Shown here: one piece after another, positions 1 to 64,000 of the stretch | How positions within the stretch are numbered: position 1 is the stretch's first letter | How the letters are laid out: every line of letters starts with the position of its first letter | Origin: Escherichia coli | Lineage (GTDB): Bacteria; Pseudomonadota; Gammaproteobacteria; Enterobacterales; Enterobacteriaceae | Direction: 5' to 3' (one strand) | Assembly (NCBI RefSeq): GCF_050920415.1 | Contig: NZ_CP169309.1 | Length of the DNA: 64,000 bases | Made by a program: the position numbers and the translations under genes | The notes under the pieces: model-generated | Seen by the model: the letters and a program-made list of their open reading frames with translations, nothing else | Databases searched by the model: none | What the model was told of the DNA's origin: nothing

Positions 1-1
1 A

Positions 2-823
2 ATTGCCTCCGGTAGCGCGATGATTGTTGATCTGAATACCAACAAAGTGATCTATTCGAACCACCCGGATCTGGTGCGTCCGATTGCGTCTATCAGCAAA
101 TTAATGACCGCGATGGTTGTGCTGGATGCACGATTGCCGCTGGATGAAAAACTGAAAGTGGATATCAGCCAGACGCCGGAGATGAAAGGGGTCTATTCGC
201 GCGTACGACTGAACAGCGAAATCAGCCGTAAAGAGATGCTGTTGCTGGCGCTGATGTCTTCAGAAAACCGCGCGGCGGCAAGCCTTGCGCACCATTATCC
301 CGGTGGTTACAAAGCCTTTATTAAGGCGATGAATGCGAAAGCGAAATCGCTCGGAATGAACAACACGCGCTTTGTTGAACCGACCGGATTGTCGGTGCAT
401 AACGTTTCAACCGCTCGTGATTTAACCAAACTGCTTATTGCCAGCAAACAATATCCATTGATCGGGCAGTTAAGTACTACCCGGGAAGATATGGCAACCT
501 TCTCTAACCCGACGTATACGCTGCCGTTCCGCAATACTAACCATCTGGTGTATCGCGATAACTGGAATATTCAGTTAACCAAAACCGGTTTTACCAATGC
601 GGCGGGCCATTGTCTGGTGATGCGCACGGTTATCAATAATAAACCGGTGGCGCTGGTAGTGATGGATGCGTTTGGCAAATATACCCATTTTGCCGATGCC
701 AGCCGCCTGCGTACCTGGATTGAAACCGGTAAAGTGATGCCTGTTCCGGCAGCAGCGTTGAGCTATAAAAAACAAAAAGCCGCCCAGATGGCGGCGGCGG
801 GGCAGACGGCGCAGAACGATTAA
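2..823 (+). CDS. pbpG: D-alanyl-D-alanine endopeptidase PBP7; 5' end lies upstream of the window
   Basis: ORF track 20..823; reading frame continues from base 2 ([11 protein letters not shown]...); translation matches recalled E. coli PbpG including SxxK active-site motif (SISK); stop TAA 821-823. Confidence 0.9.
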
Positions 824-825
824 GG

Positions 826-1108
826 GTAGGCAGGATAAGGCGTTTACGCCGCATCAGGCATTCGGAGCACAATGCCTGATGCGATGCTTGCGCATCTTAT
901 CAGGCCTACAAACGTGACGCGTCCGTAGGCAGGATAAGGCGTTCACGCCGCATCCGGCATTCGGAGCACAATGCCTGATGCGATGCTTGCGCATCTTATC
1001 AGGCCTACAAACGTGACGCGTCCGTAGGCAGGATAAGGCGTTCACGCCGCATCCGGCATTCGGTGCACGATGCCTGATGCGATGCTTCTATTTGCATCAG
1101 GCATCCAG
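826..1108. repeat. BIME/REP cluster: three tandem ~99-bp units of REP-type palindromes
   Basis: Unit gtaggcaggataaggcgtt(t/c)acgccgcatc(a/c)ggcattcgg...gcctgatgcgatgcttgcgcatcttatcaggcctac begins at 826, 925 and 1024; lies between convergent pbpG and dld. Confidence 0.85.
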
Positions 1109-1114
1109 CCGTAT

Positions 1115-2830
1115 TTACTCCACTTCCTGCCAGTTTTTACGCTTACTGGTTTTACCGATCCCCGGATTCATGCTGTTGGTCGGATCGTTCTCGCGATAGA
1201 ACTTCTGCAACGTCTCCGGTGCTTTATACAAATGACCGACGTTATGCTCGGCAGGGTATTGCGCGCCGCGCTGCTGTAGCAGTTCCAGCATCTGTTCTTT
1301 CAACGCATGTACATCCACGCCTTTTTTAACGATGTAATCCTGATGGAAGACATAGCACATAAAATGGCCGTAATAGAGCTTGTGCACCAACTGACTGTCG
1401 ATCTCCGGCGGTAAATGCTCATACCACTCGGTGTCGTTACGCCGCAGAGCGATATCCAGCGCCAGAATATCTTCGACTTCATCGGAATGCACCGCCTGAT
1501 AACGAATTGCTGCGCCCGCAGCGGCGAAACGGTGTAAAAACGCTTTGCTGCCTTCCTCCGGCGTACAGACAAAGAAATCGCCCTCGGCCTGTTTGAAATA
1601 ATCCACCAGCCACGATTTTGCTTCACCGACGCCATCGCCCGCCATTTTTAACAGCAGATGATGTTCATATTTATCGCGCCAGCTTTTCATGCGCGGTGGT
1701 AAATGGCTGGGGAACAGGTGACCGAATTTTTGCATCGCACGGTCGGTAAAATGCGGACGGAAGAATTTCACTTTCTCCAGCATCGCATCGGTACGTCCCT
1801 TGAGATTAAAGAAGAACGGCATCTTGTCGGTGCCTAACTTATCAATCATCAGGAAGGTGTCTTTGCCGTATTTTTCCGCAATATCGTAGATATCCCGGTG
1901 CATATATTCCCCGGCAACCGGCAGATTTTCGAAATTAGCCAGAATATGACGGCGGATTTCGGTCAGTACTTCCGGCTGGTTGGTGCCGATATAAAACACC
2001 TGCTGATTTTTTTCTGCTTCGAAGGTATCAAGACGTACCGCAAAGACGGCCAGCTTCCCGGCGCAACCAGAAGATTCAAATAACCGATCCGGATCGGCGT
2101 TATAACGTGCGGGCGTGTCGGCTTCAATATCACGAACGCGGTGGACATAGTCATAATCGTGGGCGTGACGACCATCGTGGCGCACATCGTCATCTTTGAT
2201 GCGATCGTCATCCAGCTTGCTAAGGATCTGCTCCGGCGTTTCGCCCAGATCAATCCCCAGATGGTTCACCAGCGTCAGTTTTCCATCTTCATTTATACGC
2301 GCGAATAACGACATTTCGGTATACGCCGGGCCACGCTGCACCAGCGAGCCGCCGGAGTTGTTACAAATACCGCCGATGACCGATGCGCCTATACACGATG
2401 AGCCAATCACCGAGTGCGGTTCGCGTCCCAGCGGTTTGAGGGCTTTTTCCAGCGAATAAAGCGTGGTGCCCGGATAGGCCAGCACCTGTTCGCCCTTGCC
2501 AAGAACGTGCAGCTTGTCGAGACGCAGGGTGCTGATGATCACGATATCGCGATCATAGTCGTTACCGTTTGGCGTCGAGCCTTCGGTCAGACCTGTATTG
2601 GCAGCCTGCATCAGAATAATTTTGTCGGCGGTGACGCAGGCTTTCAGCACCCGCCACAATTCCAGTAGTGAGCCAGGGAAAACGACAGCCAGCGCGTCGC
2701 CCTGACCAGAACGGAAGCCCTTGCGATAGCGGGCCGTTTTTGCGGGATCGGTGAGCAGGTGTGAATGACCGACCAGACGGGCAAGTTCATTCAAAAAGGC
2801 TTTATTATCAGTTGTTGTCATGGAAGACAT
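1115..2830 (-). CDS. dld: FAD-dependent D-lactate dehydrogenase
   Basis: ORF 1115..2863; start moved to internal ATG at 2830 (MSSMTTTDNKAFL...), giving 571 aa as recalled for K-12 Dld. Confidence 0.9.
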   Translation of the reverse strand: MSSMTTTDNKAFLNELARLVGHSHLLTDPAKTARYRKGFRSGQGDALAVVFPGSLLELWRVLKACVTADKIILMQAANTGLTEGSTPNGNDYDRDIVIISTLRLDKLHVLGKGEQVLAYPGTTLYSLEKALKPLGREPHSVIGSSCIGASVIGGICNNSGGSLVQRGPAYTEMSLFARINEDGKLTLVNHLGIDLGETPEQILSKLDDDRIKDDDVRHDGRHAHDYDYVHRVRDIEADTPARYNADPDRLFESSGCAGKLAVFAVRLDTFEAEKNQQVFYIGTNQPEVLTEIRRHILANFENLPVAGEYMHRDIYDIAEKYGKDTFLMIDKLGTDKMPFFFNLKGRTDAMLEKVKFFRPHFTDRAMQKFGHLFPSHLPPRMKSWRDKYEHHLLLKMAGDGVGEAKSWLVDYFKQAEGDFFVCTPEEGSKAFLHRFAAAGAAIRYQAVHSDEVEDILALDIALRRNDTEWYEHLPPEIDSQLVHKLYYGHFMCYVFHQDYIVKKGVDVHALKEQMLELLQQRGAQYPAEHNVGHLYKAPETLQKFYRENDPTNSMNPGIGKTSKRKNWQEVE

Positions 2831-3025
2831 TTTCCACTCCTTGTGGTGGCGAAAAAATATCACAAACTAGCATAGCGCCTTGTATGACAATTCAGCGAGT
2901 GAATATTTTGAAAATTCAGACAATAAACTGAGCATTCTTTTTCTCTCTCCATCATGCTTATGGCAAACTACGGTTTTTGCACCATTTTCGCTGCCTCGTC
3001 GGGCAACAGAGGAAGAATAATCCAT

Positions 3026-5323
3026 ATGAAATGGCTATGTTCAGTAGGTATCGCGGTGAGTCTGGCCCTGCAACCAGCACTGGCGGATGATTTATTCGGT
3101 AACCATCCATTAACGCCTGAAGCGCGTGATGCGTTCGTCACCGAACTGCTCAAGAAAATGACAGTTGATGAGAAAATTGGCCAGCTGCGCTTAATCAGCG
3201 TCGGCCCGGATAATCCGAAAGAGGCGATCCGCGAGATGATCAAAGACGGGCAGGTTGGGGCGATTTTCAACACCGTAACCCGTCAGGATATCCGCGCCAT
3301 GCAGGATCAGGTGATGGAACTGAGCCGCCTGAAAATTCCTCTCTTCTTTGCTTACGATGTGCTGCACGGTCAACGCACGGTTTTCCCGATTAGCCTCGGT
3401 CTGGCCTCGTCTTTTAACCTCGATGCGGTGAAAACGGTCGGGCGTGTCTCTGCTTATGAAGCCGCAGATGATGGCCTGAACATGACCTGGGCACCGATGG
3501 TCGATGTCTCGCGCGATCCGCGCTGGGGACGTGCTTCCGAAGGTTTTGGCGAAGATACGTATCTCACTTCGATTATGGGTAAGACCATGGTGGAAGCGAT
3601 GCAGGGTAAAAGCCCGGCAGATCGCTACTCGGTGATGACCAGCGTCAAACACTTTGCCGCTTACGGCGCGGTAGAAGGTGGTAAAGAGTACAACACCGTC
3701 GATATGAGTCCGCAGCGCCTGTTTAACGACTATATGCCGCCGTACAAAGCGGGGCTGGATGCAGGCAGCGGTGCGGTAATGGTGGCGCTGAACTCGCTGA
3801 ATGGCACGCCAGCCACCTCCGACTCCTGGCTGCTGAAAGATGTGCTGCGCGATCAGTGGGGCTTTAAAGGCATTACCGTTTCCGATCATGGCGCAATCAA
3901 AGAGCTGATTAAACATGGCACGGCGGCAGACCCGGAAGATGCGGTGCGCGTGGCACTGAAATCCGGCATCAACATGAGTATGAGCGACGAGTATTACTCG
4001 AAGTATCTGCCTGGGTTGATCAAATCCGGCAAAGTGACGATGGAAGAGCTGGATGACGCTGCCCGTCATGTACTGAACGTGAAATATGATATGGGGTTGT
4101 TTAACGACCCGTACAGCCATCTCGGTCCGAAAGAGTCTGACCCGGTGGATACCAATGCCGAAAGCCGCCTGCACCGCAAAGAAGCGCGTGAAGTGGCACG
4201 CGAAAGCCTGGTGTTGCTGAAAAACCGCCTTGAAACGCTGCCGCTGAAAAAAACGGCAACCATTGCGGTGGTAGGGCCACTGGCGGACAGCAAACGTGAC
4301 GTGATGGGCAGCTGGTCCGCAGCCGGTGTTGCCGATCAATCCGTGACCGTACTGACCGGGATTAAAAATGCCGTCGGTGAAAACGGTAAAGTGCTGTACG
4401 CCAAAGGGGCGAACGTTACCAGTGACAAAGGCATTATCGATTTCCTGAATCAGTATGAAGAGGCGGTCAAAGTCGATCCGCGTTCGCCCCAAGAGATGAT
4501 TGATGAAGCGGTGCAAACCGCGAAACAATCTGATGTGGTGGTGGCTGTGGTCGGTGAAGCTCAGGGGATGGCGCACGAGGCTTCCAGCCGTACCGATATT
4601 ACTATTCCGCAAAGCCAACGTGACTTGATTGCGGCGCTGAAAGCCACCGGTAAACCGCTGGTGCTGGTGCTGATGAACGGGCGTCCGCTGGCGCTGGTGA
4701 AAGAAGATCAGCAGGCTGATGCGATTCTGGAAACCTGGTTTGCGGGGACTGAAGGCGGTAATGCGATTGCCGATGTGTTGTTTGGCGATTACAACCCGTC
4801 GGGCAAGCTGCCGATGTCCTTCCCGCGTTCTGTCGGGCAGATCCCGGTGTACTACAGCCATCTGAATACCGGGCGTCCGTATAATGCCGACAAGCCGAAC
4901 AAATACACTTCGCGTTATTTTGATGAAGCTAACGGGGCGCTGTATCCGTTCGGCTATGGTCTGAGCTATACCACCTTCACCGTCTCTGATGTGAAACTTT
5001 CTGCGCCGACCATGAAGCGTGACGGCAAAGTGACCGCCAGTGTGCAGGTGACGAACACCGGTAAGCGCGAAGGGGCGACGGTAGTGCAGATGTACTTGCA
5101 GGATGTGACGGCTTCCATGAGTCGCCCGGTGAAGCAGCTGAAAGGCTTTGAGAAAATCACCCTGAAACCGGGCGAAACTCAGACTGTTAGCTTCCCGATC
5201 GATATTGAGGCGCTGAAGTTCTGGAATCAACAGATGAAATATGACGCCGAGCCTGGCAAATTCAATGTCTTCATCGGCACTGATTCCGCGCGCGTTAAGA
5301 AAGGCGAGTTTGAGTTGCTGTAA
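3026..5323 (+). CDS. bglX: periplasmic beta-glucosidase (GH3)
   Basis: ORF 2954..5323; start at ATG 3026 (MKWLCSVGIAVSLALQPALA signal peptide), 765 aa. Confidence 0.9.
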   Translation: MKWLCSVGIAVSLALQPALADDLFGNHPLTPEARDAFVTELLKKMTVDEKIGQLRLISVGPDNPKEAIREMIKDGQVGAIFNTVTRQDIRAMQDQVMELSRLKIPLFFAYDVLHGQRTVFPISLGLASSFNLDAVKTVGRVSAYEAADDGLNMTWAPMVDVSRDPRWGRASEGFGEDTYLTSIMGKTMVEAMQGKSPADRYSVMTSVKHFAAYGAVEGGKEYNTVDMSPQRLFNDYMPPYKAGLDAGSGAVMVALNSLNGTPATSDSWLLKDVLRDQWGFKGITVSDHGAIKELIKHGTAADPEDAVRVALKSGINMSMSDEYYSKYLPGLIKSGKVTMEELDDAARHVLNVKYDMGLFNDPYSHLGPKESDPVDTNAESRLHRKEAREVARESLVLLKNRLETLPLKKTATIAVVGPLADSKRDVMGSWSAAGVADQSVTVLTGIKNAVGENGKVLYAKGANVTSDKGIIDFLNQYEEAVKVDPRSPQEMIDEAVQTAKQSDVVVAVVGEAQGMAHEASSRTDITIPQSQRDLIAALKATGKPLVLVLMNGRPLALVKEDQQADAILETWFAGTEGGNAIADVLFGDYNPSGKLPMSFPRSVGQIPVYYSHLNTGRPYNADKPNKYTSRYFDEANGALYPFGYGLSYTTFTVSDVKLSAPTMKRDGKVTASVQVTNTGKREGATVVQMYLQDVTASMSRPVKQLKGFEKITLKPGETQTVSFPIDIEALKFWNQQMKYDAEPGKFNVFIGTDSARVKKGEFELL

Positions 5324-5332
5324 TGCTTTAGT

Positions 5333-5365
5333 AAGGGCGCGACGTCTGCGCCCTTTAAGTATTTC
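5333..5365 (+). terminator. bglX rho-independent terminator
   Basis: GC stem aagggcgc / gcgccctt with 7-nt loop, followed by a T-rich tract. Confidence 0.6.
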
Positions 5366-5471
5366 TCTGATTCTGCAATTGAATCCCTCCGCTCAGGCTA
5401 ACCCCGCCATTATCAACTATGCTTTTCTCTTAATTCGCTGAAAACAACAGTAAAAGAATGAGGAAAGCATC

Positions 5472-6389
5472 ATGCCACTCTCAAAGCTCTGGGCAGGTTC
5501 ACTGGTTTTGTTGGCAGCCGTGAGCCTGCCGCTACAGGCGGCTTCTGCCGTTAAAGTCGGTTCAAAAATCGATACCGAAGGCGCGCTACTCGGCAACATT
5601 ATTTTGCAAGTGCTGGAAAGCCACGGCGTACCGACGGTGAATAAAGTCCAGTTGGGAACCACGCCGGTGGTGCGCGGCGCGATCACTTCTGGCGAGCTGG
5701 ATATCTATCCGGAATATACCGGTAATGGCGCTTTCTTCTTTAAAGATGAAAATGATGCGGCGTGGAAAAATGCCGGACAAGGCTACGAGAAAGTCAAAAA
5801 GCTCGATGCAGAGCAAAACAAGTTAATCTGGCTAACGCCCGCGCCTGCAAATAACACCTGGACCATCGCCGTGCGTCAGGATGTGGCAGAGAAAAATAAA
5901 CTCACTTCGCTTGCCGACCTGAGTCGTTATCTGAAAGAGGGTGGCACCTTCAAACTGGCAGCCTCGGCTGAGTTTATCGAACGCGCCGATGCCTTACCCG
6001 CTTTTGAAAAAGCCTACGACTTTAAACTCGGTCAGGATCAGTTGCTGTCACTGGCCGGTGGCGACACGGCGGTGACAATCAAAGCTGCTGCCCAGCAAAC
6101 ATCCGGCGTTAATGCGGCGATGGCTTACGGCACCGACGGCCCGGTCGCGGCGCTGGGGCTGCAAACCTTAAGCGATCCGCAAGGCGTGCAACCTATCTAC
6201 GCGCCTGCACCAGTGGTGCGTGAATCGGTGTTGAAGGAGTATCCGCAAATGGCACAGTGGCTACAGCCAGTCTTCGCCAGCCTCGATGCAAAAACATTGC
6301 AGCAACTGAATGCCAGCATTGCTGTGGAAGGACTGGATGCCAAAAAAGTGGCTGCCGACTACCTGAAACAAAAAGGGTGGACGAAGTAA
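5472..6389 (+). CDS. osmF: ABC transporter periplasmic glycine-betaine-binding protein
   Basis: 305 aa with signal peptide; first gene of four co-directional ABC-transporter genes matching K-12 osmF-yehYXW. Confidence 0.9.
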   Translation: MPLSKLWAGSLVLLAAVSLPLQAASAVKVGSKIDTEGALLGNIILQVLESHGVPTVNKVQLGTTPVVRGAITSGELDIYPEYTGNGAFFFKDENDAAWKNAGQGYEKVKKLDAEQNKLIWLTPAPANNTWTIAVRQDVAEKNKLTSLADLSRYLKEGGTFKLAASAEFIERADALPAFEKAYDFKLGQDQLLSLAGGDTAVTIKAAAQQTSGVNAAMAYGTDGPVAALGLQTLSDPQGVQPIYAPAPVVRESVLKEYPQMAQWLQPVFASLDAKTLQQLNASIAVEGLDAKKVAADYLKQKGWTK

Positions 6390-6395
6390 TTTCCC

Positions 6396-7553
6396 GTGAC
6401 TTATTTCCGTATTAATCCTGTTCTGGCGCTGCTGCTGTTGCTGACGGCAATCGCAGCGGCGCTGCCGTTTATCAGTTACGCGCCTAATCGTTTAGTCTCG
6501 GGTGAGGGGCGTCATCTCTGGCAGCTGTGGCCGCAAACGATCTGGATGCTGGTGGGCGTTGGTTGCGCCTGGCTGACCGCCTGTTTTATTCCCGGTAAAA
6601 AAGGCAGCATTTTTGCACTCATTCTGGCGCAATTCGTCTTCATATTGCTGGTGTGGGGCGCGGGAAAGGCGGCGACACAACTGGCGCAAAATGGCAGTGC
6701 GCTGGCGCGTACCAGCCTCGGCAGTGGTTTCTGGCTGGCTGCGGCGCTGGCACTGCTGGCCTGTAGCGATGCCATCCGCCGAATCTCCACGCATCCGCTG
6801 TGGCGCTGGTTGTTGCATATGCAGATTGCCATTATTCCGCTGTGGTTGCTGTATTCCGGCGCGCTTAACGATCTCTCGCTAATGAAAGAATACGCCAACC
6901 GTCAGGATGTGTTTAATGACGCGCTGGCGCAACATCTGACGTTGCTGTTTGGTGCGGTGCTGCCTGCGTTAGTGATTGGTGTGCCGCTGGGCGTCTGGTG
7001 CTACTTTTCCACTGCGCGGCAGGGGGCGATTTTTTCTCTGCTGAATGTCATTCAGACCGTGCCTTCGGTGGCGCTCTTTGGCCTGTTGATTGCGCCGCTT
7101 GCCGCGCTGGTTACGGCCTTTCCGTGGCTGGGAACGCTCGGCGTAGCAGGAACCGGAATGACACCCGCACTGATTGCCCTGGTGCTCTATGCCTTGCTGC
7201 CGCTGGTGCGCGGTGTGGTAGTCGGCTTGAACCAGATCCCGCGCGATGTGCTGGAGAGCGCCAGAGCGATGGGCATGAGCGGGGCGCAGCGATTCCTGCA
7301 TGTTCAGTTACCGCTGGCGTTACCGGTATTTCTGCGCAGCCTGCGGGTGGTGATGGTGCAAACCGTCGGCATGGCGGTGATTGCGGCGTTAATCGGCGCA
7401 GGTGGTTTTGGTGCGCTGGTTTTCCAGGGGCTGCTAAGCAGTGCCATTGATTTAGTGTTGCTGGGGGTGATCCCGGTAATCGTACTGGCGGTGCTGATCG
7501 ACGCACTGTTCGATCTGGTTATCGCACTGCTGAAGGTGAAAAGTAATGATTGA
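6396..7553 (+). CDS. yehY: ABC transporter permease
   Basis: 385 aa, multi-TM; GTG start at 6396; stop overlaps yehX start. Confidence 0.85.
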
Positions 7554-8472
7554 ATTTAGCCATGTCAGCAAACTGTTCGGCACACAAAAAGCCGTTAACG
7601 ATCTCAACCTCAATTTTCAGGAAGGGAGTTTCTCGGTGCTGATTGGTACATCAGGCTCCGGTAAATCCACCACATTGAAAATGATCAACCGTCTGGTAGA
7701 GCATGACAGCGGAGTGATCCGCTTTGCCGGAGAAGAAATTCGCTCGCTGCCAGTGCTGGAGTTACGCCGCCGGATGGGCTATGCCATTCAATCTATTGGC
7801 CTGTTTCCCCACTGGAGCGTGGCGCAAAACATTGCTACTGTGCCGCAATTACAAAAATGGTCGCGGGCGCGGATCGACGACCGTATCGACGAATTAATGG
7901 CGCTACTGGGGCTGGAGCCAAATTTGCGTGAGCGTTATCCGCATCAGCTTTCCGGTGGTCAGCAGCAACGTGTGGGAGTGGCCCGCGCGTTGGCTGCCGA
8001 TCCGCAAGTCTTACTGATGGATGAACCTTTTGGCGCACTGGACCCGGTAACGCGTGGTGCGTTGCAACAAGAGATGACGCGTATTCACCGTTTGTTAGGG
8101 CGCACCATTGTGCTGGTCACTCATGATATTGATGAGGCGCTACGGTTGGCAGAACATCTGGTATTGATGGATCACGGTGAAGTGGTGCAGCAGGGCAATC
8201 CTCTGGCGATGCTGACTCGTCCGGCGAATGATTTCGTCCGCCAGTTTTTTGGCCGTAGTGAACTGGGGGTCCGCCTGCTTTCGTTACGTAGCGTGGCGGA
8301 TTATGTGCGCCGCGAAGAACGGGCAGAAGGTGAGGCACTGGCAGAAGAGATGACGCTACGCGATGCGCTCTCCCTGTTTGTCGCGCGGGGATGCGAAGTG
8401 CTGCCGGTGGTGAACACGCAGGGCCAGCCTTGCGGCACGCTGCATTTTCAGGATCTGCTGGTGGAGGCGTAA
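7546..8472 (+). CDS. yehX: ABC transporter ATP-binding protein
   Basis: Walker [13 protein letters not shown] signature LSGGQQQRV, Walker B LLMDEP. Confidence 0.9.
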
Positions 8473-8476
8473 GCGT

Positions 8477-9208
8477 ATGAAGATGTTGCGCGATCCGCTG
8501 TTCTGGCTCATTGCTCTGTTTGTGGCACTGATTTTCTGGCTGCCTTACAGCCAGCCGCTGTTTTCTGCCTTGTTCCCACAACTGCCACGCCCCGTTTATC
8601 AGCAAGAAAGTTTTGCTGCTCTGGCACTGGCTCATTTCTGGCTGGTGGGAATTTCGAGTTTGTTTGCGGTGATCATTGGCACAGGTGCCGGAATTATTGT
8701 TACTCGCCCGTGGGGCGCGGAATTTCGCCCACTGGTGGAAACTATTGCCGCCGTTGGGCAGACTTTTCCGCCCGTTGCGGTGCTGGCGATTGCCGTTCCG
8801 GTGATTGGGTTTGGTCTGCAACCGGCGATTATCGCCTTGATCCTGTACGGTGTGCTGCCCGTCCTGCAGGCGACACTTGCCGGGCTGGGAGCGATTGATG
8901 TCAGCGTGACAGAAGTTGCGAAAGGTATGGGAATGAGCCGTGGTCAGCAACTGCGTAAGGTCGAGCTACCGCTGGCGGCTCCGGTGATTCTGGCGGGCGT
9001 GCGAACTTCGGTGATTATCAACATTGGTACGGCGACGATCGCCTCAACGGTAGGGGCCAGCACGCTGGGTACGCCCATCATCATCGGGCTTAGCGGATTT
9101 AATACCGCGTATGTGATCCAGGGGGCGTTACTGGTGGCACTGGCGGCGATCATCGCAGACCGCCTGTTTGAAAGGCTGGTGCAGGCGCTTAGCCAGCACG
9201 CAAAATAA
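8477..9208 (+). CDS. yehW: ABC transporter permease
   Basis: 243 aa hydrophobic protein, last gene of the osmF-yehYXW operon. Confidence 0.85.
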
Positions 9209-9296
9209 AGGTATAACCTGCGAGCATGACGCCACCAATTCCGCCTAACGCCATAAAAAGGAACAGGGCGATGACCCCAATTTTAGCTATGCGCAT
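9189..9296 (-). CDS. yohO: small membrane protein, 35 aa (below the ORF-track size cutoff)
   Basis: Minus-strand ATG at 9296, stop at 9189-9191; translation [35 protein letters not shown] matches recalled K-12 YohO; 3' end overlaps the yehW 3' end antisense. Confidence 0.75.
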
Positions 9297-9355
9297 AATG
9301 CACTCCTTATGTTAACGAAAGGATTGTACAGTAAAGCGCATTTGTTAACGAATCA

Positions 9356-10087
9356 TTAAATGCCGAGTGGGAAAATATCATGGCCTTGTTCCTGCCAACT
9401 GGTAAGTTGCTGCTGTTGGGCAGAGGTTCGATTTTCACCGCACCACACCAGCAATGTACGGCCTTCGAACAGTTCTGGGCGTAGTTGATTGAGCGAGTGG
9501 GCGAGGACATCAATGCGCCATCCTTGTTGACTGGCAATCCAGCCCTCTAGCCACAGACGGGTGGTATCCTGAATATTCCAGCCAACCACTAGCGCATCTT
9601 TACCCTGTTTTTTACGTGCCGAAGCCAGACAAATGGCGATGTAGTTGATCAGTACGCCGTCGAGGATCGCCAGCAGCGCCTGGAGAGTCGGTTGTTGGCA
9701 CTGAAGCCGTCGGCGCAGAGGAATAAACAGGTGCGTGGTGAGTGTCTGGGCGGGGTAATCCTGACCGCGCTCTTTGATCCACGTTCGCAGGCTATGCAGA
9801 TTGCCGCTTTGCAGGTAAGTCAGTAATGTTTCTTGCTGATCGCGCCAGCCGTTCTGCACATCAACATTTTCATTACTGAGCAGCATTTTAACTTTGCTGA
9901 CCTGCACGCCGTTGTCGATCCAGCGTTTGATCTCGCGGATCCGGTCAATATCGGCATCATTGAACAGCCGATGACCGCCGTCTGTCCGTTGCGGTTTCAG
10001 CAATCCGTAACGCCTCTGCCACGCGCGTAACGTGACAGGGTTAATATCACAAAGCAACGCCACTTCACCAATTGTGTAAAGCGCCAT
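9356..10087 (-). CDS. mlrA: MerR-family transcriptional regulator (activator of csgD)
   Basis: 243 aa; N-terminal MerR HTH (MALYTIGEVALLCDINPVTLRAWQRRYGLL). Confidence 0.9.
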   Translation of the reverse strand: MALYTIGEVALLCDINPVTLRAWQRRYGLLKPQRTDGGHRLFNDADIDRIREIKRWIDNGVQVSKVKMLLSNENVDVQNGWRDQQETLLTYLQSGNLHSLRTWIKERGQDYPAQTLTTHLFIPLRRRLQCQQPTLQALLAILDGVLINYIAICLASARKKQGKDALVVGWNIQDTTRLWLEGWIASQQGWRIDVLAHSLNQLRPELFEGRTLLVWCGENRTSAQQQQLTSWQEQGHDIFPLGI

Positions 10088-10308
10088 CGTCTCACCCTTG
10101 CTCGCGAGGTCCCAGTTTAACTTTAGACGCAGTTTTGCGAACCAGGTAGTTTTGCCCGTTTTTTGTTCATCTATAGGGTGATTTTATTTTTGCCAGGCGA
10201 TTTTGAGTGATCGTACTCACGAATTCTCATTTTTCTGCAAGAGTTCAAAGAAAGTTAAAGGCAGGCAATGTATGTTACGCGTTTTAAAGGGAAGTGTGGT
10301 TTGCGGGT

Positions 10309-11994
10309 ATGTACGATTTTAATCTGGTGTTGCTGCTGCTTCAGCAGATGTGCGTTTTTTTAGTCATTGCGTGGTTAATGAGTAAAACGCCATTATTCAT
10401 ACCGTTAATGCAGGTCACGGTTCGTCTGCCGCATAAATTTCTCTGCTACATCGTCTTTTCCATCTTCTGCATCATGGGCACCTGGTTTGGGCTGCACATT
10501 GACGATTCTATTGCCAATACCCGTGCGATTGGTGCGGTAATGGGCGGCTTACTCGGCGGTCCGGTCGTCGGTGGGCTGGTTGGTCTGACCGGCGGGTTAC
10601 ATCGATATTCGATGGGGGGCATGACCGCGCTAAGTTGCATGATCTCGACCATCGTTGAAGGATTGCTCGGCGGCCTGGTACACAGCATCCTGATCCGTCG
10701 CGGGCGTACTGATAAAGTCTTTAATCCCATTACCGCGGGTGCCGTCACGTTCGTCGCTGAAATGGTGCAAATGCTGATCATCCTGGCGATCGCCCGACCT
10801 TATGAAGATGCGGTGCGTCTGGTGAGTAATATTGCTGCGCCAATGATGGTCACCAATACCGTCGGCGCGGCGCTGTTTATGCGTATATTGCTCGATAAAC
10901 GCGCGATGTTTGAAAAATACACTTCGGCTTTTTCTGCTACTGCGCTGAAAGTGGCTGCCTCGACGGAAGGCATTTTGCGCCAGGGGTTTAACGAAGTGAA
11001 CAGCATGAAAGTGGCACAGGTGCTGTATCAGGAGCTGGATATTGGTGCAGTCGCGATTACCGATCGAGAGAAATTGCTGGCTTTTACCGGAATTGGTGAC
11101 GACCACCATTTACCCGGCAAACCGATTTCTTCGACTTACACCTTAAAAGCGATTGAAACCGGTGAAGTGGTCTACGCCGATGGCAACGAAGTGCCTTACC
11201 GTTGCTCGTTGCATCCGCAATGCAAACTGGGTTCGACGCTGGTGATTCCGTTGCGTGGTGAAAATCAGCGGGTGATGGGCACCATCAAATTGTATGAAGC
11301 CAAAAACCGTTTGTTCAGTTCAATCAATCGCACGCTGGGCGAGGGGATTGCGCAACTGCTTTCGGCGCAGATCCTCGCCGGGCAATATGAGCGGCAAAAA
11401 GCGATGCTCACCCAGTCAGAGATCAAACTGCTTCACGCCCAGGTGAACCCCCATTTTTTGTTTAATGCGCTTAACACCATTAAAGCGGTGATCCGCCGCG
11501 ACAGCGAACAGGCCAGCCAGCTGGTGCAGTATCTTTCCACTTTTTTCCGTAAAAACTTAAAGCGGCCTTCGGAGTTTGTTACTCTCGCCGACGAAATTGA
11601 ACATGTGAATGCTTATCTGCAAATTGAAAAGGCGCGCTTCCAGTCGCGGTTGCAGGTCAACATTGCTATTCCGCAAGAATTATCCCAGCAGCAATTGCCC
11701 GCGTTTACCCTGCAACCGATAGTGGAAAACGCTATTAAACATGGGACATCACAACTGCTCGATACAGGGCGAGTGGAAATCAGCGCCCGACGTGAGGGGC
11801 AACATTTGATGCTGGAGATCGAAGACAATGCCGGTTTGTATCAACCGGTAACCAATGCCAGTGGGCTGGGGATGAATCTGGTGGATAAGCGTTTACGTGA
11901 ACGGTTTGGCGATGACTATGGGATAAGCGTCGCCTGTGAGCCTGATAGTTACACCCGAATAACGTTACGACTACCATGGAGGGACGAGGCATGA
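10309..11994 (+). CDS. btsS: sensor histidine kinase (LytS type, 5TM-GAF-HK)
   Basis: ORF 10294..11994; start at ATG 10309 ([13 protein letters not shown]...), 561 aa; stop overlaps btsR start (ATGA). Confidence 0.9.
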
Positions 11995-12710
11995 TTAAAG
12001 TCTTAATTGTCGATGATGAGCCGTTAGCACGGGAGAACCTGCGCGTATTTTTGCAGGAGCAGAGCGATATTGAAATCGTTGGTGAGTGTTCAAACGCCGT
12101 AGAAGGGATCGGCGCGGTGCATAAACTGCGCCCGGACGTGCTGTTTCTCGATATCCAGATGCCGCGTATTAGCGGTCTGGAAATGGTGGGGATGCTCGAC
12201 CCGGAACATCGTCCGTATATCGTTTTTCTCACCGCGTTTGACGAATACGCCATTAAAGCCTTTGAAGAACATGCATTTGATTATCTCCTGAAGCCAATTG
12301 ATGAAGCGCGGCTGGAGAAAACGCTGGCGCGTTTGCGTCAGGAGCGCAGCAAGCAGGATGTTTCGCTGTTACCGGAAAATCAACAGGCGCTGAAATTTAT
12401 CCCTTGTACGGGGCATAGTCGGATTTATTTGCTGCAAATGAGAGATGTAGCATTTGTCAGCAGTCGGATGAGCGGTGTCTACGTTACCAGCCACGAAGGG
12501 AAAGAAGGTTTTACCGAACTGACATTACGTACCCTGGAGAGTCGTACACCACTACTACGCTGCCATCGTCAGTATCTGGTTAACCTCGCGCATTTACAGG
12601 AGATTCGTCTGGAAGATAACGGCCAGGCCGAGTTGATTTTACGTAATGGCTTAACTGTTCCGGTCAGCCGCCGCTATCTGAAAAGTTTAAAAGAGGCGAT
12701 TGGCCTGTAA
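11991..12710 (+). CDS. btsR: LytTR-family response regulator
   Basis: ORF 11976..12710; start at ATG 11991 ([16 protein letters not shown]...), 239 aa, receiver domain plus LytTR. Confidence 0.9.
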
Positions 12711-12756
12711 AAGACTGCTAAAATGGTTTTTTGCCTCATCAACACCTGAAGGCCTC

Positions 12757-13227
12757 ATGCTAAGTAACGATATTCTGCGCAGCGTGCGCTACATTTTGAA
12801 AGCCAATAATAACGACCTGGTGCGCATTCTGGCGCTGGGTAATGTCGAAGCCACTGCGGAACAGATCGCCGTCTGGCTACGCAAAGAAGACGAAGAAGGG
12901 TTTCAGCGTTGTCCGGACATTGTTCTGTCTTCATTCCTGAATGGCCTGATTTATGAAAAACGTGGCAAGGATGAGTCAGCTCCGGCACTGGAGCCGGAAC
13001 GTCGCATTAATAACAACATCGTGCTGAAAAAATTACGTATCGCGTTTTCGCTGAAAACTGATGATATTCTGGCGATCCTTACTGAACAGCAGTTCCGCGT
13101 TTCGATGCCGGAAATTACGGCGATGATGCGTGCACCGGATCATAAAAACTTTCGTGAATGCGGCGATCAATTCATGCGTTATTTTCTGCGTGGGCTGGCA
13201 GCGCGCCAGCATGTGAAGAAAAGCTAA
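12757..13227 (+). CDS. yehS: DUF1456-family protein
   Basis: ORF 12700..13227; start at ATG 12757 (MLSNDILRSVRYIL...), 156 aa. Confidence 0.8.
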   Translation: MLSNDILRSVRYILKANNNDLVRILALGNVEATAEQIAVWLRKEDEEGFQRCPDIVLSSFLNGLIYEKRGKDESAPALEPERRINNNIVLKKLRIAFSLKTDDILAILTEQQFRVSMPEITAMMRAPDHKNFRECGDQFMRYFLRGLAARQHVKKS

Positions 13228-13236
13228 GGCGGGTAT

Positions 13237-13263
13237 GGCGGCCATGCGAAGAACATGGCCGCC
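13237..13263. terminator. stem-loop between convergent yehS and yehR
   Basis: 10-bp perfect stem ggcggccatg / catggccgcc with 7-nt loop; no strong U-tract on either side. Confidence 0.45.
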
Positions 13264-13269
13264 GACAGA

Positions 13270-13731
13270 TTATTTCACTTCTTTAAAACCAGCGGCTTTC
13301 ATCACCAGTTCCATTTGCGCCATAGTGATACCTTTTTTGGCATCTTCAGCAGAAACGTTGATACCTGAAATACCCTGCAGGGCTTTAAAATCAACTTTTT
13401 CCATATCGATAGTCACGTTTTCCTGAGCATAGGTATCGGTAAAGGTTAATTTTTCTTCAACGCCAGGGATGTTTTTATATTTGGCACTTAACGGCTCAAG
13501 TGTCTTGGCAGCATCTTCTTTGGTGGTTGCACCAATGGAGGCAAATTGAATTTTGGTTTCAGAAGATTGCTTAAGAACCTTGTCACCTTTGTAGACATAG
13601 GTAATAGCAATTTCAGTACCGTTCAGATTAGCGCTAAATTTCTTCGATTCTTCTTTGTCACCGCAGCCAGCAAGAGAGAAAACCAGAACAGATGCAACAA
13701 CAAGGGAAAACAGCTTATTGAAAGCCTTCAT
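13270..13731 (-). CDS. yehR: lipoprotein (DUF1307)
   Basis: ORF 13270..13743; start at ATG 13731 (MKAFNKLFSLVVASVLVFSLAGC, lipobox LAGC), 153 aa. Confidence 0.85.
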   Translation of the reverse strand: MKAFNKLFSLVVASVLVFSLAGCGDKEESKKFSANLNGTEIAITYVYKGDKVLKQSSETKIQFASIGATTKEDAAKTLEPLSAKYKNIPGVEEKLTFTDTYAQENVTIDMEKVDFKALQGISGINVSAEDAKKGITMAQMELVMKAAGFKEVK

Positions 13732-13862
13732 GTAAAACTCCATTTTATTTAATCAAGGAACTGGTGACCACACCAGGGGCCATATAGGATATGCCTAATA
13801 CCTTGGCGTGAGCAGTCCGGAACTGGAGTAGAACTCTTTGTAAAAAGCACTATTTGTCCTTG

Positions 13863-15854
13863 TTACTCAAGCAAGGTTAATAATTGTTCGCAAAGCAAAA
13901 CGCAGTTATTCATTGCTTCTCCCCGTGCCTCGCCTTCTGTATTACGAAATTGTCCCAACACATGTGCCAGCCGATAAAAACCCATCGCGGTGAGTTCATT
14001 GACCAGCAACTCTGACTGACTAATGGCACTCTGTTCCTGATAGCGCCAGCCATTATGGAGCAGTTGAATAAGCAACGCCTGACAGCGCATCAGTAACTGA
14101 TGAGTGGTAGACGGTACAGGCAGAACGCTGGCAGAAGGTAGCGGTGCCACAGGCGCAGTTTCTGCGTCCAGTGCCCAGGCGCGGGTTTTTGTCATCATCA
14201 CCCGTGGTTCCAGTGTCAATTGCCCCTCAGCAAAATTGATAAACCCAGAAACCAGACTAACGGGATCTTCTGTTTGTTGTAACAGAGCTGCCATGCGTTC
14301 AACAGCAAAGGGCGCACTGGCTGAAGCTGGCAGTGATAACGTCAGCACATTATCTTCACCTTCGCCACTGATTACCTGCGCATCCAGTGTCTGCCGACTG
14401 CTGTCCCAACCGAGTGAAATGCACTCTTCTACTGGCAGAATAAATAAGTTATCGACCTGGTTAAGCGGTCGTATGGCGGCTGGCGGACGTTGGCGTAAAT
14501 ATTCCCGCAAAGCCACAATGCCCGGCTGGCGCAGTGGTGCGCTCAACATTTGCCAGGCATCAGGCGACAGCGGAACAACACTGCTTAAGCGGTTGCGGGT
14601 AGCTAACAGCAACTCGCCATCGGCACTGCGTTTTGCTGCTTGTGAAACAATTTGCCCACCCGCCAGCGCGCCAGCCTGAAAACTAAACAGCCGCCGTTTT
14701 GCCGCTGGAGAGTTATCCTGTTCACTTCTCGGCCAACTGCGCGAAAGATGCAAAATACTGCCGGTGTCGGGATCGGTGAACCAGATGCGTAAACCATACC
14801 GCTCATTATCCTGCCAGCAACGCATACCTAGTGACACCAGCCGCAAATGATCAAGCTTTGCTTCGCCAGCAATGCCTGCGCCAACGACCGTGCGCCACGG
14901 TATGGGCGGTACTTCACCGACACTGTCACGTCGCGCTATCTCTTGTGCACTGTTCAAGCGACTGGTTAACGCCGCAAGCTGGCACAAGCATTTTCCGGCA
15001 TGATAGTGGCTGGCGCGGGCGTGGAAGGCATCAACGCTTGCCCGTAGCTGTCGTAGTGATTCACTTACCCAACGCCAGTTGCAGCGTTCCGCCGCTTGCT
15101 GCGCGCGGCTGAAAGCGGCCTCGTAGTGGATTGACGGTTGGCTGATCCCGCCCAGCCATAATGCCTGACTTAATTGCTGAACATATTGACGACATGCTTT
15201 ACCTTCGTCGCTGGAAAACGGATCGTCAGATGATGTGACGTGTTCACTGTGCATCTGCCAGATCAAATGAGTAAATTCCGCTTGTTGATTTTTGGCCTCG
15301 ACGAAGGCCTGCACAGCCAGTGCTACGTGTTCACACAGCGTTCCTTCAATACAATCACAACGGGCGAAACGAATGCTGCTGCGGGAATAAAAACGCACAT
15401 CGCTCATCGGTAAGCGGGCAGAGGGAATTTCGCCCGGTGTGCAGAACAACTCAATGGTGATGCCTTTAGCGACCAGCGCCTGCGCGCGTTTACGCGTGGT
15501 ATTGGGCAGGGTAGCCAGTTCTTCCTGCCAGATTGCCGGATCCCACTCTTCTTCTTTTTCCGTAGGCTGGGCGGTGGCACAAAGTCGTTGATAACTTAAC
15601 ACCAGCATCACGCGATGACGGCACATGCCGCTGGCCCCGCAGCTACATTGAGCCTCTTTCAGTGCCTGACTGTTCGCCAGCCGGGTACGGACACCGTCAC
15701 TGAAGGTGGCGATTAAAGCGCCGTTCTCATGGCAGATTTCCGGGACATTGCCATTTTCCAGTTCCTTAAGGCTGCGCTTCACAAAACCAGCATTGCTTAA
15801 CGCCGTCAGGGCCTGCGGTGTCAGTTCTAATAATTCCGGACGTAGTGAATTCAT
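13863..15854 (-). CDS. yehQ: SWIM zinc-finger protein, function unknown
   Basis: ORF 13863..15959; start chosen at ATG 15854, which overlaps the yehP stop (ATGA); two CxC...CxH SWIM-like motifs (CSCGASGMCRH and CDCIEGTLCEH); exact start uncertain. Confidence 0.75.
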   Translation of the reverse strand: MNSLRPELLELTPQALTALSNAGFVKRSLKELENGNVPEICHENGALIATFSDGVRTRLANSQALKEAQCSCGASGMCRHRVMLVLSYQRLCATAQPTEKEEEWDPAIWQEELATLPNTTRKRAQALVAKGITIELFCTPGEIPSARLPMSDVRFYSRSSIRFARCDCIEGTLCEHVALAVQAFVEAKNQQAEFTHLIWQMHSEHVTSSDDPFSSDEGKACRQYVQQLSQALWLGGISQPSIHYEAAFSRAQQAAERCNWRWVSESLRQLRASVDAFHARASHYHAGKCLCQLAALTSRLNSAQEIARRDSVGEVPPIPWRTVVGAGIAGEAKLDHLRLVSLGMRCWQDNERYGLRIWFTDPDTGSILHLSRSWPRSEQDNSPAAKRRLFSFQAGALAGGQIVSQAAKRSADGELLLATRNRLSSVVPLSPDAWQMLSAPLRQPGIVALREYLRQRPPAAIRPLNQVDNLFILPVEECISLGWDSSRQTLDAQVISGEGEDNVLTLSLPASASAPFAVERMAALLQQTEDPVSLVSGFINFAEGQLTLEPRVMMTKTRAWALDAETAPVAPLPSASVLPVPSTTHQLLMRCQALLIQLLHNGWRYQEQSAISQSELLVNELTAMGFYRLAHVLGQFRNTEGEARGEAMNNCVLLCEQLLTLLE

Positions 15855-16987
15855 GACTGAAGATTCTCCGCAAGCCAGGTAGCCAGTTCGCCTGGCGTCA
15901 TCGCGGCTATTTGTGCGCCGACATTTACCAGCGCCTGGGCTGTATCGCGGTCGTAGCAAGGTGTTGCGGTGCTATCGAGCGCTGCCAGTCCCAGCACTTT
16001 GATGCCGCTCTGGACACACTTTTTCACCTGATGCGTCAGCAAAGATGATGAACCCCCTTCATAAAAATCGCTCACGAGTATGATGACGCTTTTCGCTGGT
16101 TGTTCAATAAGTTGCCGACCATATTCCACGGCACTGGCGATATTGGTCCCGCCGCCCAATTGTACTTTCATTAATAACTCTACCGGATCGGCAACGTCGG
16201 CAGTGAGATCGACGACGTTAGTGTCAAAAGCGACCAGATGGGTACGAATGCCGGGTAACTGCCATAAACAGGCCGCCATCACCGCTGAGTGGATCACCGA
16301 GTCAACCATCGATCCGCTTTGATCAACCAGTAACACCAGCTGCCATTGTTCGCTATGGCGCTTAATGCGACTGTTAAAGCGGGGGGATTCGATATACAAC
16401 TTGCCGTGTTGCGGGTGCCAGTGTTGCAGGTTGGCGCGCAGAGTACTTTTGAAATCGAAATTACGCGCCAGTGGAATAAATGAGCGGCGACGGCGATCGC
16501 GGACACCAGAAAAAGCCTGACGAACTTCCTTTGCCAGTCGCGCCATAATTTCTTCAACAACCTGGCGCACTATCCGGCGGGCGGCAGCCAGCACTTCGGG
16601 ATTCATCAGATGTTTGGTGTGCAAAACGGCGCGTAACAGGCTTTCAGAGGGCTGCATACGTTCCAGCACGTCGAGATTTGTCACTACATCTTCAATGCCA
16701 TAGCGCAGTACAGCATCGCTTTCCAGCCGCTCAATCACCTGTTGCGGAAACAGCGTGTGAATACTGTTGATCCAATCAGGGGTGGTGAGATTTGAGCCAC
16801 CTAATCCACCGGAGCGTTCACCACGCTGGAGCCGTTCAGGATCGCGCCCGTACAGCCACTCCAGCGCGTGGTCCATCCGCCGGGCGTTGTCATCCAGCCC
16901 ACAAAGCGTCGTTTCTGCCGCTTCGCCAAGAATTAATCGCCAGCGTTGTAGCTCACGAGTGGTCAGAAGATCGTTCAGTTCAGACAT
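15851..16987 (-). CDS. yehP: von Willebrand factor A (VWA) domain protein
   Basis: ORF 15851..17215; start at ATG 16987 (MSELNDLLTTREL...), 378 aa; MIDAS-like DQSGS motif; start overlaps the yehM stop. Confidence 0.85.
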   Translation of the reverse strand: MSELNDLLTTRELQRWRLILGEAAETTLCGLDDNARRMDHALEWLYGRDPERLQRGERSGGLGGSNLTTPDWINSIHTLFPQQVIERLESDAVLRYGIEDVVTNLDVLERMQPSESLLRAVLHTKHLMNPEVLAAARRIVRQVVEEIMARLAKEVRQAFSGVRDRRRRSFIPLARNFDFKSTLRANLQHWHPQHGKLYIESPRFNSRIKRHSEQWQLVLLVDQSGSMVDSVIHSAVMAACLWQLPGIRTHLVAFDTNVVDLTADVADPVELLMKVQLGGGTNIASAVEYGRQLIEQPAKSVIILVSDFYEGGSSSLLTHQVKKCVQSGIKVLGLAALDSTATPCYDRDTAQALVNVGAQIAAMTPGELATWLAENLQS

Positions 16988-19259
16988 GGAAAACTCCCCA
17001 GTGTTGCAGTGATGCCAGTGCCTGCTGTTCGAGCTGTTGATGATGTGCAATGGCTTGCGGTGGGCAATGCAACGGCATTTGCAGCGCCGAAACGGGAAGC
17101 TGAGCGAGCTGGTAATGCTCAAGCACCTGATGCGCCAGCGTCCCGCGTTCTCGTGGCGGTAGCCAGGCCATCGCCGCGCGCAAATCGGGCAGGGCGTTAA
17201 TAAAATCGGCGTCACTCAGTTGATTCAAATGGCTGCTGAAACCGGCGATAAATGCAGGCTGACTGGCCAGTTGATGGCGGGCTAATGCCAGCAAACCGTG
17301 CAGCGCCTCGCCAGATTGTGCCGGGGATAATTGTGCCAGCATCGTCAGCGCCGCTTCGGCACTGGCGTTGGGATGTTCCAGACGCATCAGCGCGCCAAGG
17401 GCCGCACCGCGATCCAGCGCTGGGGCATGAATCGCCTGACTGCGACGTTCCAGTAAGGCTACCGCCGCAGAAAGCGAAACGCCGGGTAAATTAACGCCGC
17501 TATTTAGATCGCGCAGGATATGGCAAAGCGCCTGCCAGCTATGCAGGTGAGCGTGAAACTCCTTCTCATCCGGCCTGCCGTTGGATTCACATAGCCACAG
17601 TGTGCGATCGATAGCCGCGTATAACGTCGTCTGTAATATCTGCGCGCCTTGCATACCGCTGATTTCATCGAGCTGCCACAAGGCGTAAAGCACTTCCAGC
17701 GCCTGGCCCATTTCGGCAAACTGATTTTCCTGGGCGATTAATAATGTGAGTTGTTCCAGTAATTGCTGACTGAAGGACGCCAGACCCGCTAACGCTGCCT
17801 GGCTAAGACATGTGGTGATGCCGCTGATTCCACCCGCGTCCAGCATATCGGCTTCTAATTTATTGCGTGCGGCCTCCTGGAGGGTGGCACCAAAGCAGGC
17901 GGCTTCAATCAATGCCGCATGTTGGCTAAGTGGCTGGGTTAATGTCCAGCGTTCTTCACCGTTGCCCGCCAGCGTCAGTGTACTTCCGTGCTGGCGCACA
18001 ATGCCGGGAATCTCCAGTATTGCCAACCGATGTAGCACCTGACTTTGCGCCAGTCCATCGGGGGGAAAGCGATTTAAGGTAAGCTCCGCCGGAAGAGAGA
18101 TTCCGGTACGTTCCAGTTCGCAGGTGACATCTTTTGGCAGAGGTGGCTGTGGCGTCGAGGGGGCAAGTTTACCGAATCCGTCACCTGCTAATGTGTCTAT
18201 CAACGTTACCAGTATCGGATCGGTATCGGGATGAATAACGCCGCGATAGCTCCACGGCAACGGCGCGTTCAGGGCTTCTTTGATCAGCGAGCCTGCTATA
18301 GCATCCAGCCAGTCAGTGCGTAACGGTAGTGTATGACCGCGCAACTGTGCCAGTGCCATCGCATGCAGATGAGCGGCAGCCATATCCGCTGTTGAAGCAG
18401 GCAAGTGGTGCTGGCGCAAACGGGTAAGAACCGTTTTTAGTAGTTGTTCACCTGCCTGCTGCAAGCCCCACCGCCAGCACCAGTTTTGCCAGACCGGGGC
18501 AGGCATTCCTGAAAGGTATCCTGCCAGCACATCAAGGCGCTTTTCACTGTATGGCGTGAGATAGCAACCTGTAACGGCATCTGCCAGCGAAGGCAATTCT
18601 GGCTTGTTCATTTCTTGCAAACATTCGCGCCACATTTTTGCCAGTGCCGGAGCGTGCCAGCCACCACAGACGACTAACACGCCGCCATTGTTTTGCTGCA
18701 TCGCCCATGCAATCCAGTGGGCCATAAAGGCTTCGCGCTGACGATTGAGCGCATCGCCGGGGTAGTCGCCCCGCAGTTGGGCAAAATAGTGCGCCAGTGC
18801 ATAGGGTAATATAGTTTGCTGGCTTTCATCTTCGAACAGGTGATCCCACAGGGTGTCGCTGTTATCCATACGAGTGGCACGCAGCAACAAAGCCTGGCTT
18901 TCCTCTTGCGTACCGGGTGACTCGTCCTCTTCTTCACTCTGCGCCCAGCAAGGCAAATCAATAAAGTAAGTTTGTGCCTGAATATGACGTGCGGTTTGTA
19001 GCGCCTGCCACTCCGGCGAAAATTCAGCAAATGGCGTCCAGGCGCCACGTCCGGGGGCAGCACCGTCCTGATACTGGCAATAACTGTAAATCGCCACCGG
19101 AAGCTGGTGGGCTAAAAACAGTTCGTCTATCCGGTCATTAAAATCCGCCGGGCCTTCAATCAACACGTATCGCGGCCGCTGGTTTTCGATTAACGATTTC
19201 ACCAGTCGGGCGCAGGCCGGGCTATGATGCCGGATGCCGACAATTAACGGCTCGCTCAT
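16980..19259 (-). CDS. yehM: large uncharacterized protein (YehM family)
   Basis: ORF 16980..19400; start at ATG 19259 (MSEPLIVGIRHH...), 759 aa; 10 nt downstream of the yehL stop. Confidence 0.8.
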   Translation of the reverse strand: MSEPLIVGIRHHSPACARLVKSLIENQRPRYVLIEGPADFNDRIDELFLAHQLPVAIYSYCQYQDGAAPGRGAWTPFAEFSPEWQALQTARHIQAQTYFIDLPCWAQSEEEDESPGTQEESQALLLRATRMDNSDTLWDHLFEDESQQTILPYALAHYFAQLRGDYPGDALNRQREAFMAHWIAWAMQQNNGGVLVVCGGWHAPALAKMWRECLQEMNKPELPSLADAVTGCYLTPYSEKRLDVLAGYLSGMPAPVWQNWCWRWGLQQAGEQLLKTVLTRLRQHHLPASTADMAAAHLHAMALAQLRGHTLPLRTDWLDAIAGSLIKEALNAPLPWSYRGVIHPDTDPILVTLIDTLAGDGFGKLAPSTPQPPLPKDVTCELERTGISLPAELTLNRFPPDGLAQSQVLHRLAILEIPGIVRQHGSTLTLAGNGEERWTLTQPLSQHAALIEAACFGATLQEAARNKLEADMLDAGGISGITTCLSQAALAGLASFSQQLLEQLTLLIAQENQFAEMGQALEVLYALWQLDEISGMQGAQILQTTLYAAIDRTLWLCESNGRPDEKEFHAHLHSWQALCHILRDLNSGVNLPGVSLSAAVALLERRSQAIHAPALDRGAALGALMRLEHPNASAEAALTMLAQLSPAQSGEALHGLLALARHQLASQPAFIAGFSSHLNQLSDADFINALPDLRAAMAWLPPRERGTLAHQVLEHYQLAQLPVSALQMPLHCPPQAIAHHQQLEQQALASLQHWGVFHV

Positions 19260-19269
19260 GCATCTTTCC

Positions 19270-20358
19270 TCACGGCAGGCGGTGGCGAGCTTGATAATAA
19301 GCCTGCCAGTGAGCTTCTTTATGTGTAGCGACACGTTGTTCGAAGTAACGGCGCAGACGTGCGCGATCTTCTTCGTTATCTTTGACGATGGTTCCGGCAA
19401 TACAGTCCACCAGGTCGGCTGGCTCCCCCGCGCGATTCGCTAAAAACCAGGCGCGGACGCCCACAGCGTGGGCCACGTTCACGGCTTCAGCGGTGGACAT
19501 AATCGCTGTCAGTGTATCCATTGACGTTTTCTTTTCGCCGTTGGCACGCAGATCGCGGAAGGTGCGTACCAGTAACTCAAGTACCGCGTCAGGCACTTTA
19601 TGCGGAATACCGCTATGGGCCAACAAACGCGCCGAAGCACTGGCGACCAGTTCCAGCTCCTGAGCAAAATCCATAATCGGAAAGACAGTTTCAAAGTCGA
19701 ATCGGCGTTTTAGTGCCGCGCTCATTTCATTAACGCCGCGATCGCGGGTATTGGCGGTGGCAATAATATTAAAGCCTTCCCGCGCATAGAGCTGACTGGC
19801 TTCACCAGTGAGTTCCGGCACCGTCATAACCCTGTCAGAAAGCATACCTAACAGACAGTCTTGTACTTCCAGTGGTGTACGCGTTATCTCTTCAAAACGG
19901 ACAATTTTGCCGTCGCGCATTCCTTGGTAGAGCGGGGCAGGGACCAGCGCTTCCGTTGACGGACCATGATTAATAAGCAGGGCGTAGTTCCAGCCGTACT
20001 TGATTTGATCTTCGGTGGTAGATGCGCCGCCCTGGATAGTTAACCCAGCATCGCCGCTAATAGCGGTTGCCAGTAATTCAGACAGGAGAGATTTTGCGGT
20101 GCCAGGTTCCCCCACCAACATCAAACCGCGCCCGGTAGCAAGAGTGACTAACATGCGTTCGACAGCGGAGGGACTAATCACGACTTTACGGCTGATATTT
20201 TGCGCGCTATCGCCAAGAATAAAAGAACGGGCCGCAGGCAAACTTAACTGCCAACCGGGCGGGCAAGGTGCGTTATCATTTTGCTTTAATTTTGCCAGTT
20301 CATCGGCGTATAACACAGCGGCAGGCGGACGCTGCAGATGATTATTCTGCGGTGACAT
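19270..20358 (-). CDS. yehL: MoxR-like AAA+ ATPase
   Basis: 362 aa; Walker A GEPGTAKS; first gene of the yehLMPQ operon. Confidence 0.85.
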   Translation of the reverse strand: MSPQNNHLQRPPAAVLYADELAKLKQNDNAPCPPGWQLSLPAARSFILGDSAQNISRKVVISPSAVERMLVTLATGRGLMLVGEPGTAKSLLSELLATAISGDAGLTIQGGASTTEDQIKYGWNYALLINHGPSTEALVPAPLYQGMRDGKIVRFEEITRTPLEVQDCLLGMLSDRVMTVPELTGEASQLYAREGFNIIATANTRDRGVNEMSAALKRRFDFETVFPIMDFAQELELVASASARLLAHSGIPHKVPDAVLELLVRTFRDLRANGEKKTSMDTLTAIMSTAEAVNVAHAVGVRAWFLANRAGEPADLVDCIAGTIVKDNEEDRARLRRYFEQRVATHKEAHWQAYYQARHRLP

Positions 20359-20464
20359 ATATTCATCCCTGAAATGTATTAATCAAATAAACGATATTTT
20401 ACGCGCAATAAATGTTTGGCGCATTAGTTGTTTGAGCGGAAAATATCTGGAAAGCAATCACAGT

Positions 20465-20551
20465 AAATAAAAAAACCTGCTGGTGAGGCAGGTTCTTTTA
20501 TTTACTACTTTCAGGCCTAACACCACGGCCTGTGCAACATCGTGTTCCAAC
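20465..20551 (-). ncRNA. orzO: candidate OrzO-like antitoxin sRNA (type I TA)
   Basis: Minus-strand sigma70-like promoter (TTGCAA-N17-TATAAT, -10 at 20563..20558) and minus-strand intrinsic terminator (stem 20474..20494 followed by a U-run in the RNA); the transcript 5' region is complementary (19 of 20 nt) to the zorO 5' UTR at 20699..20718; ends are predicted, not mapped. Confidence 0.45.
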
Positions 20552-20557
20552 GAACGA

Positions 20558-20608
20558 ATTATAACCATCGGTGGACCCCGTTGCAATTAAGATAATGAGA
20601 TTTATAAT
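20558..20608. promoter_or_regulatory. divergent overlapping sigma70 promoters sharing one palindromic -35 hexamer
   Basis: Plus strand: TTGCAA (20581-20586) N16 TATAAT (20603-20608), predicted TSS near 20615 giving a ~175-nt leader to the zorO ATG; minus strand: the same TTGCAA read in reverse, N17, TATAAT (20563..20558). Confidence 0.5.
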
Positions 20609-20789
20609 CCTGACTGTTGGGACGTTGCGCCGGATCGAACCCATTTCAAGTCCTGGCTACCGGACGGGTGGTGCCGCAGGTAGTGCCCTGATCCGGAGTG
20701 CAACATCGTGGTCCAACATACGTAAACCAGTATCGACAGGCAGTGTAAGGGTAAGATGCTGGTGTTGCGCTCCTTAATAAGGAGAGCGG

Positions 20790-20879
20790 ATGGACACGCT
20801 GACACAAAAGTTAACCGTGCTCATTGCCGTACTGGAGTTATTAGTGGCTCTGTTACGGCTGATTGATTTGTTGAAGTAA
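20790..20879 (+). CDS. zorO: type I toxin, 29-aa hydrophobic peptide (ZorO-like)
   Basis: ATG 20790 preceded by GGAGAG SD; translation MDTLTQKLTVLIAVLELLVALLRLIDLLK; stop TAA 20877-20879; missed by the ORF track because shorter than 60 aa; matches my recollection of ZorO from E. coli O157:H7. Confidence 0.7.
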   Translation: MDTLTQKLTVLIAVLELLVALLRLIDLLK

Positions 20880-21138
20880 CGGGCAAATTGAAACGCATCT
20901 AAGGGGGAATACCGTCTCCCTCTTTAATAAAGCTATACTCGTCATAATTCAAGTTGCATGTGCTGCGACTGCGTGTTATTCGGCCCATCCATGGACCTCA
21001 CCCCTTACGGGGCCGCTGCAAGTAGCGTTCAAATCCGCTCCATGCGGATTTGTCGTTCACCCCAGTCACTTACTTTAGTAAGCTCCTGGGGATTCACTCG
21101 CTTATCGCCTTCCTGCAACTTGAATTATTTAGAGTATA

Positions 21139-21456
21139 TTATTCTATTTCTTGGTTGAATATATTCTGTAGTTCACGATTAAAAATAGCGATTACAGTTT
21201 CAGGTGATTCACCTCGTAATTTTCGCTCATCAATAAATTCATCTCTTATATAAATCAACGCATCATTTATTAGCGGGTCGGCATCATCTCTATCACGTTG
21301 ATGAAATGTTGGACGTAGCCGGAATCGTTCCTGTCGATAGACGGAACCTGTAAATAATTCAGAGCATTTATGGATCTCAAGTCTGAAGGAAAACGGATCT
21401 TCAGGTACAGGGACTTCATAATCATAAGTAGCGACCAGCTCTTTTTGCACGATCAT
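21139..21456 (-). CDS. yehK: small uncharacterized protein, 105 aa
   Basis: ORF 21139..21456, 60 nt downstream of yehI on the same strand; size and position match K-12 yehK. Confidence 0.7.
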   Translation of the reverse strand: MIVQKELVATYDYEVPVPEDPFSFRLEIHKCSELFTGSVYRQERFRLRPTFHQRDRDDADPLINDALIYIRDEFIDERKLRGESPETVIAIFNRELQNIFNQEIE

Positions 21457-21516
21457 CGCTTTTCCCGGTGGTAAGTCGTGTTGATAACGGGCAGTCGCAT
21501 CACTGCCCGCTGTGTT

Positions 21517-24500
21517 TTAATGGAAAATGACGTCAGGTGCGCTTAACGCTTCACTCAAATCAAACGTATCGAGTTCGGCAAAAGTGACAGATTTATTGTC
21601 ACGGTACACTCGAAGAGAACGGAAGCTCATTAGCGCTTTGCTATCAGCACTGTAGTGGTTAAAACCGGGTGAAAACTTAAGGACCAGCCGATACTCGCCC
21701 AGGTCATAGACACATGCGTCCTCAAAACCTGACTCCCAGCCTTTGTATCGCATTCCCATAAGTTGCCCAACGGTTGCGGATTTACCTTCCCAGCGAGTCA
21801 GGCTGTTACTGGCTGACTCGTCAGGTGTGAGCAGCACTGTGCGCCGCATCAACTGGCGAAAAGGCTGCATAATTTCGTAATCGGCAAAAACCTGTGCAAA
21901 TTCACTGCGCATTTCTGCTGTCATTTCTAACGGGTGGGCAATGCCAATCAGAGCATCCGCAGGCAGGTCAATTGGCTCATCTTGTGCGTTGCAGAACTCC
22001 CCCTCAGCGGCCACACGAAAGGCGTTGAGTAAACGACGCGGTTCATTTGCCGGATAAACCGCCCATATTAATCGCTGAGTAACCAGGCGAGTAAAGGGAT
22101 GATTAACAAACAGAGAATGAAAATCTGCCAGCGACCAGCGTCGGGTGGTGCGTAGGGCAGTTTCAAGACGCGGGAGCAGGTTTTTGCTCACCTGAGTGGC
22201 ATCTTTTTTTAGCCCTTTTAGTCGGGCCAGTGCCTCGGGCGCTTTCAGTTGATCGTCATCGGCGCGCAACCGGGGAACACTTTTCTGGCGAACGTTTTGC
22301 TGATCAAAGATAACCGGGTTGAGGTTTTCATCGAAGCGAACGGTAAACTGCCGGGGACCAAAATCAAATATCAACGCCTGCGGATCATCCAGGCCCAGTG
22401 TTGGGACTAATCTGTCCGCTAACTCTTCCTGGCTTAGTCCACGATTTTCTGCGACCACCTGAAGAAATTCCGCCGCGTTATCACGTAAGGGACGGGATTT
22501 CGCCCGTTGCGATATATGATGCAGCTGTATCAGTGCCATATCATTATTCATCTGAGTAAGTATATTCAGACCACTGACAGCACGGGCAGATTTGCCCTCT
22601 TGAGGCCAGGCAAGGATCTGTGTCGTCAGATTCCGAGCCGTGCTTTCGTCACCAAAGAGACTTAACGCCAAAAAAGCCCAGTTGTCTTTTGCGGGGGCGC
22701 CAGCCTGTTGCCAGGCGGTGAAGAGATCCCAGGCAAAAGCGGCCAGCGTTTGTGGCTGGCAGAACGTTTTCAGTTGTTCCAGCCCGCAATAAAAACGTCC
22801 GCCCTGGGTAAAGCGCAGCATTTCGCCAATAATTTCCAGAGCGTCATCAGTAACAGGTTGATTATTCGTGATAAGTCTCGGCCTGGACCACATTGCCGGA
22901 TGCCAGAAATCAGGGGCTTTGGGAATGCGTGCCGGGTAAATCTCTATTGGACTCTGTTTAAGTAATTGCTCCAGGGCAGGCCATACATCTGTACGCTGCC
23001 AACGATTGGCTACAGTTTGTAGCAATTCGCCATGTCCTTGTTCATACAGTAAACGCAGAGCATTGAGTGCCGCTTCGCTGTTATCGCCAGACCTGGCAAA
23101 GATTAATGGGATCAGCGCCGTAGCCGTATGCTCCGGCCATTGTAAAATCCACTGGCGAGCCAGATTACGCTGGCCCGCAAAACGATGCCAGACGCGGGCA
23201 ACGGGCAGCGCCAGTTCTGTTGCGCCAAAATGAATCAGCAGCGGAAATATCTCTTTGGGATGTCGGGCAAAGGCGGTGATTAATCCGGGCAAAGCATCGG
23301 TACCCAGCACACTTAACAGATATTCCACCCCGGTGTAATGAAAATCAGCCGCGACAATTTGTTGCCAGCACGATACTGCCATTTCGCGCGGCATTTGCGC
23401 GATAAGGTACAGATTCCACACTCCCCAACGCTTTTCATCAGTGTAATTAAATTTGCGTTGGAAAGTTCGCCACCCCTCCATCAACGCAACGCTATCTTGT
23501 GCCAGTAATGCGCTGGCGGCCTCTTCCCGGTAGTGTTTATTTTCAGTCTGTTTTGCCTGATAATTGAGCAATCTTCCTAATGAAGTATGTGTCTCTAGTT
23601 GATCGGTATCCAGAGCATCCAACTGTCCTGTGAGAATAAACTCATTAAACTTCCACCTGTGATCTTCAAAACCTAATTCCCGCAAGAAGGTATCGGTTCC
23701 TCTGCTAGCGAGACGTTCGTCAAAAGGCATGGCGCTAAAATGGCTGATTGTAGTTTGTTGTTCCTGCGTCCAGTGTTCCTGGGACGACCTGTACGCTTGC
23801 GGTACAAGCGTAAGTTCAGGTAGCGAAAAGTGAGTTATGGAAGTCTTTTTTCTGCCACGCCACGGTGGCGAAACGAGGATTTCAGGCAGACTGCTGTTAT
23901 CGGTGCTATCAATAACCGGTTTTGGCGAAGCCGATAAATAACTATTCACCACTGCCCGGGCTTGAGTACTTAACCACGGCATCACCTCTTCTGCCAGTTG
24001 TGGCTGCGATGCCATCAGCGTTTGTAACAGCGTATGCCAGTATTCATCACGTGCTTTTTGCTGTGCAGGCAGCTTTTTGTCTTCGATGATAGGATAACCA
24101 GGGCGCGCAGGGGGTTCTTTTAACGCCAGTAGTTCTGCCAGTGCGGCGAGCGTCGCATGGGGAAAGTTTTTACTGTATTTAGCCACACGTTGCAGGCTGG
24201 GTTTGTTTTTATCGGCAACTAACAGCAAGATGCGAATAACTTGCGGATGGTTAATTTGTACCAGCAGGCTACCGCAATCTTCTTTATGGGCATACATCGC
24301 GAGGCGTGGAACGGCTGCAATTCCCTGTTCGCGCAAAAGGGCGGCGCAGGCCGCGTAGCCGAAGTGGTTTTCATGCGACATGTAGCTGGCTTCGCGATCG
24401 CTAAATATATCCTGGCTCCAGTAGCGTTCGAGTTTTCTCACCGCTCTGGGGTCATTAGCAACAACTTTTAACCACTCCTTAGAATGAAAATGAGTCCGCG

Positions 24501-25167
24501 GGCATTCAAGGCCTACCAACTCATTGGCGATTTCTGGTTTCTCCGGGAGGATGAGTGCAATAAAAGGACGGCGAACTTTGGGTATTCCTGGCAGTGCGGC
24601 AATGAGTTTGTCGGCGCAACGCTGCCAGCAGCTTTCCTCTGCCAGAGAGAGATGCTTACGCAGTCGGAGATCGAATTCGTTATAGGTTTCTGAGCGATAA
24701 CCATAGCCATAACCATCGTCCTCGTTCTGATACTGCAATGTTACTACCAGAGGATCACTCTCATAACACCGTACAATAAACTGGCGTGCAATCACCACTT
24801 CAGTCGCATATTCCAGTCCCTCTTGTTGGACGATTTCATCGAGCAACTGTTGGCTATCATTTTGCGCGATACAGGCTAGCGCCGCCATTGTCCGGGCCGG
24901 AATTGAGGGGTTGTGCTCGCCTATCAAGTTGATGGCTTGCGTAATGGCCGACTGCCACTCCAGTGAAAAATTTTCATAACGCCAGACGATGTTTTTTTTC
25001 TTCTCAGCAATGTGTAGCAATTTATCACCCAGTGTCTGGATGAGGCTTTCAGTGATAACAGGCACCGGTTCGCCCGGCCAATTGCGATGGCTGAGTGGTG
25101 TTTTGCCTTTTTTATATTTCAGTTCCAGTTGGGCGTTATCCGCTAGCCACGGTAATTCCTTGTCCAT
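21517..25167 (-). CDS. yehI: large MolR/YehI-family protein (DUF4132-type), without the N-terminal WGR domain
   Basis: 1216-aa ORF; central and C-terminal regions share blocks with the two upstream paralogs (e.g. DFGPRQFTVxFDExL, HPLxxxLTxRLIW); starts 9 nt after the upstream paralog stop. Confidence 0.85.
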   Translation of the reverse strand: MDKELPWLADNAQLELKYKKGKTPLSHRNWPGEPVPVITESLIQTLGDKLLHIAEKKKNIVWRYENFSLEWQSAITQAINLIGEHNPSIPARTMAALACIAQNDSQQLLDEIVQQEGLEYATEVVIARQFIVRCYESDPLVVTLQYQNEDDGYGYGYRSETYNEFDLRLRKHLSLAEESCWQRCADKLIAALPGIPKVRRPFIALILPEKPEIANELVGLECPRTHFHSKEWLKVVANDPRAVRKLERYWSQDIFSDREASYMSHENHFGYAACAALLREQGIAAVPRLAMYAHKEDCGSLLVQINHPQVIRILLLVADKNKPSLQRVAKYSKNFPHATLAALAELLALKEPPARPGYPIIEDKKLPAQQKARDEYWHTLLQTLMASQPQLAEEVMPWLSTQARAVVNSYLSASPKPVIDSTDNSSLPEILVSPPWRGRKKTSITHFSLPELTLVPQAYRSSQEHWTQEQQTTISHFSAMPFDERLASRGTDTFLRELGFEDHRWKFNEFILTGQLDALDTDQLETHTSLGRLLNYQAKQTENKHYREEAASALLAQDSVALMEGWRTFQRKFNYTDEKRWGVWNLYLIAQMPREMAVSCWQQIVAADFHYTGVEYLLSVLGTDALPGLITAFARHPKEIFPLLIHFGATELALPVARVWHRFAGQRNLARQWILQWPEHTATALIPLIFARSGDNSEAALNALRLLYEQGHGELLQTVANRWQRTDVWPALEQLLKQSPIEIYPARIPKAPDFWHPAMWSRPRLITNNQPVTDDALEIIGEMLRFTQGGRFYCGLEQLKTFCQPQTLAAFAWDLFTAWQQAGAPAKDNWAFLALSLFGDESTARNLTTQILAWPQEGKSARAVSGLNILTQMNNDMALIQLHHISQRAKSRPLRDNAAEFLQVVAENRGLSQEELADRLVPTLGLDDPQALIFDFGPRQFTVRFDENLNPVIFDQQNVRQKSVPRLRADDDQLKAPEALARLKGLKKDATQVSKNLLPRLETALRTTRRWSLADFHSLFVNHPFTRLVTQRLIWAVYPANEPRRLLNAFRVAAEGEFCNAQDEPIDLPADALIGIAHPLEMTAEMRSEFAQVFADYEIMQPFRQLMRRTVLLTPDESASNSLTRWEGKSATVGQLMGMRYKGWESGFEDACVYDLGEYRLVLKFSPGFNHYSADSKALMSFRSLRVYRDNKSVTFAELDTFDLSEALSAPDVIFH

Positions 25168-25176
25168 GCTCTTTCC

Positions 25177-28100
25177 TTATTCAAACAGGGCTTCAATATC
25201 GTTAATCAACTCGCTGGCGGTGATGTCATCGAGTGCGGAGAACTGCGCTTCCTGTGTTGAATGACTCCCCCAGCCATAGCTTTCTGCTTTGCCTTCCCAT
25301 AGCCACAGCTTGCTTAAGAGTTGCTCGGCACTGAGTTCGGCTGGCGACATACCAACTGCAAATCCTTCATCGATTTCCATGATTAATGACCAGCGGCCCA
25401 GAGGTTTGATCATCCAGCCGATCCAGCCACCGTCCTGCGGTTCACCACGCATCCAGCCTTTATTCGCCAGCCCCATTACCCGACCGCTCGGGCATTTTCT
25501 GCCTGCCCAGCGGGTCAATTCGCTGGCATTGCGCTCGGTTTCTGTCAGGGCATAACTGTTGCGGTCGAGCTGGCGGAACGGCGGTAACAGCTCGTAGTCG
25601 GCAAAAAGCTGACCAAAGGCGGCGGCATCCGTCGGTGATATTTCCAGAACGTGAGGAATACCAATAGAGATATCGCCTTCCGGCAGGGTGAAAAGATCAT
25701 CGTCAGCGGTGCTGTAGCTGTTATCTTCCGCCACACGGAAGCACGCCAGTAACTGGTTGTCTGCGCTATAAATGCCCCAAATCAGACGGCGGGTTAAGTG
25801 GCAGACCAGCGGATGCTCAACCAGAAAGAGCTGAAAGTTTTCCGGCGACCAGCGGCGGCGCAGGCACATGGCGGATTCCAGCCTTGCCACCTGCTGGGCG
25901 GCAACGGTACGCGCATCTTTTTTCAGCAGTTTGTAGCGGTTAACTGCATCGTTCGCTTGGGTTTCATCATCGCTTTTGTTCGGTTTAGGCAAGTCTTTCA
26001 GGCGGCTGCCGGAAACATCGCGCACAAACGGTTTTAAGGTTTCATCAAAGCTGACGGTGAACTGCCGTGGGCCAAAATCCAGCAGCAGCGAACCGTTATC
26101 ATCCAGACCGAGATCCGGTGCTAACCGGTCTTCAAGCTCCGCCACCGTGAGTTCGCGGCTCTCGGCAATGTCGGCAATTTTTTCTTTTGCCCGCTCCTGT
26201 AATGCTTTGAATTTCAGTTTCTGGGCGATGCCGTTAAGCTGCATCAGGGCGATATCACTACCGATAGCAGCGAGGATATCCAGCCCGACGGTGGCGCGTT
26301 TATGCTGGGATTCACCAGGCCAGGCGCGGATTAATGGCGTCAGTTTGCGGGCGGTGTCATCGTTGCCAAGAACACCTAATGCAGTGAACGCCCAGCTCTC
26401 TTTCGACGGCGCGCCAGCGGTCTCCCAGGCGGTAAACAGATCCCAGGCAAACTCAGCCAGTGAGTCGGCAGTACAGGCGTCTTTCACCTGTAATAACCCC
26501 GGATACAGCGTATCTTCCTGAGGGAAGCGAAGCATTTCACCGAGGTGGAAGAGGGCGCTATCTGGCAGTGATTGGGCGTTTGCTTTTAATACCGGGCGCG
26601 TCCAGAGCGATGGCTGATAAAAGGCCGGAAGAGTGGGGATTTTTGTCGGGTGATTATCTAAGGGATCGAGCGCTAGCAGAGCGTTCACCGCGTCTGTTAC
26701 TTCCGGCTGGTTATAACGCCGGGCGATTTCTTGCAATAATGGCTGATGACCGTTTTCTGTAAGCATACGCAAGGCAGCGCGGGCGTTGTCCTGCGCTTCA
26801 CCGGCTTTGCCGAGCGCCGCGGGCAGCAGGCCGGTAATGGCGTGTTCCGGGTATTTCAGCAGCCAGCTACGGGCGTCTTGTCGTAGGGTTTTGAGTTTGT
26901 TGAAGGCGCGGGCGACGGCAGGAGCCAGCTCACTCGCTGCGAAGTAATTCGTTATGGGCAAGGCTTCCTGTGGATAGCGTGCAAGTGAGTTTACTAACCC
27001 AGGTAATCCTTTGAGTCCAAAATGTAACATGGCGTATTCGGTATCGGTATGCGGAGATACAGTAAGGGCATTCCATGCTCTTATTGCTTTCTCCAGCGGC
27101 AATGTTGTCAAAATCCCCAAATGCCAATAATGCCCGGTAGGTGAATGAAACACCTTAAATTCACTTATTAAGGTTGCATAATCTTCATTTAGCCATGCCT
27201 CAACTACCGCTTCGGGAGCTTTAATATATGTACCAGCGATCCGTCGTTGAAAACCCATCCTTGCCAACAGATTGGCAGTACTTTCTTCATGACTAACCGT
27301 GATGTGTTTTGAATACCAGATATATTTCGCCAAAAGTTGATTACTGATTTCTTCTGTCAGATAACTGATTGGCTCAATGCCTAATGGTGCTAAATCAAGC
27401 ACCGGAATCGACGATTTTTTCTTTTTCGAAAGCCATGGTGGGGAGACTACTATGGCCGGCAGTAGATCGGTGCTGGCATGGTTTGAGGGCTGTGTCAGTT
27501 GTTGCTGGCATGATTTCAGCACTGCAGCTGCGGGTGTCGAAAGCCAGGGAATGACCTGTTCTGCCAGTGCTGGTTGCGAGATAAGCATCGTCATTAGCAT
27601 AATGCGCCAACTATTCTCTTCTTTTTGCACTAGAAGTTCCGCCAGTGCTGCCAGTGCTGCGTGTGGGAACGCAGCGCAGGCTTTCGTCATTCGATCGTGA
27701 CAGCGTTTAGTATGCCCGGCTACACGTATAAGCAGTGTTAATGCGAACGGATGATTGATATGACGCAACACATCGGCGCAGTAGTCACTTGCGGCATAGG
27801 GAGCAAATCGGGGCAGGGCTGCAACACCTTGCTCCTGTAATACGGTGGCTGACCATATCGCACCACAATAGTAATCATCAAAAATGGCATATGGCTCGTG
27901 ATATTTTTCTAATGAGGCAAGAATGTGCTCATCAGTCGCCACTATTTTTAGCCACTCAAGCGAGGGTAATTTTTTTTTCCCCAGTAGACGCTGGGCAATT
28001 TCATGTGCAATTTCTGGTTTTTCGGGTAATAACATAGCAATTAATGGTTGCCGCCATTCTGGAATATGTGGAATTGCGGCAATAAGTTTTTGTGCACATT

Positions 28101-28971
28101 TTTGCCAGAGAGACTCTTCCGCCAGTGATAAATGTTTCCGTAGGCGTAATTCAAAACTGGAATATTGCTGCAAGTTATCAGGTGCAATGCCAGACGGCAG
28201 AATAATAATGATATTATTCGCATAATTCCATTCAATATCAATCTGTTGAAGGTGTATTATTACATCAGTAGCATATTCCAGACCGCCTTCCTGAATGATC
28301 TGATCCATAACATCCTCACGCACTTTATATCTTGTGCATTTCATTTCAAGTGCCGTGAGTACAGCCATTACTGGTGATGGTAACTGTGTTGTTTTCAGGC
28401 AGTCGATCTGACTGATCGCCTGGGCGACGGTGTTTTGCCATACTAAAGAACAGGCGCTGAAGTCAAATGTGGCTGTTTTATTATCCCGTTGCGACACGCT
28501 ACAGGCTAAGCGACGTAACTGGGTCAAGTTGTCTGCTTGCTGAACAGGAACTCCGGGAAAGCGGCGATGGCTTAACGTGGTGTGTACAACTTCGGGCGGA
28601 AAAACGACAGCAATATCTTTCGCCAGCCACGGTAAAACATCATCTGTATTTTTGTCAGCCACACGGGCTTCTGCTACGCAAAAGGGTTGTTCCTGAATAA
28701 TGGTGGATAAGGCCGCTACCTTGAGAGAATCCGTTACCGTTTGGGAAGGTTGCAAAGAATTATCCTTCGCTTGCTCCACATACCCCTTCTTCACCTTCTC
28801 CGCAATCAGCCTCAGTTCCGCTTTTTCCGCCGCCGCAGCATCAGCAAAGCTTTTTACCTGGCTTTGCCCGTTGGTACTGACTTTGCCCCAACTAATATGC
28901 AGCTCGTTTCCCTGTTGCTCCACTGCCCAGAATTTATGTGATTTTTCGTCCTGATAAATATAGGTTTTCAT
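25177..28971 (-). CDS. molR: MolR-family protein with N-terminal WGR-like domain (intact; recalled as a pseudogene in K-12)
   Basis: 1264-aa ORF; N-terminus MKTYIYQDEKSHKFWAVEQQGNELHISWGKV; 12 nt downstream of the upstream paralog. Confidence 0.8.
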   Translation of the reverse strand: MKTYIYQDEKSHKFWAVEQQGNELHISWGKVSTNGQSQVKSFADAAAAEKAELRLIAEKVKKGYVEQAKDNSLQPSQTVTDSLKVAALSTIIQEQPFCVAEARVADKNTDDVLPWLAKDIAVVFPPEVVHTTLSHRRFPGVPVQQADNLTQLRRLACSVSQRDNKTATFDFSACSLVWQNTVAQAISQIDCLKTTQLPSPVMAVLTALEMKCTRYKVREDVMDQIIQEGGLEYATDVIIHLQQIDIEWNYANNIIIILPSGIAPDNLQQYSSFELRLRKHLSLAEESLWQKCAQKLIAAIPHIPEWRQPLIAMLLPEKPEIAHEIAQRLLGKKKLPSLEWLKIVATDEHILASLEKYHEPYAIFDDYYCGAIWSATVLQEQGVAALPRFAPYAASDYCADVLRHINHPFALTLLIRVAGHTKRCHDRMTKACAAFPHAALAALAELLVQKEENSWRIMLMTMLISQPALAEQVIPWLSTPAAAVLKSCQQQLTQPSNHASTDLLPAIVVSPPWLSKKKKSSIPVLDLAPLGIEPISYLTEEISNQLLAKYIWYSKHITVSHEESTANLLARMGFQRRIAGTYIKAPEAVVEAWLNEDYATLISEFKVFHSPTGHYWHLGILTTLPLEKAIRAWNALTVSPHTDTEYAMLHFGLKGLPGLVNSLARYPQEALPITNYFAASELAPAVARAFNKLKTLRQDARSWLLKYPEHAITGLLPAALGKAGEAQDNARAALRMLTENGHQPLLQEIARRYNQPEVTDAVNALLALDPLDNHPTKIPTLPAFYQPSLWTRPVLKANAQSLPDSALFHLGEMLRFPQEDTLYPGLLQVKDACTADSLAEFAWDLFTAWETAGAPSKESWAFTALGVLGNDDTARKLTPLIRAWPGESQHKRATVGLDILAAIGSDIALMQLNGIAQKLKFKALQERAKEKIADIAESRELTVAELEDRLAPDLGLDDNGSLLLDFGPRQFTVSFDETLKPFVRDVSGSRLKDLPKPNKSDDETQANDAVNRYKLLKKDARTVAAQQVARLESAMCLRRRWSPENFQLFLVEHPLVCHLTRRLIWGIYSADNQLLACFRVAEDNSYSTADDDLFTLPEGDISIGIPHVLEISPTDAAAFGQLFADYELLPPFRQLDRNSYALTETERNASELTRWAGRKCPSGRVMGLANKGWMRGEPQDGGWIGWMIKPLGRWSLIMEIDEGFAVGMSPAELSAEQLLSKLWLWEGKAESYGWGSHSTQEAQFSALDDITASELINDIEALFE

Positions 28972-28983
28972 TGCTAAATCCTT

Positions 28984-31900
28984 TTAATCAAACAATGATT
29001 CAATGTCGTTAATCAGCTCGCTGGCGGTGATGTCGTCGAGCATGGAAAAAGTAAGTAAAGGTTGTTTACCGTAGCGATCATCTGGCGAGGTGATTTTTAC
29101 GCTTTCAACAGGTAACAGGTCGCCATAACCTGTTTCACCATAAATTAATGAAAAATGTTCTGTTTCAAGTTCGAGATCGCCATAAGGGGTAGATTTGCGC
29201 ATCGCATAGACGCTGCCGCTTTCTTCCAGACGTTGCCAGCCTCGGCGCTCTAGCCCGACAATACGTCCGGCCTGACAGAGCTGTCCTTGCCAGCGTGTCA
29301 GGTCGTGGGTATTCCGTTCATTATCAGCAAGACGATAACTACCACGATCGAGCTGTTGGAAGGGGGGAAGCAGTTCGTAATCAGCGTAAATTTGCCTGAA
29401 TGCAGCGGCAGATTCAGGGGGGATCTCCAGCACATGCGGTATACCGATGTTTCCTGCTGGCAGCGTGAATAACTCATCCTGCGCATCGCTGTAAGTGCTG
29501 TCTTCTGCGACCCGGAAGCAGGCAATCAGCGTGTTTTCCTCAGTATATACTCCCCATAACAGCCGTCGGGTTAAGTGACGTACCAGCGGATGCTCCACCA
29601 GAAACAGGCGGAACTGTTCTGCCGTCCAGCGTCTGCGCTGGCACATAGCCTGCTCCAGACGATCAATCTGCTGACTGGCAATGGCGCGCACATCTTTCTT
29701 CAATTGTTTGAAGAGGTTAACGGCGTCAGTTGCCAGTGTTTTATCATCGCTCTGATTTGGTTTGGGTAAATCTTTCAGGACTTTGCCGTTTGCATCGCGC
29801 ACTACAGGTTTTAAGGTTTCGTCAAAAACAACGGTGAATTGACGTGGGCCGAAATCCAGTATCAGCGAGCCACTGCTATCAAGCCCTAAATCTGGAGCCA
29901 GGCGGTCTTCCAGTTCAGCCATAGTCAGCCCACGGTTTTCAGCAACTATGTTGATTTTCTCGCGGGCATGTTCCTGTAATGCAACGAATTTAATCTTTTT
30001 CGCAATGCCATTAAGCAGCATTAGCGCAACATCGCTGCCAATATCAGCTAATACATCCAACCCGGACACCGCCCGTTTATGCTGTGATTCCCCAGGCCAG
30101 GCACGGATAAGCGGGGTTAATTTACGCGCGGTGTCGTCATTGCCTAAAATCCCCAGCGAAGTAAATGCCCAGTTTTCTTTTGCGGGTGCGCCAGCTTCTG
30201 TCCAGGCGGTATACAGATCCCAGCCAAAGTCAGCCAGTGATTCGCGAGTGAAGGTTTCTTTGATGATCTCCAGCCCAGCGTAGGCGGTAATGTCGCGAGG
30301 AAAGCTCAGCATAGTGCCCAGGTGGCGCATAGCGTCATCTGGTAGAGGCAGGTTGTTACTTTTAAGCCGTGGTCTGCGCCATAAGGTGAACTGATAAAAG
30401 CCGGGCAGTGGGGCGATTTTTGCGGGATATTCTTCCAGAGGATCGCTATCAAATAATGTTGCCAGCGCAGCTAAAACATCAGGTTGATTATATCCTTGCG
30501 CGATTTTCTCAATCGTTTCTCGCTGGTTTAATTTCACTAGCAGTCGGAGCGCCTGGCGGGCATATTCCCGATTTTGGCACGGTTTGCCCAGCGCCAAAGG
30601 CAGTAGCCCGGCGGCGGCATGGCGCGGGTTATTTGCCAGCCAATTAACGGCATCCTTGTAAGCCATTTTTTTCTGTAACCGCTGCGCCATTGGTAAGGCT
30701 AGTTCACTGGCCCCAATAAAGAGGGTGAATATCCACAGTCGTTGATGATCTCGTTGCAAGCAGGTCATAAACGCAGGAATGGCCGTACTACCAAAAACTG
30801 CCAGAATCTCTTTCTCACCTGAATATCGCTCCTCAATGATTATTTGGTTGAGAAATGAAATCGCCTGTTGTCCCGGTAAGTAACAAAGCGCAGATAAATT
30901 CCAGCTTTTGTTGGCATTGTTGTGATATTTCGCAAACTCAGCTTTTAGTGCTGGAAAATCAAAGCGCAACAAGGCATCAACAGCGCTTTGCGGTATGTGT
31001 TTTTTTTCATGTAAGTCATCTTCGCAATGCAGCCATTCATTAAAACCTAATTGCCAAAGGATTTGTTGTTCTGGTGTAAAAGGAATGAAAGATGTCTCCC
31101 AGCTTTCTTTTTCAATTAGTGGTAGGTCGGTAAATAAGGTTTGCTGTGATGCCTGATATTTCGCGATTTCACTGAATCTGGATATGTCAGTGTGACTGAT
31201 TAACTCTGTAATTCCAGGTGTGATGTCAGTGACGGAAGGGATGGGAAGTACCGGTAAATCAAATACGGGTATTACATTCTTTTTCTTATTTATTGCCCAC
31301 GGTGGAGCGACAAGCAGCTCTGGCAACATATCCGCAGTGGCATACTCATATTCTTCAGCTACTGACTGAGGACGACATTCAGATAAGATGCCTGCCGCTT
31401 TAGCATTAACCCAGGGAATGACGTCGCGTACTAATTCTGGCGTGACGGTAATCAGTTTGACAAGCGCTTTACGCCACTCTTTGTCTTCATGTATTGCCAG
31501 CAAAGTAGCATAAGCGGCAATAGCCGCAGCGGGATGTTTTTGGCAGGCTTTGCTTAAGTATTCCAGGTGCTTTTTCTTGCCATTTACACCGAGGATCAGA
31601 ATTTGAATCGCATCCGGGTGATTCGTTTTCCATAGCCATTTGACAAGATCTTCAGTCTCGCTGATGCGCTCGAAGAGATAAGTGGGATTGTCAGAATGCT
31701 CTTCCACAAACTCAGTAAGTATCCGGCTTACACCGCGCCCCCCATTATTTGCCAGCAACATTGCCAGATAAGCGCGAAAATCACGATACAACGGTGGGAA
31801 GTCGTATTTTTCTGCTGTAGTCAGAGCTATATCATCGGTTACTACCAGTCTTAACCAGGTTATCGCCGGAACGTTTTGGTCTGCATAATGTAGCGCCATA

Positions 31901-32781
31901 GCATTGGCAATATCCGGGCGTTCAGGGAGCAGTAACGCGGCAAAAGGTTGCCGTGCTGGGGATAGCGTCGGAATAGCAGTAAGCACTTTATCCACACAGC
32001 GTTGCCACTCATCTTCTGAAGCGAGTGAAAGATGATGACATAGACGTTGATGCCAACTCGGTAGCGATTCTGCTTCGTGATTAGGTGGAATGATGGTGGT
32101 TACTGCGCCTTTTACTGGTTTATATTTGAGTTGAAGAGCGAGAAGGGCGATTTCAACGGCACTTTCCAGACCACAGCGAATGACTAAGTCATCGACCAGT
32201 TCATCTTGAGAGTAAGAGTTCCAAAAGCCCCAGAGCAATGCTGCATCAGATTGCGCACTCCCTGTCGGTTGATTACCCTGAACTCGCATTTGTAACTCAG
32301 CAAAAGCCTGCTGCCAGTTTTCTGGATAAGAGCGGTAATTATTGTCGGGGTCATATGCCCTCGTGTTATTCGCGATGCGCTTCCATATTTGGCCATCTTT
32401 GTGCAGATAATTGATATCTCTGGGGCGAGAGCGATGTGGAAAAGCAAATCGGTTAATATCGTCGGTTAGCGGAATGGCTGCATCATCAGCCAGCCATGGG
32501 CGTTTGTTTTTACTCTCAGGTGAAGTTTCAACGTCAGGAGTGACTTTGGTGACGGGGGGGATATGCACGTTTGCCGAAGCGTCTTCCACATAGCCTTTTT
32601 TCGTTTTCTCAGCGATAAGCTTCAGTTCCGCTTTTTCCGCCGCCGCAGCATCCGCAAAGCTTTTTATCTGGCTTTGCCCTTGGGTGCCAACTTTTCCCCA
32701 ACTGATATGCAACTCGTTACCTTGCTGCTCCACCGCCCAGAATTTATGTGATTTTTCGTCCTGATAGATATAACTCTTCAT
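28984..32781 (-). CDS. second MolR-family paralog with N-terminal WGR-like domain
   Basis: 1265-aa ORF; first ~65 aa and last ~25 aa nearly identical to the 25177..28971 paralog, central region diverged. Confidence 0.8.
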   Translation of the reverse strand: MKSYIYQDEKSHKFWAVEQQGNELHISWGKVGTQGQSQIKSFADAAAAEKAELKLIAEKTKKGYVEDASANVHIPPVTKVTPDVETSPESKNKRPWLADDAAIPLTDDINRFAFPHRSRPRDINYLHKDGQIWKRIANNTRAYDPDNNYRSYPENWQQAFAELQMRVQGNQPTGSAQSDAALLWGFWNSYSQDELVDDLVIRCGLESAVEIALLALQLKYKPVKGAVTTIIPPNHEAESLPSWHQRLCHHLSLASEDEWQRCVDKVLTAIPTLSPARQPFAALLLPERPDIANAMALHYADQNVPAITWLRLVVTDDIALTTAEKYDFPPLYRDFRAYLAMLLANNGGRGVSRILTEFVEEHSDNPTYLFERISETEDLVKWLWKTNHPDAIQILILGVNGKKKHLEYLSKACQKHPAAAIAAYATLLAIHEDKEWRKALVKLITVTPELVRDVIPWVNAKAAGILSECRPQSVAEEYEYATADMLPELLVAPPWAINKKKNVIPVFDLPVLPIPSVTDITPGITELISHTDISRFSEIAKYQASQQTLFTDLPLIEKESWETSFIPFTPEQQILWQLGFNEWLHCEDDLHEKKHIPQSAVDALLRFDFPALKAEFAKYHNNANKSWNLSALCYLPGQQAISFLNQIIIEERYSGEKEILAVFGSTAIPAFMTCLQRDHQRLWIFTLFIGASELALPMAQRLQKKMAYKDAVNWLANNPRHAAAGLLPLALGKPCQNREYARQALRLLVKLNQRETIEKIAQGYNQPDVLAALATLFDSDPLEEYPAKIAPLPGFYQFTLWRRPRLKSNNLPLPDDAMRHLGTMLSFPRDITAYAGLEIIKETFTRESLADFGWDLYTAWTEAGAPAKENWAFTSLGILGNDDTARKLTPLIRAWPGESQHKRAVSGLDVLADIGSDVALMLLNGIAKKIKFVALQEHAREKINIVAENRGLTMAELEDRLAPDLGLDSSGSLILDFGPRQFTVVFDETLKPVVRDANGKVLKDLPKPNQSDDKTLATDAVNLFKQLKKDVRAIASQQIDRLEQAMCQRRRWTAEQFRLFLVEHPLVRHLTRRLLWGVYTEENTLIACFRVAEDSTYSDAQDELFTLPAGNIGIPHVLEIPPESAAAFRQIYADYELLPPFQQLDRGSYRLADNERNTHDLTRWQGQLCQAGRIVGLERRGWQRLEESGSVYAMRKSTPYGDLELETEHFSLIYGETGYGDLLPVESVKITSPDDRYGKQPLLTFSMLDDITASELINDIESLFD

Positions 32782-32877
32782 CCGCGTTCCCTGTATTTAT
32801 ATCCAGTTATAAGCGGATGCTAGCAGTTAATGAAAAAAATTAAGAGCGTTGAACAAACAAGAAAACAACTTTAGGAA

Positions 32878-32912
32878 TTCATAAAGAAAAGGCGCTGTCG
32901 ATGCAGCGCCTT
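32878..32912 (-). terminator. metG rho-independent terminator
   Basis: Stem aaggcgctg / cagcgcctt with 7-nt loop; U-rich tract in the minus-strand RNA immediately 3' of the stem. Confidence 0.6.
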
Positions 32913-32921
32913 GAAGGGGGA

Positions 32922-34955
32922 TTATTTCACCTGATGGCCCGGTTTAGCACCGGCATCCGGGCTTAGCAGGAAGATATCTTTCCCGCCAGGACCGGCAGCC
33001 ATCACCATGCCTTCGGAGATACCGAAGCGCATTTTACGTGGTGCCAGGTTAGCCACCATAATGGTGTGACGACCAATCAATGCCTGCGGATCCGGGTAAG
33101 CAGAACGAATGCCGGAGAAGACATTGCGTTTTTCACCGCCGAGATCCAGCGTCAGGCGCAGCAGTTTGTCAGAACCTTCAACAAACTCTGCGTTTTCGAT
33201 CAACGCCACGCGCAGGTCAACTTTGGCGAAGTCGTCAAAGGTGATGGTTTCCTGAATCGGATCATCTGCCAGCGGGCCAGTAACTGGTGCGGCAGTGGCT
33301 TTCACTTCTTCTTTAGATGCTTCCACCAGTGCTTCAACCTGCTTCATGTCAATACGGTTATACAGCGCCTTGAACGGATTCACTTTGTGGCCCAGCAGCG
33401 GTTGCTGGATACCATCCCAAGTCAGTTCCGTATTGAGGAATGCTTCTGCACGCTCGGTCAGTTTTGGCAGTACCGGTTTCAGGTAGGTCATCAGCACGCG
33501 GAACAGGTTAATGCCCATAGAGCAAATCGCCTGCAGGTCAGCATCGCGACCTTCCTGTTTTGCGACTACCCACGGAGCCTGTTCATCGACATAGCGGTTA
33601 GCCAGGTCAGCCAGTGCCATGATTTCGCGCACTGCTTTACCAAATTCACGGCTTTCCCACGCTTCGCCAATCACTTCAGCGGCATCCGTGAAGGTTTTGT
33701 ACAACTGCGGGTCAGCCAGTTCGCTTGCCAACACGCCGTCAAAACGCTTGTTGATAAAGCCCGCGTTACGGGATGCCAGGTTTACAACCTTATTAACGAT
33801 ATCGGCATTCACGCGCTGGACGAAATCCTCGAGGTTGAGATCGATATCATCAATGCGCGAAGAGAGTTTCGCAGTGTAGTAGTAACGCAGGCTGTCAGCG
33901 TCAAAATGATTCAGCCAGGTGCTGGCTTTAATAAAGGTGCCGCGAGACTTGGACATCTTCGCGCCGTTCACCGTTACATAGCCGTGAACAAACAGGTTGG
34001 TCGGCTTGCGGAAGTTGCTACCTTCCAACATGGCAGGCCAGAACAGGCTGTGGAAGTAAACAATATCTTTACCGATGAAGTGGTACAGCTCGGCGGTGGA
34101 GTCTTTCTTCCAGTATTCATCGAAGCTTACGCTGTCGCCGCGCTTGTCACACAGATTCTTGAAAGAACCCATGTAGCCAATCGGTGCGTCCAGCCAGACG
34201 TAGAAATATTTGCCCGGCGCGTTCGGAATTTCAAAACCGAAGTAAGGGGCGTCGCGGGAGATATCCCATTGTTGCAGGCCAGATTCAAACCACTCCTGCA
34301 TTTTGTTTGCCACCTGCTCCTGCAACGCACCGCTGCGGGTCCATGCCTGCAGCATTTCGCTGAAAGAGGGCAGATCAAAGAAGAAGTGTTCAGAATCACG
34401 CATTACCGGGGTAGCGCCAGAAACCACCGATTTCGGCTCGATCAGTTCAGTCGGGCTGTAGGTCGCGCCGCAGACTTCGCAGTTATCGCCGTATTGATCC
34501 GGGGATTTACATTTCGGGCAGGTGCCTTTTACAAAACGGTCCGGCAGGAACATGCCTTTTTCCGGATCGTACAGTTGAGAGATGGTGCGGTTTTTAATAA
34601 AACCGTTTTCCTTCAGGCGAGTATAGATAAGTTCTGACAACTGTCGGTTCTCTTCACTGTGCGTCGAGTGATAGTTGTCATAGCTGATGTTAAAGCCTGC
34701 GAAATCAGTCTGATGCTCCTGACTCATTTCGCCAATCATCTGCTCCGGAGTGATACCAAGCTGCTGAGCTTTCAGCATGATTGGTGTACCGTGGGCATCG
34801 TCGGCGCAGATGAAGTTGACCTCGTGGCCGCGCATTCGCTGGTAACGGACCCAGACATCAGCCTGGATGTGCTCCAGCATATGGCCGAGGTGGATTGAGC
34901 CGTTAGCGTACGGCAGTGCGCACGTCACCAGAATTTTCTTCGCGACTTGAGTCAT
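32922..34955 (-). CDS. metG: methionyl-tRNA synthetase
   Basis: ORF 32922..34964; start at ATG 34955 ([26 protein letters not shown]...), 677 aa; class I HIGH motif and KMSKS present. Confidence 0.95.
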
Positions 34956-35086
34956 AGTAGGCATTACTTCTTAATAGTGAAAAGGGGTTAGATAGTACCA
35001 AATGGGAAAATGTTAAGTAAGTACTTCTCTATATTCTTCAGGTAAACTATCAGCTGATGGTTTATCTATACAAAAAAGGAGTCGGG

Positions 35087-36196
35087 ATGAACGAACAATC
35101 CCAGGCCAAATCACCAGAAGCCTTGCGCGCAATGGTCGCCGGGACACTGGCCAATTTTCAGCACCCAACCCTGAAGCATAACCTCACCACGCTGAAAGCG
35201 TTGCACCATGTCGCCTGGATGGACGACACGTTGCATGTGGAACTGGTTATGCCATTCGTCTGGCATAGCGCGTTCGAAGAGTTAAAAGAGCAATGTAGCG
35301 CTGAACTGCTGCGCATCACCGGGGCGAAAGCTATCGACTGGAAACTGTCGCACAATATCGCCACCTTAAAACGCGTGAAGAATCAGCCGGGAATTAACGG
35401 CGTGAAGAACATCATTGCGGTCAGCTCCGGTAAAGGCGGCGTGGGTAAATCCTCCACGGCGGTAAATCTGGCGCTGGCACTGGCGGCGGAAGGGGCGAAA
35501 GTCGGCATTCTGGACGCCGATATCTACGGCCCATCAATACCCACCATGCTGGGCGCAGAAAATCAGCGTCCAACTTCGCCGGACGGTACCCATATGGCAC
35601 CGATTATGTCTCATGGACTGGCAACCAATTCAATTGGTTATCTGGTCACTGACGACAATGCGATGGTGTGGCGTGGTCCGATGGCGAGCAAGGCGTTAAT
35701 GCAGATGTTGCAGGAAACCTTGTGGCCGGATCTCGACTATCTGGTGCTTGATATGCCGCCAGGCACCGGTGACATTCAATTGACACTGGCACAAAACATT
35801 CCAGTAACTGGCGCGGTAGTGGTCACCACCCCGCAGGACATTGCGTTGATCGATGCGAAAAAAGGCATTGTGATGTTCGAGAAAGTCGAGGTTCCGGTGC
35901 TCGGTATTGTCGAGAACATGAGCGTGCATATTTGCAGTAACTGTGGTCACCATGAACCGATTTTCGGTACCGGTGGTGCAGAGAAACTGGCCGAGAAATA
36001 CCACACGCAGTTGCTGGGGCAGATGCCGTTACACATCTCCTTACGTGAAGATCTCGATAAAGGCACGCCAACGGTTATCAGCCGTCCGGAGAGCGAATTT
36101 ACCGCTATCTACCGCCAGCTGGCTGACCGCGTTGCAGCCCAGCTTTATTGGCAGGGAGAAGTCATTCCTGGCGAGATTTCCTTCCGCGCGGTCTGA
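35087..36196 (+). CDS. apbC: Fe-S cluster carrier ATPase (Mrp/ApbC)
   Basis: ORF 35057..36196; start at ATG 35087 with AGGAG SD; 369 aa; P-loop GKGGVGKS; divergent from metG. Confidence 0.9.
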   Translation: MNEQSQAKSPEALRAMVAGTLANFQHPTLKHNLTTLKALHHVAWMDDTLHVELVMPFVWHSAFEELKEQCSAELLRITGAKAIDWKLSHNIATLKRVKNQPGINGVKNIIAVSSGKGGVGKSSTAVNLALALAAEGAKVGILDADIYGPSIPTMLGAENQRPTSPDGTHMAPIMSHGLATNSIGYLVTDDNAMVWRGPMASKALMQMLQETLWPDLDYLVLDMPPGTGDIQLTLAQNIPVTGAVVVTTPQDIALIDAKKGIVMFEKVEVPVLGIVENMSVHICSNCGHHEPIFGTGGAEKLAEKYHTQLLGQMPLHISLREDLDKGTPTVISRPESEFTAIYRQLADRVAAQLYWQGEVIPGEISFRAV

Positions 36197-36225
36197 CGCG
36201 TATTAACCTTTTTGGTTGTTTTTCG

Positions 36226-36268
36226 TACACCGCAGAGATGTTACATTGATGCGGTGTATTTGTTTTTG
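36226..36268 (+). terminator. apbC terminator
   Basis: Stem tacaccgca / tgcggtgta followed by tttgtttttg. Confidence 0.55.
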
Positions 36269-36458
36269 CCGCATTAATGAACACTTATTTAATGCTGCGA
36301 ATATTCTGCGGACCTTCGTCCGAAACTCTATAAAGTCGATTGATCGTACAGGCAATGCTTCATTATCATCCTTCGTGGCTGTGTAGTGGATGTACAGCTA
36401 TAGTTTGTTATGCACTCATTCTATCCAGGCATAACCTTTACTACAGGGATAACGTTCA

Positions 36459-36740
36459 ATGAATAAGTACTGGCTGTCAGGAATTATTTTTCTTGCCTAT
36501 GGAATGGCTTCTCCCGCGTTCTCTTCACAGACTGCCACATTAACGATTAATGGCAGGATCAGTCCCCCAACATGCAGTATGGCTATGGTTAATGGTCAAC
36601 CTCAACAGCATTGTGGTCAGTTAACGTATGATGTTGATACCCGTCATCAGGTTTCTTCGCCAGTCAAAGGTGTGACGACAGAAGTGGTTGTTGCAGGTAG
36701 CGATAGCAAACGTCGAATCGTGTTAAATCGCTACGATTAA
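36459..36740 (+). CDS. yehE: small secreted protein (DUF2574)
   Basis: 93 aa with signal peptide; position upstream of the yeh fimbrial operon as in K-12. Confidence 0.75.
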   Translation: MNKYWLSGIIFLAYGMASPAFSSQTATLTINGRISPPTCSMAMVNGQPQQHCGQLTYDVDTRHQVSSPVKGVTTEVVVAGSDSKRRIVLNRYD

Positions 36741-36771
36741 TTTGCCACCCTAGTTCTTTAAGCGGATTTAG

Positions 36772-36814
36772 AAAGCTGAAATCATTCGCGTGAATGATTT
36801 CAGCTTTTTTATTG
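36772..36814 (+). terminator. yehE rho-independent terminator
   Basis: 16-bp stem aaagctgaaatcattc / gaatgatttcagcttt followed by ttttttatt. Confidence 0.7.
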
Positions 36815-37035
36815 ATATTAATAATACCATTTAAAAAAATCTGCATTAATTAATAGATGTGATAAATATTTAATATGCTTAAGTATTTGTTGTATTTATA
36901 TTGCAATGGTTAATTTGTTTTAAATCAATAAAACAATATGTTTACATTGCGGCAACTTTTTTGATGTGAGAAATTTGTTTCCAAGAGATACAGACTCTTA
37001 ACAACCAAAAAATAAATTTTATTAAGGAACATATT

Positions 37036-37578
37036 ATGAAACGTTCAATTATTGCTGCCGCTGTCTTTTCTTCTTTTTTTATGAGCGCTGGGGTATTTGC
37101 CGCAGACGTTGATACCGGAACATTAACCATTAAAGGGAATATTGCAGAATCTCCGTGTAAATTCGAAGCGGGTGGCGATTCAGTAAGTATTAATATGCCA
37201 ACTGTACCAACCACTGTCTTTGAAGGTAAAGCTAAATACTCGACCTATGATGATGCAGTCGGTGTAACCAGCAGCATGTTAAAAATTAGCTGTCCGAAAG
37301 AAGTTGCTGGTGTAAAACTCTCGTTGATTACCAACGATAAAATAACCGGAAACGATAAGGCGATAGCCAGTAGCAACGATACCGTGGGGTACTATCTCTA
37401 TTTAGGTGATAACAGCGATGTCCTGGATGTTTCTGCACCTTTTAACATTGAAAGTTATAAAACAGCGGAAGGTCAATATGCCATTCCGTTTAAAGCGAAA
37501 TATCTGAAACTGACAGATAACTCAGTGCAATCAGCTGATGTGTTATCTTCTCTGGTTATGCGTGTGGCGCAGGATTAA
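37036..37578 (+). CDS. yehD: fimbrial major subunit (chaperone-usher)
   Basis: 180 aa, signal peptide, fimbrillin-like size; first gene of yehDCBA. Confidence 0.85.
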   Translation: MKRSIIAAAVFSSFFMSAGVFAADVDTGTLTIKGNIAESPCKFEAGGDSVSINMPTVPTTVFEGKAKYSTYDDAVGVTSSMLKISCPKEVAGVKLSLITNDKITGNDKAIASSNDTVGYYLYLGDNSDVLDVSAPFNIESYKTAEGQYAIPFKAKYLKLTDNSVQSADVLSSLVMRVAQD

Positions 37579-37614
37579 TAAATAAAATTTCAAATTTCCC
37601 CAGGTAATAAACAT

Positions 37615-37640
37615 GGCCGCTATCCCCATGGCGGCCTTTT
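37615..37640 (+). terminator. intra-operon attenuator hairpin between major subunit and chaperone
   Basis: Stem ggccgc / gcggcc with 10-nt loop followed by tttt; a common arrangement after fimbrial major-subunit genes. Confidence 0.35.
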
Positions 37641-37658
37641 AATTTAAGAGGCATTAAG

Positions 37659-38333
37659 ATGAAAGGATTATTAGCTTTACTTATTTCTTCTATGGTCCTT
37701 CCTGCGCATGCCGGAATTGTTATCTACGGGACGCGCATTATTTACCCGGCAGAAAATAAAGAAGTGATGGTGCAGTTGATGAACCAGGGAAACCGTTCTT
37801 CGCTGCTGCAGGCGTGGATTGATGATGGCGATACGTCGTTACCACCAGAAAAAATTCAGGTTCCTTTCATGTTAACGCCACCAGTGGCAAAAATAGGGGC
37901 AAATTCCGGGCAGCAAGTAAAAATCAAAATTATGTCGAATAAACTGCCCACTAATAAAGAGAGCATTTTTTATCTGAATGTTCTGGATATTCCACCAAAT
38001 AGTCCAGAGCAAGAGGGCAAGAATGCACTGAAATTTGCAATGCAAAACAGAATCAAATTGTTTTACCGGCCTGCGGGTATTGCACCGGTAAATAAAGCGA
38101 CATTTAAAAAGTTACTGGTAAATCGCAGTGGCAATGGATTGGTGATAAAAAATGACTCAGCAAATTGGGTAACGATTTCGGATGTCAAAGCTAATAATGT
38201 TAAAGTCAATTATGAAACTATCATGATTGCACCATTGGAAAGTCAGAGTGTTAATGTCAAAACTAATAATGCGAATAGCTGGCATCTGACCATTATCGAT
38301 GACCATGGCAACTATATTAGTGACAAAATTTAA
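37659..38333 (+). CDS. yehC: periplasmic fimbrial chaperone
   Basis: 224 aa; signal peptide MKGLLALLISSMVLPAHA; no in-frame start upstream (stop at 37608). Confidence 0.85.
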   Translation: MKGLLALLISSMVLPAHAGIVIYGTRIIYPAENKEVMVQLMNQGNRSSLLQAWIDDGDTSLPPEKIQVPFMLTPPVAKIGANSGQQVKIKIMSNKLPTNKESIFYLNVLDIPPNSPEQEGKNALKFAMQNRIKLFYRPAGIAPVNKATFKKLLVNRSGNGLVIKNDSANWVTISDVKANNVKVNYETIMIAPLESQSVNVKTNNANSWHLTIIDDHGNYISDKI

Positions 38334-38348
38334 TTGCAGGAGCTACCT

Positions 38349-40829
38349 ATGTTGAGAATGACCCCACTTGCATCAGCAATCGTAGCGTTATTGCTTGGCA
38401 TTGAAGCTTATGCAGCTGAAGAAACTTTTGATACTCATTTTATGATAGGTGGAATGAAAGACCAGCAGGTTGCAAATATTCGTCTTGATGATAATCAACC
38501 CTTGCCAGGGCAGTATGAAATCGATATTTATGTCAATAAGCAATGGCGAGGGAAATACGAGGTTATCGTTAAAGATAATCACGAAGAAACATGCCTGGAA
38601 AGGGAAATTATAAAGCGATTGGGTATTAATACCGATAACTTTGCCAGCGGTAAGCAATGTTTAACATTTGAGCAACTTGTTCACGGTGGGAGCTATACCT
38701 GGGATATCGGAGTTTTTCGTCTCGATTTCAGTGTACCGCAGGCGTGGGTGGAAGAACTGGAAAGTGGCTATGTTCCACCGGAAAACTGGGAGCGGGGTAT
38801 TAATGCGTTTTATACCTCTTATTATGTGAGTCAGTATTACAGCGACTATAAAGCGTCGGGTAATAGCAAGAGTACATATGTACGTTTTAACAGCGGGTTA
38901 AACTTACTGGGGTGGCAACTGCATTCTGATGCCAGTTTAAGTAAAACAAATAGCAATCCAGGGGTGTGGAAAAGCAATACCCTGTATCTGGAACGTGGAT
39001 TTGCCCAACTTCTCGGCACGCTTCGCGTGGGTGATATGTACACATCAAGCGATATTTTTGATTCTGTTCGCTTCAGCGGTGTGCGGTTGTTTCGTGATAT
39101 GCAGATGTTGCCTAACTCGAAACAAAATTTTACTCCACGGGTGCAGGGGATTGCTCAGAGTAACGCGCTGGTAACTATTGAACAGAACGGTTTTGTGGTT
39201 TATCAGAAAGAGGTTCCTCCTGGCCCGTTTGCGATTACAGATTTGCAGTTGGCCGGTGGTGGAGCAGATCTTGATGTCAGCGTGAAAGAGGCGGACGGTT
39301 CGGTAACCACCTATCTGGTGCCTTATGCAGCAGTGCCGAATATGCTGCAACCCGGCGTGTCGAAATATGATTTTGCGGCAGGTCGTAGCCATATTGAAGG
39401 GGCGAGCAAACAAAGTGATTTTGTTCAGGCGGGTTATCAGTATGGTTTTAATAACTTATTGACGCTGTATGGCGGATCGATGGTCGCGAATAATTATTAC
39501 GCGTTCACTTTGGGGACTGGCTGGAATACACGCATTGGTGCCATTTCCGTCGATGCCACGAAGTCGCATAGTAAACAAGACAACGGCGATGTGTTTGACG
39601 GGCAAAGTTATCAAATTGCCTACAACAAATTTGTGAGCCAAACGTCGACGCGTTTTGGTCTGGCGGCCTGGCGTTATTCGTCGCGTGATTACCGGACATT
39701 TAACGATCACGTTTGGGCAAACAATAAAGATAATTATCGCCGTGATGAAAACGATATCTATGACATTGCCGATTATTACCAGAACGATTTTGGCCGTAAA
39801 AATAGCTTTTCTGCCAATATGAGCCAGTCATTGCCAGAAGGCTGGGGTTCTGTGTCCTTAAGTACGTTATGGCGAGATTACTGGGGGCGTAGCGGCAGCA
39901 GTAAGGATTATCAGTTGAGTTATTCCAACAACCTGCGACGGATAAGCTATACCCTCGCGGCAAGCCAGGCTTATGACGAGAATCATCATGAAGAGAAACG
40001 TTTTAATATTTTTATATCGATTCCCTTTGATTGGGGTGATGACGTTACGACGCCTCGTCGGCAAATATATATGTCTAACTCAACGACGTTTGATGATCAG
40101 GGTTTTGCCTCAAATAATACGGGATTATCGGGAACCGTTGGAAGCCGGGATCAATTTAACTATGGGGTCAACTTAAGTCATCAGCATCAGGGAAATGAAA
40201 CGACAGCTGGAGCGAATTTAACCTGGAACGCGCCGGTGGCAACGGTGAATGGCAGTTATAGTCAGTCGAGTACTTATCGACAGGCTGGAGCCAGTCTTTC
40301 AGGGGGCATTGTCGCCTGGTCGGGTGGCGTTAATCTGGCGAACCGTCTTTCCGAAACGTTTGCTGTGATGAATGCGCCAGGAATTAAAGATGCTTATGTC
40401 AATGGGCAAAAATATCGCACAACAAACCGTAATGGAGTGGTGGTATACGATGGAATGACACCTTATCGGGAAAATCACCTGATGCTGGATGTGTCGCAAA
40501 GCGATAGCGAAGCAGAATTACGTGGCAACCGGAACATTGCCGCCCCTTTTCGCGGCGCGGTTGTACTGGTTAATTTTGATACCGATCAGCGCAAGCCCTG
40601 GTTTATAAAAGCGTTAAGAACGGATGGGCAACCATTAACGTTTGGTTATGAAGTCAATGATATCCACGGTCACAATATTGGCGTTGTCGGCCAGGGAAGC
40701 CAGTTATTTATTCGCACCAATGAAGTACCGCCATCGGTTAATGTAGCAATTGATAAGCAACAAGGGCTTTCATGCACAATCACCTTCGGTAAAGAGATTG
40801 ATGAAAGTAGAAATTATATTTGCCAGTAA
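38349..40829 (+). CDS. yehB: outer-membrane fimbrial usher
   Basis: ORF 38334..40829; start at ATG 38349 with AGGAG SD (MLRMTPLASAIVALLLG...), 826 aa. Confidence 0.9.
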   Translation: MLRMTPLASAIVALLLGIEAYAAEETFDTHFMIGGMKDQQVANIRLDDNQPLPGQYEIDIYVNKQWRGKYEVIVKDNHEETCLEREIIKRLGINTDNFASGKQCLTFEQLVHGGSYTWDIGVFRLDFSVPQAWVEELESGYVPPENWERGINAFYTSYYVSQYYSDYKASGNSKSTYVRFNSGLNLLGWQLHSDASLSKTNSNPGVWKSNTLYLERGFAQLLGTLRVGDMYTSSDIFDSVRFSGVRLFRDMQMLPNSKQNFTPRVQGIAQSNALVTIEQNGFVVYQKEVPPGPFAITDLQLAGGGADLDVSVKEADGSVTTYLVPYAAVPNMLQPGVSKYDFAAGRSHIEGASKQSDFVQAGYQYGFNNLLTLYGGSMVANNYYAFTLGTGWNTRIGAISVDATKSHSKQDNGDVFDGQSYQIAYNKFVSQTSTRFGLAAWRYSSRDYRTFNDHVWANNKDNYRRDENDIYDIADYYQNDFGRKNSFSANMSQSLPEGWGSVSLSTLWRDYWGRSGSSKDYQLSYSNNLRRISYTLAASQAYDENHHEEKRFNIFISIPFDWGDDVTTPRRQIYMSNSTTFDDQGFASNNTGLSGTVGSRDQFNYGVNLSHQHQGNETTAGANLTWNAPVATVNGSYSQSSTYRQAGASLSGGIVAWSGGVNLANRLSETFAVMNAPGIKDAYVNGQKYRTTNRNGVVVYDGMTPYRENHLMLDVSQSDSEAELRGNRNIAAPFRGAVVLVNFDTDQRKPWFIKALRTDGQPLTFGYEVNDIHGHNIGVVGQGSQLFIRTNEVPPSVNVAIDKQQGLSCTITFGKEIDESRNYICQ

Positions 40830-40844
40830 TAGTCAGGTGGTTCT

Positions 40845-41879
40845 ATGAAAATTCGCATAATGCTATTTATATTAACGATGATGGTTATGCCTGTGAGCTA
40901 TGCAGCATGTTATAGTGAGTTATCTGTTCAGCACAATTTGATTGTTCAGGGGGATTTTGCACTTACTCAAACACAAACGGCGACATATGAGCATAATTTC
41001 AACGATTCATCATGTGTGAGTACAAATACCATCACTCCCATGAATTCATCGGATATTATTGTTGGGCTGTATAACGATACAATTAAATTAAATTTACATT
41101 TTGAATGGACCAATAAAAACAACATCACGTTGTCAAATAATCAGACCAGTTTCACTAATGGTTATTCGGTAACGGTGACACCTGCGGCCAGTAATGCAAA
41201 AGTGAATGTTTCTGCGGGGGGCGGCGGTTCAGTGATGATTAATGGTGTTGCGACATTATCCAGTGCTTCATCATCGACACGCGGGAGTGCTGCAGTACAA
41301 TTTTTACTGTGTTTATTCGGTGGCAAGTCATGGGATGCATGTGTAAATAGCTACAGAAATGCATTGGCACAAAATGCAGGTGTCTATTCCTTTAATCTGA
41401 CATTGTCATACAACCCGATAACCACAACCTGCAAACCGGACGATTTATTAATTACTTTAGAGAGTATTCCCGTTTCACAATTACCAGCTACAGGTAACAA
41501 AGCAACAATAAATAGTAACAAAGGGGATATTGTTCTGCGTTGTAAAAACTTATTAGGTCAACAAAATCAAACATCACGGAAAATGCAGGTGTATTTATCA
41601 AGTTCTGACTTGTTAACCAACAGCAACACAATACTGAAAGGTGCGGAAGATAATGGCGTAGGATTTATTCTTGAAAGTAATGGTTCTCCAGTCACACTTT
41701 TAAATATCACTAACAGCAGTAAAGAATACACAAATTTAAAAGAAATTGCGGCAAAGTCAAAACTTACAGATACAACGGTTTCAATTCCGATAACTGCCAG
41801 TTACTACGTCTACGATACAAATAAAATTAAATCTGGCGCACTGGAGGCAACCGCATTAATCAACGTGAAATACGACTAA
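40845..41879 (+). CDS. yehA: fimbrial tip adhesin-like subunit
   Basis: 344 aa with signal peptide; last gene of the fimbrial operon. Confidence 0.85.
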   Translation: MKIRIMLFILTMMVMPVSYAACYSELSVQHNLIVQGDFALTQTQTATYEHNFNDSSCVSTNTITPMNSSDIIVGLYNDTIKLNLHFEWTNKNNITLSNNQTSFTNGYSVTVTPAASNAKVNVSAGGGGSVMINGVATLSSASSSTRGSAAVQFLLCLFGGKSWDACVNSYRNALAQNAGVYSFNLTLSYNPITTTCKPDDLLITLESIPVSQLPATGNKATINSNKGDIVLRCKNLLGQQNQTSRKMQVYLSSSDLLTNSNTILKGAEDNGVGFILESNGSPVTLLNITNSSKEYTNLKEIAAKSKLTDTTVSIPITASYYVYDTNKIKSGALEATALINVKYD

Positions 41880-41935
41880 TAACAAGCAAGACGAGCAAGT
41901 GGCTAATAATAAAAAATAACAAGGTGTCTGCATTT

Positions 41936-41962
41936 CCCCCTCATGATGAGGGGGCTTTTTTT
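41936..41962 (+). terminator. yeh fimbrial operon terminator
   Basis: Stem ccccctca / tgaggggg followed by cttttttt. Confidence 0.7.
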
Positions 41963-42299
41963 AGCGATGATAAAAAATCTCACCATCGTAGGCTTTAATG
42001 ATTTTACCGTCGGTGTCGCTGATCAACACGTACGCGCCACCCATATAGGTCCAGTGCGTCCCGGCATCAGGCGCGGGCAGGTTACGTAACTGCCACTGCT
42101 TAATGTTGTACTCATCGGTGCGGTACATCTCTGGGACGGTATCGCCTGGTTTGAAATGCTTAAAGTCAGCAATGAAACTGCTTAACTCATACTTAGAAAT
42201 TCCCGAGGTATTGGTCGAACCCGCGGTGGCTGGTGCGGCCCAGGCGGCACTGGTAACCAGCAAAAGCACACCCAGCAACATCTTATTTTTAATGGTCAT
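41961..42299 (-). CDS. rcnB: periplasmic modulator of Ni/Co efflux
   Basis: ORF 41961..42479; start at ATG 42299 (MTIKNKMLLGVLLLVTSAAWA...), 112 aa; downstream of rcnA. Confidence 0.85.
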   Translation of the reverse strand: MTIKNKMLLGVLLLVTSAAWAAPATAGSTNTSGISKYELSSFIADFKHFKPGDTVPEMYRTDEYNIKQWQLRNLPAPDAGTHWTYMGGAYVLISDTDGKIIKAYDGEIFYHR

Positions 42300-42503
42300 A
42301 AACTCTCCACTTTGGGGATCTGTAATATCAGTCGCATATCTTTCCTGCCATACAATATAACTGACAAGCGATATTTTGTTAGTGATCCCATGATTTCGTA
42401 AAAAGTGTAAATGAAAGGATGCCCTAAAAGCATCCTTAGCGAGCAGAGAGCCAGCGGAAATAGCTGATTTAAGAATCATCCTGGGCTGAAGATAACATGC
42501 AGC

Positions 42504-43325
42504 CTATCGCATAATGCCCATAAAGCCATGCACGCCCATATACACCCCAACTAAGCCAATCAACAGACTGGAAAAATAGGGGGCACGTTTAGCGAGAGTG
42601 TTAAATCCGCTCCAGCGTTTTGCGACCTGCTGAACGCTGATTGCTGCGCCAACGCCTACGGTGACTAGCGTTAACGCCAGGCCAATGCTGAAACTGACGA
42701 CCAGTGTTGCGCCTAGTGTCAGGGCTTTCAACTGAATACAAATCAACAGCACGGTAATTGCTGCCGGGCAGGGGATCAGTCCACCTGTTAACCCAAACAA
42801 TAAAATTTGCCAGTTGGTCACTTCTCTGCCATTGAAGCGTCGTTTGATGTCATTGGCATGGGCTCGTGCATGAGCATCCTGATACTCCCCATGTTCGTGA
42901 TGGTGATGATGTCCATGGTCGTGGTGATCTTCGTGATCGTGATGATACTCATGATCATGCCCGTGCATATTCTCCAGCCAGTTGCGTTCGCCGCGCCAGG
43001 TACGCCAGAACATCCAGAACGCGGTGCCAATAATGATCACCGCGGAAATCAACTGGAGCCACGGTTCTGCAGATTGAGCAGTAAAACGTTTGCTGATCAC
43101 CATCCCGCCAAAGGCAATCAACCAGACCACCGCGGTATGCGAAATGGTTGCTGCCAGTCCGAGCATCACCGCCTGTTTAATGGTGCCTTTGATGGCGATG
43201 ATAAACGCCGCCATCATCGTTTTTGAGTGCCCTGGTTCCAGGCCATGAAGCGCACCAAGTAAGATGGCGCTGGGAATGAAGAACCAGGCGTTTCCTTGCT
43301 GAAGAAGAGTGGTAAATTCGGTCAT
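42504..43325 (-). CDS. rcnA: nickel/cobalt efflux permease
   Basis: 273 aa membrane protein with histidine-rich loop (HGHDHEYHHDHEDHHDHGHHHHHEHGEY). Confidence 0.9.
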   Translation of the reverse strand: MTEFTTLLQQGNAWFFIPSAILLGALHGLEPGHSKTMMAAFIIAIKGTIKQAVMLGLAATISHTAVVWLIAFGGMVISKRFTAQSAEPWLQLISAVIIIGTAFWMFWRTWRGERNWLENMHGHDHEYHHDHEDHHDHGHHHHHEHGEYQDAHARAHANDIKRRFNGREVTNWQILLFGLTGGLIPCPAAITVLLICIQLKALTLGATLVVSFSIGLALTLVTVGVGAAISVQQVAKRWSGFNTLAKRAPYFSSLLIGLVGVYMGVHGFMGIMR

Positions 43326-43372
43326 GATAATAATTCTTAGTATTAATTCGGCAATCCGATTCTACTCCCCCC

Positions 43373-43407
43373 CAGTACCTGATACTACCCCCCAGTAGAA
43401 TAATAGT
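43373..43407. promoter_or_regulatory. tandem RcnR operator sites in the rcnA-rcnR divergent promoter region
   Basis: TACT-C7-AGTA at 43373..43387 and TACT-A-C6-AGTA at 43393..43407, matching the known TACT-G6-N-AGTA RcnR site (reverse strand). Confidence 0.75.
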
Positions 43408-43445
43408 GCTATGATTTTTCATGTTCTTGTTAACCAGGTGTTGCC

Positions 43446-43718
43446 ATGTCTCATACAATCCGTGATAAACAGAAACTGAAAGCGCGTGCCAGTAAGATTC
43501 AGGGTCAGGTCGTGGCGCTCAAGAAAATGCTCGACGAGCCGCACGAATGCGCAGCTGTTCTACAACAGATTGCTGCTATCCGTGGCGCGGTAAACGGCCT
43601 GATGCGCGAAGTGATTAAGGGGCATCTGACGGAACACATCGTTCACCAGGGGGATGAGCTAAAACGTGAAGAAGATCTGGATGTCGTTCTGAAGGTGTTG
43701 GATTCATATATCAAATAA
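43446..43718 (+). CDS. rcnR: Ni/Co-responsive repressor (CsoR/RcnR family)
   Basis: 90 aa; divergent from rcnA. Confidence 0.9.
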
Positions 43719-43804
43719 TTTCACAACGTTATTGTAATACCGCCGTTTTTCCTCGTTTACAACGTGTGCGCGGGACATTACCATCCATCTCTGCGATTCA
43801 TCAT

Positions 43805-43940
43805 CGCAACCAAACGACTCGGGGTGCCCTTCTGCGTGAAGGCTGAGAAATACCCGTATCACCTGATCTGGATAATGCCAGCGTAGGGAAGTCACAGACC
43901 ACCAGGTCATTGCTTCTTCACGTTATGGCAGGAGCAAACT
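43805..43940 (+). promoter_or_regulatory. TPP (THI-box) riboswitch in the thiM leader
   Basis: Aptamer ctcggggtgcccttctgcgtgaaggctgagaaatacccgtatcacctgatctggataatgccagcgtagggaag at 43818..43891, with conserved CUGAGA and ACCUGAUCUGGAUAAUGCCAGCG elements; sits directly upstream of the thiM SD and ATG. Confidence 0.9.
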
Positions 43941-44729
43941 ATGCAAGTCGACCTGCTGAGTTCCGCGCAATCAGCGCACGCGTTAAACCTCTTTTACCAA
44001 CACTCTCCTCTTGTGCATTGCATGACCAATGATGTGGTGCAAACCTTTACTGCCAATACTTTACTGGTGCTCGGTGCATCGCCAGCGATGGTTATCGAAG
44101 CAGAAGAGGCCAGTCAATTTGCGGCTATCGCCAGTGCCTTGCTAATTAACGTTGGCACGCTGACGCAGCCACGCGCACAGGCAATGCGTGCTGCCGTTGA
44201 ACAGGCAACACACTCCCAAACGCCCTGGACGCTTGATCCGGTCGCGGTTGGCGCACTCGATTATCGTCGCCGTTTTTGTCATGAACTTTTATCTTTTAAA
44301 CCGGCAGCGATACGTGGTAATGCTTCGGAAATCATGGCATTAGCTGGCGTTGCTAATGGTGGACGGGGAGTGGATACCACTGACGCCGCGGCTAACGCGA
44401 TACCTGCTGCACAAACACTGGCACGGGAAACTGGCGCAATCGTCGTGGTCACTGGCGAGGTGGATTATATTACCGATGGTCGTCGCACCGTTGGCATTCA
44501 CGGCGGCGATCCGTTAATGACCAAAGTGGTAGGAACTGGCTGTGCATTATCGGCAGTTGTCGCTGCCTGTTGTGCATTACCAGGCGATATGCTGGAAAAT
44601 ATCGCATCTGCCTGTCACTGGATGAAACAAGCCGGAGAACGCGCCGTCGCCAGAAGTGAAGGGCCTGGCAGTTTTGTTCCCCATTTTCTTGATGCGCTCT
44701 GGCAATTGACGCAGGAGGTGCAGGCGTGA
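43941..44729 (+). CDS. thiM: hydroxyethylthiazole kinase
   Basis: 262 aa; translation matches recalled ThiM; stop overlaps thiD start. Confidence 0.9.
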
Positions 44730-45526
44730 AACGAATTAACGCTCTGACGATTGCCGGTACTGATCCGAGTGGTGGTGCGGGGATTCAGGCCGATCTTAAA
44801 ACCTTCTCGGCACTTGGCGCTTATGGTTGTTCAGTAATAACCGCCCTGGTAGCGCAAAACACCCGAGGCGTGCAATCGGTGTATCGCATAGATCCTGATT
44901 TTGTCGCCGCGCAGTTGGATTCGGTGTTCACTGATGTGCGAATCGACACCACTAAAATCGGTATGTTGGCGGAAACCGATATTGTTGAAGCGGTGGCAGA
45001 ACGGTTGCAACGTTATCAGATCCAAAACGTGGTACTCGACACCGTTATGCTGGCAAAAAGCGGCGACCCGCTGCTTTCACCTTCGGCAGTTGCCACGCTA
45101 CGCAGTCGATTATTGCCATATGTTTCATTAATAACGCCAAACTTGCCCGAAGCAGCCGCCTTGCTCGACGCGCCACACGCGCGCACCGAACAGGAAATGC
45201 TGGAACAAGGGCGATCGCTGTTGGCGATGGGCTGTGGCGCAGTGCTAATGAAAGGTGGTCATCTGGATGATGAGCAAAGCCCGGACTGGCTGTTTACCCG
45301 CGAGGGTGAACAACGGTTTACCGCACCGCGCATTATGACCAAAAACACTCACGGCACTGGTTGTACGCTCTCTGCGGCGTTGGCTGCACTGCGCCCGCGC
45401 CATACAAACTGGGCTGACACCGTACAGGAGGCAAAAAGCTGGCTTTCATCGGCATTAGCCCAAGCCGACACGCTGGAAGTTGGTCACGGTATTGGTCCGG
45501 TTCACCACTTCCACGCCTGGTGGTGA
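44726..45526 (+). CDS. thiD: hydroxymethylpyrimidine / phosphomethylpyrimidine kinase
   Basis: 266 aa; PfkB-like ribokinase-fold kinase. Confidence 0.9.
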
Positions 45527-45581
45527 GCACCGTACTATAGCTGCTTTGGTTATTGTCAGCCTTTGGCGCTGACATTCAGGG

Positions 45582-46409
45582 ATGAAACCAATGCAGCTTA
45601 GCATCACCAGTCGAAAAAAATTCACCGCTTTATTATGCGCTCTTGGGCTAATTTCCATCGTTGCAATTTATCCGCGTCAGACGGTGAATTTTTTCTATTC
45701 GACAGCTATTCAGATTAAAGACTACATCCACTTCTACGGTTATCGCCCGGTTAAATCTTTCGCTATTCGCATTCCTGCCAGTTACACCATTCACGGAATA
45801 GATGTTTCGCGCTGGCAGGAGCGGATCGACTGGCAGCGGGTGGCTAAAATGCGCGATAACGGTATTCGTTTGCAATTTGCCTTTATCAAGGCGACGGAAG
45901 GCGAAAAGCTGGTGGACCCGTATTTTTCGCGTAACTGGCAACTAAGCCGCGAAAATGGCCTGTTGCGTGGGGCGTATCATTATTTTTCCCCGTCGGTATC
46001 CGCCTCAGTTCAGGCGCGATTATTTCTGCAAACGGTGGATTTCTCACAAGGCGATCTACCTGCCGTGCTGGACGTAGAAGAACGGGGAAAATTATCGGCA
46101 AAAGAATTACGCAAGCGGGTAAGTCAGTGGCTAAAAATGGTCGAAAAACGCACGGGAAAAAAGCCGATTATTTACTCAGGAGCCGTTTTTTATCACACCA
46201 ATCTGGCGGGCTATTTCAATGAATATCCGTGGTGGGTGGCTCACTATTATCAACGTCGTCCGGACAATGACGGCATGGCCTGGCGCTTCTGGCAACATTC
46301 CGACCGTGGCCAGGTGGATGGCATTAATGGCCTGGTGGATTTTAATGTGTTTAATGGCACGGTGGAGGAGCTGCAGGGATTCGTTGATGGGATTAAAGAA
46401 ACGCCTTAA
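45582..46409 (+). CDS. yegX: GH25 lysozyme-like muramidase with N-terminal membrane anchor
   Basis: 275 aa; N-terminal hydrophobic segment; position matches K-12 yegX. Confidence 0.75.
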   Translation: MKPMQLSITSRKKFTALLCALGLISIVAIYPRQTVNFFYSTAIQIKDYIHFYGYRPVKSFAIRIPASYTIHGIDVSRWQERIDWQRVAKMRDNGIRLQFAFIKATEGEKLVDPYFSRNWQLSRENGLLRGAYHYFSPSVSASVQARLFLQTVDFSQGDLPAVLDVEERGKLSAKELRKRVSQWLKMVEKRTGKKPIIYSGAVFYHTNLAGYFNEYPWWVAHYYQRRPDNDGMAWRFWQHSDRGQVDGINGLVDFNVFNGTVEELQGFVDGIKETP

Positions 46410-46460
46410 ATAAGAAGCAGTGATATACTCCCTCCAGACTCATCGCCTGGAAAAAGACAA

Positions 46461-47207
46461 ATGGAACAAGCGCATACCCAGCTGATTGCCCAACTGAACG
46501 AACGTATTTTAGCAGCGGATAACACGCCGCTTTATATTAAGTTTGCCGAAACGGTGAAAAATGCCGTGCGCAGCGGGGTGCTGGAACATGGCAATATTTT
46601 ACCCGGCGAGCGCGATTTAAGTCAGTTAACCGGCGTTTCGCGTATTACGGTGCGCAAGGCGATGCAGGCGCTGGAAGAAGAGGGCGTGGTGACACGTTCG
46701 CGCGGCTACGGCACGCAGATTAATAACATCTTTGAATACTCGTTAAAAGAAGCGCGAGGATTTTCTCAGCAGGTGGTGTTGCGCGGGAAAAAGCCCGATA
46801 CGCTATGGGTTAACAAGCGAGTGGTTAAATGCCCTGAAGAGGTGGCGCAGCAATTGGCGGTCGAAGCGGGTAGTGATGTCTTTTTGCTTAAGCGTATTCG
46901 CTATGTTGATGAAGAAGCGGTCTCTATTGAGGAGTCGTGGGTTCCGGCGCATTTAATTCATGATGTTGATGCCATCGGAATCTCTCTTTATGACTACTTC
47001 CGCAGTCAGCATATTTTTCCAAAGCGTACCCGTTCCCGCGTTAGCGCCCGGATGCCGGATGCCGAGTTTCAGTCACATATTCAATTAGATAGTAAAATAC
47101 CGGTGCTGGTGATCAAGCAAGTGGCGCTTGACCAACAGCAACGGCCTATTGAGTACAGCATCAGCCACTGTCGCAGTGATCTATACGTTTTTGTGTGTGA
47201 GGAGTAG
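46461..47207 (+). CDS. yegW: GntR/HutC-family transcriptional regulator
   Basis: 248 aa; N-terminal GntR-type HTH and C-terminal UTRA-like region. Confidence 0.8.
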   Translation: MEQAHTQLIAQLNERILAADNTPLYIKFAETVKNAVRSGVLEHGNILPGERDLSQLTGVSRITVRKAMQALEEEGVVTRSRGYGTQINNIFEYSLKEARGFSQQVVLRGKKPDTLWVNKRVVKCPEEVAQQLAVEAGSDVFLLKRIRYVDEEAVSIEESWVPAHLIHDVDAIGISLYDYFRSQHIFPKRTRSRVSARMPDAEFQSHIQLDSKIPVLVIKQVALDQQQRPIEYSISHCRSDLYVFVCEE

Positions 47208-48146
47208 TTCCTCGCGGGTTGGCGCGCAATCACCGCCGCGATGCCCGACAACCCACGACGCCACTGCATTGCCCAGCAATACGGCATCCGCCAGTGGCAA
47301 ACCAGAGGCCAGTCCAGCTAATACGCCACCTGCATGACTGTCGCCCGCCCCAATGGTGTCTACAACTTGCGTTGGAAATGCCGGGATGCAGCCAGAAGCG
47401 TTATTGCTGAAATACCATGCGCCTTCTTTATCCAGACGAACGATCAACGGCGCGGCAAATTTCTCCTGCCATTGCTTGCCAAGTGTTGTTATCTCTGCTG
47501 ATAAAGCAAAACGTTCGGCGGCAATCTCAACCTCCTGACGATTGAGTGACACTAAAGGTCGACAGGCCATGATTCGCGCCAGTAATGCATCCGGGATATC
47601 GCCAATACGTGGGCCAAAATCGATGAACGGCGTCACGTCTTGCAGACTCTCCAGCCATTCCACTAACAATTCACCGCAGGGCGAGGCCAGTTGATAACCG
47701 GAAAAATAGAGCAGGCTGCCAGGCGCAACGGTTAATCGCGCCAACCATTCGCGATTCCACTGATTTTCCACACCACTGAACGACATAAACGTGCGTTCAC
47801 CATCAGGCTCAACCAGCGCCAGACACCAGCCGTTATCGCCTTCGGCGTTATCGATGAGGCTGATTAATCCTTCTTTCGCCATCCGGTTACGAATAATTTC
47901 CGCCCACACACCCTGGCCGAGCGGCAGGGCATTACCCGCTTCGATACCGAGGCGATTTAACGCCACGGCAATATTCAGTGCACAGCCGCCAACGTTAACG
48001 CTCTGCTGTTTCAGTTCGATATCGCACCCACGCCAGGGTAGGGCATAAGCGTCGGCGATCACATCAATGACCGCCGCGCCGACGACCATCACCGGCTGAC
48101 GCGTGGTTAATTCAGGCAGCAGCGTGTGTAATCGAGCGCCGCTCAT
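47181..48146 (-). CDS. yegV: PfkB-family carbohydrate/nucleoside kinase
   Basis: 321 aa; ribokinase-like motifs (GG dipeptide, DTxGAGD); 3' end overlaps the yegW 3' end convergently. Confidence 0.8.
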   Translation of the reverse strand: MSGARLHTLLPELTTRQPVMVVGAAVIDVIADAYALPWRGCDIELKQQSVNVGGCALNIAVALNRLGIEAGNALPLGQGVWAEIIRNRMAKEGLISLIDNAEGDNGWCLALVEPDGERTFMSFSGVENQWNREWLARLTVAPGSLLYFSGYQLASPCGELLVEWLESLQDVTPFIDFGPRIGDIPDALLARIMACRPLVSLNRQEVEIAAERFALSAEITTLGKQWQEKFAAPLIVRLDKEGAWYFSNNASGCIPAFPTQVVDTIGAGDSHAGGVLAGLASGLPLADAVLLGNAVASWVVGHRGGDCAPTREELLLTHKNV

Positions 48147-49147
48147 ACCGCCTCCCGTTGTTGGCGATACTTTGCCAGCGCCGTGGCATAATGATTAAAA
48201 TCAAGCTGATTTACCGCATCCAGCTCCGTCTTAAACGCAGGATCGATAGCGTTAACGCCATGCAATGCGCCGCAAATCGCCGTCGCCATAGCGCCGATGG
48301 TGTCTGTGTCGCCGCCAAGGTTAGCGCACAGGATGGCGCAACGGTTCGGGTCGGTTTGTGCCAGTTCAACCAGCGCAATGGCGCACGGAACGGACTCAAT
48401 AGTACTGGTACCTGCCCCAACCACCTGATACAGCTGTTCGCTGGCGGATTCGGTGCCGTCGGCATTGCGCACAATTTTCAGCGCAATCTCCAGACGTGCT
48501 GCCAGTGAGGCGCTGAAGGTAGTGATGCGTTTTTGCTGTGCATGTCGCGCAATCGAGGGTAGAGAATCAACAATCGCTGACCAGCTTTCTCCGTCAATGG
48601 CACGGGAAATCGCCCATGCGATGACTACTGCACCTGCCACCGCCAGATCGGATTTATGGGTCGGGCTGGACGCCAGCGCCACATCATCAATAAAGGAATC
48701 AACATCGCGCGCCGGAAGCAAACAACCTAATGGCGAGACGCGCATCGCTGCGCCGTTGGTCACGCCATTGTTTTCCAGTTCAGCAACGGGTTTACCGTCG
48801 CGAATGGCGTTAAGCGCAATCTTCGAAGTTGGGCCAAGCACGTTTTTGTTAAAGGCGTTGAAACGCAGCGCCCAGTCGAGAATATTACGCCCAATCAGAT
48901 CCGGATCAATCTCGCCTTCACGTTCCAGTAACGCATCAGCCAGGCAAAGAGCCATTGAGGTATCGTCGGTAAATTCGGCGCGGTTAAAATAACAGGCCGC
49001 GTTATTCTCCTTTGGTCCAGGCAGAAAACGGTCAATCCAGCCAAAGTGTGCTTTAACGCGGCTGCGTGGCCAAAGCTCGGAGGGCATCCCCATCGCATCC
49101 CCTAACGCCTGCCCATAAAGAGCACCGAGAATACGTTCTGTTTTCAT
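48143..49147 (-). CDS. yegU: ADP-ribosylglycohydrolase-family protein
   Basis: 334 aa; start overlaps yegT stop, stop overlaps yegV start. Confidence 0.8.
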   Translation of the reverse strand: MKTERILGALYGQALGDAMGMPSELWPRSRVKAHFGWIDRFLPGPKENNAACYFNRAEFTDDTSMALCLADALLEREGEIDPDLIGRNILDWALRFNAFNKNVLGPTSKIALNAIRDGKPVAELENNGVTNGAAMRVSPLGCLLPARDVDSFIDDVALASSPTHKSDLAVAGAVVIAWAISRAIDGESWSAIVDSLPSIARHAQQKRITTFSASLAARLEIALKIVRNADGTESASEQLYQVVGAGTSTIESVPCAIALVELAQTDPNRCAILCANLGGDTDTIGAMATAICGALHGVNAIDPAFKTELDAVNQLDFNHYATALAKYRQQREAV

Positions 49148-50421
49148 TTAACTTCCCCTTGTGTCAACGCAATATCGCGATCATCGACCTTGATAGCCGT
49201 AATTTCGTTGTCGGATTCGCGGAAAAAAATCATGAACAGCACGGCGATAATGGCAATCATCACCGCGCCGAAAGTCCACATCCCGGACCAGTTGAAAGTC
49301 AGTCCGTTTACCGGTTCCGGATAAGCGAACATCTTTTCCATCATCACACCGCCAAGACGATAGCCGAGCAAACTGCCGAATCCCTGGCAGCAGAGCGTGA
49401 TCAGCCCCTGCGCAGCGGTACGCATATGCACGGGGGCTTTTTTATCGACATAGATGTAAGCGGTAACGTAGTAAAAATCGTAACTTACTCCATGCAGCAA
49501 AATGCCGAGGAACAGTAACGCGTAGGTGAAATATTCATCCGCACTACCGTAAATAAAGAAGCCATAGCGGATCGCAGCGGTGACCAGACCAAGTAATAAT
49601 ACCTTTTTGATACCAAAGCGTTTGGTAAAAAACGGCAATGCCAGCATAAAGAAGATTTCAGAGAACTGGCCGAGCGTCATCCAGCCGGTGGCGTTTTTCA
49701 TGCCGACTTCTGTCAGATAACCGTTGGCAAAGATGTAATAGAACGCCAGTGGCATCGCAAACAGGAATGAACAGAAGAAAAAGACGAGGAAGTTTTTATC
49801 GCGTAGCAGGATCAGCGCATCCAGGCCGAGCATGACTTTAATGTCCATTTTGCCGGTGCTTTTTGGCGGCGTGTCGGGCAGGAAAAACGCAAACACACCG
49901 AGCAGAGCAGAACTTCCGGCGGTAATCAGCAGCGGGATGTTAGTCGGAGAGATATCGGCATAACCCAGCATTTGCGGCAAAAATCCACATGCCAGACCGG
50001 AGGCAATCCAGCCGATAGTGCCCATCACACGAATGCGTGGGAAATCACGCTCCACATCCGGCACGTTGGCAAAAGCGATACTGTTAGTCAGCGCAATGGT
50101 CGGCATATAGGTTAGCGAGTAGGCCAGCAGTAACGGGAAGAACCCGGCAAAAGTGGTCTGTTGCGCAGCGAAATACATCAGCGCCGCACCAGCGAACATC
50201 AATACCGCCAGCACTTTCTGCGCCGAGAAAAAGCGGTCAGTGATGGAGCCAACCAGAATTGGCGACAGGATCGCCGCAATGGCGGTACAGGCATACGACC
50301 AGCCAATTTCTCCGGCACTAAAACCGCTTTTACTTAACCACAACCACAATGGCACAAACCACGCGCCCCAGATAAACCATTCAACAAACATCATGAACGA
50401 CAGCTTTGCTGTTGTTTTCAT
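49144..50421 (-). CDS. yegT: MFS nucleoside:H+ symporter-family transporter
   Basis: 425 aa, multi-TM; first gene of yegTUV. Confidence 0.8.
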   Translation of the reverse strand: MKTTAKLSFMMFVEWFIWGAWFVPLWLWLSKSGFSAGEIGWSYACTAIAAILSPILVGSITDRFFSAQKVLAVLMFAGAALMYFAAQQTTFAGFFPLLLAYSLTYMPTIALTNSIAFANVPDVERDFPRIRVMGTIGWIASGLACGFLPQMLGYADISPTNIPLLITAGSSALLGVFAFFLPDTPPKSTGKMDIKVMLGLDALILLRDKNFLVFFFCSFLFAMPLAFYYIFANGYLTEVGMKNATGWMTLGQFSEIFFMLALPFFTKRFGIKKVLLLGLVTAAIRYGFFIYGSADEYFTYALLFLGILLHGVSYDFYYVTAYIYVDKKAPVHMRTAAQGLITLCCQGFGSLLGYRLGGVMMEKMFAYPEPVNGLTFNWSGMWTFGAVMIAIIAVLFMIFFRESDNEITAIKVDDRDIALTQGEVK

Positions 50422-50677
50422 CTTTTAATTCCTTCATGACAGGTAATGTAAGGTACGCGATGACAATACCATTTAATAATACCTTTTAAATACCTTTGCG
50501 GTGAAAACTTGACCGCGGTAACATTTTTTCTGATGAATCGAGCCAACAGAAAACGCTGAAAAAACATCCAAAAGATGGAAAAACTCGCCTGTAACGACCA
50601 GGATTATGATTGCCCGCAAAAGGCGGGCCAGGACAATCCATAGCCGATATCCAATCGGAATTTACGGGAGCATAGTA

Positions 50678-51730
50678 ATGACAGATATTGCGCAGTTGCT
50701 TGGCAAAGACGCCGACAACCTTTTACAGCACCGTTGTATGACTATTCCTTCTGACCAGCTTTATCTCCCCGGACATGACTACGTAGACCGCGTGATGATT
50801 GACAATAATCGCCCGCCAGCGGTGTTACGTAATATGCAGACGTTGTACAACACTGGGCGTCTGGCTGGCACAGGATATCTTTCTATTCTGCCGGTTGACC
50901 AGGGCGTTGAGCACTCTGCCGGAGCTTCATTTGCCGCTAACCCGCTCTACTTTGACCCGAAAAACATTGTTGAACTGGCGATCGAAGCGGGCTGTAACTG
51001 TGTGGCGTCAACTTACGGCGTGCTGGCATCGGTATCGCGGCGTTACGCGCATCGCATTCCATTCCTTGTCAAACTTAATCACAACGAGACGCTAAGTTAC
51101 CCGAACACTTACGATCAAACGCTGTATGCCAGCGTGGAGCAGGCGTTCAACATGGGCGCGGTGGCGGTTGGCGCGACCATCTATTTTGGCTCGGAAGAGT
51201 CACGTCGCCAGATTGAAGAAATTTCTGCGGCTTTTGAACGTGCGCACGAGCTGGGCATGGTGACCGTGCTGTGGGCCTATTTGCGTAACTCCGCCTTTAA
51301 GAAAGATGGCGTCGATTATCACGTTTCGGCTGACCTGACCGGCCAGGCTAACCATCTGGCGGCAACCATAGGCGCAGATATCGTCAAACAAAAAATGGCG
51401 GAAAATAACGGCGGCTATAAAGCGATTAATTACGGTTATACCGACGATCGCGTGTACAGCAAGTTGACCAGCGAAAACCCGATTGATCTGGTGCGTTATC
51501 AGTTAGCTAACTGCTATATGGGCCGGGCAGGGTTGATAAACTCCGGCGGTGCTGCAGGCGGTGAAACTGACCTCAGCGATGCAGTGCGTACTGCGGTCAT
51601 CAACAAACGCGCTGGCGGAATGGGGCTGATTCTTGGACGTAAGGCGTTCAAGAAATCGATGGCTGACGGCGTGAAACTGATTAACGCCGTGCAGGACGTT
51701 TATCTCGATAGCAAAATTACTATCGCCTGA
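50678..51730 (+). CDS. fbaB: class I fructose-bisphosphate aldolase
   Basis: ORF 50606..51730; start at ATG 50678 ([16 protein letters not shown]...), 350 aa. Confidence 0.9.
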
Positions 51731-51749
51731 TACGCCTCATACGAACAGC

Positions 51750-51885
51750 ACTACCCCGTAGGGCGGATAAGGCGTTCACACCGCATCCGGCAACCTATGC
51801 CTGATGCGACGCTGAAGCGTCTTATCATGCCTACACAGCGCTGCCCCGTAGGCCGGATAAGGCGTTCGCGCCGCATCTGACATAA
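51750..51885. repeat. REP/BIME elements
   Basis: Two copies of the gccggataaggcgttc(a/g)c(a/g)ccgcatc palindrome family between fbaB and gatY. Confidence 0.8.
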
Positions 51886-52035
51886 AACAACGTGCACTTT
51901 GTTACGGCTTCCCCCGGGAGGCCGTTTTTATTGCCTGTCATTCTGGATTGATTTTCATATTGTCTTTTTTGTGATCGATATCGCGACATTTGGAAACAAA
52001 AAATTTCATTATATTTTGAAATCGAAAATAAATAA

Positions 52036-54193
<2,158 letters not shown>

Positions 54194-54202
54194 GGACGGT
54201 AT

Positions 54203-54655
54203 ATGACTAACCTGTTTGTTCGTAGCGGAATTTCTTTTGTCGATCGTAGCGAAGTTTTAACCCATATCGGTAATGAGATGATCGTGAAAGGTGTGGTTCA
54301 TGAAACCTGGCCACAGGCATTAATTGCCAGAGAAGCAGAATTCCCCACCGGGATAATGCTTGAACAGCACGCCATTGCAATACCGCATTGTGAGGCGATT
54401 CATGCTAAGTCGTCAGCCATTTATCTGTTAAGGCCAACAAATAAAGTTCATTTTCAGCAAGCGGATGATGATAGCGACGTGGCGGTATCGTTGGTTATTG
54501 CGTTGATTGTGGAAAATCCGCAGCAGCAATTGAAACTTTTACGCTGTTTATTTGGCAAGTTACAACAGCCCGAGATCGTCGAGACACTAATCACTCTTCC
54601 TGAAACCCAGTTAAAGGAATATTTCACAAAGTATGTTTTAGATTCAGACGAATAA
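54203..54655 (+). CDS. gatA: galactitol PTS EIIA
   Basis: 150 aa. Confidence 0.9.
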   Translation: MTNLFVRSGISFVDRSEVLTHIGNEMIVKGVVHETWPQALIAREAEFPTGIMLEQHAIAIPHCEAIHAKSSAIYLLRPTNKVHFQQADDDSDVAVSLVIALIVENPQQQLKLLRCLFGKLQQPEIVETLITLPETQLKEYFTKYVLDSDE

Positions 54656-54685
54656 ATCCCTCTGTAACAATAAAAAGGACTATTT

Positions 54686-54970
54686 ATGAAACGCAAGATT
54701 ATTGTCGCTTGCGGAGGCGCGGTTGCGACCTCTACGATGGCGGCGGAAGAAATTAAAGAGTTGTGTCATAGCCATAATATCCCCGTTGAATTAATCCAGT
54801 GTCGGGTTAATGAAATAGAAACCTATATGGATGGTGTACATCTTATTTGTACTACCGCCAGAGTTGACCGCAGTTTTGGCGATATTCCGTTAGTTCACGG
54901 CATGCCTTTTGTTTCTGGTGTCGGTATCGAAGCATTACAAAATAAAATTCTGACTATCTTACAGGGGTGA
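54686..54970 (+). CDS. gatB: galactitol PTS EIIB
   Basis: 94 aa; N-terminal Cys ([12 protein letters not shown]). Confidence 0.9.
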
Positions 54971-54973
54971 CCT

Positions 54974-56329
54974 ATGTTTTCAGAAGTCATGCGTTATATT
55001 CTCGACCTCGGCCCTACGGTCATGTTGCCGATTGTCATCATTATTTTTTCTAAGATATTAGGCATGAAGGCAGGCGATTGCTTTAAAGCGGGTCTGCATA
55101 TCGGGATTGGCTTTGTTGGCATTGGCCTTGTGATTGGCTTAATGCTGGATTCCATTGGTCCGGCGGCGAAAGCGATGGCGGAAAATTTCGACCTGAATCT
55201 GCATGTGGTCGATGTCGGCTGGCCGGGCTCTTCACCAATGACCTGGGCGTCGCAAATTGCGCTGGTGGCGATTCCGATTGCGATTCTGGTTAACGTGGCG
55301 ATGCTACTGACCCGTATGACGCGGGTGGTAAATGTTGATATATGGAATATCTGGCATATGACCTTCACCGGCGCATTGCTGCATCTGGCAACCGGTTCAT
55401 GGATGATAGGGATGGCGGGTGTGGTAATTCACGCGGTGTTTGTTTATAAGCTCGGCGACTGGTTTGCCCGCGATACCCGAAATTTCTTTGAGCTGGAAGG
55501 CATTGCTATTCCGCACGGTACGTCGGCGTATCTGGGGCCAATTGCGGTGCTGGTGGATGCTATCATCGAGAAAATCCCAGGCGTTAACCGTATTAAATTT
55601 AGCGCCGACGATATTCAGCGCAAATTTGGCCCATTTGGCGAACCTGTCACCGTGGGCTTTGTGATGGGGCTGATTATCGGCATCCTCGCGGGTTACGATG
55701 TCAAAGGTGTATTGCAGCTGGCGGTAAAAACGGCGGCAGTTATGCTGCTGATGCCACGGGTGATTAAACCCATCATGGATGGTTTAACGCCCATCGCTAA
55801 GCAGGCCCGTAGTCGTTTACAGGCGAAGTTCGGCGGTCAGGAGTTCCTGATTGGCCTTGATCCGGCGTTGCTGCTGGGGCATACGGCGGTGGTATCGGCA
55901 AGCCTGATTTTTATCCCGCTCACCATTTTAATTGCTGTTTGTGTTCCGGGTAATCAGGTACTGCCGTTTGGCGACCTTGCCACCATCGGCTTCTTTGTTG
56001 CGATGGCAGTTGCCGTGCATCGTGGAAATCTGTTCCGCACCTTAATCTCGGGTGTCATCATTATGAGCATCACCCTGTGGATCGCGACGCAAACTATTGG
56101 TTTGCACACCCAACTGGCGGCTAATGCTGGGGCGTTAAAAGCCGGGGGCATGGTGGCTTCAATGGATCAGGGCGGTTCTCCCATTACCTGGTTACTGATT
56201 CAGGTTTTCTCCCCGCAAAATATTCCCGGTTTCATTATTATCGGTGCCATTTATCTTACCGGTATTTTCATGACCTGGCGTAGAGCGCGCGGCTTTATTA
56301 AACAAGAGAAAGCCGTTCTCGCAGAATAA
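54974..56329 (+). CDS. gatC: galactitol PTS EIIC permease
   Basis: 451 aa polytopic membrane protein. Confidence 0.9.
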   Translation: MFSEVMRYILDLGPTVMLPIVIIIFSKILGMKAGDCFKAGLHIGIGFVGIGLVIGLMLDSIGPAAKAMAENFDLNLHVVDVGWPGSSPMTWASQIALVAIPIAILVNVAMLLTRMTRVVNVDIWNIWHMTFTGALLHLATGSWMIGMAGVVIHAVFVYKLGDWFARDTRNFFELEGIAIPHGTSAYLGPIAVLVDAIIEKIPGVNRIKFSADDIQRKFGPFGEPVTVGFVMGLIIGILAGYDVKGVLQLAVKTAAVMLLMPRVIKPIMDGLTPIAKQARSRLQAKFGGQEFLIGLDPALLLGHTAVVSASLIFIPLTILIAVCVPGNQVLPFGDLATIGFFVAMAVAVHRGNLFRTLISGVIIMSITLWIATQTIGLHTQLAANAGALKAGGMVASMDQGGSPITWLLIQVFSPQNIPGFIIIGAIYLTGIFMTWRRARGFIKQEKAVLAE

Positions 56330-56376
56330 TTTTTACCTGAGGGGGAGTTTATCCCCCTTAATAATCAGGAGTTTTT

Positions 56377-57417
56377 ATGAAATCAGTGGTGAATGATACT
56401 GATGGTATCGTACGCGTTGCCCAACGAGTCATTCCTGAAATTAAACATCAGGATGAGGTGCGGGTAAAAATTGCCAGCTCGGGATTATGTGGTTCCGATT
56501 TACCCAGAATTTTTAAAAATGGTGCACATTATTATCCAATAACGTTAGGCCATGAATTTAGCGGCTATATTGATGCTGTGGGATCCGGTGTTGATGATTT
56601 ACATCCTGGCGATGCGGTTGCCTGTGTGCCGTTATTACCCTGTTTTACTTGTCCAGAGTGTCTGAAAGGGTTTTATTCCCAGTGCGCAAAATATGATTTT
56701 ATTGGCTCACGGCGGGATGGTGGGTTTGCCGAATATATTGTCGTTAAGCGGAAAAATGTCTTTGCTCTACCTGCGCATATGCCTATTGAGGATGGGGCTT
56801 TTATTGAACCGATTACCGTTGGCCTGCATGCTTTCCATTTAGCGCAAGGTTGTGAGAATAAAAACGTTATTATTATTGGTGCCGGAACCATTGGCCTGCT
56901 GGCCATTCAGTGCGCTGTCGCGCTGGGAGCAAAGAGTGTGACGGCTATCGACATTAGCTCAGAAAAACTGGCACTGGCAAAATCTTTCGGTGCGATGCAA
57001 ACATTTAACAGCCTTGAAATGAGCGCGCCGCAAATGCAGGGCGTTTTACGCGAGCTGCGCTTTAATCAGCTTATCCTCGAGACGGCTGGCGTCCCGCAAA
57101 CCGTCGAACTGGCGGTAGAGATTGCCGGGCCTCATGCCCAGCTGGCGCTGGTGGGCACGTTGCATCAGGATCTGCATATAACATCGACAACGTTTGGCAA
57201 AATATTACGTAAAGAGCTGACGGTTATCGGCAGTTGGATGAACTACTCCAGCCCTTGGCCGGGGCAGGAGTGGGAAACGGCGAGCCGGTTGCTGACAGAA
57301 CGTAAGTTAAGCCTGGAGCCATTAATCGCTCACCGTGGAAGCTTTGAAAGCTTCGCCCAGGCGGTGCGTGACATCGCTCGTAATGCTATGCCGGGCAAAG
57401 TGTTGCTTATTCCCTGA
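56377..57417 (+). CDS. gatD: galactitol-1-phosphate 5-dehydrogenase (Zn-dependent)
   Basis: 346 aa; MDR-family Zn-ADH motifs (GHEFSG; GAGTIGL). Confidence 0.9.
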   Translation: MKSVVNDTDGIVRVAQRVIPEIKHQDEVRVKIASSGLCGSDLPRIFKNGAHYYPITLGHEFSGYIDAVGSGVDDLHPGDAVACVPLLPCFTCPECLKGFYSQCAKYDFIGSRRDGGFAEYIVVKRKNVFALPAHMPIEDGAFIEPITVGLHAFHLAQGCENKNVIIIGAGTIGLLAIQCAVALGAKSVTAIDISSEKLALAKSFGAMQTFNSLEMSAPQMQGVLRELRFNQLILETAGVPQTVELAVEIAGPHAQLALVGTLHQDLHITSTTFGKILRKELTVIGSWMNYSSPWPGQEWETASRLLTERKLSLEPLIAHRGSFESFAQAVRDIARNAMPGKVLLIP

Positions 57418-57516
57418 AACCGCGGGCCAGCGTGATGCTGGCCCGGTATTGTGCAAAACAGATCATTCACCAATGGTCCCCCTTCGTTTACACTAGCCAC
57501 AATTGAATATGGGTAA

Positions 57517-58296
57517 ATGACGATGAATTCATTCGAGCGAAGGAATAAGATCATCCAATTAGTGAATGAACAGGGAACCGTGCTTGTTCAGGATCTGGCG
57601 GGAGTATTTGCTGCCTCGGAAGCGACAATCCGTGCCGATTTGCGCTTTCTCGAACAAAAAGGCGTGGTTACGCGCTTTCATGGCGGTGCGGCGAAAATAA
57701 TGTCCGGTAATAGTGAAACCGAGACCCAGGAAGTCGGGTTTAAAGAGCGATTTCAGCTCGCCAGCGCGCCGAAAAACAGAATAGCGCAGGCGGCAGTCAA
57801 AATGATCCACGAAGGGATGACCGTTATTCTCGACAGCGGAAGTACGACAATGCTTATCGCCGAAGGTTTAATGACCGCCAAAAATATCACGGTGATTACC
57901 AACAGTCTCCCGGCGGCGTTTGCCCTTTCCGAAAATAAAGACATTACTCTGGTCGTCTGTGGTGGCACGGTCCGTCATAAAACGCGCTCGATGCATGGCT
58001 CCATTGCCGAGCGTTCATTGCAGGATATTAATGCCGATTTAATGTTTGTCGGTGCTGATGGTATTGATGCGGTTAATGGTATTACGACCTTTAATGAAGG
58101 TTATTCGATTAGCGGTGCGATGGTCACAGCCGCTAATAAAGTGATTGCCGTTCTCGATTCATCGAAATTTAACCGTCGCGGTTTTAATCAGGTACTGCCA
58201 ATCGAAAAAATTGATATTATTATTACTGATGATGCCGTGTCAGAGGTGGATAAACTGGCATTGCAGAAAACACGGGTGAAATTAATTACGGTGTAG
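57517..58296 (+). CDS. gatR: DeoR-family repressor of the gat operon (uninterrupted)
   Basis: 259-aa continuous ORF with N-terminal DeoR HTH; no IS sequence within it. Confidence 0.85.
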   Translation: MTMNSFERRNKIIQLVNEQGTVLVQDLAGVFAASEATIRADLRFLEQKGVVTRFHGGAAKIMSGNSETETQEVGFKERFQLASAPKNRIAQAAVKMIHEGMTVILDSGSTTMLIAEGLMTAKNITVITNSLPAAFALSENKDITLVVCGGTVRHKTRSMHGSIAERSLQDINADLMFVGADGIDAVNGITTFNEGYSISGAMVTAANKVIAVLDSSKFNRRGFNQVLPIEKIDIIITDDAVSEVDKLALQKTRVKLITV

Positions 58297-58307
58297 CATT
58301 GTTCTTT

Positions 58308-58342
58308 ATGCCGGATAAGGTGTGTACACCGAATCCGGCATC
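58308..58342. repeat. REP element
   Basis: gccggataaggtgtgtacaccgaatccggca palindrome between gatR and yegS. Confidence 0.7.
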
Positions 58343-58377
58343 ACTGATACTCCCTGAATTAAGAAAGGGAAATTTGA

Positions 58378-59277
58378 TTAACGCAATAATGGACAATCCG
58401 GTGGTAATCGACAGCGCAATGCTGCCGGAAGTATTTCAATATGGAAGTTTTGCCCACTCAACGGTTCGCCATCAAGATTAAAGGTAATTTCGTGTGGCGC
58501 TTGTATATCGAACCACGCCGAAGCACCTTCGATAATATTCGGGTTATCTTCGTCAGATTTTAAGGTTGATACGAGAGCCGGAAGAATTTCATCGCCGGTG
58601 AAAATGCGTAGTTGCAGCAAGCCGTCGTTAATTAATGCGTTCGGGCACAATTGCTGACCGCCACCTGCCTGACGGCCGTTACCAATACCAATGACTAGTG
58701 CGTCACCTTGCCAGTGAAAGTTTTCACCGCGGATTTCACAACGGTCCGGTTGCAGTGTATCCATGCGCATTAAGCCGTGAATGATGTAAGAGACGCCACC
58801 CAGCGCTGCTTTTAATTTTTCCGGCGTTTCTGTGGTAATACGTGTCCCAAACCCACCCGTTGCCATATTAATAAAACAGGTTTGTTTGTTGACCTGCGCC
58901 ATATCAATCGCAATAGCGTCACCAGCAATTGCTAGTTTCAGCGCCTTATCCAGTGCCTCAGGTATACCCACGCTGGTCGCGAAATCGTTCGCTGTACCTA
59001 GTGGCAAAATCCCCAGCGCGGGTATGTCATCGCCCTCACACTGAATCAGCGCCGAGGAAACTTCATTAATAGTGCCATCGCCACCACCGGCAATTACCGT
59101 TGCGACGCCCAGCTTCCGGGCCTCTTCTACAAATCGGGCGGCATCGCCTTTCTCCCAGGTGACCCGCACATGGATCGTCATTCCTTCCTCGCGCAACAGC
59201 ATAATTGCTTCGCGCAAGGGTTGATTGTCAGTACTTTTGCCGTTAAGAATCAGTAAGCTGGCGGGAAATTCTGCCAT
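58378..59277 (-). CDS. yegS: lipid kinase (DAGK catalytic-domain family)
   Basis: 299 aa; translation matches recalled YegS. Confidence 0.85.
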
Positions 59278-59759
59278 AATCGTATGCCTTTATGATTGGT
59301 CTGTAGATAGTGTAGAGCAGAAAAGAAAAGGCGGAGTCAGAACAGGATGAAAATCGGAGGATAAAAAATCAGTTCAAGGATGGGGAATTCAGTGGTTACC
59401 AGTAAGGGGGGCAACGGTACACTCGGTTTTTATCGGCATAAATGATCACTGAAAGCACTTAAGCATTATTTTACTGTGGATTCAGCGTGGCAGCGAACAT
59501 TAACGGTAATCAGGGACAAACTTCAAAAGAGCATATGCATCATATTCAACAAAGCAATGGCATCCTCAATGTACGATTCCAATTATATTAAATAATTCCT
59601 ATGAGGTTATCTGTGATAGGCCTCCATGTCTGTATTTCCTACTTATGTAGGAAATTCTGCACAAAACATTTATTATAATCCTATTCAATAATGACAATGA
59701 TGTCATTATTATATTTCAACACTAGAGAGTGTCGTTGGTGTTTAATGGGGGAAGGTGAG

Positions 59760-60077
59760 ATGAAAAAGACAGCTGCTATATCATTAATTAGTGTTTTTCT
59801 TATGTCTGGTTGTGCTGTGCATAATGATGAGACAAGTATCGGTAAATTCGGTCTTGCCTATAAAAGTAATATCCAGCGTAAACTCGATAACCAATACTAC
59901 ACTGAAGCCGAAGCATCTTTAGCCAGGGGCAGAATATCTGGTGCGGAAAATATAGTGAAAAATGATGCAGCTAATTTCTGTGTTACTCAGGGCAAAAAAA
60001 TGCAGATAGTTAACCTGAAGACTGAAGGGGCAGGATTACATGGCGTCGCGCGTCTGACATTCAAATGTGGAGAGTGA
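59760..60077 (+). CDS. yegR: small lipoprotein, 105 aa
   Basis: ORF 59691..60077; start at ATG 59760 (MKKTAAISLISVFLMSGC, lipobox MSGC). Confidence 0.75.
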   Translation: MKKTAAISLISVFLMSGCAVHNDETSIGKFGLAYKSNIQRKLDNQYYTEAEASLARGRISGAENIVKNDAANFCVTQGKKMQIVNLKTEGAGLHGVARLTFKCGE

Positions 60078-60417
60078 GAATAGATTCAAGACTACCATGG
60101 ACACATCCATTTTTATCTCTGATAAGGTATTCTTCAACACCATTATTGAATGTGAGTAATAATGACAAGCAGATAGATGAAACTACAGCAGAATTTTTAT
60201 TTTATGCGGCTATCAGAAAATGATGGCATAAATATTCCTATGCTTTAGCTTCATTTTTTGTAAGCGTCAAACATGCGCGTTCTGGGTGTGCGTAGCCGGA
60301 CCCTGTGCGAGCACGATGCCGTTAAGTGAAAGGCATCGTGCTATGAAGGGGGATTCTATCGATGTGGTCAATGGAAGACGGTCACCTGGGATCAATCCGT
60401 CTCTATGGTTTATGCAT

Positions 60418-60504
60418 AAAAAATAAGCCCGTGTAAGGGAGATTACACAGGCTAAGGAGGTGGTTCCTGGTACAGCTAGCATTTTATGGGTTATGTTTTT
60501 CAGC
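60418..60504 (-). ncRNA. cyaR: CyaR (RyeE) Hfq-dependent sRNA
   Basis: Reverse complement of 60418..60504 reads gctgaaaaacataacccataaaatgctagctgtaccaggaaccacctccttagcctgtgtaatctcccttacacgggcttatttttt, matching recalled CyaR including its terminator hairpin and U-tail. Confidence 0.85.
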
Positions 60505-60588
60505 GAAACGGATGATAACCTTAATAAATGCAGCTGTATGTGATCGGTTTCTAAGAATTTTCCATCCGGGAAAAATAATCGAAATTAA

Positions 60589-61950
60589 TCACTTACCGTG
60601 GGGGTTACGCGTGGTTTCCCCGGAGAAATTTCGCATCAGCAGCGCGTAATTTAGCTCAAGATCCTGCGGGACCGGGATCCACACAGTATAACCATCGCCA
60701 GGTGCGACCGGCATTGCTTCGCCTTTGGCGTTTTCCATATGCTCAAGGGTAAAGTTAATGTTCCCTTGCGGCGTCATCAGCTCAAGGCTGTCGCCAACGG
60801 AGAATTTATTTTTCACCGCTACCGCCGCGAGGTCGCCCTTGCGCTCACCGGTAAACTCACCAACAAACTGCTGGCGGTCAGAAACTGAATAACCGTATTC
60901 GTAGTTCTGATAATCGTCGTGAGTATGACGACGCAGGAAACCTTCGGTATAGCCACGATGCGCCAGACCTTCCAGAGTTTCCAGCAGGCTGGTATCGAAT
61001 GGTTTTCCCGCAGCTGCGTCATCGATAGCTTTACGGTAAACCTGCGCGGTGCGTGCGCAATAGTAGAAAGATTTTGTACGACCTTCGATTTTCAGCGAAT
61101 GCACGCCCATTTTGGTCAGGCGTTCAACGTGGGCGATAGCGCGCAGATCTTTCGAGTTCATGATGTAAGTGCCGTGCTCATCTTCAAACGCGGTCATATA
61201 CTCGCCCGGACGCTGAGCTTCTTCGATCATAAACACTTTGTCGGTTGGCGCGCCGATACCCAGCGTCGGCTCAACATTTTGCACCGGAATCGGCTCGTAC
61301 TTGTGCACGATGTTGCCAACGTCATCTTCTTTCCCTTCCTGGACGTTGTACTCCCAGCGGCAGGCGTTGGTGCAGGTGCCCTGGTTCGGGTCGCGCTTGT
61401 TGATATAGCCAGAGAGCAGGCAGCGACCGGAGTAGGCCATGCACAGCGCGCCGTGAACGAAGATCTCTACCTCCATATCCGGCACCTGATTGCGGATCTC
61501 TTCAATCTCTTCCAGCGACAGCTCGCGAGAGAGGATCACGCGGGTCAGGCCCATTTGCTGCCAGAATTTCACCGTCGCCCAGTTCACGGCGTTAGCCTGT
61601 ACCGAGAGATGGATCGGCATTTCAGGGAAGTGCTCACGCACCAGCATAATCAGCCCTGGATCGGACATTATTAGCGCATCCGGCCCCATTTCCACCACCG
61701 GTTTCAGGTCACGGATAAAGGTTTTCAGCTTGGCGTTGTGCGGTGCAATGTTGACCACAACATAAAACTTTTTCCCCAGCGCGTGGGCTTCATTAATGCC
61801 GAGCTGAAGATTTTCGTGGTTGAATTCGTTGTTGCGCACACGCAGGGAGTAACGCGGCTGGCCCGCATAAACAGCATCTGCGCCATAAGCGAAAGCGTAA
61901 CGCATATTTTTCAGCGTTCCCGCCGGGGAAAGGAGTTCCGGTTTAAACAT
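60589..61950 (-). CDS. yegQ: U32-family peptidase-like protein (implicated in 23S rRNA C2501 hydroxylation)
   Basis: 453 aa; translation matches recalled YegQ. Confidence 0.85.
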   Translation of the reverse strand: MFKPELLSPAGTLKNMRYAFAYGADAVYAGQPRYSLRVRNNEFNHENLQLGINEAHALGKKFYVVVNIAPHNAKLKTFIRDLKPVVEMGPDALIMSDPGLIMLVREHFPEMPIHLSVQANAVNWATVKFWQQMGLTRVILSRELSLEEIEEIRNQVPDMEVEIFVHGALCMAYSGRCLLSGYINKRDPNQGTCTNACRWEYNVQEGKEDDVGNIVHKYEPIPVQNVEPTLGIGAPTDKVFMIEEAQRPGEYMTAFEDEHGTYIMNSKDLRAIAHVERLTKMGVHSLKIEGRTKSFYYCARTAQVYRKAIDDAAAGKPFDTSLLETLEGLAHRGYTEGFLRRHTHDDYQNYEYGYSVSDRQQFVGEFTGERKGDLAAVAVKNKFSVGDSLELMTPQGNINFTLEHMENAKGEAMPVAPGDGYTVWIPVPQDLELNYALLMRNFSGETTRNPHGK

Positions 61951-62096
61951 AATTCTCTCGTTCTGATGACAGGTCAGATCCGCTTCACCTGATGAAGCGG
62001 TTGGGGGAGTGCCCCCACTTTAAGGGCGGGCATTGTAGCGCTGTGGGGGGATCTGGTAAAGCGCCGGACGCCAACAACCCACGCCCGGCATCGTCA

Positions 62097-62429
62097 TTAC
62101 GTATTGTCTTTCACCGTCTGGCTTGTGCCATTGGCTTTAACGGAGGCAATTCCGGTTTCACGAGATTGCGCGGTGGCGTACATCTGGCTGGAGCCGATAA
62201 TTTGATGATTGGCGGCTTTCAGATTAAAATAGAATTTGCCGTTGCTTGCCGTTTTTTTCTCATAGCGTTCTTCTTGTGGGCTGTTGCTACGCACTGACGC
62301 GATGCCCTTTTCCGCAGAGGCTTTTGAGGTATACAGCTCGCTGGTGAGGATAGTCTCACCATTGCCCGCTTTTAGCACAAACCGGAATTGATTATCACTG
62401 CTCCTACTGAGTTCAAACCAACCAGCCAT
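62097..62429 (-). CDS. yegP: DUF1508 (YegP/UPF0339) protein
   Basis: ORF 62097..62468; start at ATG 62429 (MAGWFELSRSSDNQFRF...), 110 aa; internally duplicated ~50-aa domain. Confidence 0.8.
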   Translation of the reverse strand: MAGWFELSRSSDNQFRFVLKAGNGETILTSELYTSKASAEKGIASVRSNSPQEERYEKKTASNGKFYFNLKAANHQIIGSSQMYATAQSRETGIASVKANGTSQTVKDNT

Positions 62430-62565
62430 AATGACTCCTTGATTGAAATTGCGTATCGAAAACAGCATCTAAAAGGACTGTTTGCCGATTAAAGTATGAG
62501 CGATTTTCAGGTGCTTGCCAGGGCGGAGAGATAATGTCAGATAGCCGAAAATGCGCGGGATAATG

Positions 62566-62603
62566 CTGCCGGATGCGGCGTGAATGCCTTCTCCGGCAGG
62601 TAA
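62566..62603. repeat. REP element
   Basis: gccggatgcggcgtgaatgccttctccggc palindrome between yegP and baeR. Confidence 0.65.
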
Positions 62604-62608
62604 AAATG

Positions 62609-63331
62609 TTAAACGATGCGGCAGGCGTCGGCTTCCCAGCGATAACCGACACCGTAGACGGCGCGGATAAAAGACTGCTCTTCGTCCAGAGCTTCCAGCT
62701 TGCGACGCAGGTTTTTAATGTGGCTGTCGATGGTGCGGTCAGTTACTACGCGGTAGTCGTCATAAAGATGATTGAGCAATTGCTCGCGGGAGAACACTTT
62801 TCCTGGTTCATGAGAGAGTGTTTTCAGCAGACGAAATTCCGCAGGCGTCAGGTCAAGCATTTTACCGCGCCATGAAGCCTGAAAACGACCTTCGTCGATA
62901 ATCAACGGGCTTTCAGCATCCTGTTGCTGCAACTCACGCTGCGGTTTGCAACGGCGCAAAATGGTTTTGACGCGTGCTACCACTTCCCGTGGGCTGTACG
63001 GCTTGCAGATATAATCATCTGCGCCAATCTCTAGCCCGAGCAGGCGGTCGATCTCTTCGATTTTTGCTGTCACCATCACGATCGGAATGTCAGAAAAACG
63101 ACGAATCTCCCGACACAACGTCAGGCCATCGGTGCCAGGGAGCATCAGATCCAACAGGATCAGATCCGGTGGTGTCTGGCGCACATATGGCAGTACCTGA
63201 TCGCCGTGGCTGATAAGCGTCGGCGCATAGCTCGCAGCACGCAGATAATCAATAAGCAACTGCCCCAGCTTCGGTTCATCTTCCACGATCAAAATACGTG
63301 GCGTGTTTTCGTCGATTGGTAACTCGGTCAT
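62609..63331 (-). CDS. baeR: OmpR-family response regulator (envelope stress)
   Basis: 240 aa; receiver domain plus winged-helix; start overlaps baeS stop. Confidence 0.9.
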
Positions 63332-64000
63332 ACTTCTCTCTGTAAATCCCGTTCCAGCGGTAACTCTACTGTAATGCTTACCCCGCCAAAAGGCGAATGA
63401 GCGGCAACAATGCGACCATTATGTGCTTCAACAATGTTAAGACAAATAGCCAGCCCCAGGCCGGAACCGCCGCTGGCACGGTTGCGGGAACCTTCGGTGC
63501 GATAAAAACGCTCAAACAATTTTTGCAGTTGATCGTCACTAACGCCCGGTGCACTGTCGGCAAAGGTCAGGCGCACCGTTTTGTCATGTTGCTCGGCAGA
63601 GATATGCAGGCTGCCGCCGCTGTCGGTATAGCGCAGGCTGTTTTCCAGTAAGTTATTGAACAACTGCATTAAACGATCGCGATCGCCAAATACGGTAATG
63701 CTGTCTGGTAGGGAAAATTGCAGTTTCAGCCCGCGGCTGGCGAAACGCTCACGAAATGCGCCACCCGCGACTTCCAGTAGCGGGATCAGATCCACCGACG
63801 ATTTCTGGTAGGCGAGAGCGCCTTCATCAGACATCGACAATTGATGAAGATCATCCACCAGTTTGGTCAGTGTACCGACCTCTGCCTGTAAAGAAGCCAC
63901 CGTCTCCGGCGTGAATTTACGCACGCCATCCTGAATAGCTTCCAGTTCGCCGCGCAGTACCGCTAAAGGCGTGCGCAGCTCGTGGGAGATATCGGCCATA
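63328..64000 (-). CDS. baeS: sensor histidine kinase, C-terminal part only (5' end beyond window)
   Basis: ORF 63328..63999 reading to the window edge; H-box SHELRTPL and HATPase motifs (GGSGLGLAI). Confidence 0.85.

Follow-up and report, generated by a model that had tools for sequence, protein, structure and literature searches.

The repeat called ERIC, IRU or RU-1 is said to have been described by Sharples and Lloyd in 1990 and by Hulton et al. in 1991, and interrupted or deleted variants of it were reportedly treated by Sharp and Leach in 1996, by Cromie, Collins and Leach and by Sharp in 1997, and by Wilson and Sharp in 2006. Reviews present ERIC/IRU as a 127-bp MITE with terminal inverted repeats (TIRs), a target-site duplication and a terminal TA (PMC2229807, PMC3184786), and a separate survey also arrived at ERIC, as a family of stem-loops of which E. 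coli has about 19-21 copies (PMC2267715). Insertions in ERIC and palindrome-induced deletions of it are published, going by the citations in PMC3696847 (pmid 9218778, 9218779, 8971725), which also supplied the ERIC1R and ERIC2 primer sequences used here. For Yersinia, a model outlined in PMC2229807 after De Gregorio et al. 2005 holds that ribosome-dependent unfolding bares an RNase E site and makes the upstream mRNA more or less stable, depending on the orientation of the ERIC. Two RNA families are also relevant: AaHKsRNA22 (RF02902), defined from RNA-seq in PMC5909427, the text of which gives no details on sRNA 22, and RtT, the function of which is unknown (bioRxiv 10.1101/2024.07.17.603846).

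We analysed a 64,000-nucleotide stretch of an Escherichia coli genome (contig NZ_CP169309.1), referred to as the window, which is 100% identical to E. coli MFDS1022581, NZ_CP169399.1. An earlier sequence-only reading had drawn attention to a 181-bp segment bounded by a perfect 13-bp inverted repeat between zorO and yehK, and had offered three interpretations: a MITE-like remnant, a structured RNA, or the scar of the insertion that delivered the toxin-antitoxin (TA) locus. The element is of a well-known kind, an ERIC/IRU MITE in a long, interrupted form, and is already known; ERIC and its roughly 70-bp internal insertions are likewise already described. The finding itself is ordinary, and the residual interest lies in the allele series at the yehK stop codon and in the kinship of the ERIC insert.

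The element between zorO and yehK

The position between zorO and yehK was confirmed from the open reading frames and a match to OrzO. The features of the region are as follows, with the strand given where one applies:

20469-20544, minus strand: OrzO (RF02083), 98.9 bits
20790-20879, plus strand: zorO open reading frame
20934-21138, minus strand: complete ERIC/IRU element, 205 bp, a 127-bp ERIC plus a 78-nt internal insert
20934-20935: left-end TA, one of the two target copies, from empty versus filled alleles
20934-20958: left ERIC terminal inverted repeat, perfect core 20944-20958
20975-21052, minus strand: nested 78-nt four-hairpin module, boundaries unambiguous against the 127-bp allele L002
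21030-21052, 21015-21026, 21000-21013 and about 20982-20997, plus-strand coordinates: module hairpins H1, H2, H3 and H4, respectively
21057-21098: ERIC central hairpin core with the ERIC2 and ERIC1R primer sites, the apical hairpin in the predicted fold
21114-21138: right ERIC terminal inverted repeat, perfect core 21114-21128, abutting the yehK stop codon
21137-21138: right-end TA, the other target copy, from empty versus filled alleles, preT-yeiS included
21139-21456, minus strand: yehK, stop codon 21139-21141, with yehI and yehL beyond

The element lies between the convergent genes zorO and yehK, and its right end directly adjoins the yehK stop codon. A terminator-like hairpin belonging to zorO itself is located at 20903-20919, before the ERIC. 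In the PGAP annotation of the records the repeat is unnamed.

Both 13-mers of the inverted repeat were found where the sequence-only reading had placed them, at 20946-20958 and 21114-21126. The perfect repeat is in fact 15 bp long (ataattcaagttgca at 20944-20958, with its reverse complement at 21114-21128) and sits within 25-nt arms, 20934-20958 and 21114-21138, with a complementarity of 88%. These arms make the natural unit 205 bp rather than 181 bp: the inverted repeat is real, and the limits first drawn from it fall 12 bp short on each side. Within the ERIC terminal inverted repeats, conservation is highest in the 13-bp repeat.

The segment is very probably the interior of one copy of ERIC (IRU), a non-autonomous MITE of the Enterobacteriaceae, and such a copy is also the best explanation of the whole unit. 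Exact matches to the two ERIC-PCR primer sites, 20 and 19 nt long, were identified at 21078-21097 on the plus strand (GTAAGCTCCTGGGGATTCAC) and at 21057-21075 on the minus strand (AAGTAAGTGACTGGGGTGA), each of them the sole such match in the window, where chance would give 0. The ERIC2 primer sequence reads in the minus-strand orientation of the element, which is the yehK sense strand.

A search with the 205-nt unit as query retrieved matches in 5425 of 5426 complete E. coli genomes, at 50,106 places in all (maximum 17 per genome); the further copies for which the sequence-only reading had suggested looking thus exist at a median of 10 places per genome. The typical E. coli match is a 127-bp copy of 92-95% identity that contains both ends of the query without its middle, and the 127-bp form was also found on 315 plasmid records from Salmonella, Escherichia, Klebsiella, Citrobacter and others. 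Within the 64-kb window there is no second ERIC copy. Canonical ERIC copies align end to end with 20934-20974 and 21053-21138, a check on which the identity could have failed and on which it stands. Without its insert, the window copy has a length of exactly 127 bp and can be aligned with the allele of that length in strain Ecol_743 (L002).

Comparison of filled with empty alleles gave the arrangement TA, element, TA at both zorO-yehK and preT-yeiS. The coding content of the element is limited to spurious short ORFs, with no transposase gene, and the marks of a MITE are present: TIRs, a target-site duplication, presence/absence polymorphism and the lack of a transposase gene. Such an element would have been mobilised in trans by a transposase. 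The proposal of a MITE-like remnant holds for the MITE, as the TIRs, primer sites, TA duplication and empty sites demonstrate; it fails for the remnant, as the ERIC is complete.

The nested module and its relatives

What brings the window copy from 127 bp to 205 bp is a 78-nt module that folds by itself; it is inserted in an internal loop that the ERIC hairpin leaves unpaired, with 41 nt of ERIC on one side as the left arm and 86 nt on the other as the right part. In the predicted fold, the two ERIC arms pair as a long stem-loop, and the insert adds hairpins of its own, which branch off at a multibranch loop while the ERIC stem stays paired; the several short hairpins noted earlier in the interior are confirmed by this prediction. 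The 205-nt fold has a predicted energy of -81.9 kcal/mol on the plus strand (z = -9.0 against shuffles) and -96.5 kcal/mol on the minus strand (z = -9.8), compared with z = -5.4 and -6.0 for the 127-nt allele.

The insert is rare in E. coli, being present in 648 of 5426 genomes and at essentially three loci. It was found at zorO-yehK in 223 genomes; at preT-yeiS it appears, from two sampled matches (one of them L093), to cover most of the remaining genomes; and at yajO-dxs a version 12 nt shorter occurs in a few genomes (L007). The preT-yeiS locus exists in three states: empty in K-12 (497-498 bp), with the 127-bp ERIC (623 bp), and with ERIC plus module (701 bp). Between long and short alleles of the same locus the ERIC arms differ at 2 positions at preT-yeiS and at 6 at zorO-yehK, compared with 9-16 differences between loci, and the bases at the junctions are themselves locus-specific (GCGACTGCG / TCGTTCACC at zorO-yehK versus GCGTCTGCG / TCGCTCACC at preT-yeiS). 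Since the arms are locus-specific and are kept up to the junction, the module is a precise indel in resident, locus-specific ERICs at two loci at least. It occupies the same ERIC site at zorO-yehK and preT-yeiS, with no target duplication visible.

A second site within ERIC is also used. In E. coli SCPM-O-B-8794 (L014), one ERIC carries two modules in the same orientation, in two different internal loops. Paired model matches with the same spacing as in that strain were obtained at three further loci (L038, L039, L060), which suggests that the predicted two-module arrangement is also present in two other Escherichia lineages. The RU-3 element of Delihas was considered as the identity of the module and rejected: it is a 103-bp stem-loop and a different element.

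The structure of the module was derived from an alignment of 46 copies (A1), read column by column as a row of four hairpins with conserved linkers between them (…GAAC…, GGCCCG-loop-GGGYG, …RWTAA). In this structure 90.9% of cells are paired, compared with 28-38% when the partners are slid; 12 pairs are altered on both sides; and the covariation score is 0.337, compared with 0.03-0.06 in the slid controls, a value reached by 0 of 500 shuffles. RNAalifold independently predicted the same four hairpins. H1 is invariant only because it was used as a search pattern, and the covariation evidence comes from H2-H4. At gathering thresholds, no Rfam family was placed on the element in the window region, nor on any of ten module-bearing loci, so that the covariance-model search proposed in the sequence-only reading returned no known family. 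Its suggestion of a structured RNA stands as far as the predicted long hairpin and the covarying four-hairpin module are concerned; no Rfam threshold is reached and no promoter-like site was found. A tRNA or tRNA-like reading, prompted by GTTCAAATCC, was rejected: ARAGORN called 0 genes in 20800-21300, and the motif is not a tRNA remnant.

Relatives of the module were collected by a pattern scan of one genome per species for the terminal hairpin GTTCAAATCCGC-N5-GCGGATTTG, which yielded 85 stretches in three contexts. The first is within ERIC-like elements of Escherichia, Serratia, Citrobacter, Affinibrenneria and Sodalis; the second is just 3' of 5S rRNA genes in many Enterobacteriaceae; and the third comprises several copies per genome in Thioalkalivibrio, Rhodanobacter, Halothiobacillus, Rheinheimera and other Gammaproteobacteria. 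The Thioalkalivibrio and Rhodanobacter copies tend to lie within inverted repeats of their own. A flank-duplex (closing-stem) test gave a median z of about -2 and is suggestive in these two genera only; in ERIC hosts the module is placed asymmetrically, and the test is uninformative there. One K-12 copy lies between the rrnB T1 and T2 terminators (L094, 437-517), and a BLAST search located the rrnB-spacer version in 3982 genomes (median 2 places).

The alignment A1 was turned into a covariance model (R1), which gave the following matches:

K-12 rrnB spacer: 87.2 bits
preT-yeiS copy: 83.2 bits
20972-21055 of the window, minus strand: 78.4 bits, E = 7e-18
K-12 tyrT operon, sense strand, four full-length matches: 18-21.5 bits, E = 3e-5 to 3e-4, with filters off

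Each tyrT match falls within one of four Rfam RtT repeats, which score 133-137 bits with the Rfam model and one of which is the annotated sRNA RttR. In the reverse direction, the rrnB version scores 17 bits with the RtT model (RF00391, gathering 45 bits), which gave no match in the window at E up to 10. The tRNA-operon setting of RtT is absent here as well: no tRNA lies within 20800-21300, and the module is flanked by ERIC sequence. AaHKsRNA22 (RF02902) matched the window at 20941-21062 on the minus strand with 23.2 bits (E = 0.016), below its gathering score of 39.8; it scored 33.4 bits on the second-site module of L014, and 48.5 bits, above gathering, on a Serratia copy that is also an R1 match (L066). 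R1 also detected tandem arrays in Serratia and inverted pairs in Halothiobacillus. In both stable-RNA settings, the sequence behind the module duplicates the 3' end of the gene upstream (tRNA-Tyr in RtT, an 18-bp 5S repeat at rrnB). A general linkage to stable-RNA genes was considered and rejected: a tRNA is near 1 of 57 other loci, and the linkage is limited to rrn and tyrT.

Judged by these sequence and model comparisons, the insert is a member of a predicted structure family, one that overlaps with RF02902 and has RtT as a more distant relative; the insert reaches the threshold of neither. The wider kinship of the module (RtT, the rrnB spacer, RF02902 and distant Gammaproteobacteria) may be undescribed, none having been found in the available literature.

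Most likely the module is a small nested, mobile or recombining, RNA-structured (selfish) element that is tolerated because it folds autonomously. A stronger version, which we consider possible and put forward only tentatively, is that the insert belongs to a widespread four-hairpin superfamily of the Gammaproteobacteria, apparently undescribed, which comprises RtT, the rrnB T1-T2 spacer, AaHKsRNA22 and the multi-copy elements of Thioalkalivibrio, Rhodanobacter, Halothiobacillus and others, and that the module moves on its own. A self-moving module would insert and excise precisely, without target duplication, in the unpaired loops of larger hairpins (the two ERIC sites), or alternatively at sites adjoining the 3' ends of stable-RNA genes; such mobility would be structure-directed and possibly single-strand or RNA-mediated.

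The alternative with the best standing, though still a doubtful one, is that the indel arose by homologous recombination (gene conversion) between long and short ERICs or by replication slippage across the palindrome, the module itself not being mobile. ERIC copies do offer homology arms of 41 and 86 nt on either side, the module is rare and nearly confined to three loci in E. coli, palindrome-induced ERIC deletions are documented (pmid 8971725, as cited), and 55-bp remnants exist at this very locus. However, locus-specific ERIC bases reach the junction at both loci, which would require conversion tracts only a few nucleotides wider than the module, and ERIC-to-ERIC conversion leaves unexplained both the second ERIC site (L014) and the quite different host sequences in other taxa. 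We keep the nested, RNA-structured element as the preferred reading.

Strand, transcription and a possible effect on yehK

We tentatively take the module to work on the minus strand, the one that is sense for yehK; the orientation of known RNAs, the flanking genes, the fold and the upstream ORFs all point that way. The module is oriented as on the window minus strand in RttR, in AaHKsRNA22 and in the rrn-distal copies inspected. At all three of three E. coli ERIC loci the flanking genes are transcribed in the direction of the module, a sample (n = 3) that is not statistically meaningful, and the minus-strand fold is more stable than the plus-strand one. Upstream ORFs were co-oriented in 37 cases and opposed in 12, counted on crude stop-to-stop ORFs with non-independent copies and spurious ORFs in GC-rich genomes, a count on which we do not lean. 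G.U and A.C counts were 34 and 22, with one column dominating each.

By default, the element would be co-transcribed as the start of the yehK 3' untranslated region, where it would be expected to fold as a long branched hairpin. Terminating ribosomes would probably disturb the pairing of the 5' arm, since the element starts right past the yehK stop codon, and decay of the yehK mRNA may then be modulated through RNase E, as proposed for Yersinia ERICs. An effect of the element on the yehK mRNA is thus inferred by analogy with that model.

It is improbable that the whole unit or the 78-nt module is an independent structured sRNA gene, transcribed from its own promoter or processed, and acting in trans. 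The very strong folding z-scores and the covariation-supported module are what such a gene would show, its relatives include detected RNAs (RttR, a K-12 sRNA processed from the tyrT transcript, and AaHKsRNA22, from RNA-seq), and the orientation of the module relative to flanking transcription is constant at the three E. coli ERIC loci and in the inspected rrn-distal copies. Against this, a simple scan found no promoter-like (sigma-70-like) site in or beside the element; its host is a multi-copy transposable repeat, and palindromes fold on either strand whatever the function; the copy is present or absent among strains with the locus otherwise visibly unchanged; and the window copy is below every family threshold, the three co-oriented loci being too few to carry statistical meaning.

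A role mainly as bidirectional terminator or insulator between convergent zorO and yehK is quite unlikely. A long stable hairpin exactly between convergent genes would suit such a role, as would the GCUUUAUU that comes after it on the minus strand. However, the stem is AU-rich at its base, and a simple scan of both strands gave no intrinsic terminator (GC-rich stem plus U tract) in the element beyond a weak hairpin inside it, at 20952-20970; on the minus strand, the interval from yehK to zorO yielded no terminator call. The terminator-like hairpin of zorO lies upstream of the ERIC, and strains without the element retain both genes. Co-transcription with yehK is no more than a default expectation.

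Allele series and comparison with known systems

The yehL-yehI region was aligned from six further strains, and the zorO-yehK interval was found in several states. XH992 (L004) and TL20 (L006) contain zorO, an uninterrupted TA and no element; Ecol_743 (L002) contains zorO and the canonical 127-bp ERIC. The 205-bp form is present in the window and, at the same locus, in Escherichia sp. MOD1-EC7003 (L057), with flanks 95.5% and 91.9% identical. O157:H7 Wll001 (L003) and Z1323HEC0067 (L005) carry a 55-bp remnant in which both termini are left and the centre is gone. K-12 BW25113 (L001) has a deletion of about 475 bp, roughly from 20645 to 21119, which takes the zorO ORF and all of the ERIC save its last ~20 bp; the breakpoints have CAAyTT in common.

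At single-base level, the empty site reads AAAGC-TA-TTTTTC (L004) and the filled site AAAGC-TA-TACTCG...GAGTA-TA-TTATTC. In the empty alleles yehK ends in ...GAA AAA TAG after 106 codons, and the TA of this TAG is the ERIC target. In alleles with a present or past ERIC, a TAA stands one codon earlier, giving 105 codons, and the ERIC consequently starts on the base following the yehK stop codon. Because zorO-positive alleles with an empty TA exist beside those with TA, element, TA, the ERIC is a later arrival than zorO. In K-12 the spacer is not ancestral and plain but derived, by a deletion through the ERIC; K-12, with whose intergenic region the sequence-only reading had suggested a comparison, cannot serve as a plain spacer, since its deletion cuts zorO and most of the ERIC.

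The same alleles refute the idea that the unit is the scar or terminal repeat of a mobile insertion that brought zorO-orzO, to which we assign next to no probability. Its attraction was that the unit lies immediately downstream of zorO and that K-12 lacks both zorO and most of the element. Yet XH992 and TL20 are zorO-positive and ERIC-negative, Ecol_743 has zorO with a plain 127-bp ERIC, and the K-12 deletion cuts through the ERIC and leaves its last ~20 bp. No matching repeat is found at the far side of the TA locus, the 64 kb holding a single ERIC; the same element family occupies about 10 unrelated loci per genome, and the empty, 127-bp and 205-bp states recur at the unrelated preT-yeiS locus. 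Nor is the element an integral, co-inherited part of zorO-orzO: zorO occurs without it, with the 127-bp form and with remnants. A chance inverted repeat in spacer DNA can be dismissed. In 64 kb, one 13-bp inverted repeat spanning up to 200 bp would be only a mild surprise; here, however, the repeat is a perfect 15 bp within 25-nt arms, the window has 5 places with perfect inverted repeats of 13 bp or longer separated by no more than 300, compared with a mean of 0.33 and a maximum of 2 in 30 dinucleotide-preserving shuffles of it, and the whole unit is found ~50,000 times over E. coli genomes.

These results bear on three matters. First, the segment is a textbook ERIC repeat and is silent on how zorO-orzO was acquired, and the allele series corrects the assumption that K-12 represents the ancestral spacer. 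Second, an ERIC on the TA of the yehK stop codon is a natural test case for the ribosome/RNase E model, and a clean one because empty, 127-bp, 205-bp and 55-bp alleles all occur in nature. Third, the module joins RtT RNA, the widely used rrnB T1/T2 spacer and long ERICs in one covarying family that extends well beyond the enterics; if this kinship is new, it offers a handle on the nature of RtT-like RNAs.

Among the relatives of the module, AaHKsRNA22 (RF02902) presents the same hairpin series as the window minus strand and the same linkers (…GAAC…, GGCCCC-loop-GGGGnGAG…); the window copy differs in its first hairpin, which is CAAATCCGC/GCGGATTTG and not of the CAAAACG/CGTTTTG type, and in being nested in an ERIC. 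The core of RtT/RttR, the 178-bp repeats of tyrT, aligns with H2-H4 and the linkers, H1 having diverged. A larger closing stem encloses RtT and the module alike; RtT, for its part, belongs to a tRNA operon, and its last stretch repeats the 3' end of tRNA-Tyr. The rrnB T1-T2 spacer, the best-scoring copy, has the same H1 stem sequence as the window insert; it lies outside ERIC, is followed by the 18-bp repeat of the 5S 3' end, and differs in H2 and H4 in a compensating manner.

With the Yersinia ERICs the window copy has in common an element right after a stop codon, an expected co-transcription with the upstream gene and a predicted ribosome-sensitive hairpin; species and copy are different. 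Like the window copy, the interrupted ERIC variants reportedly have one particular internal site occupied by an insert of ~70-80 bp without loss of the RNA fold, and the deleted variants have their counterpart in the internally deleted short form at this same locus in O157:H7. With ERIC/IRU in general the window copy has in common the 127-bp imperfect palindrome, the ERIC1R and ERIC2 core, the TIRs and the TA duplication, as well as an intergenic site by a stop codon, many dispersed copies and a long RNA hairpin. There is no essential difference between the two: the window copy is the less common, 205-bp long form of ERIC/IRU.

The ERIC insertion site at the end of yehK and its deletion alleles

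Comparison of zorO-yehK alleles placed the insertion site of the ERIC element at the end of yehK. In empty-site alleles, the TA targeted by ERIC belongs to the TAG stop codon of yehK, and yehK has 106 codons (E. coli XH992, locus L004, ~930-940). Every compared allele with a present or past ERIC carries TAA one codon earlier, giving a yehK of 105 codons (window 21137-21141); the ERIC therefore starts directly after the yehK stop codon. A frameshifted yehK pseudogene is annotated in some strains with an ERIC or an ERIC remnant (Ecol_743, L002 1061-1377; Z1323HEC0067, L005 992-1308).

ERIC remnants of 55 bp, with both termini kept and the centre lost, were found at this same site in O157:H7 Wll001 (L003 1094-1148) and in Z1323HEC0067 (L005 937-991), consistent with the "palindrome-induced deletion" described for ERIC in the literature. 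Alignment of K-12 BW25113 (L001) with the window demonstrated that ~475 bp, corresponding to window ~20645-21119, are missing from K-12, removing the zorO ORF and most of the ERIC; CAAyTT is common to both breakpoints. The orzO-like region and the zorO-upstream sequence are retained (equivalent of window 20431-20643) without the zorO ORF, and K-12 therefore harbours an orphan antitoxin-like remnant.

Copy number of zor-orz

The window strain has a single zor-orz copy, adjoining yehL. In O157:H7 (L003) and TL20 (L006), another zor-orz-like copy, presumably zorP-orzP, is arranged in tandem with the aligned zorO, on its upstream side. The window also has a second OrzO-P match, which is weak (20390-20499, plus strand; 26.8 bits, below the gathering threshold). 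This match is on the opposite strand, where it overlaps the terminator of OrzO, and probably reflects the shared bidirectional terminator hairpin.

Other repeats and mobile DNA

The remaining perfect inverted repeats of at least 13 bp in the window are as follows, that at 36772 being a near-contiguous palindrome:
850-883 and 970-982, inverted repeat
36772-36807, inverted repeat
45615-45694, inverted repeat

At preT-yeiS, the second E. coli locus with empty, ERIC and ERIC-plus-module alleles, an IS1 transposase underlies the match in one strain, H121 (NZ_CP190018.1), indicating that this spacer is also a target of other mobile DNA.

Arrangements of the four-hairpin module and comparison with known repeats

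In E. coli SCPM-O-B-8794 (L014 1140-1385, minus strand), a single ERIC holds two modules in the same orientation, in two different internal loops. Matches to the covariance model of the module are likewise paired in L038, L039 and L060. Module copies form tandem arrays in Serratia and, in a Halothiobacillus MAG, inverted pairs with close spacing.

Module arrays and pairs (Serratia, Halothiobacillus MAG)
L066 (Serratia), 644-842
L066, 4627-4910
L061, 168-330
L078, L080 and L081

In the gammaproteobacterial MAG Cca_21, a group II intron domain V/VI (RF00029, 64.8 bits; L082 9548-9623, minus strand) lies ~1.2 kb from a module copy.

The second-site module of SCPM-O-B-8794 has a first hairpin of the AaHKsRNA22 type (CAAAACG...CGTTTTG). 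In the rrnB distal region of K-12 (L094 344-533), the segment carrying terminator T1 and the module is flanked on both sides by an 18-bp direct repeat, aactgccaggcatcaaat, consisting of the 3' end of 5S rRNA plus 6 nt. This repeated 5S end is akin to the copy of the tRNA-Tyr 3' end that terminates each RtT repeat.

Follow-up and report, generated by a model that had tools for sequence, protein, structure and literature searches.

Background

What do three very large tandem genes of the MolR/YehI family do beside yehLMPQ in Escherichia coli, and do they act together with the products of these neighbours? The question arose from the window, a stretch of 64,000 nucleotides of E. coli DNA, in which a first-pass annotation had marked the array as an undescribed system with features of conflict systems. 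The parts are known already, and "undescribed" was too strong, since molR is a listed LexA-regulated gene (PMC6590174) and YehL gives its name to one of seven MoxR subfamilies (PMC3893208).

Results

Three consecutive genes on the minus strand, here called paralogs A (28984..32781), B (25177..28971) and C (21517..25167), encode proteins of 1265, 1264 and 1216 amino acids, and yehK (21139..21456, minus strand; 105 amino acids) lies between them and yehL. ORF calling agreed with the first-pass annotation on these lengths and on the intergenic gaps of 12 nt (A-B), 9 nt (B-C) and 60 nt (C-yehK). Pfam searches identified a WGR domain (PF05406) at amino acids 8-69 of A (E = 3e-18) and DUF4132 (PF13569) at the C-terminus of A (amino acids 999-1182, E = 2.8e-51), B (E = 8.2e-51) and C (E = 6.9e-48); all three have an alpha-solenoid, and A ends in an acidic C-terminal helix. 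The N-terminus of B matched the same WGR-bearing NCBIfam model as A and is 90% identical to A over amino acids 1-40, as expected from the near-identical N-terminal module noticed earlier. No WGR domain was found in C by Pfam, and YehI of K-12 and the second gene at the Klebsiella locus lack it too. DUF4132, the WGR domain of A and B, a length of about 1,200 amino acids and the conserved C-terminal half place these proteins in the WGR and DUF4132 (MolR/YehI) family. There were matches to 9149 cluster representatives, most of them 1150-1300 amino acids long, with the best-matching stretch at query amino acids ~600-1190, and conservation across the family is limited to this stretch and the WGR domain.

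The AlphaFold2 model of C (pLDDT 86.8, pTM 0.78) predicts a solenoid with an alpha/beta domain. Pfam gave only WGR and DUF4132 for A, B and C, with no HTH or other DNA-binding regulator domain, and the designation "MolR family transcriptional regulator" thus fits neither the domain content nor the model. No enzyme or effector fold (nuclease, protease, TIR or other) was found, and the searches matched the paralogs to no characterised housekeeping family, an alternative that the first-pass annotation had itself raised. In the PDB, the WGR domain gave its better match to the bacterial WGR protein 2ra8 (E = 4e-17) and a weak one to 2eoc, the WGR domain of PARP3 (E = 0.29).

Overall identity is 47% between A and B, 34% between A and C, and ~37-39% between B and C, the value of ~37% being that of tblastn of B against K-12 yehI. 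The conserved ends and diverged cores described earlier were borne out by the comparison of A and B, in which identity is 12-45% in the centre and 60-88% in the C-terminal half, and the shared C-terminal tail LDDITASELINDIE(S/A)LF and the blocks DFGPRQFTV and RRW...HP were found as well. Third-codon positions of the paralogs are near saturation throughout, the WGR module excepted. There, the WGR-coding 5' ends of A (32585..32781, minus strand; 86% nucleotide identity to B) and B (28775..28971, minus strand) form the two arms of a direct repeat, in which third-codon identity between A and B is 0.75 versus ~0.3-0.6 elsewhere. A, B and C are ancient tandem paralogs, and the tandem duplication claimed earlier is to be corrected accordingly, as it is not recent.

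The statement in the first-pass annotation that K-12 carries one pseudogenised molR and yehI was correct. In the K-12 derivative J53, the single molR, an orthologue of B (93% amino acid identity by tblastn), is interrupted by a frameshift and a stop, yehI is an intact orthologue of C (83.6% amino acid identity between C and K-12 YehI), and A is absent. A single K-12 stretch of 213 nt aligns to both 28775-28988 and 32585-32797 of the window; therefore, the junction of the presence/absence of A lies within the WGR-coding direct repeat. The locus occupies a fixed position in the core genome, being found in 5421 of 5426 complete genomes of E. coli, and is syntenic in Klebsiella; the A-specific body was found in 1643 of the 5426 (~30%), which agrees with the strain-variable copy number suggested earlier. 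The suggested decay was also evident: seven of ten sampled genomes had at least one lesion, be it a frameshift, stop, deletion or insertion, in A, B, yehK or yehM, yehI was intact in nine of the ten, and every gene of the locus was intact in three genomes, including that of the window. Many E. coli fragments are labelled "split" or "interrupted" in AFDB, and insertions of transposons and IS elements are tolerated (PMC9334617). The frequent pseudogenes, those of yehM among them, suggest that the system is dispensable in E. coli.

Within E. coli, all three genes have a central segment that is hyperdivergent, its dS being saturated. In C, this segment (23260..23846, minus strand; amino acids ~440-636) gave no nucleotide alignment to K-12, ATCC BAA-2469 or Sakai, its dN is 0.35-0.7 with dS saturated, and the allele of the window type was found in only 48 of the 5426 genomes, sensitive blastn included. 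Outside the divergent segments dN/dS was 0.02-0.3, and it was below 1 wherever computable.

The neighbouring MoxR-VWA operon, all on the minus strand, was as annotated. yehL (19270..20358) encodes a MoxR-class AAA+ ATPase (AAA_5; P-loop GEPGTAKS), whose nearest solved relatives are the AAA modules of midasin; yehM (16980..19259) encodes a DUF5682 protein of 759 amino acids (Pfam E = 1.3e-97), for which no solved relative was found; yehP (15851..16987) encodes a VWA_CoxE-type protein of 378 amino acids with a MIDAS motif, DQSGS, at amino acid 222; and yehQ (13863..15854) encodes a SWIM zinc-finger protein of 663 amino acids with two CxCx5CxH motifs. YehP orthologues carry PF05762 and PF13519, and YehP has no extra domain. 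With the P-loop of YehL intact and a MIDAS-bearing VWA protein encoded alongside, the operon has the arrangement of the YehL subfamily of MoxR-VWA systems.

The toxin-antitoxin locus whose adjacency had been counted as a hallmark is present, with the OrzO RNA at 20469-20544 (Rfam RF02083, 98.9 bits; the only match in an Rfam scan of 13000-36000) and the 29-amino-acid ZorO ORF at 20790-20879. However, this adjacency is specific to Escherichia, as the syntenic Klebsiella locus has neither zorO nor yehK. yehK had no Pfam match and no tblastn match in 69 loci from other genera, and all 73 of its homologues are from Escherichia or Shigella; hence it is a genus-restricted orphan outside the conserved module and not, as had been listed, a part of the array. 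Because yehK and zorO/orzO intervene and H-NS silencing has been reported for yehL and yehM, co-expression of the array with yehLMPQ is not assured in E. coli.

Co-occurrence with yehLMPQ, proposed earlier as a check, proved strong and was found well outside E. coli. Of 58 testable loci, drawn from ~30 genera, 43 have homologues of yehL and yehM directly adjoining a DUF4132 gene. In most of these yehP and yehQ follow in unchanged order, and the association spans Proteobacteria, Myxococcota and Actinobacteria. The other 15 loci are unlinked, and Chitinivorax has a linked and a solitary copy within one genome. Reverse look-ups from YehM homologues recovered WGR-DUF4132, AAA_5, DUF5682, VWA_CoxE and SWIM proteins in all three cases. 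Across phyla, the YehL homologues share 56-85% identity with the E. coli protein, and the YehP homologues share 45-79% with theirs. Arrays of two to at least eight copies precede a single yehLMPQ set in Massilia, Rhodoferax, Polaromonas and others, with at least eight tandem copies in Massilia aquatica, and they repeat the pattern of a conserved WGR domain and C-terminal half with a divergent centre. No defence-island or mobile-element context was found in the Pfam-annotated loci, which are flanked by ordinary genes of metabolism and regulation.

A pattern search detected a LexA (SOS) box-like site, CTGGATATAAATACAG (32791..32806, minus strand), which ends 10 nt before the start codon (ATG) of A, with the CTG-N10-CAG form and AT-rich spacer of LexA regulon promoters; CTGGATAAAATTACAG is found at the same position in K-12, ATCC BAA-2469 and strain 98222. 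The first-pass annotation had missed this site. K-12 molR has been listed with a known SOS box in a review table that credits Fernandez de Henestrosa 2000 and Courcelle 2001 (PMC6590174). The upstream regions of the homologues in Serratia, Erwinia, beta-proteobacteria, actinobacteria and myxobacteria yielded no LexA-type boxes, and damage control may thus be limited to some lineages. Damage-induced DUF4132 and WGR proteins are also known from the radiation-desiccation response of Deinococcus: DRA0165-0166 (DUF4132) and DR2173 (WGR) of D. radiodurans are DdrO-bound and mitomycin C-inducible, and the Deide_18730 operon of D. deserti, a putative relative of yehLMPQ, is a radiation-induced SWIM/MoxR operon of five genes. 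Deinococcus differs in that the regulator is DdrO/IrrE and not LexA, and in that D. radiodurans has WGR on one protein and DUF4132 on another.

Discussion

The explanation that we prefer, to which we give about an even chance, is that A, B and C serve as the variable subunits, adaptors or sensors, that select targets for a conserved five-gene MoxR-VWA machine linked to DNA damage or nucleic-acid sensing. It builds on the domain content, fold class, gene neighbourhood, arrays, allelic hypervariability and SOS box described above and on published induction in the SOS response and in the Deinococcus radiation-desiccation response (RDR). The physical interactions, WGR ligand, role of the acidic tail and output that we infer from these would be as follows. 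The constant engine would consist of the MoxR AAA+ ATPase YehL, the VWA/MIDAS adaptor YehP, the DUF5682 protein YehM and the SWIM protein YehQ. LexA would keep the Escherichia array off, allowing expression after DNA damage. The WGR module might then recognise some feature of nucleic acid, for example a DNA end, a gap or another structure, while the divergent central solenoid would bind a partner specific to the paralog and allele. The conserved C-terminal half, comprising DUF4132 and the acidic terminal helix, could dock onto the MIDAS site of YehP and the YehL ring, and the complex would be remodelled, released or activated by YehL at the expense of ATP. One engine common to several paralogs could thereby acquire several specificities. 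Against this explanation stand the LexA-type boxes missing from the homologues in other lineages, the separation of the array from yehLMPQ and the reported H-NS silencing in E. coli, the 15 unlinked loci and the frequent pseudogenes.

Parts of this arrangement resemble known systems. The MoxR/VWA pairs RavA-ViaA, NorQ-NorD, CbbQ-CbbO and CoxD-CoxE likewise consist of an AAA_5 MoxR ATPase followed by a MIDAS VWA protein in one operon; however, the Yeh module always adds DUF5682 and SWIM proteins and one to many WGR-solenoid-DUF4132 genes, and it has no known client enzyme. The vWA-MoxR ternary conflict systems (Kaur et al. 2020, PMC7159879) share the MoxR-VWA core, large, variable and repeat-rich components, and the proposed logic in which an AAA+/VWA pair gates a sensor. 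In contrast, the Yeh locus has no VMAP, iSTAND, FtsH, beta-propeller protein or fused effector domain, and, with operon proteins of the DUF5682, SWIM and WGR/DUF4132 types and a YehP of 378 amino acids without an effector, it is not a system of the vWA-MoxR-VMAP type; WGR, SWIM and Yeh are not mentioned in that study. Retron type XIII (Mestre et al. 2020, PMC7736814) resembles the Yeh locus in pairing a WGR-like and HEAT/ARM protein with a SWIM protein, but has no MoxR or VWA protein, whereas the Yeh locus has no reverse transcriptase or msr/msd; all genes from yehR to metG were accounted for and none encodes an RT. The WGR domains of PARP1-3 belong to the same Pfam family, PF05406, and PARP WGR domains contact DNA breaks. 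Unlike PARP1-3, however, the paralogs have no ADP-ribosyltransferase domain, and nucleic-acid binding by bacterial WGR domains is putative. Polymorphic toxin/immunity loci do not match either, as the C-terminal half is conserved, the centre is variable and no toxin fold was found.

An immune role for the locus is plausible. In its specific form, in which the paralogs would be a repertoire of receptors for molecules of phages or mobile elements, with YehLMPQ as the gate to an abortive or interference response, we consider it possible but doubtful. It would explain the receptor-like tandem arrays of up to at least eight copies, the deeply divergent alleles of the central segments and the common presence/absence and pseudogenisation. 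Retron type XIII also pairs its WGR-like and HEAT/ARM protein with a protein that has a winged helix as well as SWIM (PMC7736814), a conflict role has been proposed for vWA-MoxR ternary modules (PMC7159879), and the SOS regulon includes the toxins hokE, dinQ and symE (PMC6590174). However, when the eight proteins were scanned against PADLOC-DB v2.0.0, the sole hit was WGR_XIII on A, which was non-significant (E = 0.0063, 13 bits), with no hit for YehQ, and the locus thus corresponds to no anti-phage system catalogued there. The missing effector fold, the fixed core position, the ordinary gene neighbours and the dN/dS below 1 also argue against it, and the assignment to conflict systems in the first-pass annotation was not sustained. 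This immune explanation overlaps with the adaptor or sensor role that we prefer and differs from it in the ligand, which would be non-self, and in the output, which would be defence.

Since variation in E. coli could also reflect relaxed constraint and recombination instead of selection for diversity, the locus might be a decaying relic with no current function, for which the frequent lesions, the interrupted AFDB fragments and the tolerated insertions would speak. We find this improbable, because coding constraint is evident outside the divergent segments, yehI is mostly intact, three genomes including that of the window keep all genes, the module is strongly conserved across phyla and the SOS box is kept among strains. 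That the module is a chaperone dedicated to maturing a metalloenzyme or a respiratory complex, in the manner of CoxD/CoxE, NorQ/NorD, CbbQ/CbbO or RavA/ViaA, with DUF4132 proteins as assembly scaffolds, is very unlikely in our judgement. The characterised MoxR-VWA pairs are maturation factors (PMC3893208; PMC9976466), YehP orthologues are of the VWA_CoxE type, and the historical name of molR, "molybdate metabolism regulator", would fit such a role. However, there is no conserved client enzyme gene beside the module, whose flanks vary from genus to genus, molybdenum genes did not respond jointly with the Deinococcus homologues, and no regulator domain was found; multi-copy hypervariable arrays with allelic centres would be unexpected for a scaffold of a single enzyme.

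Conclusions

The target-selecting adaptor or sensor role remains the explanation that we prefer for the array. A bolder version, which we regard as unlikely and put forward tentatively, is a widespread, damage-induced system of genome surveillance or immunity in which a repertoire of tandem, allelically hypervariable WGR-HEAT-DUF4132 receptors would act with a MoxR-VWA-DUF5682-SWIM machine that converts ligand binding to a response. If this were true, the locus would represent receptor-array immunity in a bacterial form that has gone unnoticed in the SOS regulon of E. coli, and the WGR-HEAT and SWIM module pair would be common to it and retron type XIII.

Paralogs of the molR/yehI array

The six-frame ORF listing placed the three paralogs on the minus strand as A (1265 aa, 28984..32781), B, the molR orthologue (1264 aa, 25177..28971), and C, the yehI orthologue (1216 aa, 21517..25167), followed on the same strand by yehK (105 aa, 21139..21456), and with gaps of 12, 9 and 60 nt for A/B, B/C and C/yehK, sizes and spacing were as claimed in the first-pass annotation. 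The window sequence matches that of E. coli strain MFDS1022581 at 100% identity; the paralogs are annotated there as 'DUF4132' or 'WGR and DUF4132 domain-containing protein'. Pfam assigned aa 8-69 of A to WGR (E 3e-18), and A, B and C alike carry DUF4132 (E 3e-51 to 7e-48); the N-terminus of B matches the same WGR-containing NCBIfam model as A, and C has no WGR according to Pfam. The 'transcriptional regulator' label of the MolR family is without domain support. The AlphaFold2 model of C, built with a 62-sequence alignment, is confident (pLDDT 86.8, pTM 0.78) and consists of approximately 900 residues of paired helices forming an alpha-solenoid, then a C-terminal alpha/beta domain (DUF4132) and a terminal helix; single-sequence AlphaFold2 gave a useless model (pLDDT 41).

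In the three-way alignment A and B are 47% and A and C 34% identical; tblastn gave 37% for B against the C orthologue of K-12, YehI. When 40-residue windows were compared, identity was 88-90% in the WGR of A and B, 12-45% across the N-terminal and central columns 60-900, and 60-88% in the C-terminal half of A and B, rising again in the last 17 residues of the paralogs, which confirms a near-identical WGR module and tail around a diverged core. Third codon positions are identical in only ~0.3-0.6 of same-residue codons along most of each paralog pair, and because they are near saturation, the tandem family is ancient and not recently duplicated. The exception is the A/B WGR module (third-position identity 0.75; 86% nucleotide identity), which is either homogenised or younger. 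Therefore, the tandem duplication noted earlier holds as an arrangement of paralogs, and a recent origin does not. In the window strain A begins MKSYIYQDEK (at 32781), resembling MKTYIYQDEK of B, while in K-12, ATCC BAA-2469 and 98222 the first gene begins MRHF, resembling the family consensus MRRFE, a difference that points to conversion of the extreme 5' end of A by B in the window lineage.

Linkage to yehLMPQ

The first round of homologue searching returned only near-identical E. coli proteins. The DUF4132-protein family comprises 9149 representatives at 50% clustering, with conservation limited to WGR and aa about 600-1190. Sampling one genome per species gave 69 loci, from Gamma-, Beta- and Deltaproteobacteria, Myxococcota and Actinobacteria; of these, 58 had sufficient flanking sequence, and in 43 of the 58 the DUF4132 gene directly adjoins homologues of yehL (a MoxR AAA+ ATPase) and yehM (DUF5682). 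The linked loci usually carry yehP (VWA) and yehQ (SWIM) too, in unchanged order, and across the scan identity to the E. coli proteins was 56-85% for YehL, 45-79% for YehP, 35-62% for YehM and 24-53% for YehQ. Reverse look-ups from YehM homologues led in all three cases (Klebsiella, Chitinivorax and Luteimonas) to WGR-DUF4132, AAA_5, DUF5682, VWA_CoxE and SWIM. Both approaches establish that the proposed link of the paralogs to yehLMPQ is real. In Burkholderia (L023, L024 and L038) the arrangement differs, with the WGR-DUF4132 gene after yehL-M-P-Q, still next to them and in the same orientation.

The number of copies varies widely. At least eight tandem copies lie upstream of a single yehLMPQ in Massilia aquatica, four to six in other Massilia, three in Rhodoferax and Polaromonas, and two in a Rhodanobacteraceae MAG and Rhizobacter. 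In the Massilia array the WGR shows 0.53-0.76 identity, the centre 0.33-0.56 and the C-half 0.52-0.74, a pattern shared with E. coli. Solitary DUF4132-family copies also occur, and a Chitinivorax genome has a solitary and an operon-linked copy together. Arrays recur, and the family is thus characterised by a constant engine (yehLMPQ) whose divergent partners vary in number. The comparison shows the paralogs and yehLMPQ as what is, by gene order, probably one conserved module with expandable, hypervariable partners.

Other genes at the locus appear to be later arrivals. The Klebsiella locus, whose synteny with that of E. coli extends from metG to btsSR, contains two paralogs, of which the second has no WGR, and lacks yehK and zorO; yehK, which has no Pfam match, is limited to Escherichia and Shigella. 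Between yehK and yehL (20469-20879) stands one type I toxin-antitoxin pair, zorO/orzO, with the OrzO RNA at 20469-20544 on the minus strand (Rfam RF02083, 98.9 bits) and the 29-aa ZorO ORF, MDTLTQKLTVLIAVLELLVALLRLIDLLK, at 20790-20879 on the plus strand; K-12 has been reported to have no such pair and O157 two (PMC2887945). Given their distribution, yehK and the zorO/orzO pair are lineage-specific insertions and not parts of the module, so that the toxin-antitoxin adjacency pointed out earlier exists without belonging to it. Overlaps of 8 nt between yehM and yehP (16980-16987) and of 4 nt between yehP and yehQ (15851-15854) suggest translational coupling of both gene pairs; yehP has also been the subject of a published +1 frameshift prediction (PMC2790909). 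PHROGs families match all eight proteins (13863-32781) at E = 0 (e.g. phrog_20839, phrog_30700 and phrog_29006), most likely because host genes were swept into over-extended prophage calls, and such matches are no evidence of phage origin.

Allelic variation and decay

Between strains, most of each paralog has dN of 0.01-0.05 and dN/dS of 0.02-0.3, and in a central or N-terminal segment of each, dN reaches 0.3-0.75 and dS is saturated: aa about 421-660 in C and, against the ATCC BAA-2469 alleles, aa 61-700 in B and aa 481-720 in A. Column entropy across 116 Escherichia A orthologues is highest at aa 500-750 and lowest at aa 750-1150, and the C segment of the window (23260-23846) was detectable in only 48 of 5426 complete genomes, sensitive blastn included. 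On these values the segments are deeply diverged alleles, apparently maintained or exchanged through recombination, and the polymorphism claimed for the paralogs is real. Recent positive selection was rejected as their origin because dS is saturated and dN/dS is below 1 in them, and gene conversion from local paralogs is an unlikely source of the C segment, where the paralogs are only 9-30% identical. The window strain belongs to a lineage divergent from nearly all other complete E. coli genomes, to which it is about 96% identical in the gat operon (52000-56000) and 93-94% in the metG/apbC region (32585-36000), and locus-wide identity should therefore not be over-read. Despite that regional value, its ApbC protein is identical to the common allele.

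The locus was found in 5421 of the 5426 complete E. coli genomes and the A-specific body in 1643 (30%), so copy number does differ by strain. As stated earlier, K-12, checked in its derivative J53, has a single pseudogenised molR, the B orthologue (93% aa), which is frameshifted and carries a stop, plus an intact yehI; A is absent. One 213-nt K-12 stretch matches both 28775-28988 and 32585-32797 of the window, so the WGR-coding repeat that they share contains the junction between presence and absence of A; unequal recombination between the 5' ends of A and B would produce such a junction.

Strain-variable decay was borne out in ten genomes, the window included: every gene is intact in three (the window, strain 64 and SCZE5), and seven have stops or frameshifts in A, B, yehK or yehM, the Sakai molR-region pseudogene, or a C-yehM fusion. 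The yehI gene is intact in nine of the ten. In 98222 (L005, 3143-5317) a deletion has created a gene fusion of the yehI N-terminal and yehM C-terminal parts, in strain 200164 (H11) IS1 is inserted between WGR and DUF4132, and in Sakai (L004) the molR region is annotated as one pseudogene of ~6.8 kb; these are three independent structural events. A resistance transposon in the region of the locus has been published for an ST131 sublineage (PMC9334617). A few matches fell on plasmid-typed E. coli records (four places for the locus, one for the A body).

DNA-damage control

The earlier reading of the array overlooked DNA-damage control. An SOS box-like sequence, CTGGATATAAATACAG (CTG-N10-CAG), lies at 32791-32806, past the metG terminator and 10 nt before the start codon of A, and CTGGATAAAATTACAG occupies the same position in K-12, ATCC BAA-2469 and 98222. 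The review table of PMC6590174, which cites Fernandez de Henestrosa 2000 and Courcelle 2001, includes molR as one of the genes of E. coli known to have an SOS box. Damage induction in Deinococcus is evidence that does not depend on LexA: the DRA0165-DRA0166 operon (DUF4132) and DR2173 (WGR) of D. radiodurans have RDRM sites, the DdrO-binding motif, are bound by DdrO and show IrrE-dependent induction by mitomycin C (PMC8533742), and the first gene of a D. deserti five-gene operon with a MoxR ATPase among its members is a radiation-induced SWIM gene (PMC4007540). Since a scan upstream of homologues in Serratia, Erwinia, beta-proteobacteria, actinobacteria and myxobacteria found no lineage-appropriate SOS box, conserved SOS control is not claimed.

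Proposed working and alternative explanations

Judging from its motifs, the engine is intact in the window: YehL has the MoxR-type P-loop GEPGTAKS, YehP the MIDAS motif DQSGS and YehQ two CxCx5CxH SWIM motifs. The nearest solved relatives of YehL are midasin AAA modules; PDB sequence searches with YehM, YehQ and YehP gave no match. In characterised MoxR-VWA pairs the MIDAS is known to grip an acidic residue of the client, which the ATPase ring remodels (PMC3893208, PMC7159879). The C-terminal tail consensus of the paralogs, LDPxxxSELxRDLExL, is kept family-wide, with near-invariant Ser and Glu residues. Given the known mode of these pairs and the intact engine motifs, we propose that A, B and C dock on YehP/YehL through their conserved C-half and acidic terminal helix. 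The variable solenoid would pick a paralog- or allele-specific partner, and WGR, possibly with the SWIM protein, may read a nucleic-acid feature; in eukaryotic PARPs, WGR is a sensor of DNA breaks.

Alternatively, the paralogs could be receptors for foreign molecules in an immune or conflict system. Tandem arrays, allelic central segments, and presence/absence with decay would all fit, as would a parallel in retron type XIII, where the accessory genes encode a WGR-like protein with HEAT/ARM repeats and a winged-helix protein with SWIM (PMC7736814). However, there is no PADLOC match and no effector fold, and the position is core and syntenic among ordinary neighbours, which weakens the case for a function that is nevertheless plausible. 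Thus, of the polymorphic conflict system first suggested, the yehLMPQ link and the polymorphism stand, and the conflict function is unproven. The decay might instead mark a relic, which is improbable in view of purifying selection outside the divergent segments and conservation across phyla. It is also improbable that the module serves metalloenzyme maturation, for which a conserved client gene would be expected and none was found.

The description of the system as undescribed holds in part: its parts are known individually, as an SOS gene, a MoxR subfamily and Pfam DUFs, and the module as a whole, with its expandable variable subunit, has not been characterised before. E. coli molR has been counted in the SOS regulon since 2000, and its K-12 copy is dead, which may explain why it was never studied; the window shows an intact three-gene form of the array. 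The module provides a concrete hypothesis, and strains, for the last uncharacterised MoxR subfamily in E. coli, and it would also show whether bacterial WGR plays a role comparable to that of PARP WGR. Should the variable partners prove to bind foreign molecules as receptors, bacterial immunity would gain a new class.

What the first reader, a model, noticed from the sequence alone, without database searches (positions are those of the whole stretch)
21517..25167. Third paralog (yehI) lacks the N-terminal WGR-like module present on the two upstream copies
YehI begins at MDKELPWLADNAQLE, which aligns to roughly residue 95-110 of the other two paralogs (KRPWLADDAAIPL / DDVLPWLAKDIAVV). The array therefore mixes WGR-fused and WGR-less versions of the same scaffold. 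If the WGR-like module is a nucleic-acid or poly-ADP-ribose-binding sensor, the WGR-less copy may act as a partner or decoy.
Basis: seen in the sequence. Interest (0 to 1): 0.45.

Follow-up and report, generated by a model that had tools for sequence, protein, structure and literature searches.

The report
YehI: a paralog without WGR head
The E. coli gene yehI really is a version of its two upstream neighbours that lost a small, flexibly tethered WGR domain, a difference already visible in public annotation; it is kept by selection, but what the whole gene system does is unknown.

Summary
Three tandem minus-strand genes sit between metG and yehK: A (28984-32781), B, the intact counterpart of the K-12 molR pseudogene (25177-28971), and yehI (21517-25167). 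They are colinear paralogs. A and B open with a Pfam WGR domain; yehI has none and starts four residues before the shared PWLA motif. No hidden upstream exon exists.

An AlphaFold model of B places a folded WGR at residues 1-66, a disordered linker at 70-109, and then the alpha-solenoid. YehI therefore lacks exactly head plus tether.

The loss is derived and old. The single WGR-bearing gene of Intestinirhabdus alba is sister to all WGR-less YehI orthologs of Escherichia, Klebsiella and Serratia (bootstrap 100). A second, independent loss occurred in the first Klebsiella oxytoca copy.

YehI is under purifying selection (dN/dS about 0.15) and its DNA is present in 98% of 5,426 complete E. coli genomes.

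In most of the 71 loci retrieved, which span several bacterial phyla, one WGR-DUF4132 gene precedes yehL-M-P-Q. WGR-less copies are concentrated in multi-copy arrays.

The domain difference is already in RefSeq and Pfam annotation. The "partner or decoy" idea is compatible with the data but untested. Function remains unknown.

The parts
21517..25167 (-). yehI: 1216-aa alpha-solenoid plus DUF4132 protein without a WGR domain. It is the copy nearest yehK/yehL.
   Evidence: ORF. Pfam finds DUF4132 only. RefSeq WP_000356814.1 'DUF4132 domain-containing protein'. dN/dS is 0.13-0.15 against other E. coli alleles.
23248..23880 (-). Hypervariable central cassette of yehI (about residues 430-640). It follows the invariant PPW motif.
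   Evidence: Identity to the K-12 allele is 20-36% here against 92-100% in the flanks. The segment 23261-23845 does not align to K-12 by blastn. dN=0.63 with saturated dS.
25177..28971 (-). Paralog B, the intact counterpart of the K-12 molR pseudogene: 1264 aa, WGR + linker + solenoid + DUF4132.
   Evidence: Aligns to the K-12 pseudogene at 93.9% nucleotide identity. AlphaFold model: pLDDT 88.3.
28774..28971 (-). WGR-coding segment of B (residues 1-66).
   Evidence: Pfam WGR E=1.8e-15. The model shows four strands plus a helix, pLDDT 88-96. Foldseek match to 2ra8 at rmsd 1.1 A.
28645..28764 (-). Disordered linker of B (residues 70-109), between the WGR and the PWLA start of the scaffold. YehI lacks this segment together with the WGR.
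   Evidence: pLDDT 31-42 for residues 70-109. Linker length and sequence vary among paralogs.
28984..32781 (-). Paralog A: 1265 aa, WGR + solenoid + DUF4132. An accessory copy, absent from K-12.
   Evidence: Its 3' half is found in 1,634 of 5,426 E. coli genomes. K-12 lacks 28989-32584.
32575..32781 (-). WGR-coding segment of A (residues 1-69).
   Evidence: Pfam WGR E=3e-18. 90% amino-acid identity to B's WGR while the adjacent scaffold is 15-25% identical.
32889..32912 (-). Terminator-like hairpin after metG. It marks the upstream limit of the A-B-yehI unit.
   Evidence: 9-bp stem followed by a T-run. Intergenic gaps A-B and B-yehI are only 12 and 9 nt.
21139..21456 (-). yehK: 105-aa protein found here only in the Escherichia loci examined.
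   Evidence: RefSeq annotation. jackhmmer hits only in the window and in L001/L002, which are E. coli loci, among 83 sources.
19270..20358 (-). yehL: MoxR-class AAA+ ATPase (Pfam AAA_5). First gene of the conserved yehL-M-P-Q module.
   Evidence: Pfam AAA_5 on the Klebsiella and Intestinirhabdus orthologs.
16980..19259 (-). yehM: DUF5682 protein.
15851..16987 (-). yehP: VWA (CoxE-like) protein.
13863..15854 (-). yehQ: SWIM zinc-finger family protein.
   Evidence: RefSeq name. The Pfam SWIM hit on the Klebsiella ortholog is only 'faint'.

Best explanation
What it is (shown): yehI is a functional, selectively maintained, 'headless' member of the MolR/YehI family. Members are about 1,200-aa alpha-solenoids ending in a DUF4132 alpha/beta region. 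The ancestral and canonical form carries an N-terminal WGR domain on a roughly 40-residue disordered tether and sits directly upstream of a conserved four-gene module: yehL (MoxR-type AAA+), yehM (DUF5682), yehP (VWA) and yehQ (SWIM). The YehI lineage descends from such a WGR-bearing gene. It lost exactly the WGR plus tether through a 5' deletion that created a new start a few codons before the PWLAD motif. This loss predates the divergence of the YehI sequences now found in Escherichia, Klebsiella and Serratia.

How it most likely works (inferred): the conserved C-terminal third couples every paralog to the single-copy YehLMPQ machine. The divergent N-terminal and central solenoid, including the hypervariable cassette, gives each paralog its own specificity. 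The WGR is a tethered accessory ligand-binding head, probably for nucleic acid by homology to PARP WGR domains. It is needed at least once per system but is not needed for scaffold folding or for coupling. YehI would therefore be an alternative adaptor or subunit that engages the same AAA+/VWA machinery without WGR-mediated input. It could act beside the WGR-bearing paralogs or in a mixed assembly with them.
For: Shown:
- WGR is present in A and B and absent in YehI, and the rest of the three proteins is colinear.
- The domain boundary is exact. In the model of B, the WGR spans residues 1-66, the disordered linker spans 70-109 (pLDDT 31-42), and the scaffold starts at about residue 110. YehI starts four residues before PWLA.
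- The loss is derived. The WGR+ gene of Intestinirhabdus alba (metG, one gene, then yehLMPQ) is sister to the WGR-less YehI clade. Bootstrap is 100 in the N-scaffold, C-half and combined trees. It also shares the YehI-specific signature PPWLADDAQL.L..KKGK.PLSHRRWPGEPVP.
- The WGR-less start is conserved in 17 orthologs from three genera.
- YehI is under purifying selection. dN/dS is 0.13-0.15 between E. coli alleles and 0.17 against Klebsiella.
- Its 3' half is present in 5,327 of 5,426 E. coli genomes.
- The canonical locus (one WGR-DUF4132 gene followed by L-M-P-Q) recurs in beta-, gamma- and deltaproteobacteria, actinobacteria and myxobacteria.
- Only the DUF4132 gene is multiplied. L, M, P and Q stay single-copy.
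- WGR loss is recurrent at the same boundary. It occurs in the first Klebsiella oxytoca copy, which nests in the WGR+ A clade (bootstrap 92-100). It also occurs in Massilia, Comamonadaceae and Mycolicibacterium copies that start 12-30 residues before PWL, and as an internal WGR deletion in Massilia L064.
- WGR-less copies are enriched in multi-copy arrays (p=4.6e-4).

Supporting the inference:
- Between A and B, the C-terminal third is 67-83% identical while the N-terminal scaffold is 15-40% identical.
- The WGR is 90% identical between A and B. K13, F14, W15, G29, G35, K59, K62, G63 and Y64 are nearly invariant family-wide.
Against: - No experiment or complex prediction links any paralog physically to YehLMPQ. 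The coupling rests on synteny alone.
- In E. coli, yehI is separated from yehL by yehK and a zorO-orzO toxin-antitoxin insert (about 1.1 kb), so co-expression with yehLMPQ is not assured.
- The system has no recognisable enzymatic effector. It has no hit in PADLOC or NCBIfam beyond generic AAA+/VWA, and no hit in the PDB by sequence outside the WGR. The biological output is therefore unknown.
- 'WGR needed at least once' is contradicted by genomes where YehI is the only intact copy seen. B is a pseudogene in 5 of 17 sampled E. coli genomes (copy A was not checked in the five). A WGR-less gene is the sole copy next to LMPQ in L055.
- The enrichment test is not phylogenetically corrected, and each locus shows only +/-10 kb.
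- The WGR ligand was not tested.
Confidence: 0.5

Rival explanations
1. Decoy or dominant-negative regulator. YehI competes with the WGR-bearing paralogs for the YehLMPQ machine, or for their ligand, and so sets a threshold for the system without itself signalling.
For: - YehI has the same scaffold and a conserved C-terminal third, so it plausibly shares binding partners.
- WGR-less copies occur mostly where WGR+ copies are also present.
- The WGR-less copy lies closest to yehL in Enterobacteriaceae and again, independently, in Comamonadaceae arrays (L068, L069).
Against: - YehI stays intact in genomes where B has decayed (5 of 17).
- A decoy would be expected to mimic its target, yet YehI's N-terminal half and cassette are highly diverged from A and B (14-48% identity).
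- Its C-terminal tail has diverged from the LDDITASELINDIE.LF motif that A and B share.
- There are no binding data.
Confidence: 0.15
2. Obligate hetero-oligomer partner. YehI and a WGR-bearing paralog form a mixed complex in which one tethered WGR head serves both subunits.
For: - DNA of both B and yehI is present in about 98% of E. coli genomes.
- The genes are 9 nt apart with an RBS in the spacer, which suggests translational coupling and matched expression.
- Mixed arrays arose independently in three lineages.
Against: - One partner is frequently pseudogenised while the other stays intact. B is disrupted in 5 of 17 sampled genomes and yehI in 2 of 17. No sampled genome has both disrupted.
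- Most taxa run the system with a single gene (35 single-copy WGR+ loci).
- A lone YehI-like gene exists in a Serratia fonticola assembly and a lone WGR-less gene next to LMPQ in Mycolicibacterium.
Confidence: 0.15
3. Neutral degeneration under redundancy. Once several paralogs existed, losing the WGR from one copy was tolerated and has no functional meaning. The headless copy is simply a weaker duplicate.
For: - The loss is recurrent and is associated with multi-copy arrays.
- Members of the array are often pseudogenised and copy number varies (A is in 30% of genomes; Klebsiella has 3-5 copies).
- YehI's dN/dS (0.13-0.15) is much higher than that of neighbouring housekeeping and partner genes (metG 0.02, yehL 0.03).
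Against: - The WGR-less form has been kept full-length across the sequence divergence among its Escherichia, Klebsiella and Serratia orthologs, with a conserved start and dN/dS well below 1.
- It is the more often intact of the two core copies in the sample (15 of 17 against 12 of 17).
- Each independent loss removes the same unit, head plus tether, and leaves the scaffold whole.
Confidence: 0.15
4. Annotation or sequence artefact. The WGR of yehI is present but hidden by a wrong start, a frameshift, or programmed read-through from B.
For: B's stop codon is in frame with yehI and only three codons upstream.
Against: - Read-through would fuse the whole of B to YehI. It would not restore a WGR next to the YehI scaffold.
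- The sequence upstream of yehI is the 3' end of B, with no room for 90 codons.
- The in-frame arrangement is not conserved in Klebsiella, where the spacer is 14 nt.
- The same start is found in 17 orthologs and in independent assemblies.
Confidence: 0.01

Closest known systems
E. coli K-12 YehI (b2118) and the molR pseudogene (MolR, 'molybdate metabolism regulator'), RefSeq 'DUF4132 domain-containing protein YehI' / 'WGR and DUF4132 domain-containing protein'
   Same: This is the same locus. The window's yehI is 84% identical in protein to the main K-12-type cluster. B aligns to the K-12 molR pseudogene at 93.9% nucleotide identity. The WGR-less versus WGR-bearing difference is already encoded in the RefSeq product names and Pfam assignments.
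   Different: - This strain has an intact B and an extra copy A that K-12 lacks.
- Its yehI carries a different central cassette (20-36% identity over residues about 430-640).
- No functional study of either protein was found in the searchable literature. The 'molybdate regulator' name is historical; that statement rests on my own knowledge, not on a test here.
WGR domains of PARP1/2/3 (DNA-break sensing and allosteric relay)
   Same: The N-terminal module of A and B is a bona fide WGR. It matches Pfam PF05406, the family profile hits the PARP3 WGR domain 2eoc at E=1e-4, and it keeps the W-G-[R/K] motif (SWGKVG).
   Different: - No PARP catalytic, zinc-finger or BRCT domains are present.
- The WGR sits at the extreme N-terminus on a disordered tether to an alpha-solenoid, not packed between regulatory and catalytic domains.
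- Nucleic-acid binding was not tested.
Bacteroides fragilis Q64V53 (PDB 2ra8), a structural-genomics protein with an N-terminal WGR
   Same: It is the closest solved structure to the WGR of A and B: 48% identity and rmsd 1.1 A over 69 residues.
   Different: Only the WGR matches. The rest of 2ra8 (351 residues) is unrelated to the solenoid and DUF4132 parts, and its function is also unknown.
MoxR AAA+ / VWA chaperone pairs (CoxD-CoxE, RavA-ViaA, NorQ-NorD, CbbQ-CbbO) and the MoxR-vWA 'ternary' conflict systems of Kaur et al. 2020 (PMC7159879)
   Same: The partner module contains an adjacent MoxR-class AAA+ gene (YehL, Pfam AAA_5) and a CoxE-like VWA gene (YehP). One further large, variable protein class is attached. 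Kaur et al. propose that such pairs remodel a third component.
   Different: - The third components described there (VMAP, iSTAND, FtsH, beta-propeller) are not the ones here.
- That paper does not mention WGR, SWIM or Yeh genes.
- No effector domain is recognisable, and no PADLOC model matches.
- DUF5682 and SWIM partners are specific to this system.
Eukaryotic HEAT/ARM solenoid adaptors (CAND1, karyopherin-beta family, condensin CAP-G/Ycg1)
   Same: They share the overall architecture of a long alpha-solenoid. These are the best Foldseek matches for the scaffold.
   Different: TM-scores are about 0.1 and sequence identity 8-13%. This is a generic repeat-fold resemblance, not evidence of homology or shared function.

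Membership tests
WGR domain (Pfam PF05406): paralogs A and B | Significant match to the WGR profile HMM | tested here: met
   A residues 8-69, E=3e-18. B residues 7-69, E=1.8e-15.
WGR domain (Pfam PF05406): paralogs A and B | WGR fold (small beta-sheet packed against a helix), similar to solved WGR domains | tested here: met
   The model has strands 2-7, 12-20, 23-30 and 36-41 plus helix 45-61, pLDDT 88-96. Foldseek match to 2ra8 at rmsd 1.1 A over 69 aa. The family profile hits the PARP3 WGR domain 2eoc at E=9.9e-5.
WGR domain (Pfam PF05406): paralogs A and B | Binding of nucleic acid (or poly-ADP-ribose) | not testable with these tools
   This rests only on homology to PARP WGR domains.
WGR domain (Pfam PF05406): YehI | Significant match to the WGR profile HMM, or a WGR-like N-terminal module | tested here: not met
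   No WGR hit in Pfam or with family-specific WGR HMMs. The protein starts four residues before the scaffold's PWLA motif.
MolR/YehI family (DUF4132, PF13569) | C-terminal DUF4132 domain | tested here: met
   YehI 960-1144, E=6.9e-48. B 988-1173, E=8.2e-51. A 999-1182, E=2.8e-51.
MolR/YehI family (DUF4132, PF13569) | Colinear, roughly 1,100-aa alpha-solenoid scaffold with the invariant PPW motif and conserved C-terminal third | tested here: met
   Three-way and 60- or 103-sequence alignments. The model is helical from about residue 126 to 950.
MolR/YehI family (DUF4132, PF13569) | Genomic linkage to yehL (AAA_5), yehM (DUF5682), yehP (VWA) and yehQ (SWIM) | tested here: met
   Window and RefSeq annotation, Klebsiella, Intestinirhabdus, and about 47 of the 71 diverse loci retrieved.
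MoxR-vWA ternary conflict systems (Kaur et al. 2020) | Adjacent MoxR-class AAA+ and VWA genes | tested here: met
   YehL carries AAA_5. YehP carries VWA_CoxE and VWA_2.
MoxR-vWA ternary conflict systems (Kaur et al. 2020) | A defining third component (VMAP, iSTAND, FtsH or a beta-propeller fused to the VWA) and attached effector domains | tested here: not met
   Pfam lists for all locus genes show none of these. The paper contains no mention of WGR, SWIM or Yeh genes. No effector domain was recognised.
Known anti-phage defence systems (PADLOC-DB v2) | Match of any locus protein to a defence-system HMM | tested here: not met
   Eight proteins were scanned. The only hit is a sub-threshold WGR_XIII match for A (E=0.0063).
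PARP-type DNA-damage sensors | PARP catalytic domain accompanying the WGR | tested here: not met
   Pfam finds only WGR and DUF4132 in A and B.

The most novel reading that the evidence does not exclude
The WGR-solenoid-DUF4132 proteins plus YehL-M-P-Q could form a widespread, uncharacterised surveillance or conflict-type system. In this reading the solenoid paralogs are interchangeable, diversifying sensors or adaptors, and the constant parts are kept uniform. A MoxR-VWA machine would remodel the sensors.

Features compatible with this reading:
- variable copy number
- ancient allelic cassettes
- recombinant chimeras between paralogs
- gene conversion that homogenises the WGR head

Headless paralogs such as YehI, which evolved repeatedly and almost only inside arrays, would be a built-in second class of subunit: WGR-independent sensors or threshold-setting competitors. 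This resembles paired or 'helper' receptor arrangements in other immune gene arrays.
Probability: 0.15. Interest if true: 0.7.

Novelty: already known. Interest (0 to 1): 0.3.

Why it matters
The finding itself changes little. YehI and MolR are catalogued E. coli proteins, and their domain difference can be read from existing annotation.

The value lies in the context assembled here:
- The headless form is a derived, conserved and selected state, not an annotation error or a relic.
- The same head-plus-tether unit has been shed independently several times, almost always inside paralog arrays.
- The family belongs to a five-gene module found in several phyla, for which no function or structure has been reported in the searchable literature or the structure databases.

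This gives a concrete handle for experiments on the WGR domain outside PARPs and on an orphan MoxR-VWA-SWIM system present in nearly every E. coli. Comparing B, YehI, the natural WGR::YehI chimeras and a WGR-grafted YehI would test what the tethered head contributes.

Tried and rejected
- Hidden WGR through an alternative start, frameshift or read-through. Rejected: the in-frame TAA lies three codons upstream, the upstream DNA is B's 3' end, and the frame relation is not conserved in Klebsiella.
- Recent duplication as the origin. Rejected: the paralogs are 34-47% identical with saturated dS.
- Partial tandem duplication that directly generated the truncated downstream copy. Not favoured: the WGR+ gene of I. 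alba is sister to YehI, not an outgroup to all enterobacterial paralogs.
- Defence-system assignment. PADLOC gave no hits.
- NCBIfam gave nothing beyond a WGR-only match to a Leptospira family and weak generic AAA+/VWA matches.
- PDB sequence searches with YehI, B, a 103-sequence family profile, YehQ and YehM gave only WGR hits.
- Literature searches found no functional work. Terms tried were DUF4132, DUF5682, yehI/yehL/yehM/yehP/yehQ/molR, WGR+SWIM+MoxR+vWA, and 'WGR domain'+bacterial+SWIM. DUF4132 appears only as a landmark for a transposon insertion in ST131.
- Context look-ups for other WGR-less representatives. P0147 is not on record, and the P0159 contig ends beside the gene.
- Phage-encoded homologs that might act as decoys: none found. 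Plasmid hits are few and mostly large replicons or mislabelled chromosomes.
- Unusual divergence of the locus as a sign of import. The roughly 94% nucleotide identity to K-12 extends to metG, apbC and yehL (dS 0.15-0.22). It reflects the strain's lineage in this region and is not specific to yehI; only the cassette is anomalous.

Full report

The window matches E. coli strain MFDS1022581 at 100% identity.

On the minus strand, three long ORFs follow metG and its terminator-like hairpin (32889-32912):
- A, 28984-32781, 1265 aa
- B, 25177-28971, 1264 aa
- yehI, 21517-25167, 1216 aa

The gaps between them are 12 and 9 nt.

Pfam finds DUF4132 near the C-terminus of all three. It finds a WGR domain only in A (residues 8-69, E=3e-18) and B (7-69, E=1.8e-15), not in YehI.

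In the three-way alignment YehI is colinear with A and B from its fourth residue onward. Its ELPWLADN aligns with KRPWLADD of A (PWL at residue 95) and VLPWLAKD of B (PWL at residue 114).

B's TAA stop lies in frame three codons before the yehI ATG, and the 9-nt spacer holds a GGAAAGAG ribosome-binding site. No upstream extension is therefore possible.

The N-terminal module is a genuine WGR:
- A 103-sequence family profile hits the solved chain 2ra8 (E=7.7e-25) and the human PARP3 WGR domain 2eoc (E=9.9e-5).
- The modelled domain superposes on 2ra8 at 1.1 A over 69 residues.

**2. Where is the domain boundary?**

An AlphaFold2 model of B residues 1-1200 was built on a 60-sequence alignment (mean pLDDT 88.3, pTM 0.76). 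It shows four regions:
- a compact WGR (four strands plus helix 45-61, pLDDT 88-96)
- a disordered stretch at residues 70-109 (pLDDT 31-42)
- a long alpha-helical solenoid from about residue 110, with small beta inserts, running to about residue 950
- a mixed alpha/beta DUF4132 region

YehI therefore lacks exactly the head and its flexible tether and keeps the whole scaffold.

Foldseek matches for the scaffold are generic HEAT/ARM solenoids such as CAND1, karyopherins and condensin CAP-G, with TM about 0.1.

**3. What is the locus?**

This is the E. coli molR/yehI locus. In a K-12 derivative the order is metG, a frameshifted 'DUF4132' pseudogene (molR), yehI, yehK, yehL, yehM.
- B is the counterpart of the K-12 pseudogene (93.9% nucleotide identity).
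- Copy A (28989-32584) is absent from K-12.

Among 5,426 complete E. coli genomes:
- the 3' half of yehI is found in 5,327
- the 3' half of B is found in 5,328
- the 3' half of A is found in only 1,634

In a sample of 17 other genomes:
- B is annotated as a pseudogene in 5
- yehI is annotated as a pseudogene in 2
- both are intact in 10

Downstream lie five genes (Pfam assignments from the orthologs):
- yehK
- yehL (MoxR-class AAA+, AAA_5)
- yehM (DUF5682)
- yehP (VWA, CoxE-like)
- yehQ (SWIM)

**4. Is the absence of WGR ancestral or derived?**

A search of 1.84 billion representative proteins found 8,249 family clusters at E of 0.001 or better. Of 158 sequences examined, 115 carry the N-terminal WGR.

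A scan of one genome per species returned 71 loci. I annotated them with HMMs built from the window's proteins. The canonical arrangement is a single WGR-DUF4132 gene immediately upstream of yehL-M-P-Q. It occurs in these groups:
- Erwinia and Serratia
- Variovorax, Acidovorax, Massilia and Xanthomonadales
- Trichlorobacter and myxobacteria
- Propionibacteriaceae

Burkholderia has the reverse order, L-M-P-Q followed by the DUF4132 gene.

Intestinirhabdus alba has, in the same chromosomal position as E. coli, metG, one WGR-DUF4132 gene (1279 aa), then yehLMPQ.

In neighbour-joining trees of the N-terminal scaffold, the C-terminal half, and both together, this WGR-bearing gene is sister to the WGR-less YehI clade:
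- The YehI clade holds the E. coli alleles, E. marmotae, Klebsiella and Serratia sequences.
- Support for the sister grouping is bootstrap 100 in all three trees.
- The YehI clade itself has support of 89-96.

The I. alba gene shares YehI's specific N-terminal signature (PPWLADDAQLALSLKKGKQPLSHRRWPGEPVP). It is 49% and 63% identical to YehI in the two halves, against 37% and 47% to B.

YehI therefore descends from a WGR-bearing gene and lost its first 90 or so codons. All 17 full-length orthologs examined start M-x(2-6)-PW/LW-LAD. The loss thus predates the divergence of the YehI sequences now found in these three genera.

**5. The loss is recurrent and modular.**

Klebsiella oxytoca carries four or five tandem paralogs.
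- The first (1186 aa) starts MTTAQNQNYGMQNAAVGDHRPWLADD and lacks WGR.
- It nests inside the WGR-bearing A clade (bootstrap 92-100).
- This is an independent second loss.

Further WGR-less full-length copies begin 12-30 residues before a PWL motif:
- several Massilia species
- Mycolicibacterium frederiksbergense
- representatives P0147, P0148, P0159 and P0166

One Massilia copy keeps MRRFELKD...KG but has the WGR core deleted in frame (L064).

Rhizobacter and Polaromonas arrays have a WGR+ copy first and WGR-less copies next to yehL. This is the same polarity as in Enterobacteriaceae (L068, L069).

Among loci that include yehL/M, 35 of 37 single-copy loci are WGR+. In contrast, 6 of 10 multi-copy loci contain at least one WGR-less copy (Fisher p=4.6e-4). 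Three caveats apply:
- Only +/-10 kb is seen per locus.
- The loci are not phylogenetically independent.
- ORF calls in GC-rich genomes are rough.

**6. Is YehI functional?**

- Outside the central cassette, dN/dS between the window allele and three other E. coli alleles is 0.12-0.15. Against Klebsiella it is 0.17 for residues 1-420.
- This is clear purifying selection, although weaker than on metG (0.02) or yehL (0.03).
- The roughly 94% nucleotide identity of this region to K-12 extends to the flanking housekeeping genes (dS 0.15-0.22). It is not special to yehI.

**7. Patterns of variation.**

Between A and B:
- the WGR is 90% identical
- the following 300 or so residues are 15-25% identical
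- the C-terminal third is 67-83% identical

WGR sequences group by genome and not by paralog lineage:
- Within-genome dN is 0.04-0.07 for the pairs that show it (EcA-EcB, Ec2A-Ec2B, Ko1b-Ko2). It is 0.14-0.19 between Escherichia and Klebsiella copies.
- WGR dS is 0.23 between Klebsiella copies 1b and 2, while their scaffolds give 1.2-1.8.
- WGR dS is 1.0 between A and B, while the rest is 2.3 or saturated.
- Klebsiella copy 3 is the exception, at dN 0.16-0.21 to copies 1b and 2.

This indicates gene conversion or concerted evolution of the head.

YehI alleles within Escherichia differ by a cassette at about residues 430-640. It is 20-36% identical between the window allele and the K-12 allele, while the flanks are 92-100% identical.
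- The window type is shared with E. fergusonii.
- The K-12 type is shared with E. marmotae.

B alleles show a similar mosaic. The N-scaffold has dN 0.345 and the C-half 0.015 between two E. coli strains.

Rare natural chimeras fuse the N-terminal 290-345 residues of a WGR+ paralog to YehI residues 377 or 454 through 1210 (P0074, P0072).

**8. Mechanism.**

Shown:
- the architecture
- the derived, modular, recurrent loss
- selection on YehI
- synteny with yehLMPQ
- multiplication of only the solenoid gene

Inferred:
- The conserved C-terminal third couples each paralog to the single-copy AAA+/VWA/SWIM/DUF5682 machine.
- The divergent solenoid and cassette confer paralog-specific recognition.
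- The tethered WGR supplies an accessory, probably nucleic-acid-binding, input. That input is required in most genomes at least once but is dispensable for the scaffold.

YehI is then an alternative, WGR-independent adaptor or subunit. I rate this at about 0.5.

Three more specific readings remain open, at about 0.15 each:
- a decoy or threshold-setting competitor
- an obligate hetero-oligomer partner
- neutral loss under redundancy

The frequent decay of B with yehI intact, and the lone WGR-less gene beside yehLMPQ in Mycolicibacterium, argue against an obligate partnership. Conservation and dN/dS argue against pure neutrality.

**9. Comparison with known systems and novelty.**

The locus proteins match no PADLOC defence model. 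They match no specific NCBIfam family. Outside the WGR they match no solved structure by sequence.

The MoxR-VWA pair resembles the CoxD-CoxE-type chaperone couples and the 'ternary' conflict systems of Kaur et al. 2020. That paper, however, mentions neither WGR, SWIM nor the Yeh genes, and its defining third components are absent here.

No functional paper on DUF4132, DUF5682, YehI or YehLMPQ was found.

The specific finding, YehI lacking the WGR that MolR has, is already visible in RefSeq product names and Pfam assignments. It is therefore not new. What this analysis adds is its evolutionary polarity, its recurrence and the system-level context.

Interest is modest (0.3). It would rise if the Yeh system proved to be a sensor array of the conflict type.

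Noticed in passing
[not shown]
   Followed up: yes
window 23248-23880 (yehI residues about 430-640): Ancient allelic cassette. It is 20-36% identical between this strain's YehI and the K-12 allele while the flanks are 92-100% identical, and dS is saturated. The window type is shared with E. fergusonii and the K-12 type with E. marmotae. This suggests trans-species polymorphism or exchange between Escherichia species.
   Followed up: partly
window 28774-28971 and 32575-32781 (WGR-coding 5' ends of B and A); L009 Klebsiella copies: The WGR heads of paralogs within one genome are more alike than those of orthologs between genera. Within-genome dN is 0.04-0.07 (Klebsiella copy 3 excepted) against 0.14-0.19. 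WGR dS is 0.23 for Klebsiella copies 1b and 2 while their scaffolds give 1.2-1.8. This points to concerted evolution or gene conversion confined to the head.
   Followed up: partly
window 28984-32781 (copy A): Copy A is accessory. Its 3' half occurs in 1,634 of 5,426 complete E. coli genomes and is absent from K-12. RefSeq names it only 'DUF4132 domain-containing protein' although it has a clear WGR.
   Followed up: yes
L009 2657-20991 and L010 6382-20945 (Klebsiella oxytoca): These arrays hold five and four paralogs. The first copy is independently WGR-less. L010 looks like L009 after a deletion by recombination between copies 1 and 1b, because its first gene carries the C-terminus of copy 1b.
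   Followed up: partly
proteins P0072 and P0074 (E. coli, single-member clusters): These are natural chimeras. About 290-345 N-terminal residues of a WGR+ paralog are fused to YehI residues 377 or 454 through 1210 at 93-97% identity. They are presumably deletions by recombination between array members, and they amount to ready-made 'WGR-restored YehI' variants.
   Followed up: partly
window 25177-28971 compared with L088 4106-7867 (B alleles): B is also mosaic between E. coli strains. The N-terminal scaffold has dN 0.345 (dS 2.8) while the C-terminal half has dN 0.015 (dS 0.24).
   Followed up: no
[not shown]
   Followed up: partly
window 21520-21573 compared with 25180-25233 and 28987-29040 (C-terminal tails): A and B, and the WGR+ Klebsiella copies, end in a near-identical acidic tail: LDDITASELINDIE(S/A)LF(D/E). 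YehI's tail has diverged to LDTFDLSEALSAPDVIFH. This could be a partner-binding motif specific to WGR-bearing copies.
   Followed up: no
L005 9983-13594 (Serratia fonticola assembly): A lone YehI-type WGR-less gene (61% identical) lies next to an Rpn/Transposase_31 gene, with no yehLMPQ within 10 kb. It is probably a horizontally acquired orphan.
   Followed up: no
L019, L021, L026, L051 (Burkholderia); L020, L037-L039, L044, L056, L063, L064 (Massilia): Burkholderia has the inverted gene order, yehLMPQ followed by the WGR-DUF4132 gene. Massilia genomes carry many copies, up to 5-7 in tandem and several loci per genome, including WGR-less ones.
   Followed up: no
window 17642-36000 compared with K-12 (L002): The whole region, housekeeping genes included, is only about 94-95% identical in DNA to K-12 (dS: metG 0.15, apbC 0.19, yehL 0.22). 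Only 21 of 5,434 matching records exceed 95% identity over the 12-kb locus. The strain carries a divergent lineage of this chromosomal segment.
   Followed up: partly

Follow-up and report, generated by a model that had tools for sequence, protein, structure and literature searches.

The AT-rich region upstream of the yehDCBA fimbrial operon in Escherichia coli: a yehE terminator, a variable spacer and a probable conserved promoter/operator core

Introduction

The closest described counterpart of the region studied here is the yehD/yehE intergenic region of Escherichia coli K-12 MG1655 (promoter island 2190229_357), which is orthologous to it and lies in the same gene order. The K-12 region appears among 78 “promoter islands”, a class that the Ozoline group defines by an abnormally high density of promoter-like sites, and it was bound by H-NS in two ChIP data sets (PMC3661553 Table 1), those of Kahramanoglou and Oshima as tabulated in that paper. 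The yehDCBA operon is listed in the H-NS regulon, and its expression rose 3.6-fold upon SlyA overproduction (PMC5797941); the same paper, citing Korea et al. 2010, describes yeh as cryptic and H-NS-repressed. The region was also flagged as a genomic island in K-12 (PMC5797941, PMC3661553), and the locus was placed within a static extended protein-occupancy domain (EPOD) (PMC12266141). Loss of protein occupancy alone did not induce yehDCBA (PMC12266141), indicating that H-NS is not the whole story.

Several other regulators act on the operon. ArcA was reported to directly repress yehDCBA in K-12, on the basis of a ChIP-seq peak and a 12.3-bit box, and an arcA mutant showed 5.4-fold derepression; the peak at yehD was present in only one of two replicates, and the score of the box was modest (PMC3798270). 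YehD was also an ArcA target in genomic SELEX (PMC6134199). In EHEC, CsrA bound the yehD 5′UTR in a GG-dependent manner, as demonstrated by EMSA, and ethanolamine raised YehD (PMC11287998), while overproduction of BolA raised yehD and yehC (PMC4337573). In O157:H7, yeh promoter fusions were expressed, and more strongly at 28 C (Low et al. 2006, cited in PMC7098969). Within E. coli, the Yeh fimbriae are core-associated and were intact in 92% of surveyed strains; they are orthologous to Salmonella Stc, which occupies the same chromosomal position (PMC3559732). The entry for yehDCBA in the tables of Park et al. 2013 reads “no TSS” (PMC3798270), and the transcription start of Salmonella stc is likewise unknown (PMC5137417).

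Comparable regions are found elsewhere in K-12. The upstream regions of yadN, sfmA, elfA/ycb, ybgD, yfcV and yraH are likewise AT-rich, H-NS-bound promoter islands located before major-subunit genes, and, like yeh, these cryptic fimbrial promoters give low expression in the laboratory, which SlyA or BolA increases. Unlike them, yeh carries an ArcA site supported by ChIP as well as a CsrA site, and it is ancestral to Escherichia, Salmonella (as stc) and Citrobacter at the same chromosomal position. The fimS switch and the pap Dam/Lrp switch are also AT-rich, H-NS-influenced regions upstream of fimbrial major-subunit genes, as at yeh.

The region, its binding by H-NS and its ArcA, CsrA and SlyA inputs are thus already known from K-12 and EHEC orthologues, and our finding is an ordinary one, as all of its essentials have been described there. 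What we add is the anatomy of the interval (terminator, neutral spacer and conserved core), the observation that no other non-coding block is conserved as well across three genera as the published ArcA site, and a promoter prediction for the operon that is concrete enough to be tested. The anatomy, the ArcA footprint and the promoter model could aid the search for the natural inducing condition of Yeh/Stc fimbriae.

Materials and Methods

We analyzed a 64-kb stretch of an E. coli chromosome, referred to as the window. Gene order was read from the annotated nearest genome, K-12 and an O157-type strain. Fifteen orthologous loci were found by searching genome contigs with YehB as the query; they came from Escherichia species, E. 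albertii, E. whittamii, several Citrobacter species and Salmonella enterica subsp. arizonae. An alignment of the 15 orthologues (alignment A2) and its conservation profile gave the four-part division of the interval. The neutral benchmark was the identity at 4-fold degenerate sites of apbC, which was 48-55% to Citrobacter/Salmonella. The K-12 ArcA site was taken from the supplementary tables of Park et al. 2013 (PMC3798270) and mapped as the reverse complement. All 15 orthologues were scanned for promoter candidates with a rough sigma-70 PWM.

Results and Discussion

Locus and Base Composition

The interval at 36741-37035 was exactly the yehE-yehD intergenic region of the E. coli chromosome, within the gene order DUF4132 gene, metG, apbC, yehE, yehD, yehC, yehB, yehA, rcnB, rcnA. 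A 1301-nt query spanning yehE, the intergenic region and yehD matched 5413 of 5426 complete E. coli genomes by megablast, where the features are annotated yehE, yehD and yehC, and the same query was 94.9% identical to K-12. The genes around the interval were as follows:

36459-36740, + strand: yehE, 93 aa, Pfam DUF2574 (E=1.4e-51), from the ORF and RefSeq annotation; ends at the left edge of the interval
37036-37578, + strand: yehD, major fimbrial subunit, 180 aa, Pfam Fimbrial
37659-38333, + strand: yehC, chaperone, 224 aa, Pfam PapD_N and PapD_C
38349-40829, + strand: yehB, usher, 826 aa, Pfam Usher, PapC_N and PapC_C
40845-41879, + strand: yehA, two-domain adhesin-like subunit, 344 aa, Pfam Fimbrial (C-terminal domain)

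The initial annotation had described an intact operon with an 826-aa usher and a 344-aa tip-adhesin-like subunit, and both the Pfam roles and the CDS lengths agreed with that description. A major subunit, a PapD-like chaperone, an usher and an adhesin-like subunit were all present in intact frames, and as their lengths equaled those of the RefSeq CDSs of K-12 and the nearest genome, yehDCBA was free of frameshifts.

The interval had a GC content of 0.251, compared with 0.501 for the whole window, an AT content far above average and of the kind seen at H-NS-silenced promoter regions. It was the lowest-GC 295-nt stretch of the 64 kb; only 0.1% of 295-nt windows were as low, all of them in the same trough, and this trough was the only one with a 295-nt GC of 0.30 or below. 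The two AT-rich strings quoted in the initial annotation were located at 36805-36826 and 36886-36921, and its description of about 300 AT-rich bp upstream of yehD was borne out at a level far from chance. Orthologous intergenic regions were similar in all 15 loci, measuring 277-295 nt with a GC of 0.24-0.32 wherever both flanking genes could be placed. The K-12 region was 292 nt (295 nt in this strain) with a GC of 0.243 (0.251 here), and the intergenic region alone was 91.4% identical between the two, with the differences clustered in the yehE terminator stem, where they were compensatory, and in the variable spacer. The four parts of the interval and the elements within them were as follows:

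36770-36809, + strand: intrinsic terminator of yehE, 18-bp stem, 4-nt loop and T-run (terminator scan)
36812-36883, no strand: variable AT-rich spacer, 41-53% identical to Citrobacter/Salmonella
36884-37005, + strand: conserved regulatory core, with TATTTGTTG, TATATTG, TTGTTTTAAATCAAnAAAACAA, GTTTACATTGCGGnAAC and TGTGnGAAtTT (alignment A2)
36916-36958, - strand: ArcA~P site, direct repeats 11 bp apart; 42 of 43 nt equal K-12 site 2190321-2190363
36947-36975, + strand: candidate yehD promoter, -35 TTGCGG at 36947-36952, 17-bp spacer, TG at 36967-36968, -10 GAAATT at 36970-36975
36983-36999, + strand: small hairpin AAGAG-N7-CTCTT, where the yehD mRNA is predicted to begin
37024-37029, + strand: Shine-Dalgarno AAGGAA, which includes the GGA bound by CsrA in EHEC

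We consider it quite probable that the interval comprises the yehE terminator, an AT-rich spacer, a conserved promoter/operator core and the RBS, and that it is silenced by H-NS, repressed by ArcA and subject to further inputs.

Terminator of yehE

A stable hairpin followed by a T-run stood right after the yehE stop codon. The repeat search found a 16-nt perfect inverted repeat in it, its MFE was -24.2 kcal/mol (z = -5.1), and a T6 at 36805-36810 overlapped the 3′ end of the stem. Among the 15 orthologues, 92% of cells in the stem were paired and five pairs changed on both sides; this covariation was matched by none of 500 shuffles, and slid registers did not come close either. The compensatory changes indicated that this is a real RNA hairpin, a predicted Rho-independent terminator maintained across genera. 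Within it, the inner stem and the 3′ side of the loop (36778-36801, ATCATT...TGAATGAT) were nearly invariant in three genera, while the outer stem covaried freely. The initial annotation had assigned all of the roughly 300 nt to the regulation of yehD, but roughly the first quarter (about 70 of 295 nt) is taken up by the terminator of yehE.

The terminator bears on where transcription of yehD begins. It is conceivable that yehD has no promoter of its own and that yehEDCBA is transcribed from upstream of yehE, with the intergenic region serving mainly for attenuation or processing. The operon was written “yehEDCBA” in one study (PMC12266141), an O157 Sakai expression construct included yehE (PMC7098969), and our scan found a promoter-like site upstream of yehE at 36340-36369. 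Nevertheless, an 18-bp terminator with a T-run directly follows yehE and shows compensatory changes across genera, and it precedes both the ArcA site and the conserved core. Promoter fusions of yehD were active in O157, as cited in PMC7098969, and the ArcA, SlyA and EHEC studies take yehD as the first gene (PMC3798270, PMC5797941, PMC11287998). Transcription from upstream of yehE as the sole source of the yehD message is therefore unlikely in our judgment, and we favor a separate yehD promoter, which the terminator would shield from transcription coming from upstream.

Variable Spacer and Conserved Core

Downstream of the terminator, the spacer at 36812-36883 was AT-rich in all taxa and differed by up to about 40% even among E. 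coli alleles. Compared with the neutral benchmark, its sequence diverged at about the neutral rate, and it is likely to be bulk DNA for H-NS binding. The core of about 120 bp that follows was 89-98% identical within Escherichia (98% to K-12; 96% in the O157-type allele) and 70-82% identical to Citrobacter/Salmonella, compared with 48-55% for neutral sites, a difference indicating that purifying selection acts on it. YehE was about 50% identical across the non-Escherichia loci that kept the core at 70-82%. The order apbC-yehE-yehD-yehC-yehB was kept in nearly all of the 15 loci.

The most conserved stretch of about 40 nt in alignment A2, with a mean pairwise identity of 0.88-0.92, was the ArcA site at 36916-36958. 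The direct repeats 11 bp apart that define an ArcA box at a promoter were present in the sequence, and binding is transferred from K-12. As the published ArcA site coincides with the most conserved stretch, the core is not merely AT-rich and carries a specific operator, which, judging from the alignment, has been kept since the common ancestor of Escherichia, Citrobacter and Salmonella. Readings of the dyad TTGTTTTA-N6-TAAAACAA as a site for FNR, CRP, IHF or TyrR had been made by eye only and were dropped for the published ArcA assignment.

These results also bear on the proposal that horizontal acquisition, together with a terminator, left the AT-richness as a mere compositional relic, with incidental H-NS binding and no specific regulatory architecture. 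The whole yeh cluster has a GC of 0.38-0.45, compared with 0.52-0.54 for metG and apbC, the genomic-island flag in K-12 points the same way, and the neutral evolution of the spacer would be expected of such a relic. However, a relic would not account for a core that is conserved far above the neutral rate, that coincides with a ChIP-mapped ArcA site, and that is kept better than the adjacent YehD, which was only 33-38% identical to the YehD of the window in five of seven Citrobacter loci and in Salmonella arizonae. We regard the relic explanation as quite improbable and retain the reading of the core as a promoter/operator. YehD was 59-64% identical in two other loci, Citrobacter sp. Res13 (L011) and Enterobacteriaceae bacterium UBA5654 (L014).

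Across these non-Escherichia loci (L009-L018), the usher was 72-83% and the chaperone 61-76% identical. Lower identity of YehD than of the usher and chaperone is the usual pattern for diversifying surface antigens.

Candidate Promoter and Transcript Start

The TTGCGG-17-TGnGAAATT candidate ranked first in both score and conservation in the PWM scan over the 15 orthologues. Its -10 (GAAATT) was weak, and its -35 fell inside the ArcA site, an arrangement shared with most ArcA-repressed promoters. A minus-strand candidate, TTGCCG-17-TTTATT, scored about equally, and for this reason the promoter prediction in the core is not decisive. A simple sigma-70 consensus scan found two promoter-like sites, compared with 5.4 in shuffles; the one inside the interval (36812-36840) was rejected, as it sits in the non-conserved spacer. 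Transcription from the plus-strand candidate would, by hypothesis, start at about 36982-36984, at the foot of the AAGAG-N7-CTCTT hairpin. In this hairpin 93% of cells were paired among the 15 orthologues, and three pairs changed on both sides, each in a single sequence, which amounts to weak covariation.

We tentatively propose, with less than even confidence, that the core is a dedicated promoter/operator module (TTGCGG-17-TGnGAAATT, with the -35 in the ArcA site and the start at the 5′ hairpin) that was kept across three genera while YehD diversified. In that case, expression of the “cryptic” Yeh/Stc fimbriae would be gated by oxygen instead of being simply silenced, and the start of the yehD transcript would become directly testable.

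The conservation of the core, unusually high for non-coding DNA, could alternatively mean that it encodes a small RNA or a leader peptide instead of binding proteins, and the minus-strand candidate does point towards the yehE hairpin, which is two-sided. That candidate, however, has a -10 without the essential A at position 2, the mini-ORFs MVNLF* and MFTLRQLF* lose their start codons in Citrobacter (by reading of alignment A2), and the known ArcA site already explains the core. A scan of 35000-42500 against Rfam gave two chance-level matches only, and hence no known RNA family was present. An encoded RNA or peptide is highly improbable in our view, and protein-binding DNA remains the preferred reading of the core.

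H-NS Silencing and Other Inputs

The initial annotation had proposed an H-NS-silenced, cryptic fimbrial promoter. Silencing by H-NS is reported for K-12 from ChIP and genetics, and the regulon data agree, so the proposal is supported there; for this strain we infer it by analogy. A single two-mismatch match to the high-affinity H-NS motif TCGATAAATT was found in this strain, which is uninformative either way. The published K-12 occupancy and repression uphold H-NS control, but not H-NS as the sole regulator, since ArcA, CsrA, SlyA, BolA and ethanolamine act too. “Cryptic” likewise fits the K-12 laboratory description but not O157:H7, where the cited promoter fusions were expressed.

At the RBS, ATTAAGGAA was kept in 14 of 15 orthologues; Citrobacter sp. 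HRGM has a single substitution (ATTCAGGAA).

The inputs proposed for this strain are carried over from K-12 or O157. H-NS would coat the AT-rich DNA together with the low-GC operon that follows, keeping the promoter silent in laboratory culture. Under anaerobiosis, ArcA~P would bind the direct repeats in the core and repress the operon about fivefold, as in K-12, probably by covering the -35 of the weak extended -10 promoter. SlyA-type antagonists, BolA, ethanolamine signaling and low temperature would raise yeh expression, and CsrA would bind the GGA at the yehD Shine-Dalgarno.

Comparison with Phase-Variation Switches

Many fimbrial operons are phase-variable, and the region could in principle switch as well, by inversion of a fim-like element or by pap-like Dam/Lrp methylation. 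A perfect inverted repeat of 10 nt (I18, 36905-36914 and 37122-37131) might be taken to favor the former. Its right arm, however, lies inside the yehD coding sequence, the O157 allele already fails to conserve its left arm, and by a rough estimate 900 nt of DNA this AT-rich should contain about one such pair of 10-mers by chance; the repeat was rejected as a switch. The repeat search found chance-level pairs only and no convincing flanking inverted repeats of the fimS type, in agreement with the initial impression that no invertible element was present. No recombinase gene was found between apbC and rcnB in the annotated nearest, K-12 and O157-type genomes. The interval 36741-37035 contained no GATC site, whereas a pap-type switch has two about 100 bp apart. 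The yeh region thus differs from fimS and pap in having no flanking inverted repeats, no gene for a FimB/FimE-like recombinase and no GATC pair, and a phase-variation switch is so improbable here as to be nearly negligible.

Hairpin after yehD

A further structure lies between the major-subunit and chaperone genes:

37615-37636, + strand: GC-rich hairpin between yehD and yehC, 9-bp stem, followed by TTTTAATTTA

Each of the 15 orthologues had a GC-rich hairpin of 7-11 bp here, the hairpin sequences being unrelated, which indicated that the structure is conserved and real. It had been called an attenuator; the hairpin exists as described, but the attenuator role is inferential, as a U-tract is missing in the O157-type allele as well as in the loci of Citrobacter and Salmonella. 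Stem-loops after the major-subunit gene occur in pap, fim and other fimbrial operons and are the basis of the analogy drawn here. The yeh hairpin resembles those of pap and fim in being GC-rich and in lying between the major-subunit and chaperone genes, and differs from them in that its U-tract is weak or absent in many alleles. By this analogy, it would probably set the ratio of major subunit to assembly proteins, through partial termination or by stabilizing a processed yehD mRNA.

Other Observations at the Locus

The N-terminus of YehE (signal peptide plus TLTINGRISPPTC) resembled that of YehD (TLTIKGNIAESPC; the 5′ part of yehD is 37036-37180), and the DUF2574 model matched YehD residues 1-44 weakly (E=8e-4, below the cut-off). 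Beyond this short resemblance, the idea that YehE is a truncated fimbrial subunit found no support, with E=0.5 against YehD in BLASTP and no Pfam Fimbrial match at E<=10. By its sequence, YehE may be a short subunit-like remnant.

A match of at least 99% to the yehE-yehD query was found in only 8 of the 5413 genomes. A second yehE-intergenic-yehD allele (window 36400-37700; loci L003 and L006), about 80% identical, was carried by about 300 O157-type E. coli genomes. Its intergenic region was nearly identical to that of Escherichia sp. E1V33, which suggested allele exchange between lineages. In Enterobacteriaceae bacterium UBA5654, a yehE homologue lay on the strand opposite yehD (about 1908-2177), and apbC was not found within the 4-kb flank, the exception among all loci.

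The protein encoded by apbC (35087-36196) was 100% identical to that of K-12, while the 4-fold degenerate sites were only 86% identical. This synonymous divergence is high for one species and suggests that the segment came from a divergent E. coli lineage. The DUF4132 (molR-like) gene at 28984-32781 on the - strand was an intact ORF of 1265 aa here and in the nearest genome, and is annotated as a pseudogene (frameshift or internal stop) in K-12 and in the O157-type strain F3398.

Follow-up and report, generated by a model that had tools for sequence, protein, structure and literature searches.

The two short palindromes that lie between rcnA and rcnR in the stretch of Escherichia coli DNA analyzed here (64,000 nt; hereafter "the window," to which all positions refer) are, by their sequence, the already known tandem RcnR operator common to the divergent rcnA and rcnR promoters, because both sites fit the published motif and a K-12-derived strain has exactly the same 35-bp core. 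The one new finding is that a few percent of natural strains carry a first C run of another length, the range being six to nine C. We consider it highly probable that the element is a tandem RcnR operator whose sites sit over the promoters of rcnA and rcnR and whose C7 tract is prone to slippage, giving rise to length variants that would probably weaken repression and that do not persist in the long term.

Identity and setting of the operator pair

Site 1 occupies positions 43363–43377 and reads TACTCCCCCCCAGTA (TACT-C7-AGTA; TACTGGGGGGGAGTA on the G strand), site 2 occupies positions 43383–43397 and reads TACTACCCCCCAGTA (TACT-A-C6-AGTA; TACTGGGGGGTAGTA on the G strand), and the two are separated by the 5-nt spacer CCTGA (43378–43382); these features and the homopolymers within them are given without regard to strand. 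The C7 homopolymer of site 1 (43367–43373) is polymorphic in length in E. coli (C6, C7, C8, and C9), and the C6 homopolymer of site 2 (43388–43393) is less variable. The sites start 20 bp apart and together span the 35-bp core (43363–43397), which on the plus strand is found in the context ...GATTC TACTCCCCCCCAGTA CCTGA TACTACCCCCCAGTA GAATAA.... A repeat finder recovered the two sites as a 15-nt direct repeat with a spacing of 20 nt, together with an outer inverted repeat, ATTCTACT/AGTAGAAT, that flanks the pair (43359–43366 and 43394–43401). The original prediction described two tandem TACT/AGTA palindromes 5 bp apart, with a C7 tract in the first as opposed to N plus C6 in the second, and both features can be read directly in the sequence. 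The range given for them, 43373–43407, has the right length but is shifted by +10 relative to the true pair; it starts at the final C of the site-1 tract and ends 10 nt beyond site 2.

When TACTNCCCCCCAGTA was searched with up to two mismatches allowed, sites 1 and 2 were the only matches in the 64-kb window. Since the chance expectation was 0.11 matches and none of 100 shuffles contained two or more, the operator pair stands above chance. The motif TACT-G6-N-AGTA was matched with 0 mismatches at site 1 and at site 2. Runs of seven or more G or C occur twice in the window, as the C7 of site 1 and as a G7 at 32554–32560. A G-quadruplex reading of the operator pair was dropped because the pair offers two G runs only.

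The published RcnR operator is TACT-G6-N-AGTA in two copies (Iwig and Chivers, 2009, and Blaha, 2011, as cited in passages of PMC7055735 and PMC3902906), and the title of Blaha 2011 (Biochimie 93:434) refers to a shared operator through which RcnR represses both rcnA and rcnR. Passages of PMC3902906 describe the rcnA-rcnR pair as two type 1 sites in tandem, each bound by one tetramer, with RcnR making minor-groove contacts at the TACT/AGTA arms and reading the A-form-like shape of the unbroken G/C tract. According to a passage of PMC7105576, apo-RcnR represses rcnA, and Co(II) or Ni(II) releases RcnR. Binding of apo-RcnR and its release by Ni(II) or Co(II) were reported for the K-12 sequence, and the window shares its core with the K-12-derived strain J53 base for base. 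In the published account, one RcnR tetramer occupies each TACT-G6-N-AGTA site when metal is absent, contacting the TACT/AGTA arms and reading the unbroken tract between them. The bound repressor silences rcnA (hence rcnAB) and rcnR itself, and binding of Ni(II) or Co(II) releases RcnR and switches efflux on. The assignment of the palindromes to RcnR in the original prediction is well supported by the J53-identical core, by the fit of both sites to the published motif, and by the RcnR protein encoded in the window (WP_000019944.1). As a textbook metal-sensor site, the operator itself adds nothing new, and the rcn operator is already in use in a cobalt-induced expression system.

Both operator copies are intergenic and lie between rcnA on the minus strand (42504–43325; nickel/cobalt efflux protein, 273 aa) and rcnR on the plus strand (43446–43718; Ni(II)/Co(II)-responsive repressor, 90 aa). 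The identities of the two genes were obtained by matching ORFs to NCBIfam models. RcnA scored 554.6 bits against NF007454 (nickel/cobalt efflux transporter model) and RcnR scored 197.3 bits against the RcnR equivalog NF011613 (cut-off 138), confirming the predicted placement of the palindromes between divergent rcnA and rcnR. The cognate repressor is encoded beside the operator pair, and its protein, WP_000019944.1, is annotated in J53 and in nearly all strains fetched. Downstream of rcnA is rcnB (41961–42299, minus strand), which corresponds to a gene annotated in related strains and would encode the accessory subunit. On the other side, rcnR is followed by a TPP riboswitch upstream of thiM (43810–43906; Rfam RF00059, 71.5 bits), and then by thiM and thiD. 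The annotation of a closely related genome shows the same layout, which is standard for E. coli. No Rfam family overlapped the rcnA-rcnR intergenic region.

Several peculiarities of the locus were also observed. Positions 43300–43718 represent a rare, divergent rcn allele, for which 15 of 5,361 genomes show at least 99% identity over 161 nt, and the rcnR side has 14–15 differences in 330 nt relative to the eight other E. coli strains aligned. The 273-aa RcnA has one residue fewer in its His-rich loop than the 274-aa form of O111 strain 11128, and several substitutions besides. The spacer between rcnB and rcnA (42300–42503) is unusually long at 204 nt, and the offset relative to strain 2013C-4282 shifts by 14 nt across the locus, being −14 up to ~42,500 and 0 from ~42,551 onward.

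Putative promoter layout and conservation across species

Putative promoter elements were placed on the basis of cross-genus conservation. A −10-like hexamer directed toward rcnA, TAGAAT (43359–43364, minus strand), overlaps the outer arm of site 1 and is the candidate rcnA −10; read from 43364 down to 43359, it forms part of the outer inverted repeat noted above. The consensus at this point is AtTcTACT, conserved at 70–90% across 70 species, whereas adjacent bases diverge. Read toward rcnA, the bases adjoining site 1 are conserved as AGTAGAAT. In the direction of rcnR, an extended −10-like element, TGCTATGAT (43407–43415, plus strand), follows site 2 by ~10 nt, in which case site 2 would cover the −35 region of the putative rcnR promoter. 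TGnTATAAT-like elements (TGCTATAAT, TGGTATAAT, and TGGTAGAAT) are found at a similar position after site 2 in many aligned genera. The probable rcnA ribosome-binding site, 8 nt ahead of the start codon, is TTCTTA on the plus strand (43334–43339; a minus-strand feature, UAAGAA on the rcnA mRNA). Most aligned genera retain UAAGAA beside the start codon. With site 1 overlapping the putative rcnA −10 and site 2 covering the putative rcnR −35, bound RcnR would be expected to keep RNA polymerase off both promoters. A scan with the sigma-70 consensus had instead put the −10 of rcnA so close to the gene that 2 nt separate it from the start codon, and had set the rcnR promoter within the coding start. 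Both were judged implausible, and the cross-genus-conserved elements were preferred.

Conservation of the operator was assessed by scanning one genome per species for RcnR relatives, which gave 80 loci ranging from Escherichia to Morganella, Edwardsiella, and one Vibrio. Exact TACTCCCCCCCAGTA was present upstream of rcnR in 70 of the 80 loci, and in most loci TACTACCCCCCAGTA followed 5 nt past site 1. Flanks and spacer sequence diverge freely between genera, yet the spacer is 5 nt long in nearly all loci and the 7-bp distance from TACT to AGTA is almost unchanged across the Enterobacterales and the one Vibrio. The tract of site 1 rarely had another length; Citrobacter sp. R56 showed C6, and C8 was found in both Enterobacter sp. 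R1(2018) and Morganella morganii Mm1. Site 1 is better conserved than site 2. The latter is conserved in most Enterobacterales, but some lack it or have a degenerate copy, among them Morganella, Erwinia psidii, and Edwardsiella anguillarum. Where a single site is intact (Morganella, Erwinia psidii, Edwardsiella anguillarum, and one Enterobacter), it is always the C7 site.

Other arrangements were encountered along the way. In nine genomes of Kosakonia, Phytobacter, and Enterobacter-like bacteria, a third operator-like element, AAACTCCCCCCCAGTT, occurs 5–7 nt past site 2, which suggests a three-site operator in this group. The locus also has relatives on plasmids; ~416 plasmid records match at 60–80% identity, most of them conjugative, with Enterobacter as the main source. 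The records sampled were 74.6% identical and annotated as rcnR/rcnA. The one plasmid fetched, IncHI2A plasmid pN18EC0432-1, carries the same tandem pair (TACTC7AGTA-AAATA-TACTAC6AGTA; 365–399 of the fetched locus), and paper titles and term matches link rcnR-rcnA to mcr-9 plasmids.

Tract-length variation in E. coli

The rcn region was present in 5,361 of 5,426 complete E. coli genomes. In a spread sample of these, net length change always fell inside a C tract, as in 2013C-3181 (C8), 30EVA2 (C9), and F5656C1 (AC5). Alleles were counted as exact matches to queries of 94–97 bases that carried 30-nt flanks in the K-12 background, a length at which a single difference drops a match below the 99% identity band. 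The wild-type count was taken at 95 bases, a 99-base query being unsuitable since a one-base insertion would still score 99.0%. Variant queries of 30 bases were dropped, as a calculated DUST score suggested that C7 and C8 would be masked and seeding blocked. The counts cover the ~70% of genomes with K-12-type flanks (~3,980 complete genomes), and the ≥99% band may hold a few partial alignments; for AC5, 24 records included 15 full-length exact matches.

Comparison of tract lengths across strains, the check that accompanied the original prediction, gave 3,737 genomes with the wild-type C7/AC6 configuration, 95 with C8 at site 1, 106 with C6, and 5 with C9. Site 2 was AC5 in 15 genomes and AC7 in 26. 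One common length thus accounts for ~94% of genomes, and one-base alleles are found in ~5% of E. coli. Variation is ~5 times greater in the longer C7 run than in the C6 run, which is what slippage would lead one to expect. Of the five genomes with C9, three or four belong to strains of a single "EVA" project. C9, a probable C10, and one AC7 came mostly from that project (30EVA2, 50EVAW, 64EVA, 50EVA, 30EVA1, and 101EVA), in genomes of differing size, and these alleles may be project-specific homopolymer artifacts.

The clustering of C9 and the probable C10 in one project is one of the observations that speak for treating all of the length variation as homopolymer sequencing or assembly artifact, with the tract fixed at C7. 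The error rate was gauged at a G7 run in the essential gene ispU (MG1655 195488–195494; ~5,230 genomes), which measures assembly error because a frameshift in an essential gene cannot be real. The G7 run of the window itself was rejected for this purpose because it lies in a dispensable DUF4132 gene; it falls inside a 1265-aa ORF, a DUF4132 protein according to the annotation of a related strain and one of three tandem DUF4132 paralogues there (21509–32781). At ispU, G7 was found in 5,184 genomes, G8 in 2–3, and the impossible G6 in 45, indicating that ~0.9% of "complete" E. coli assemblies contain a one-base deletion error at this 7-base G run. Four genomes (E2863, 2013C-3250, 2013C-3513, and RM10809-3) carry operator C6 together with ispU G6, so part of the −1 class is assembly error. 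Nevertheless, the −1 operator allele exceeds the ispU background ~3-fold (106 vs. 45; Fisher p = 5e-12) and the +1 allele exceeds it ~45-fold (95 vs. 2–3; Fisher p = 5e-32).

The distribution of the alleles among lineages also argues against a wholly artifactual origin. Nine O121 genomes drawn from several sources share C8 (RM8352, four CDC strains, 16-9255, FWSEC0006, 2002-3211, and GTVSS-020), and C6 is found in the O111:H- reference 11128, an early genome that we take to be Sanger-sequenced, as well as in 95NR1, 95JB1, RM9322, and 110512. C6 was seen across the sampled O111:H- genomes and C8 across the sampled O121:H19 genomes. Moreover, C8 was found on at least three rcnA haplotype groups that are 7–19 substitutions apart, which implies that it originated more than once. 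Both alleles also appear in metagenome contigs, many of which are named in the style of short-read assemblers. Among these, 110 of 120 matched loci were wild type, and the 60 contigs with an E. coli spacer included one with C8 and two with C6. The all-artifact reading is largely refuted by these data, and we regard it as scarcely credible.

Two further loci of individual interest were noted. In O111:H21 strains 15A and AMSHJX01, C8 is accompanied by an internal stop at rcnA codon 116 (rcnA at 69–893 of the fetched loci). C8 preceded the stop in this sub-lineage, judging from the fact that the closest intact haplotype, that of strain M8, also has C8. The combination could reflect compensation for derepressed efflux or could be a coincidence. 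In E. coli ETEC4085, an IS5-family element (694–1499 of the fetched locus) lies between the rcnA start codon and the operators and parts rcnA from its promoter and operator.

Interpretation and relation to known systems

The C7 tract looks like a real slippage hotspot under purifying selection rather than a demonstrated phase-variation switch. Recurrent one-base slippage would generate the C6, C8, and rare C9 alleles seen in a few percent of E. coli, and each one-base change would shift the TACT-AGTA spacing, the distance between the sites, and the −35/−10 spacer of the putative rcnA promoter. With half-site and promoter spacing both changed, repression would be weakened, and C6, C8, and C9 are therefore probably weaker operators. 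We infer that such alleles arise repeatedly and do not persist over long evolutionary time. Purifying selection is favored because one length dominates within E. coli and the 7 bp between the arms hardly change from genus to genus, and the pattern fits recurrent mutations that are mildly deleterious or briefly tolerated better than an evolved switch. The original suggestion that the C7 tract could vary by slipped-strand mispairing is borne out to the extent that C6, C8, and C9 occur in natural genomes above the error rate.

How much the length alleles matter to their carriers is a question on which several readings can be weighed. Tentatively, the site-1 tract may be a regulatory polymorphism, in which the heritable C6 of O111:H- and C8 of O121:H19 disturb the spacing of the RcnR half-sites and of the rcnA promoter and thereby set a new basal level of Ni/Co efflux lineage-wide, one C8 sub-lineage having subsequently lost rcnA by a nonsense mutation. 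It is somewhat unlikely, by our estimate, that the variants are real yet functionally silent, with RcnR tolerating a one-base change in spacing and the alleles drifting neutrally at a mutable run. Neutrality would sit well with the finding that rcnA, rcnB, and rcnR are intact, and RcnR unchanged, in the O111:H- and O121:H19 genomes fetched, and with a passage of PMC3902906 in which operators of the CsoR/RcnR family have 6–9 bp between their AT-rich arms. Were spacing free, however, an exact 7 bp in 70 of 80 species despite diverging flanks would be unexpected, as would the restriction of non-7 alleles to the tips.

That C7 is an evolved contingency locus, whose rapid and reversible slippage switches repression of rcnA on and off within a clone, as at the homopolymer promoter tracts of Neisseria, Haemophilus, or Bordetella, strikes us as very unlikely. 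As would be expected of a contingency homopolymer, the tract lies inside the operator and the putative rcnA −35/−10 spacer, its length is polymorphic beyond sequencing error, with C6 to C9 all existing naturally, and C8 arose more than once. Known G/C contingency tracts, however, are typically 8–9 or more bases long and usually vary by strain and species, whereas the rcn tract has a modal length of 7 that is shared by the great majority of genomes and conserved nearly without change across genera. In addition, the alleles appear stable within the listed O111:H- and O121:H19 genomes, being uniform rather than mixed across the sampled genomes of each serogroup, which counts against fast switching. 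A switch is disfavored, then, because contingency loci tend to have longer tracts and because the alleles found here are stable within lineages, and a slippage hotspot held in check by purifying selection remains the preferred reading.

The broader interest of these findings lies in the operator's mode of recognition. Because an unbroken G/C run is required, an operator read through DNA shape is mutable, and the survey shows near-perfect conservation of the 7-bp distance across genera and yet recurrent one-base alleles in E. coli. Carriers of the length alleles include two major Shiga-toxin serogroups (O111 and O121). If they alter rcnA expression, the supply of nickel to hydrogenase and the tolerance of cobalt and nickel would be affected in those lineages, and the alleles would also be relevant to reuse of the operator in engineered circuits. 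Literature searches on slippage, experimental evolution, and polymorphism of the rcnR operator found no relevant paper.

Among known systems, the pair resembles the type 1 sites of the CsoR/RcnR family in its single unbroken G/C tract, its TACT/AGTA arms, and its tandem arrangement, as described in passages of PMC3902906; CsoR proteins differ in using type 2 sites, whose tracts are interrupted and which bind two tetramers each, as opposed to the one RcnR tetramer per type 1 site. The rcnA-rcnR operator of K-12 is the same element, with an identical 35-bp core, gene arrangement, and RcnR protein, from which the window departs by four flank substitutions in 161 nt, all outside the core and one of them adjoining site 2 (TAGAAT vs. 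TAGATT in K-12). The tracts of Neisseria porA/opc and Bordetella fim are phase-variable poly-G/C runs located in promoter spacers, and the rcn tract resembles them in being a G/C homopolymer in promoter/operator DNA whose length differs among strains. Unlike these tracts, that of rcn is shorter (7), has one dominant length, and carries alleles that are serogroup-wide.
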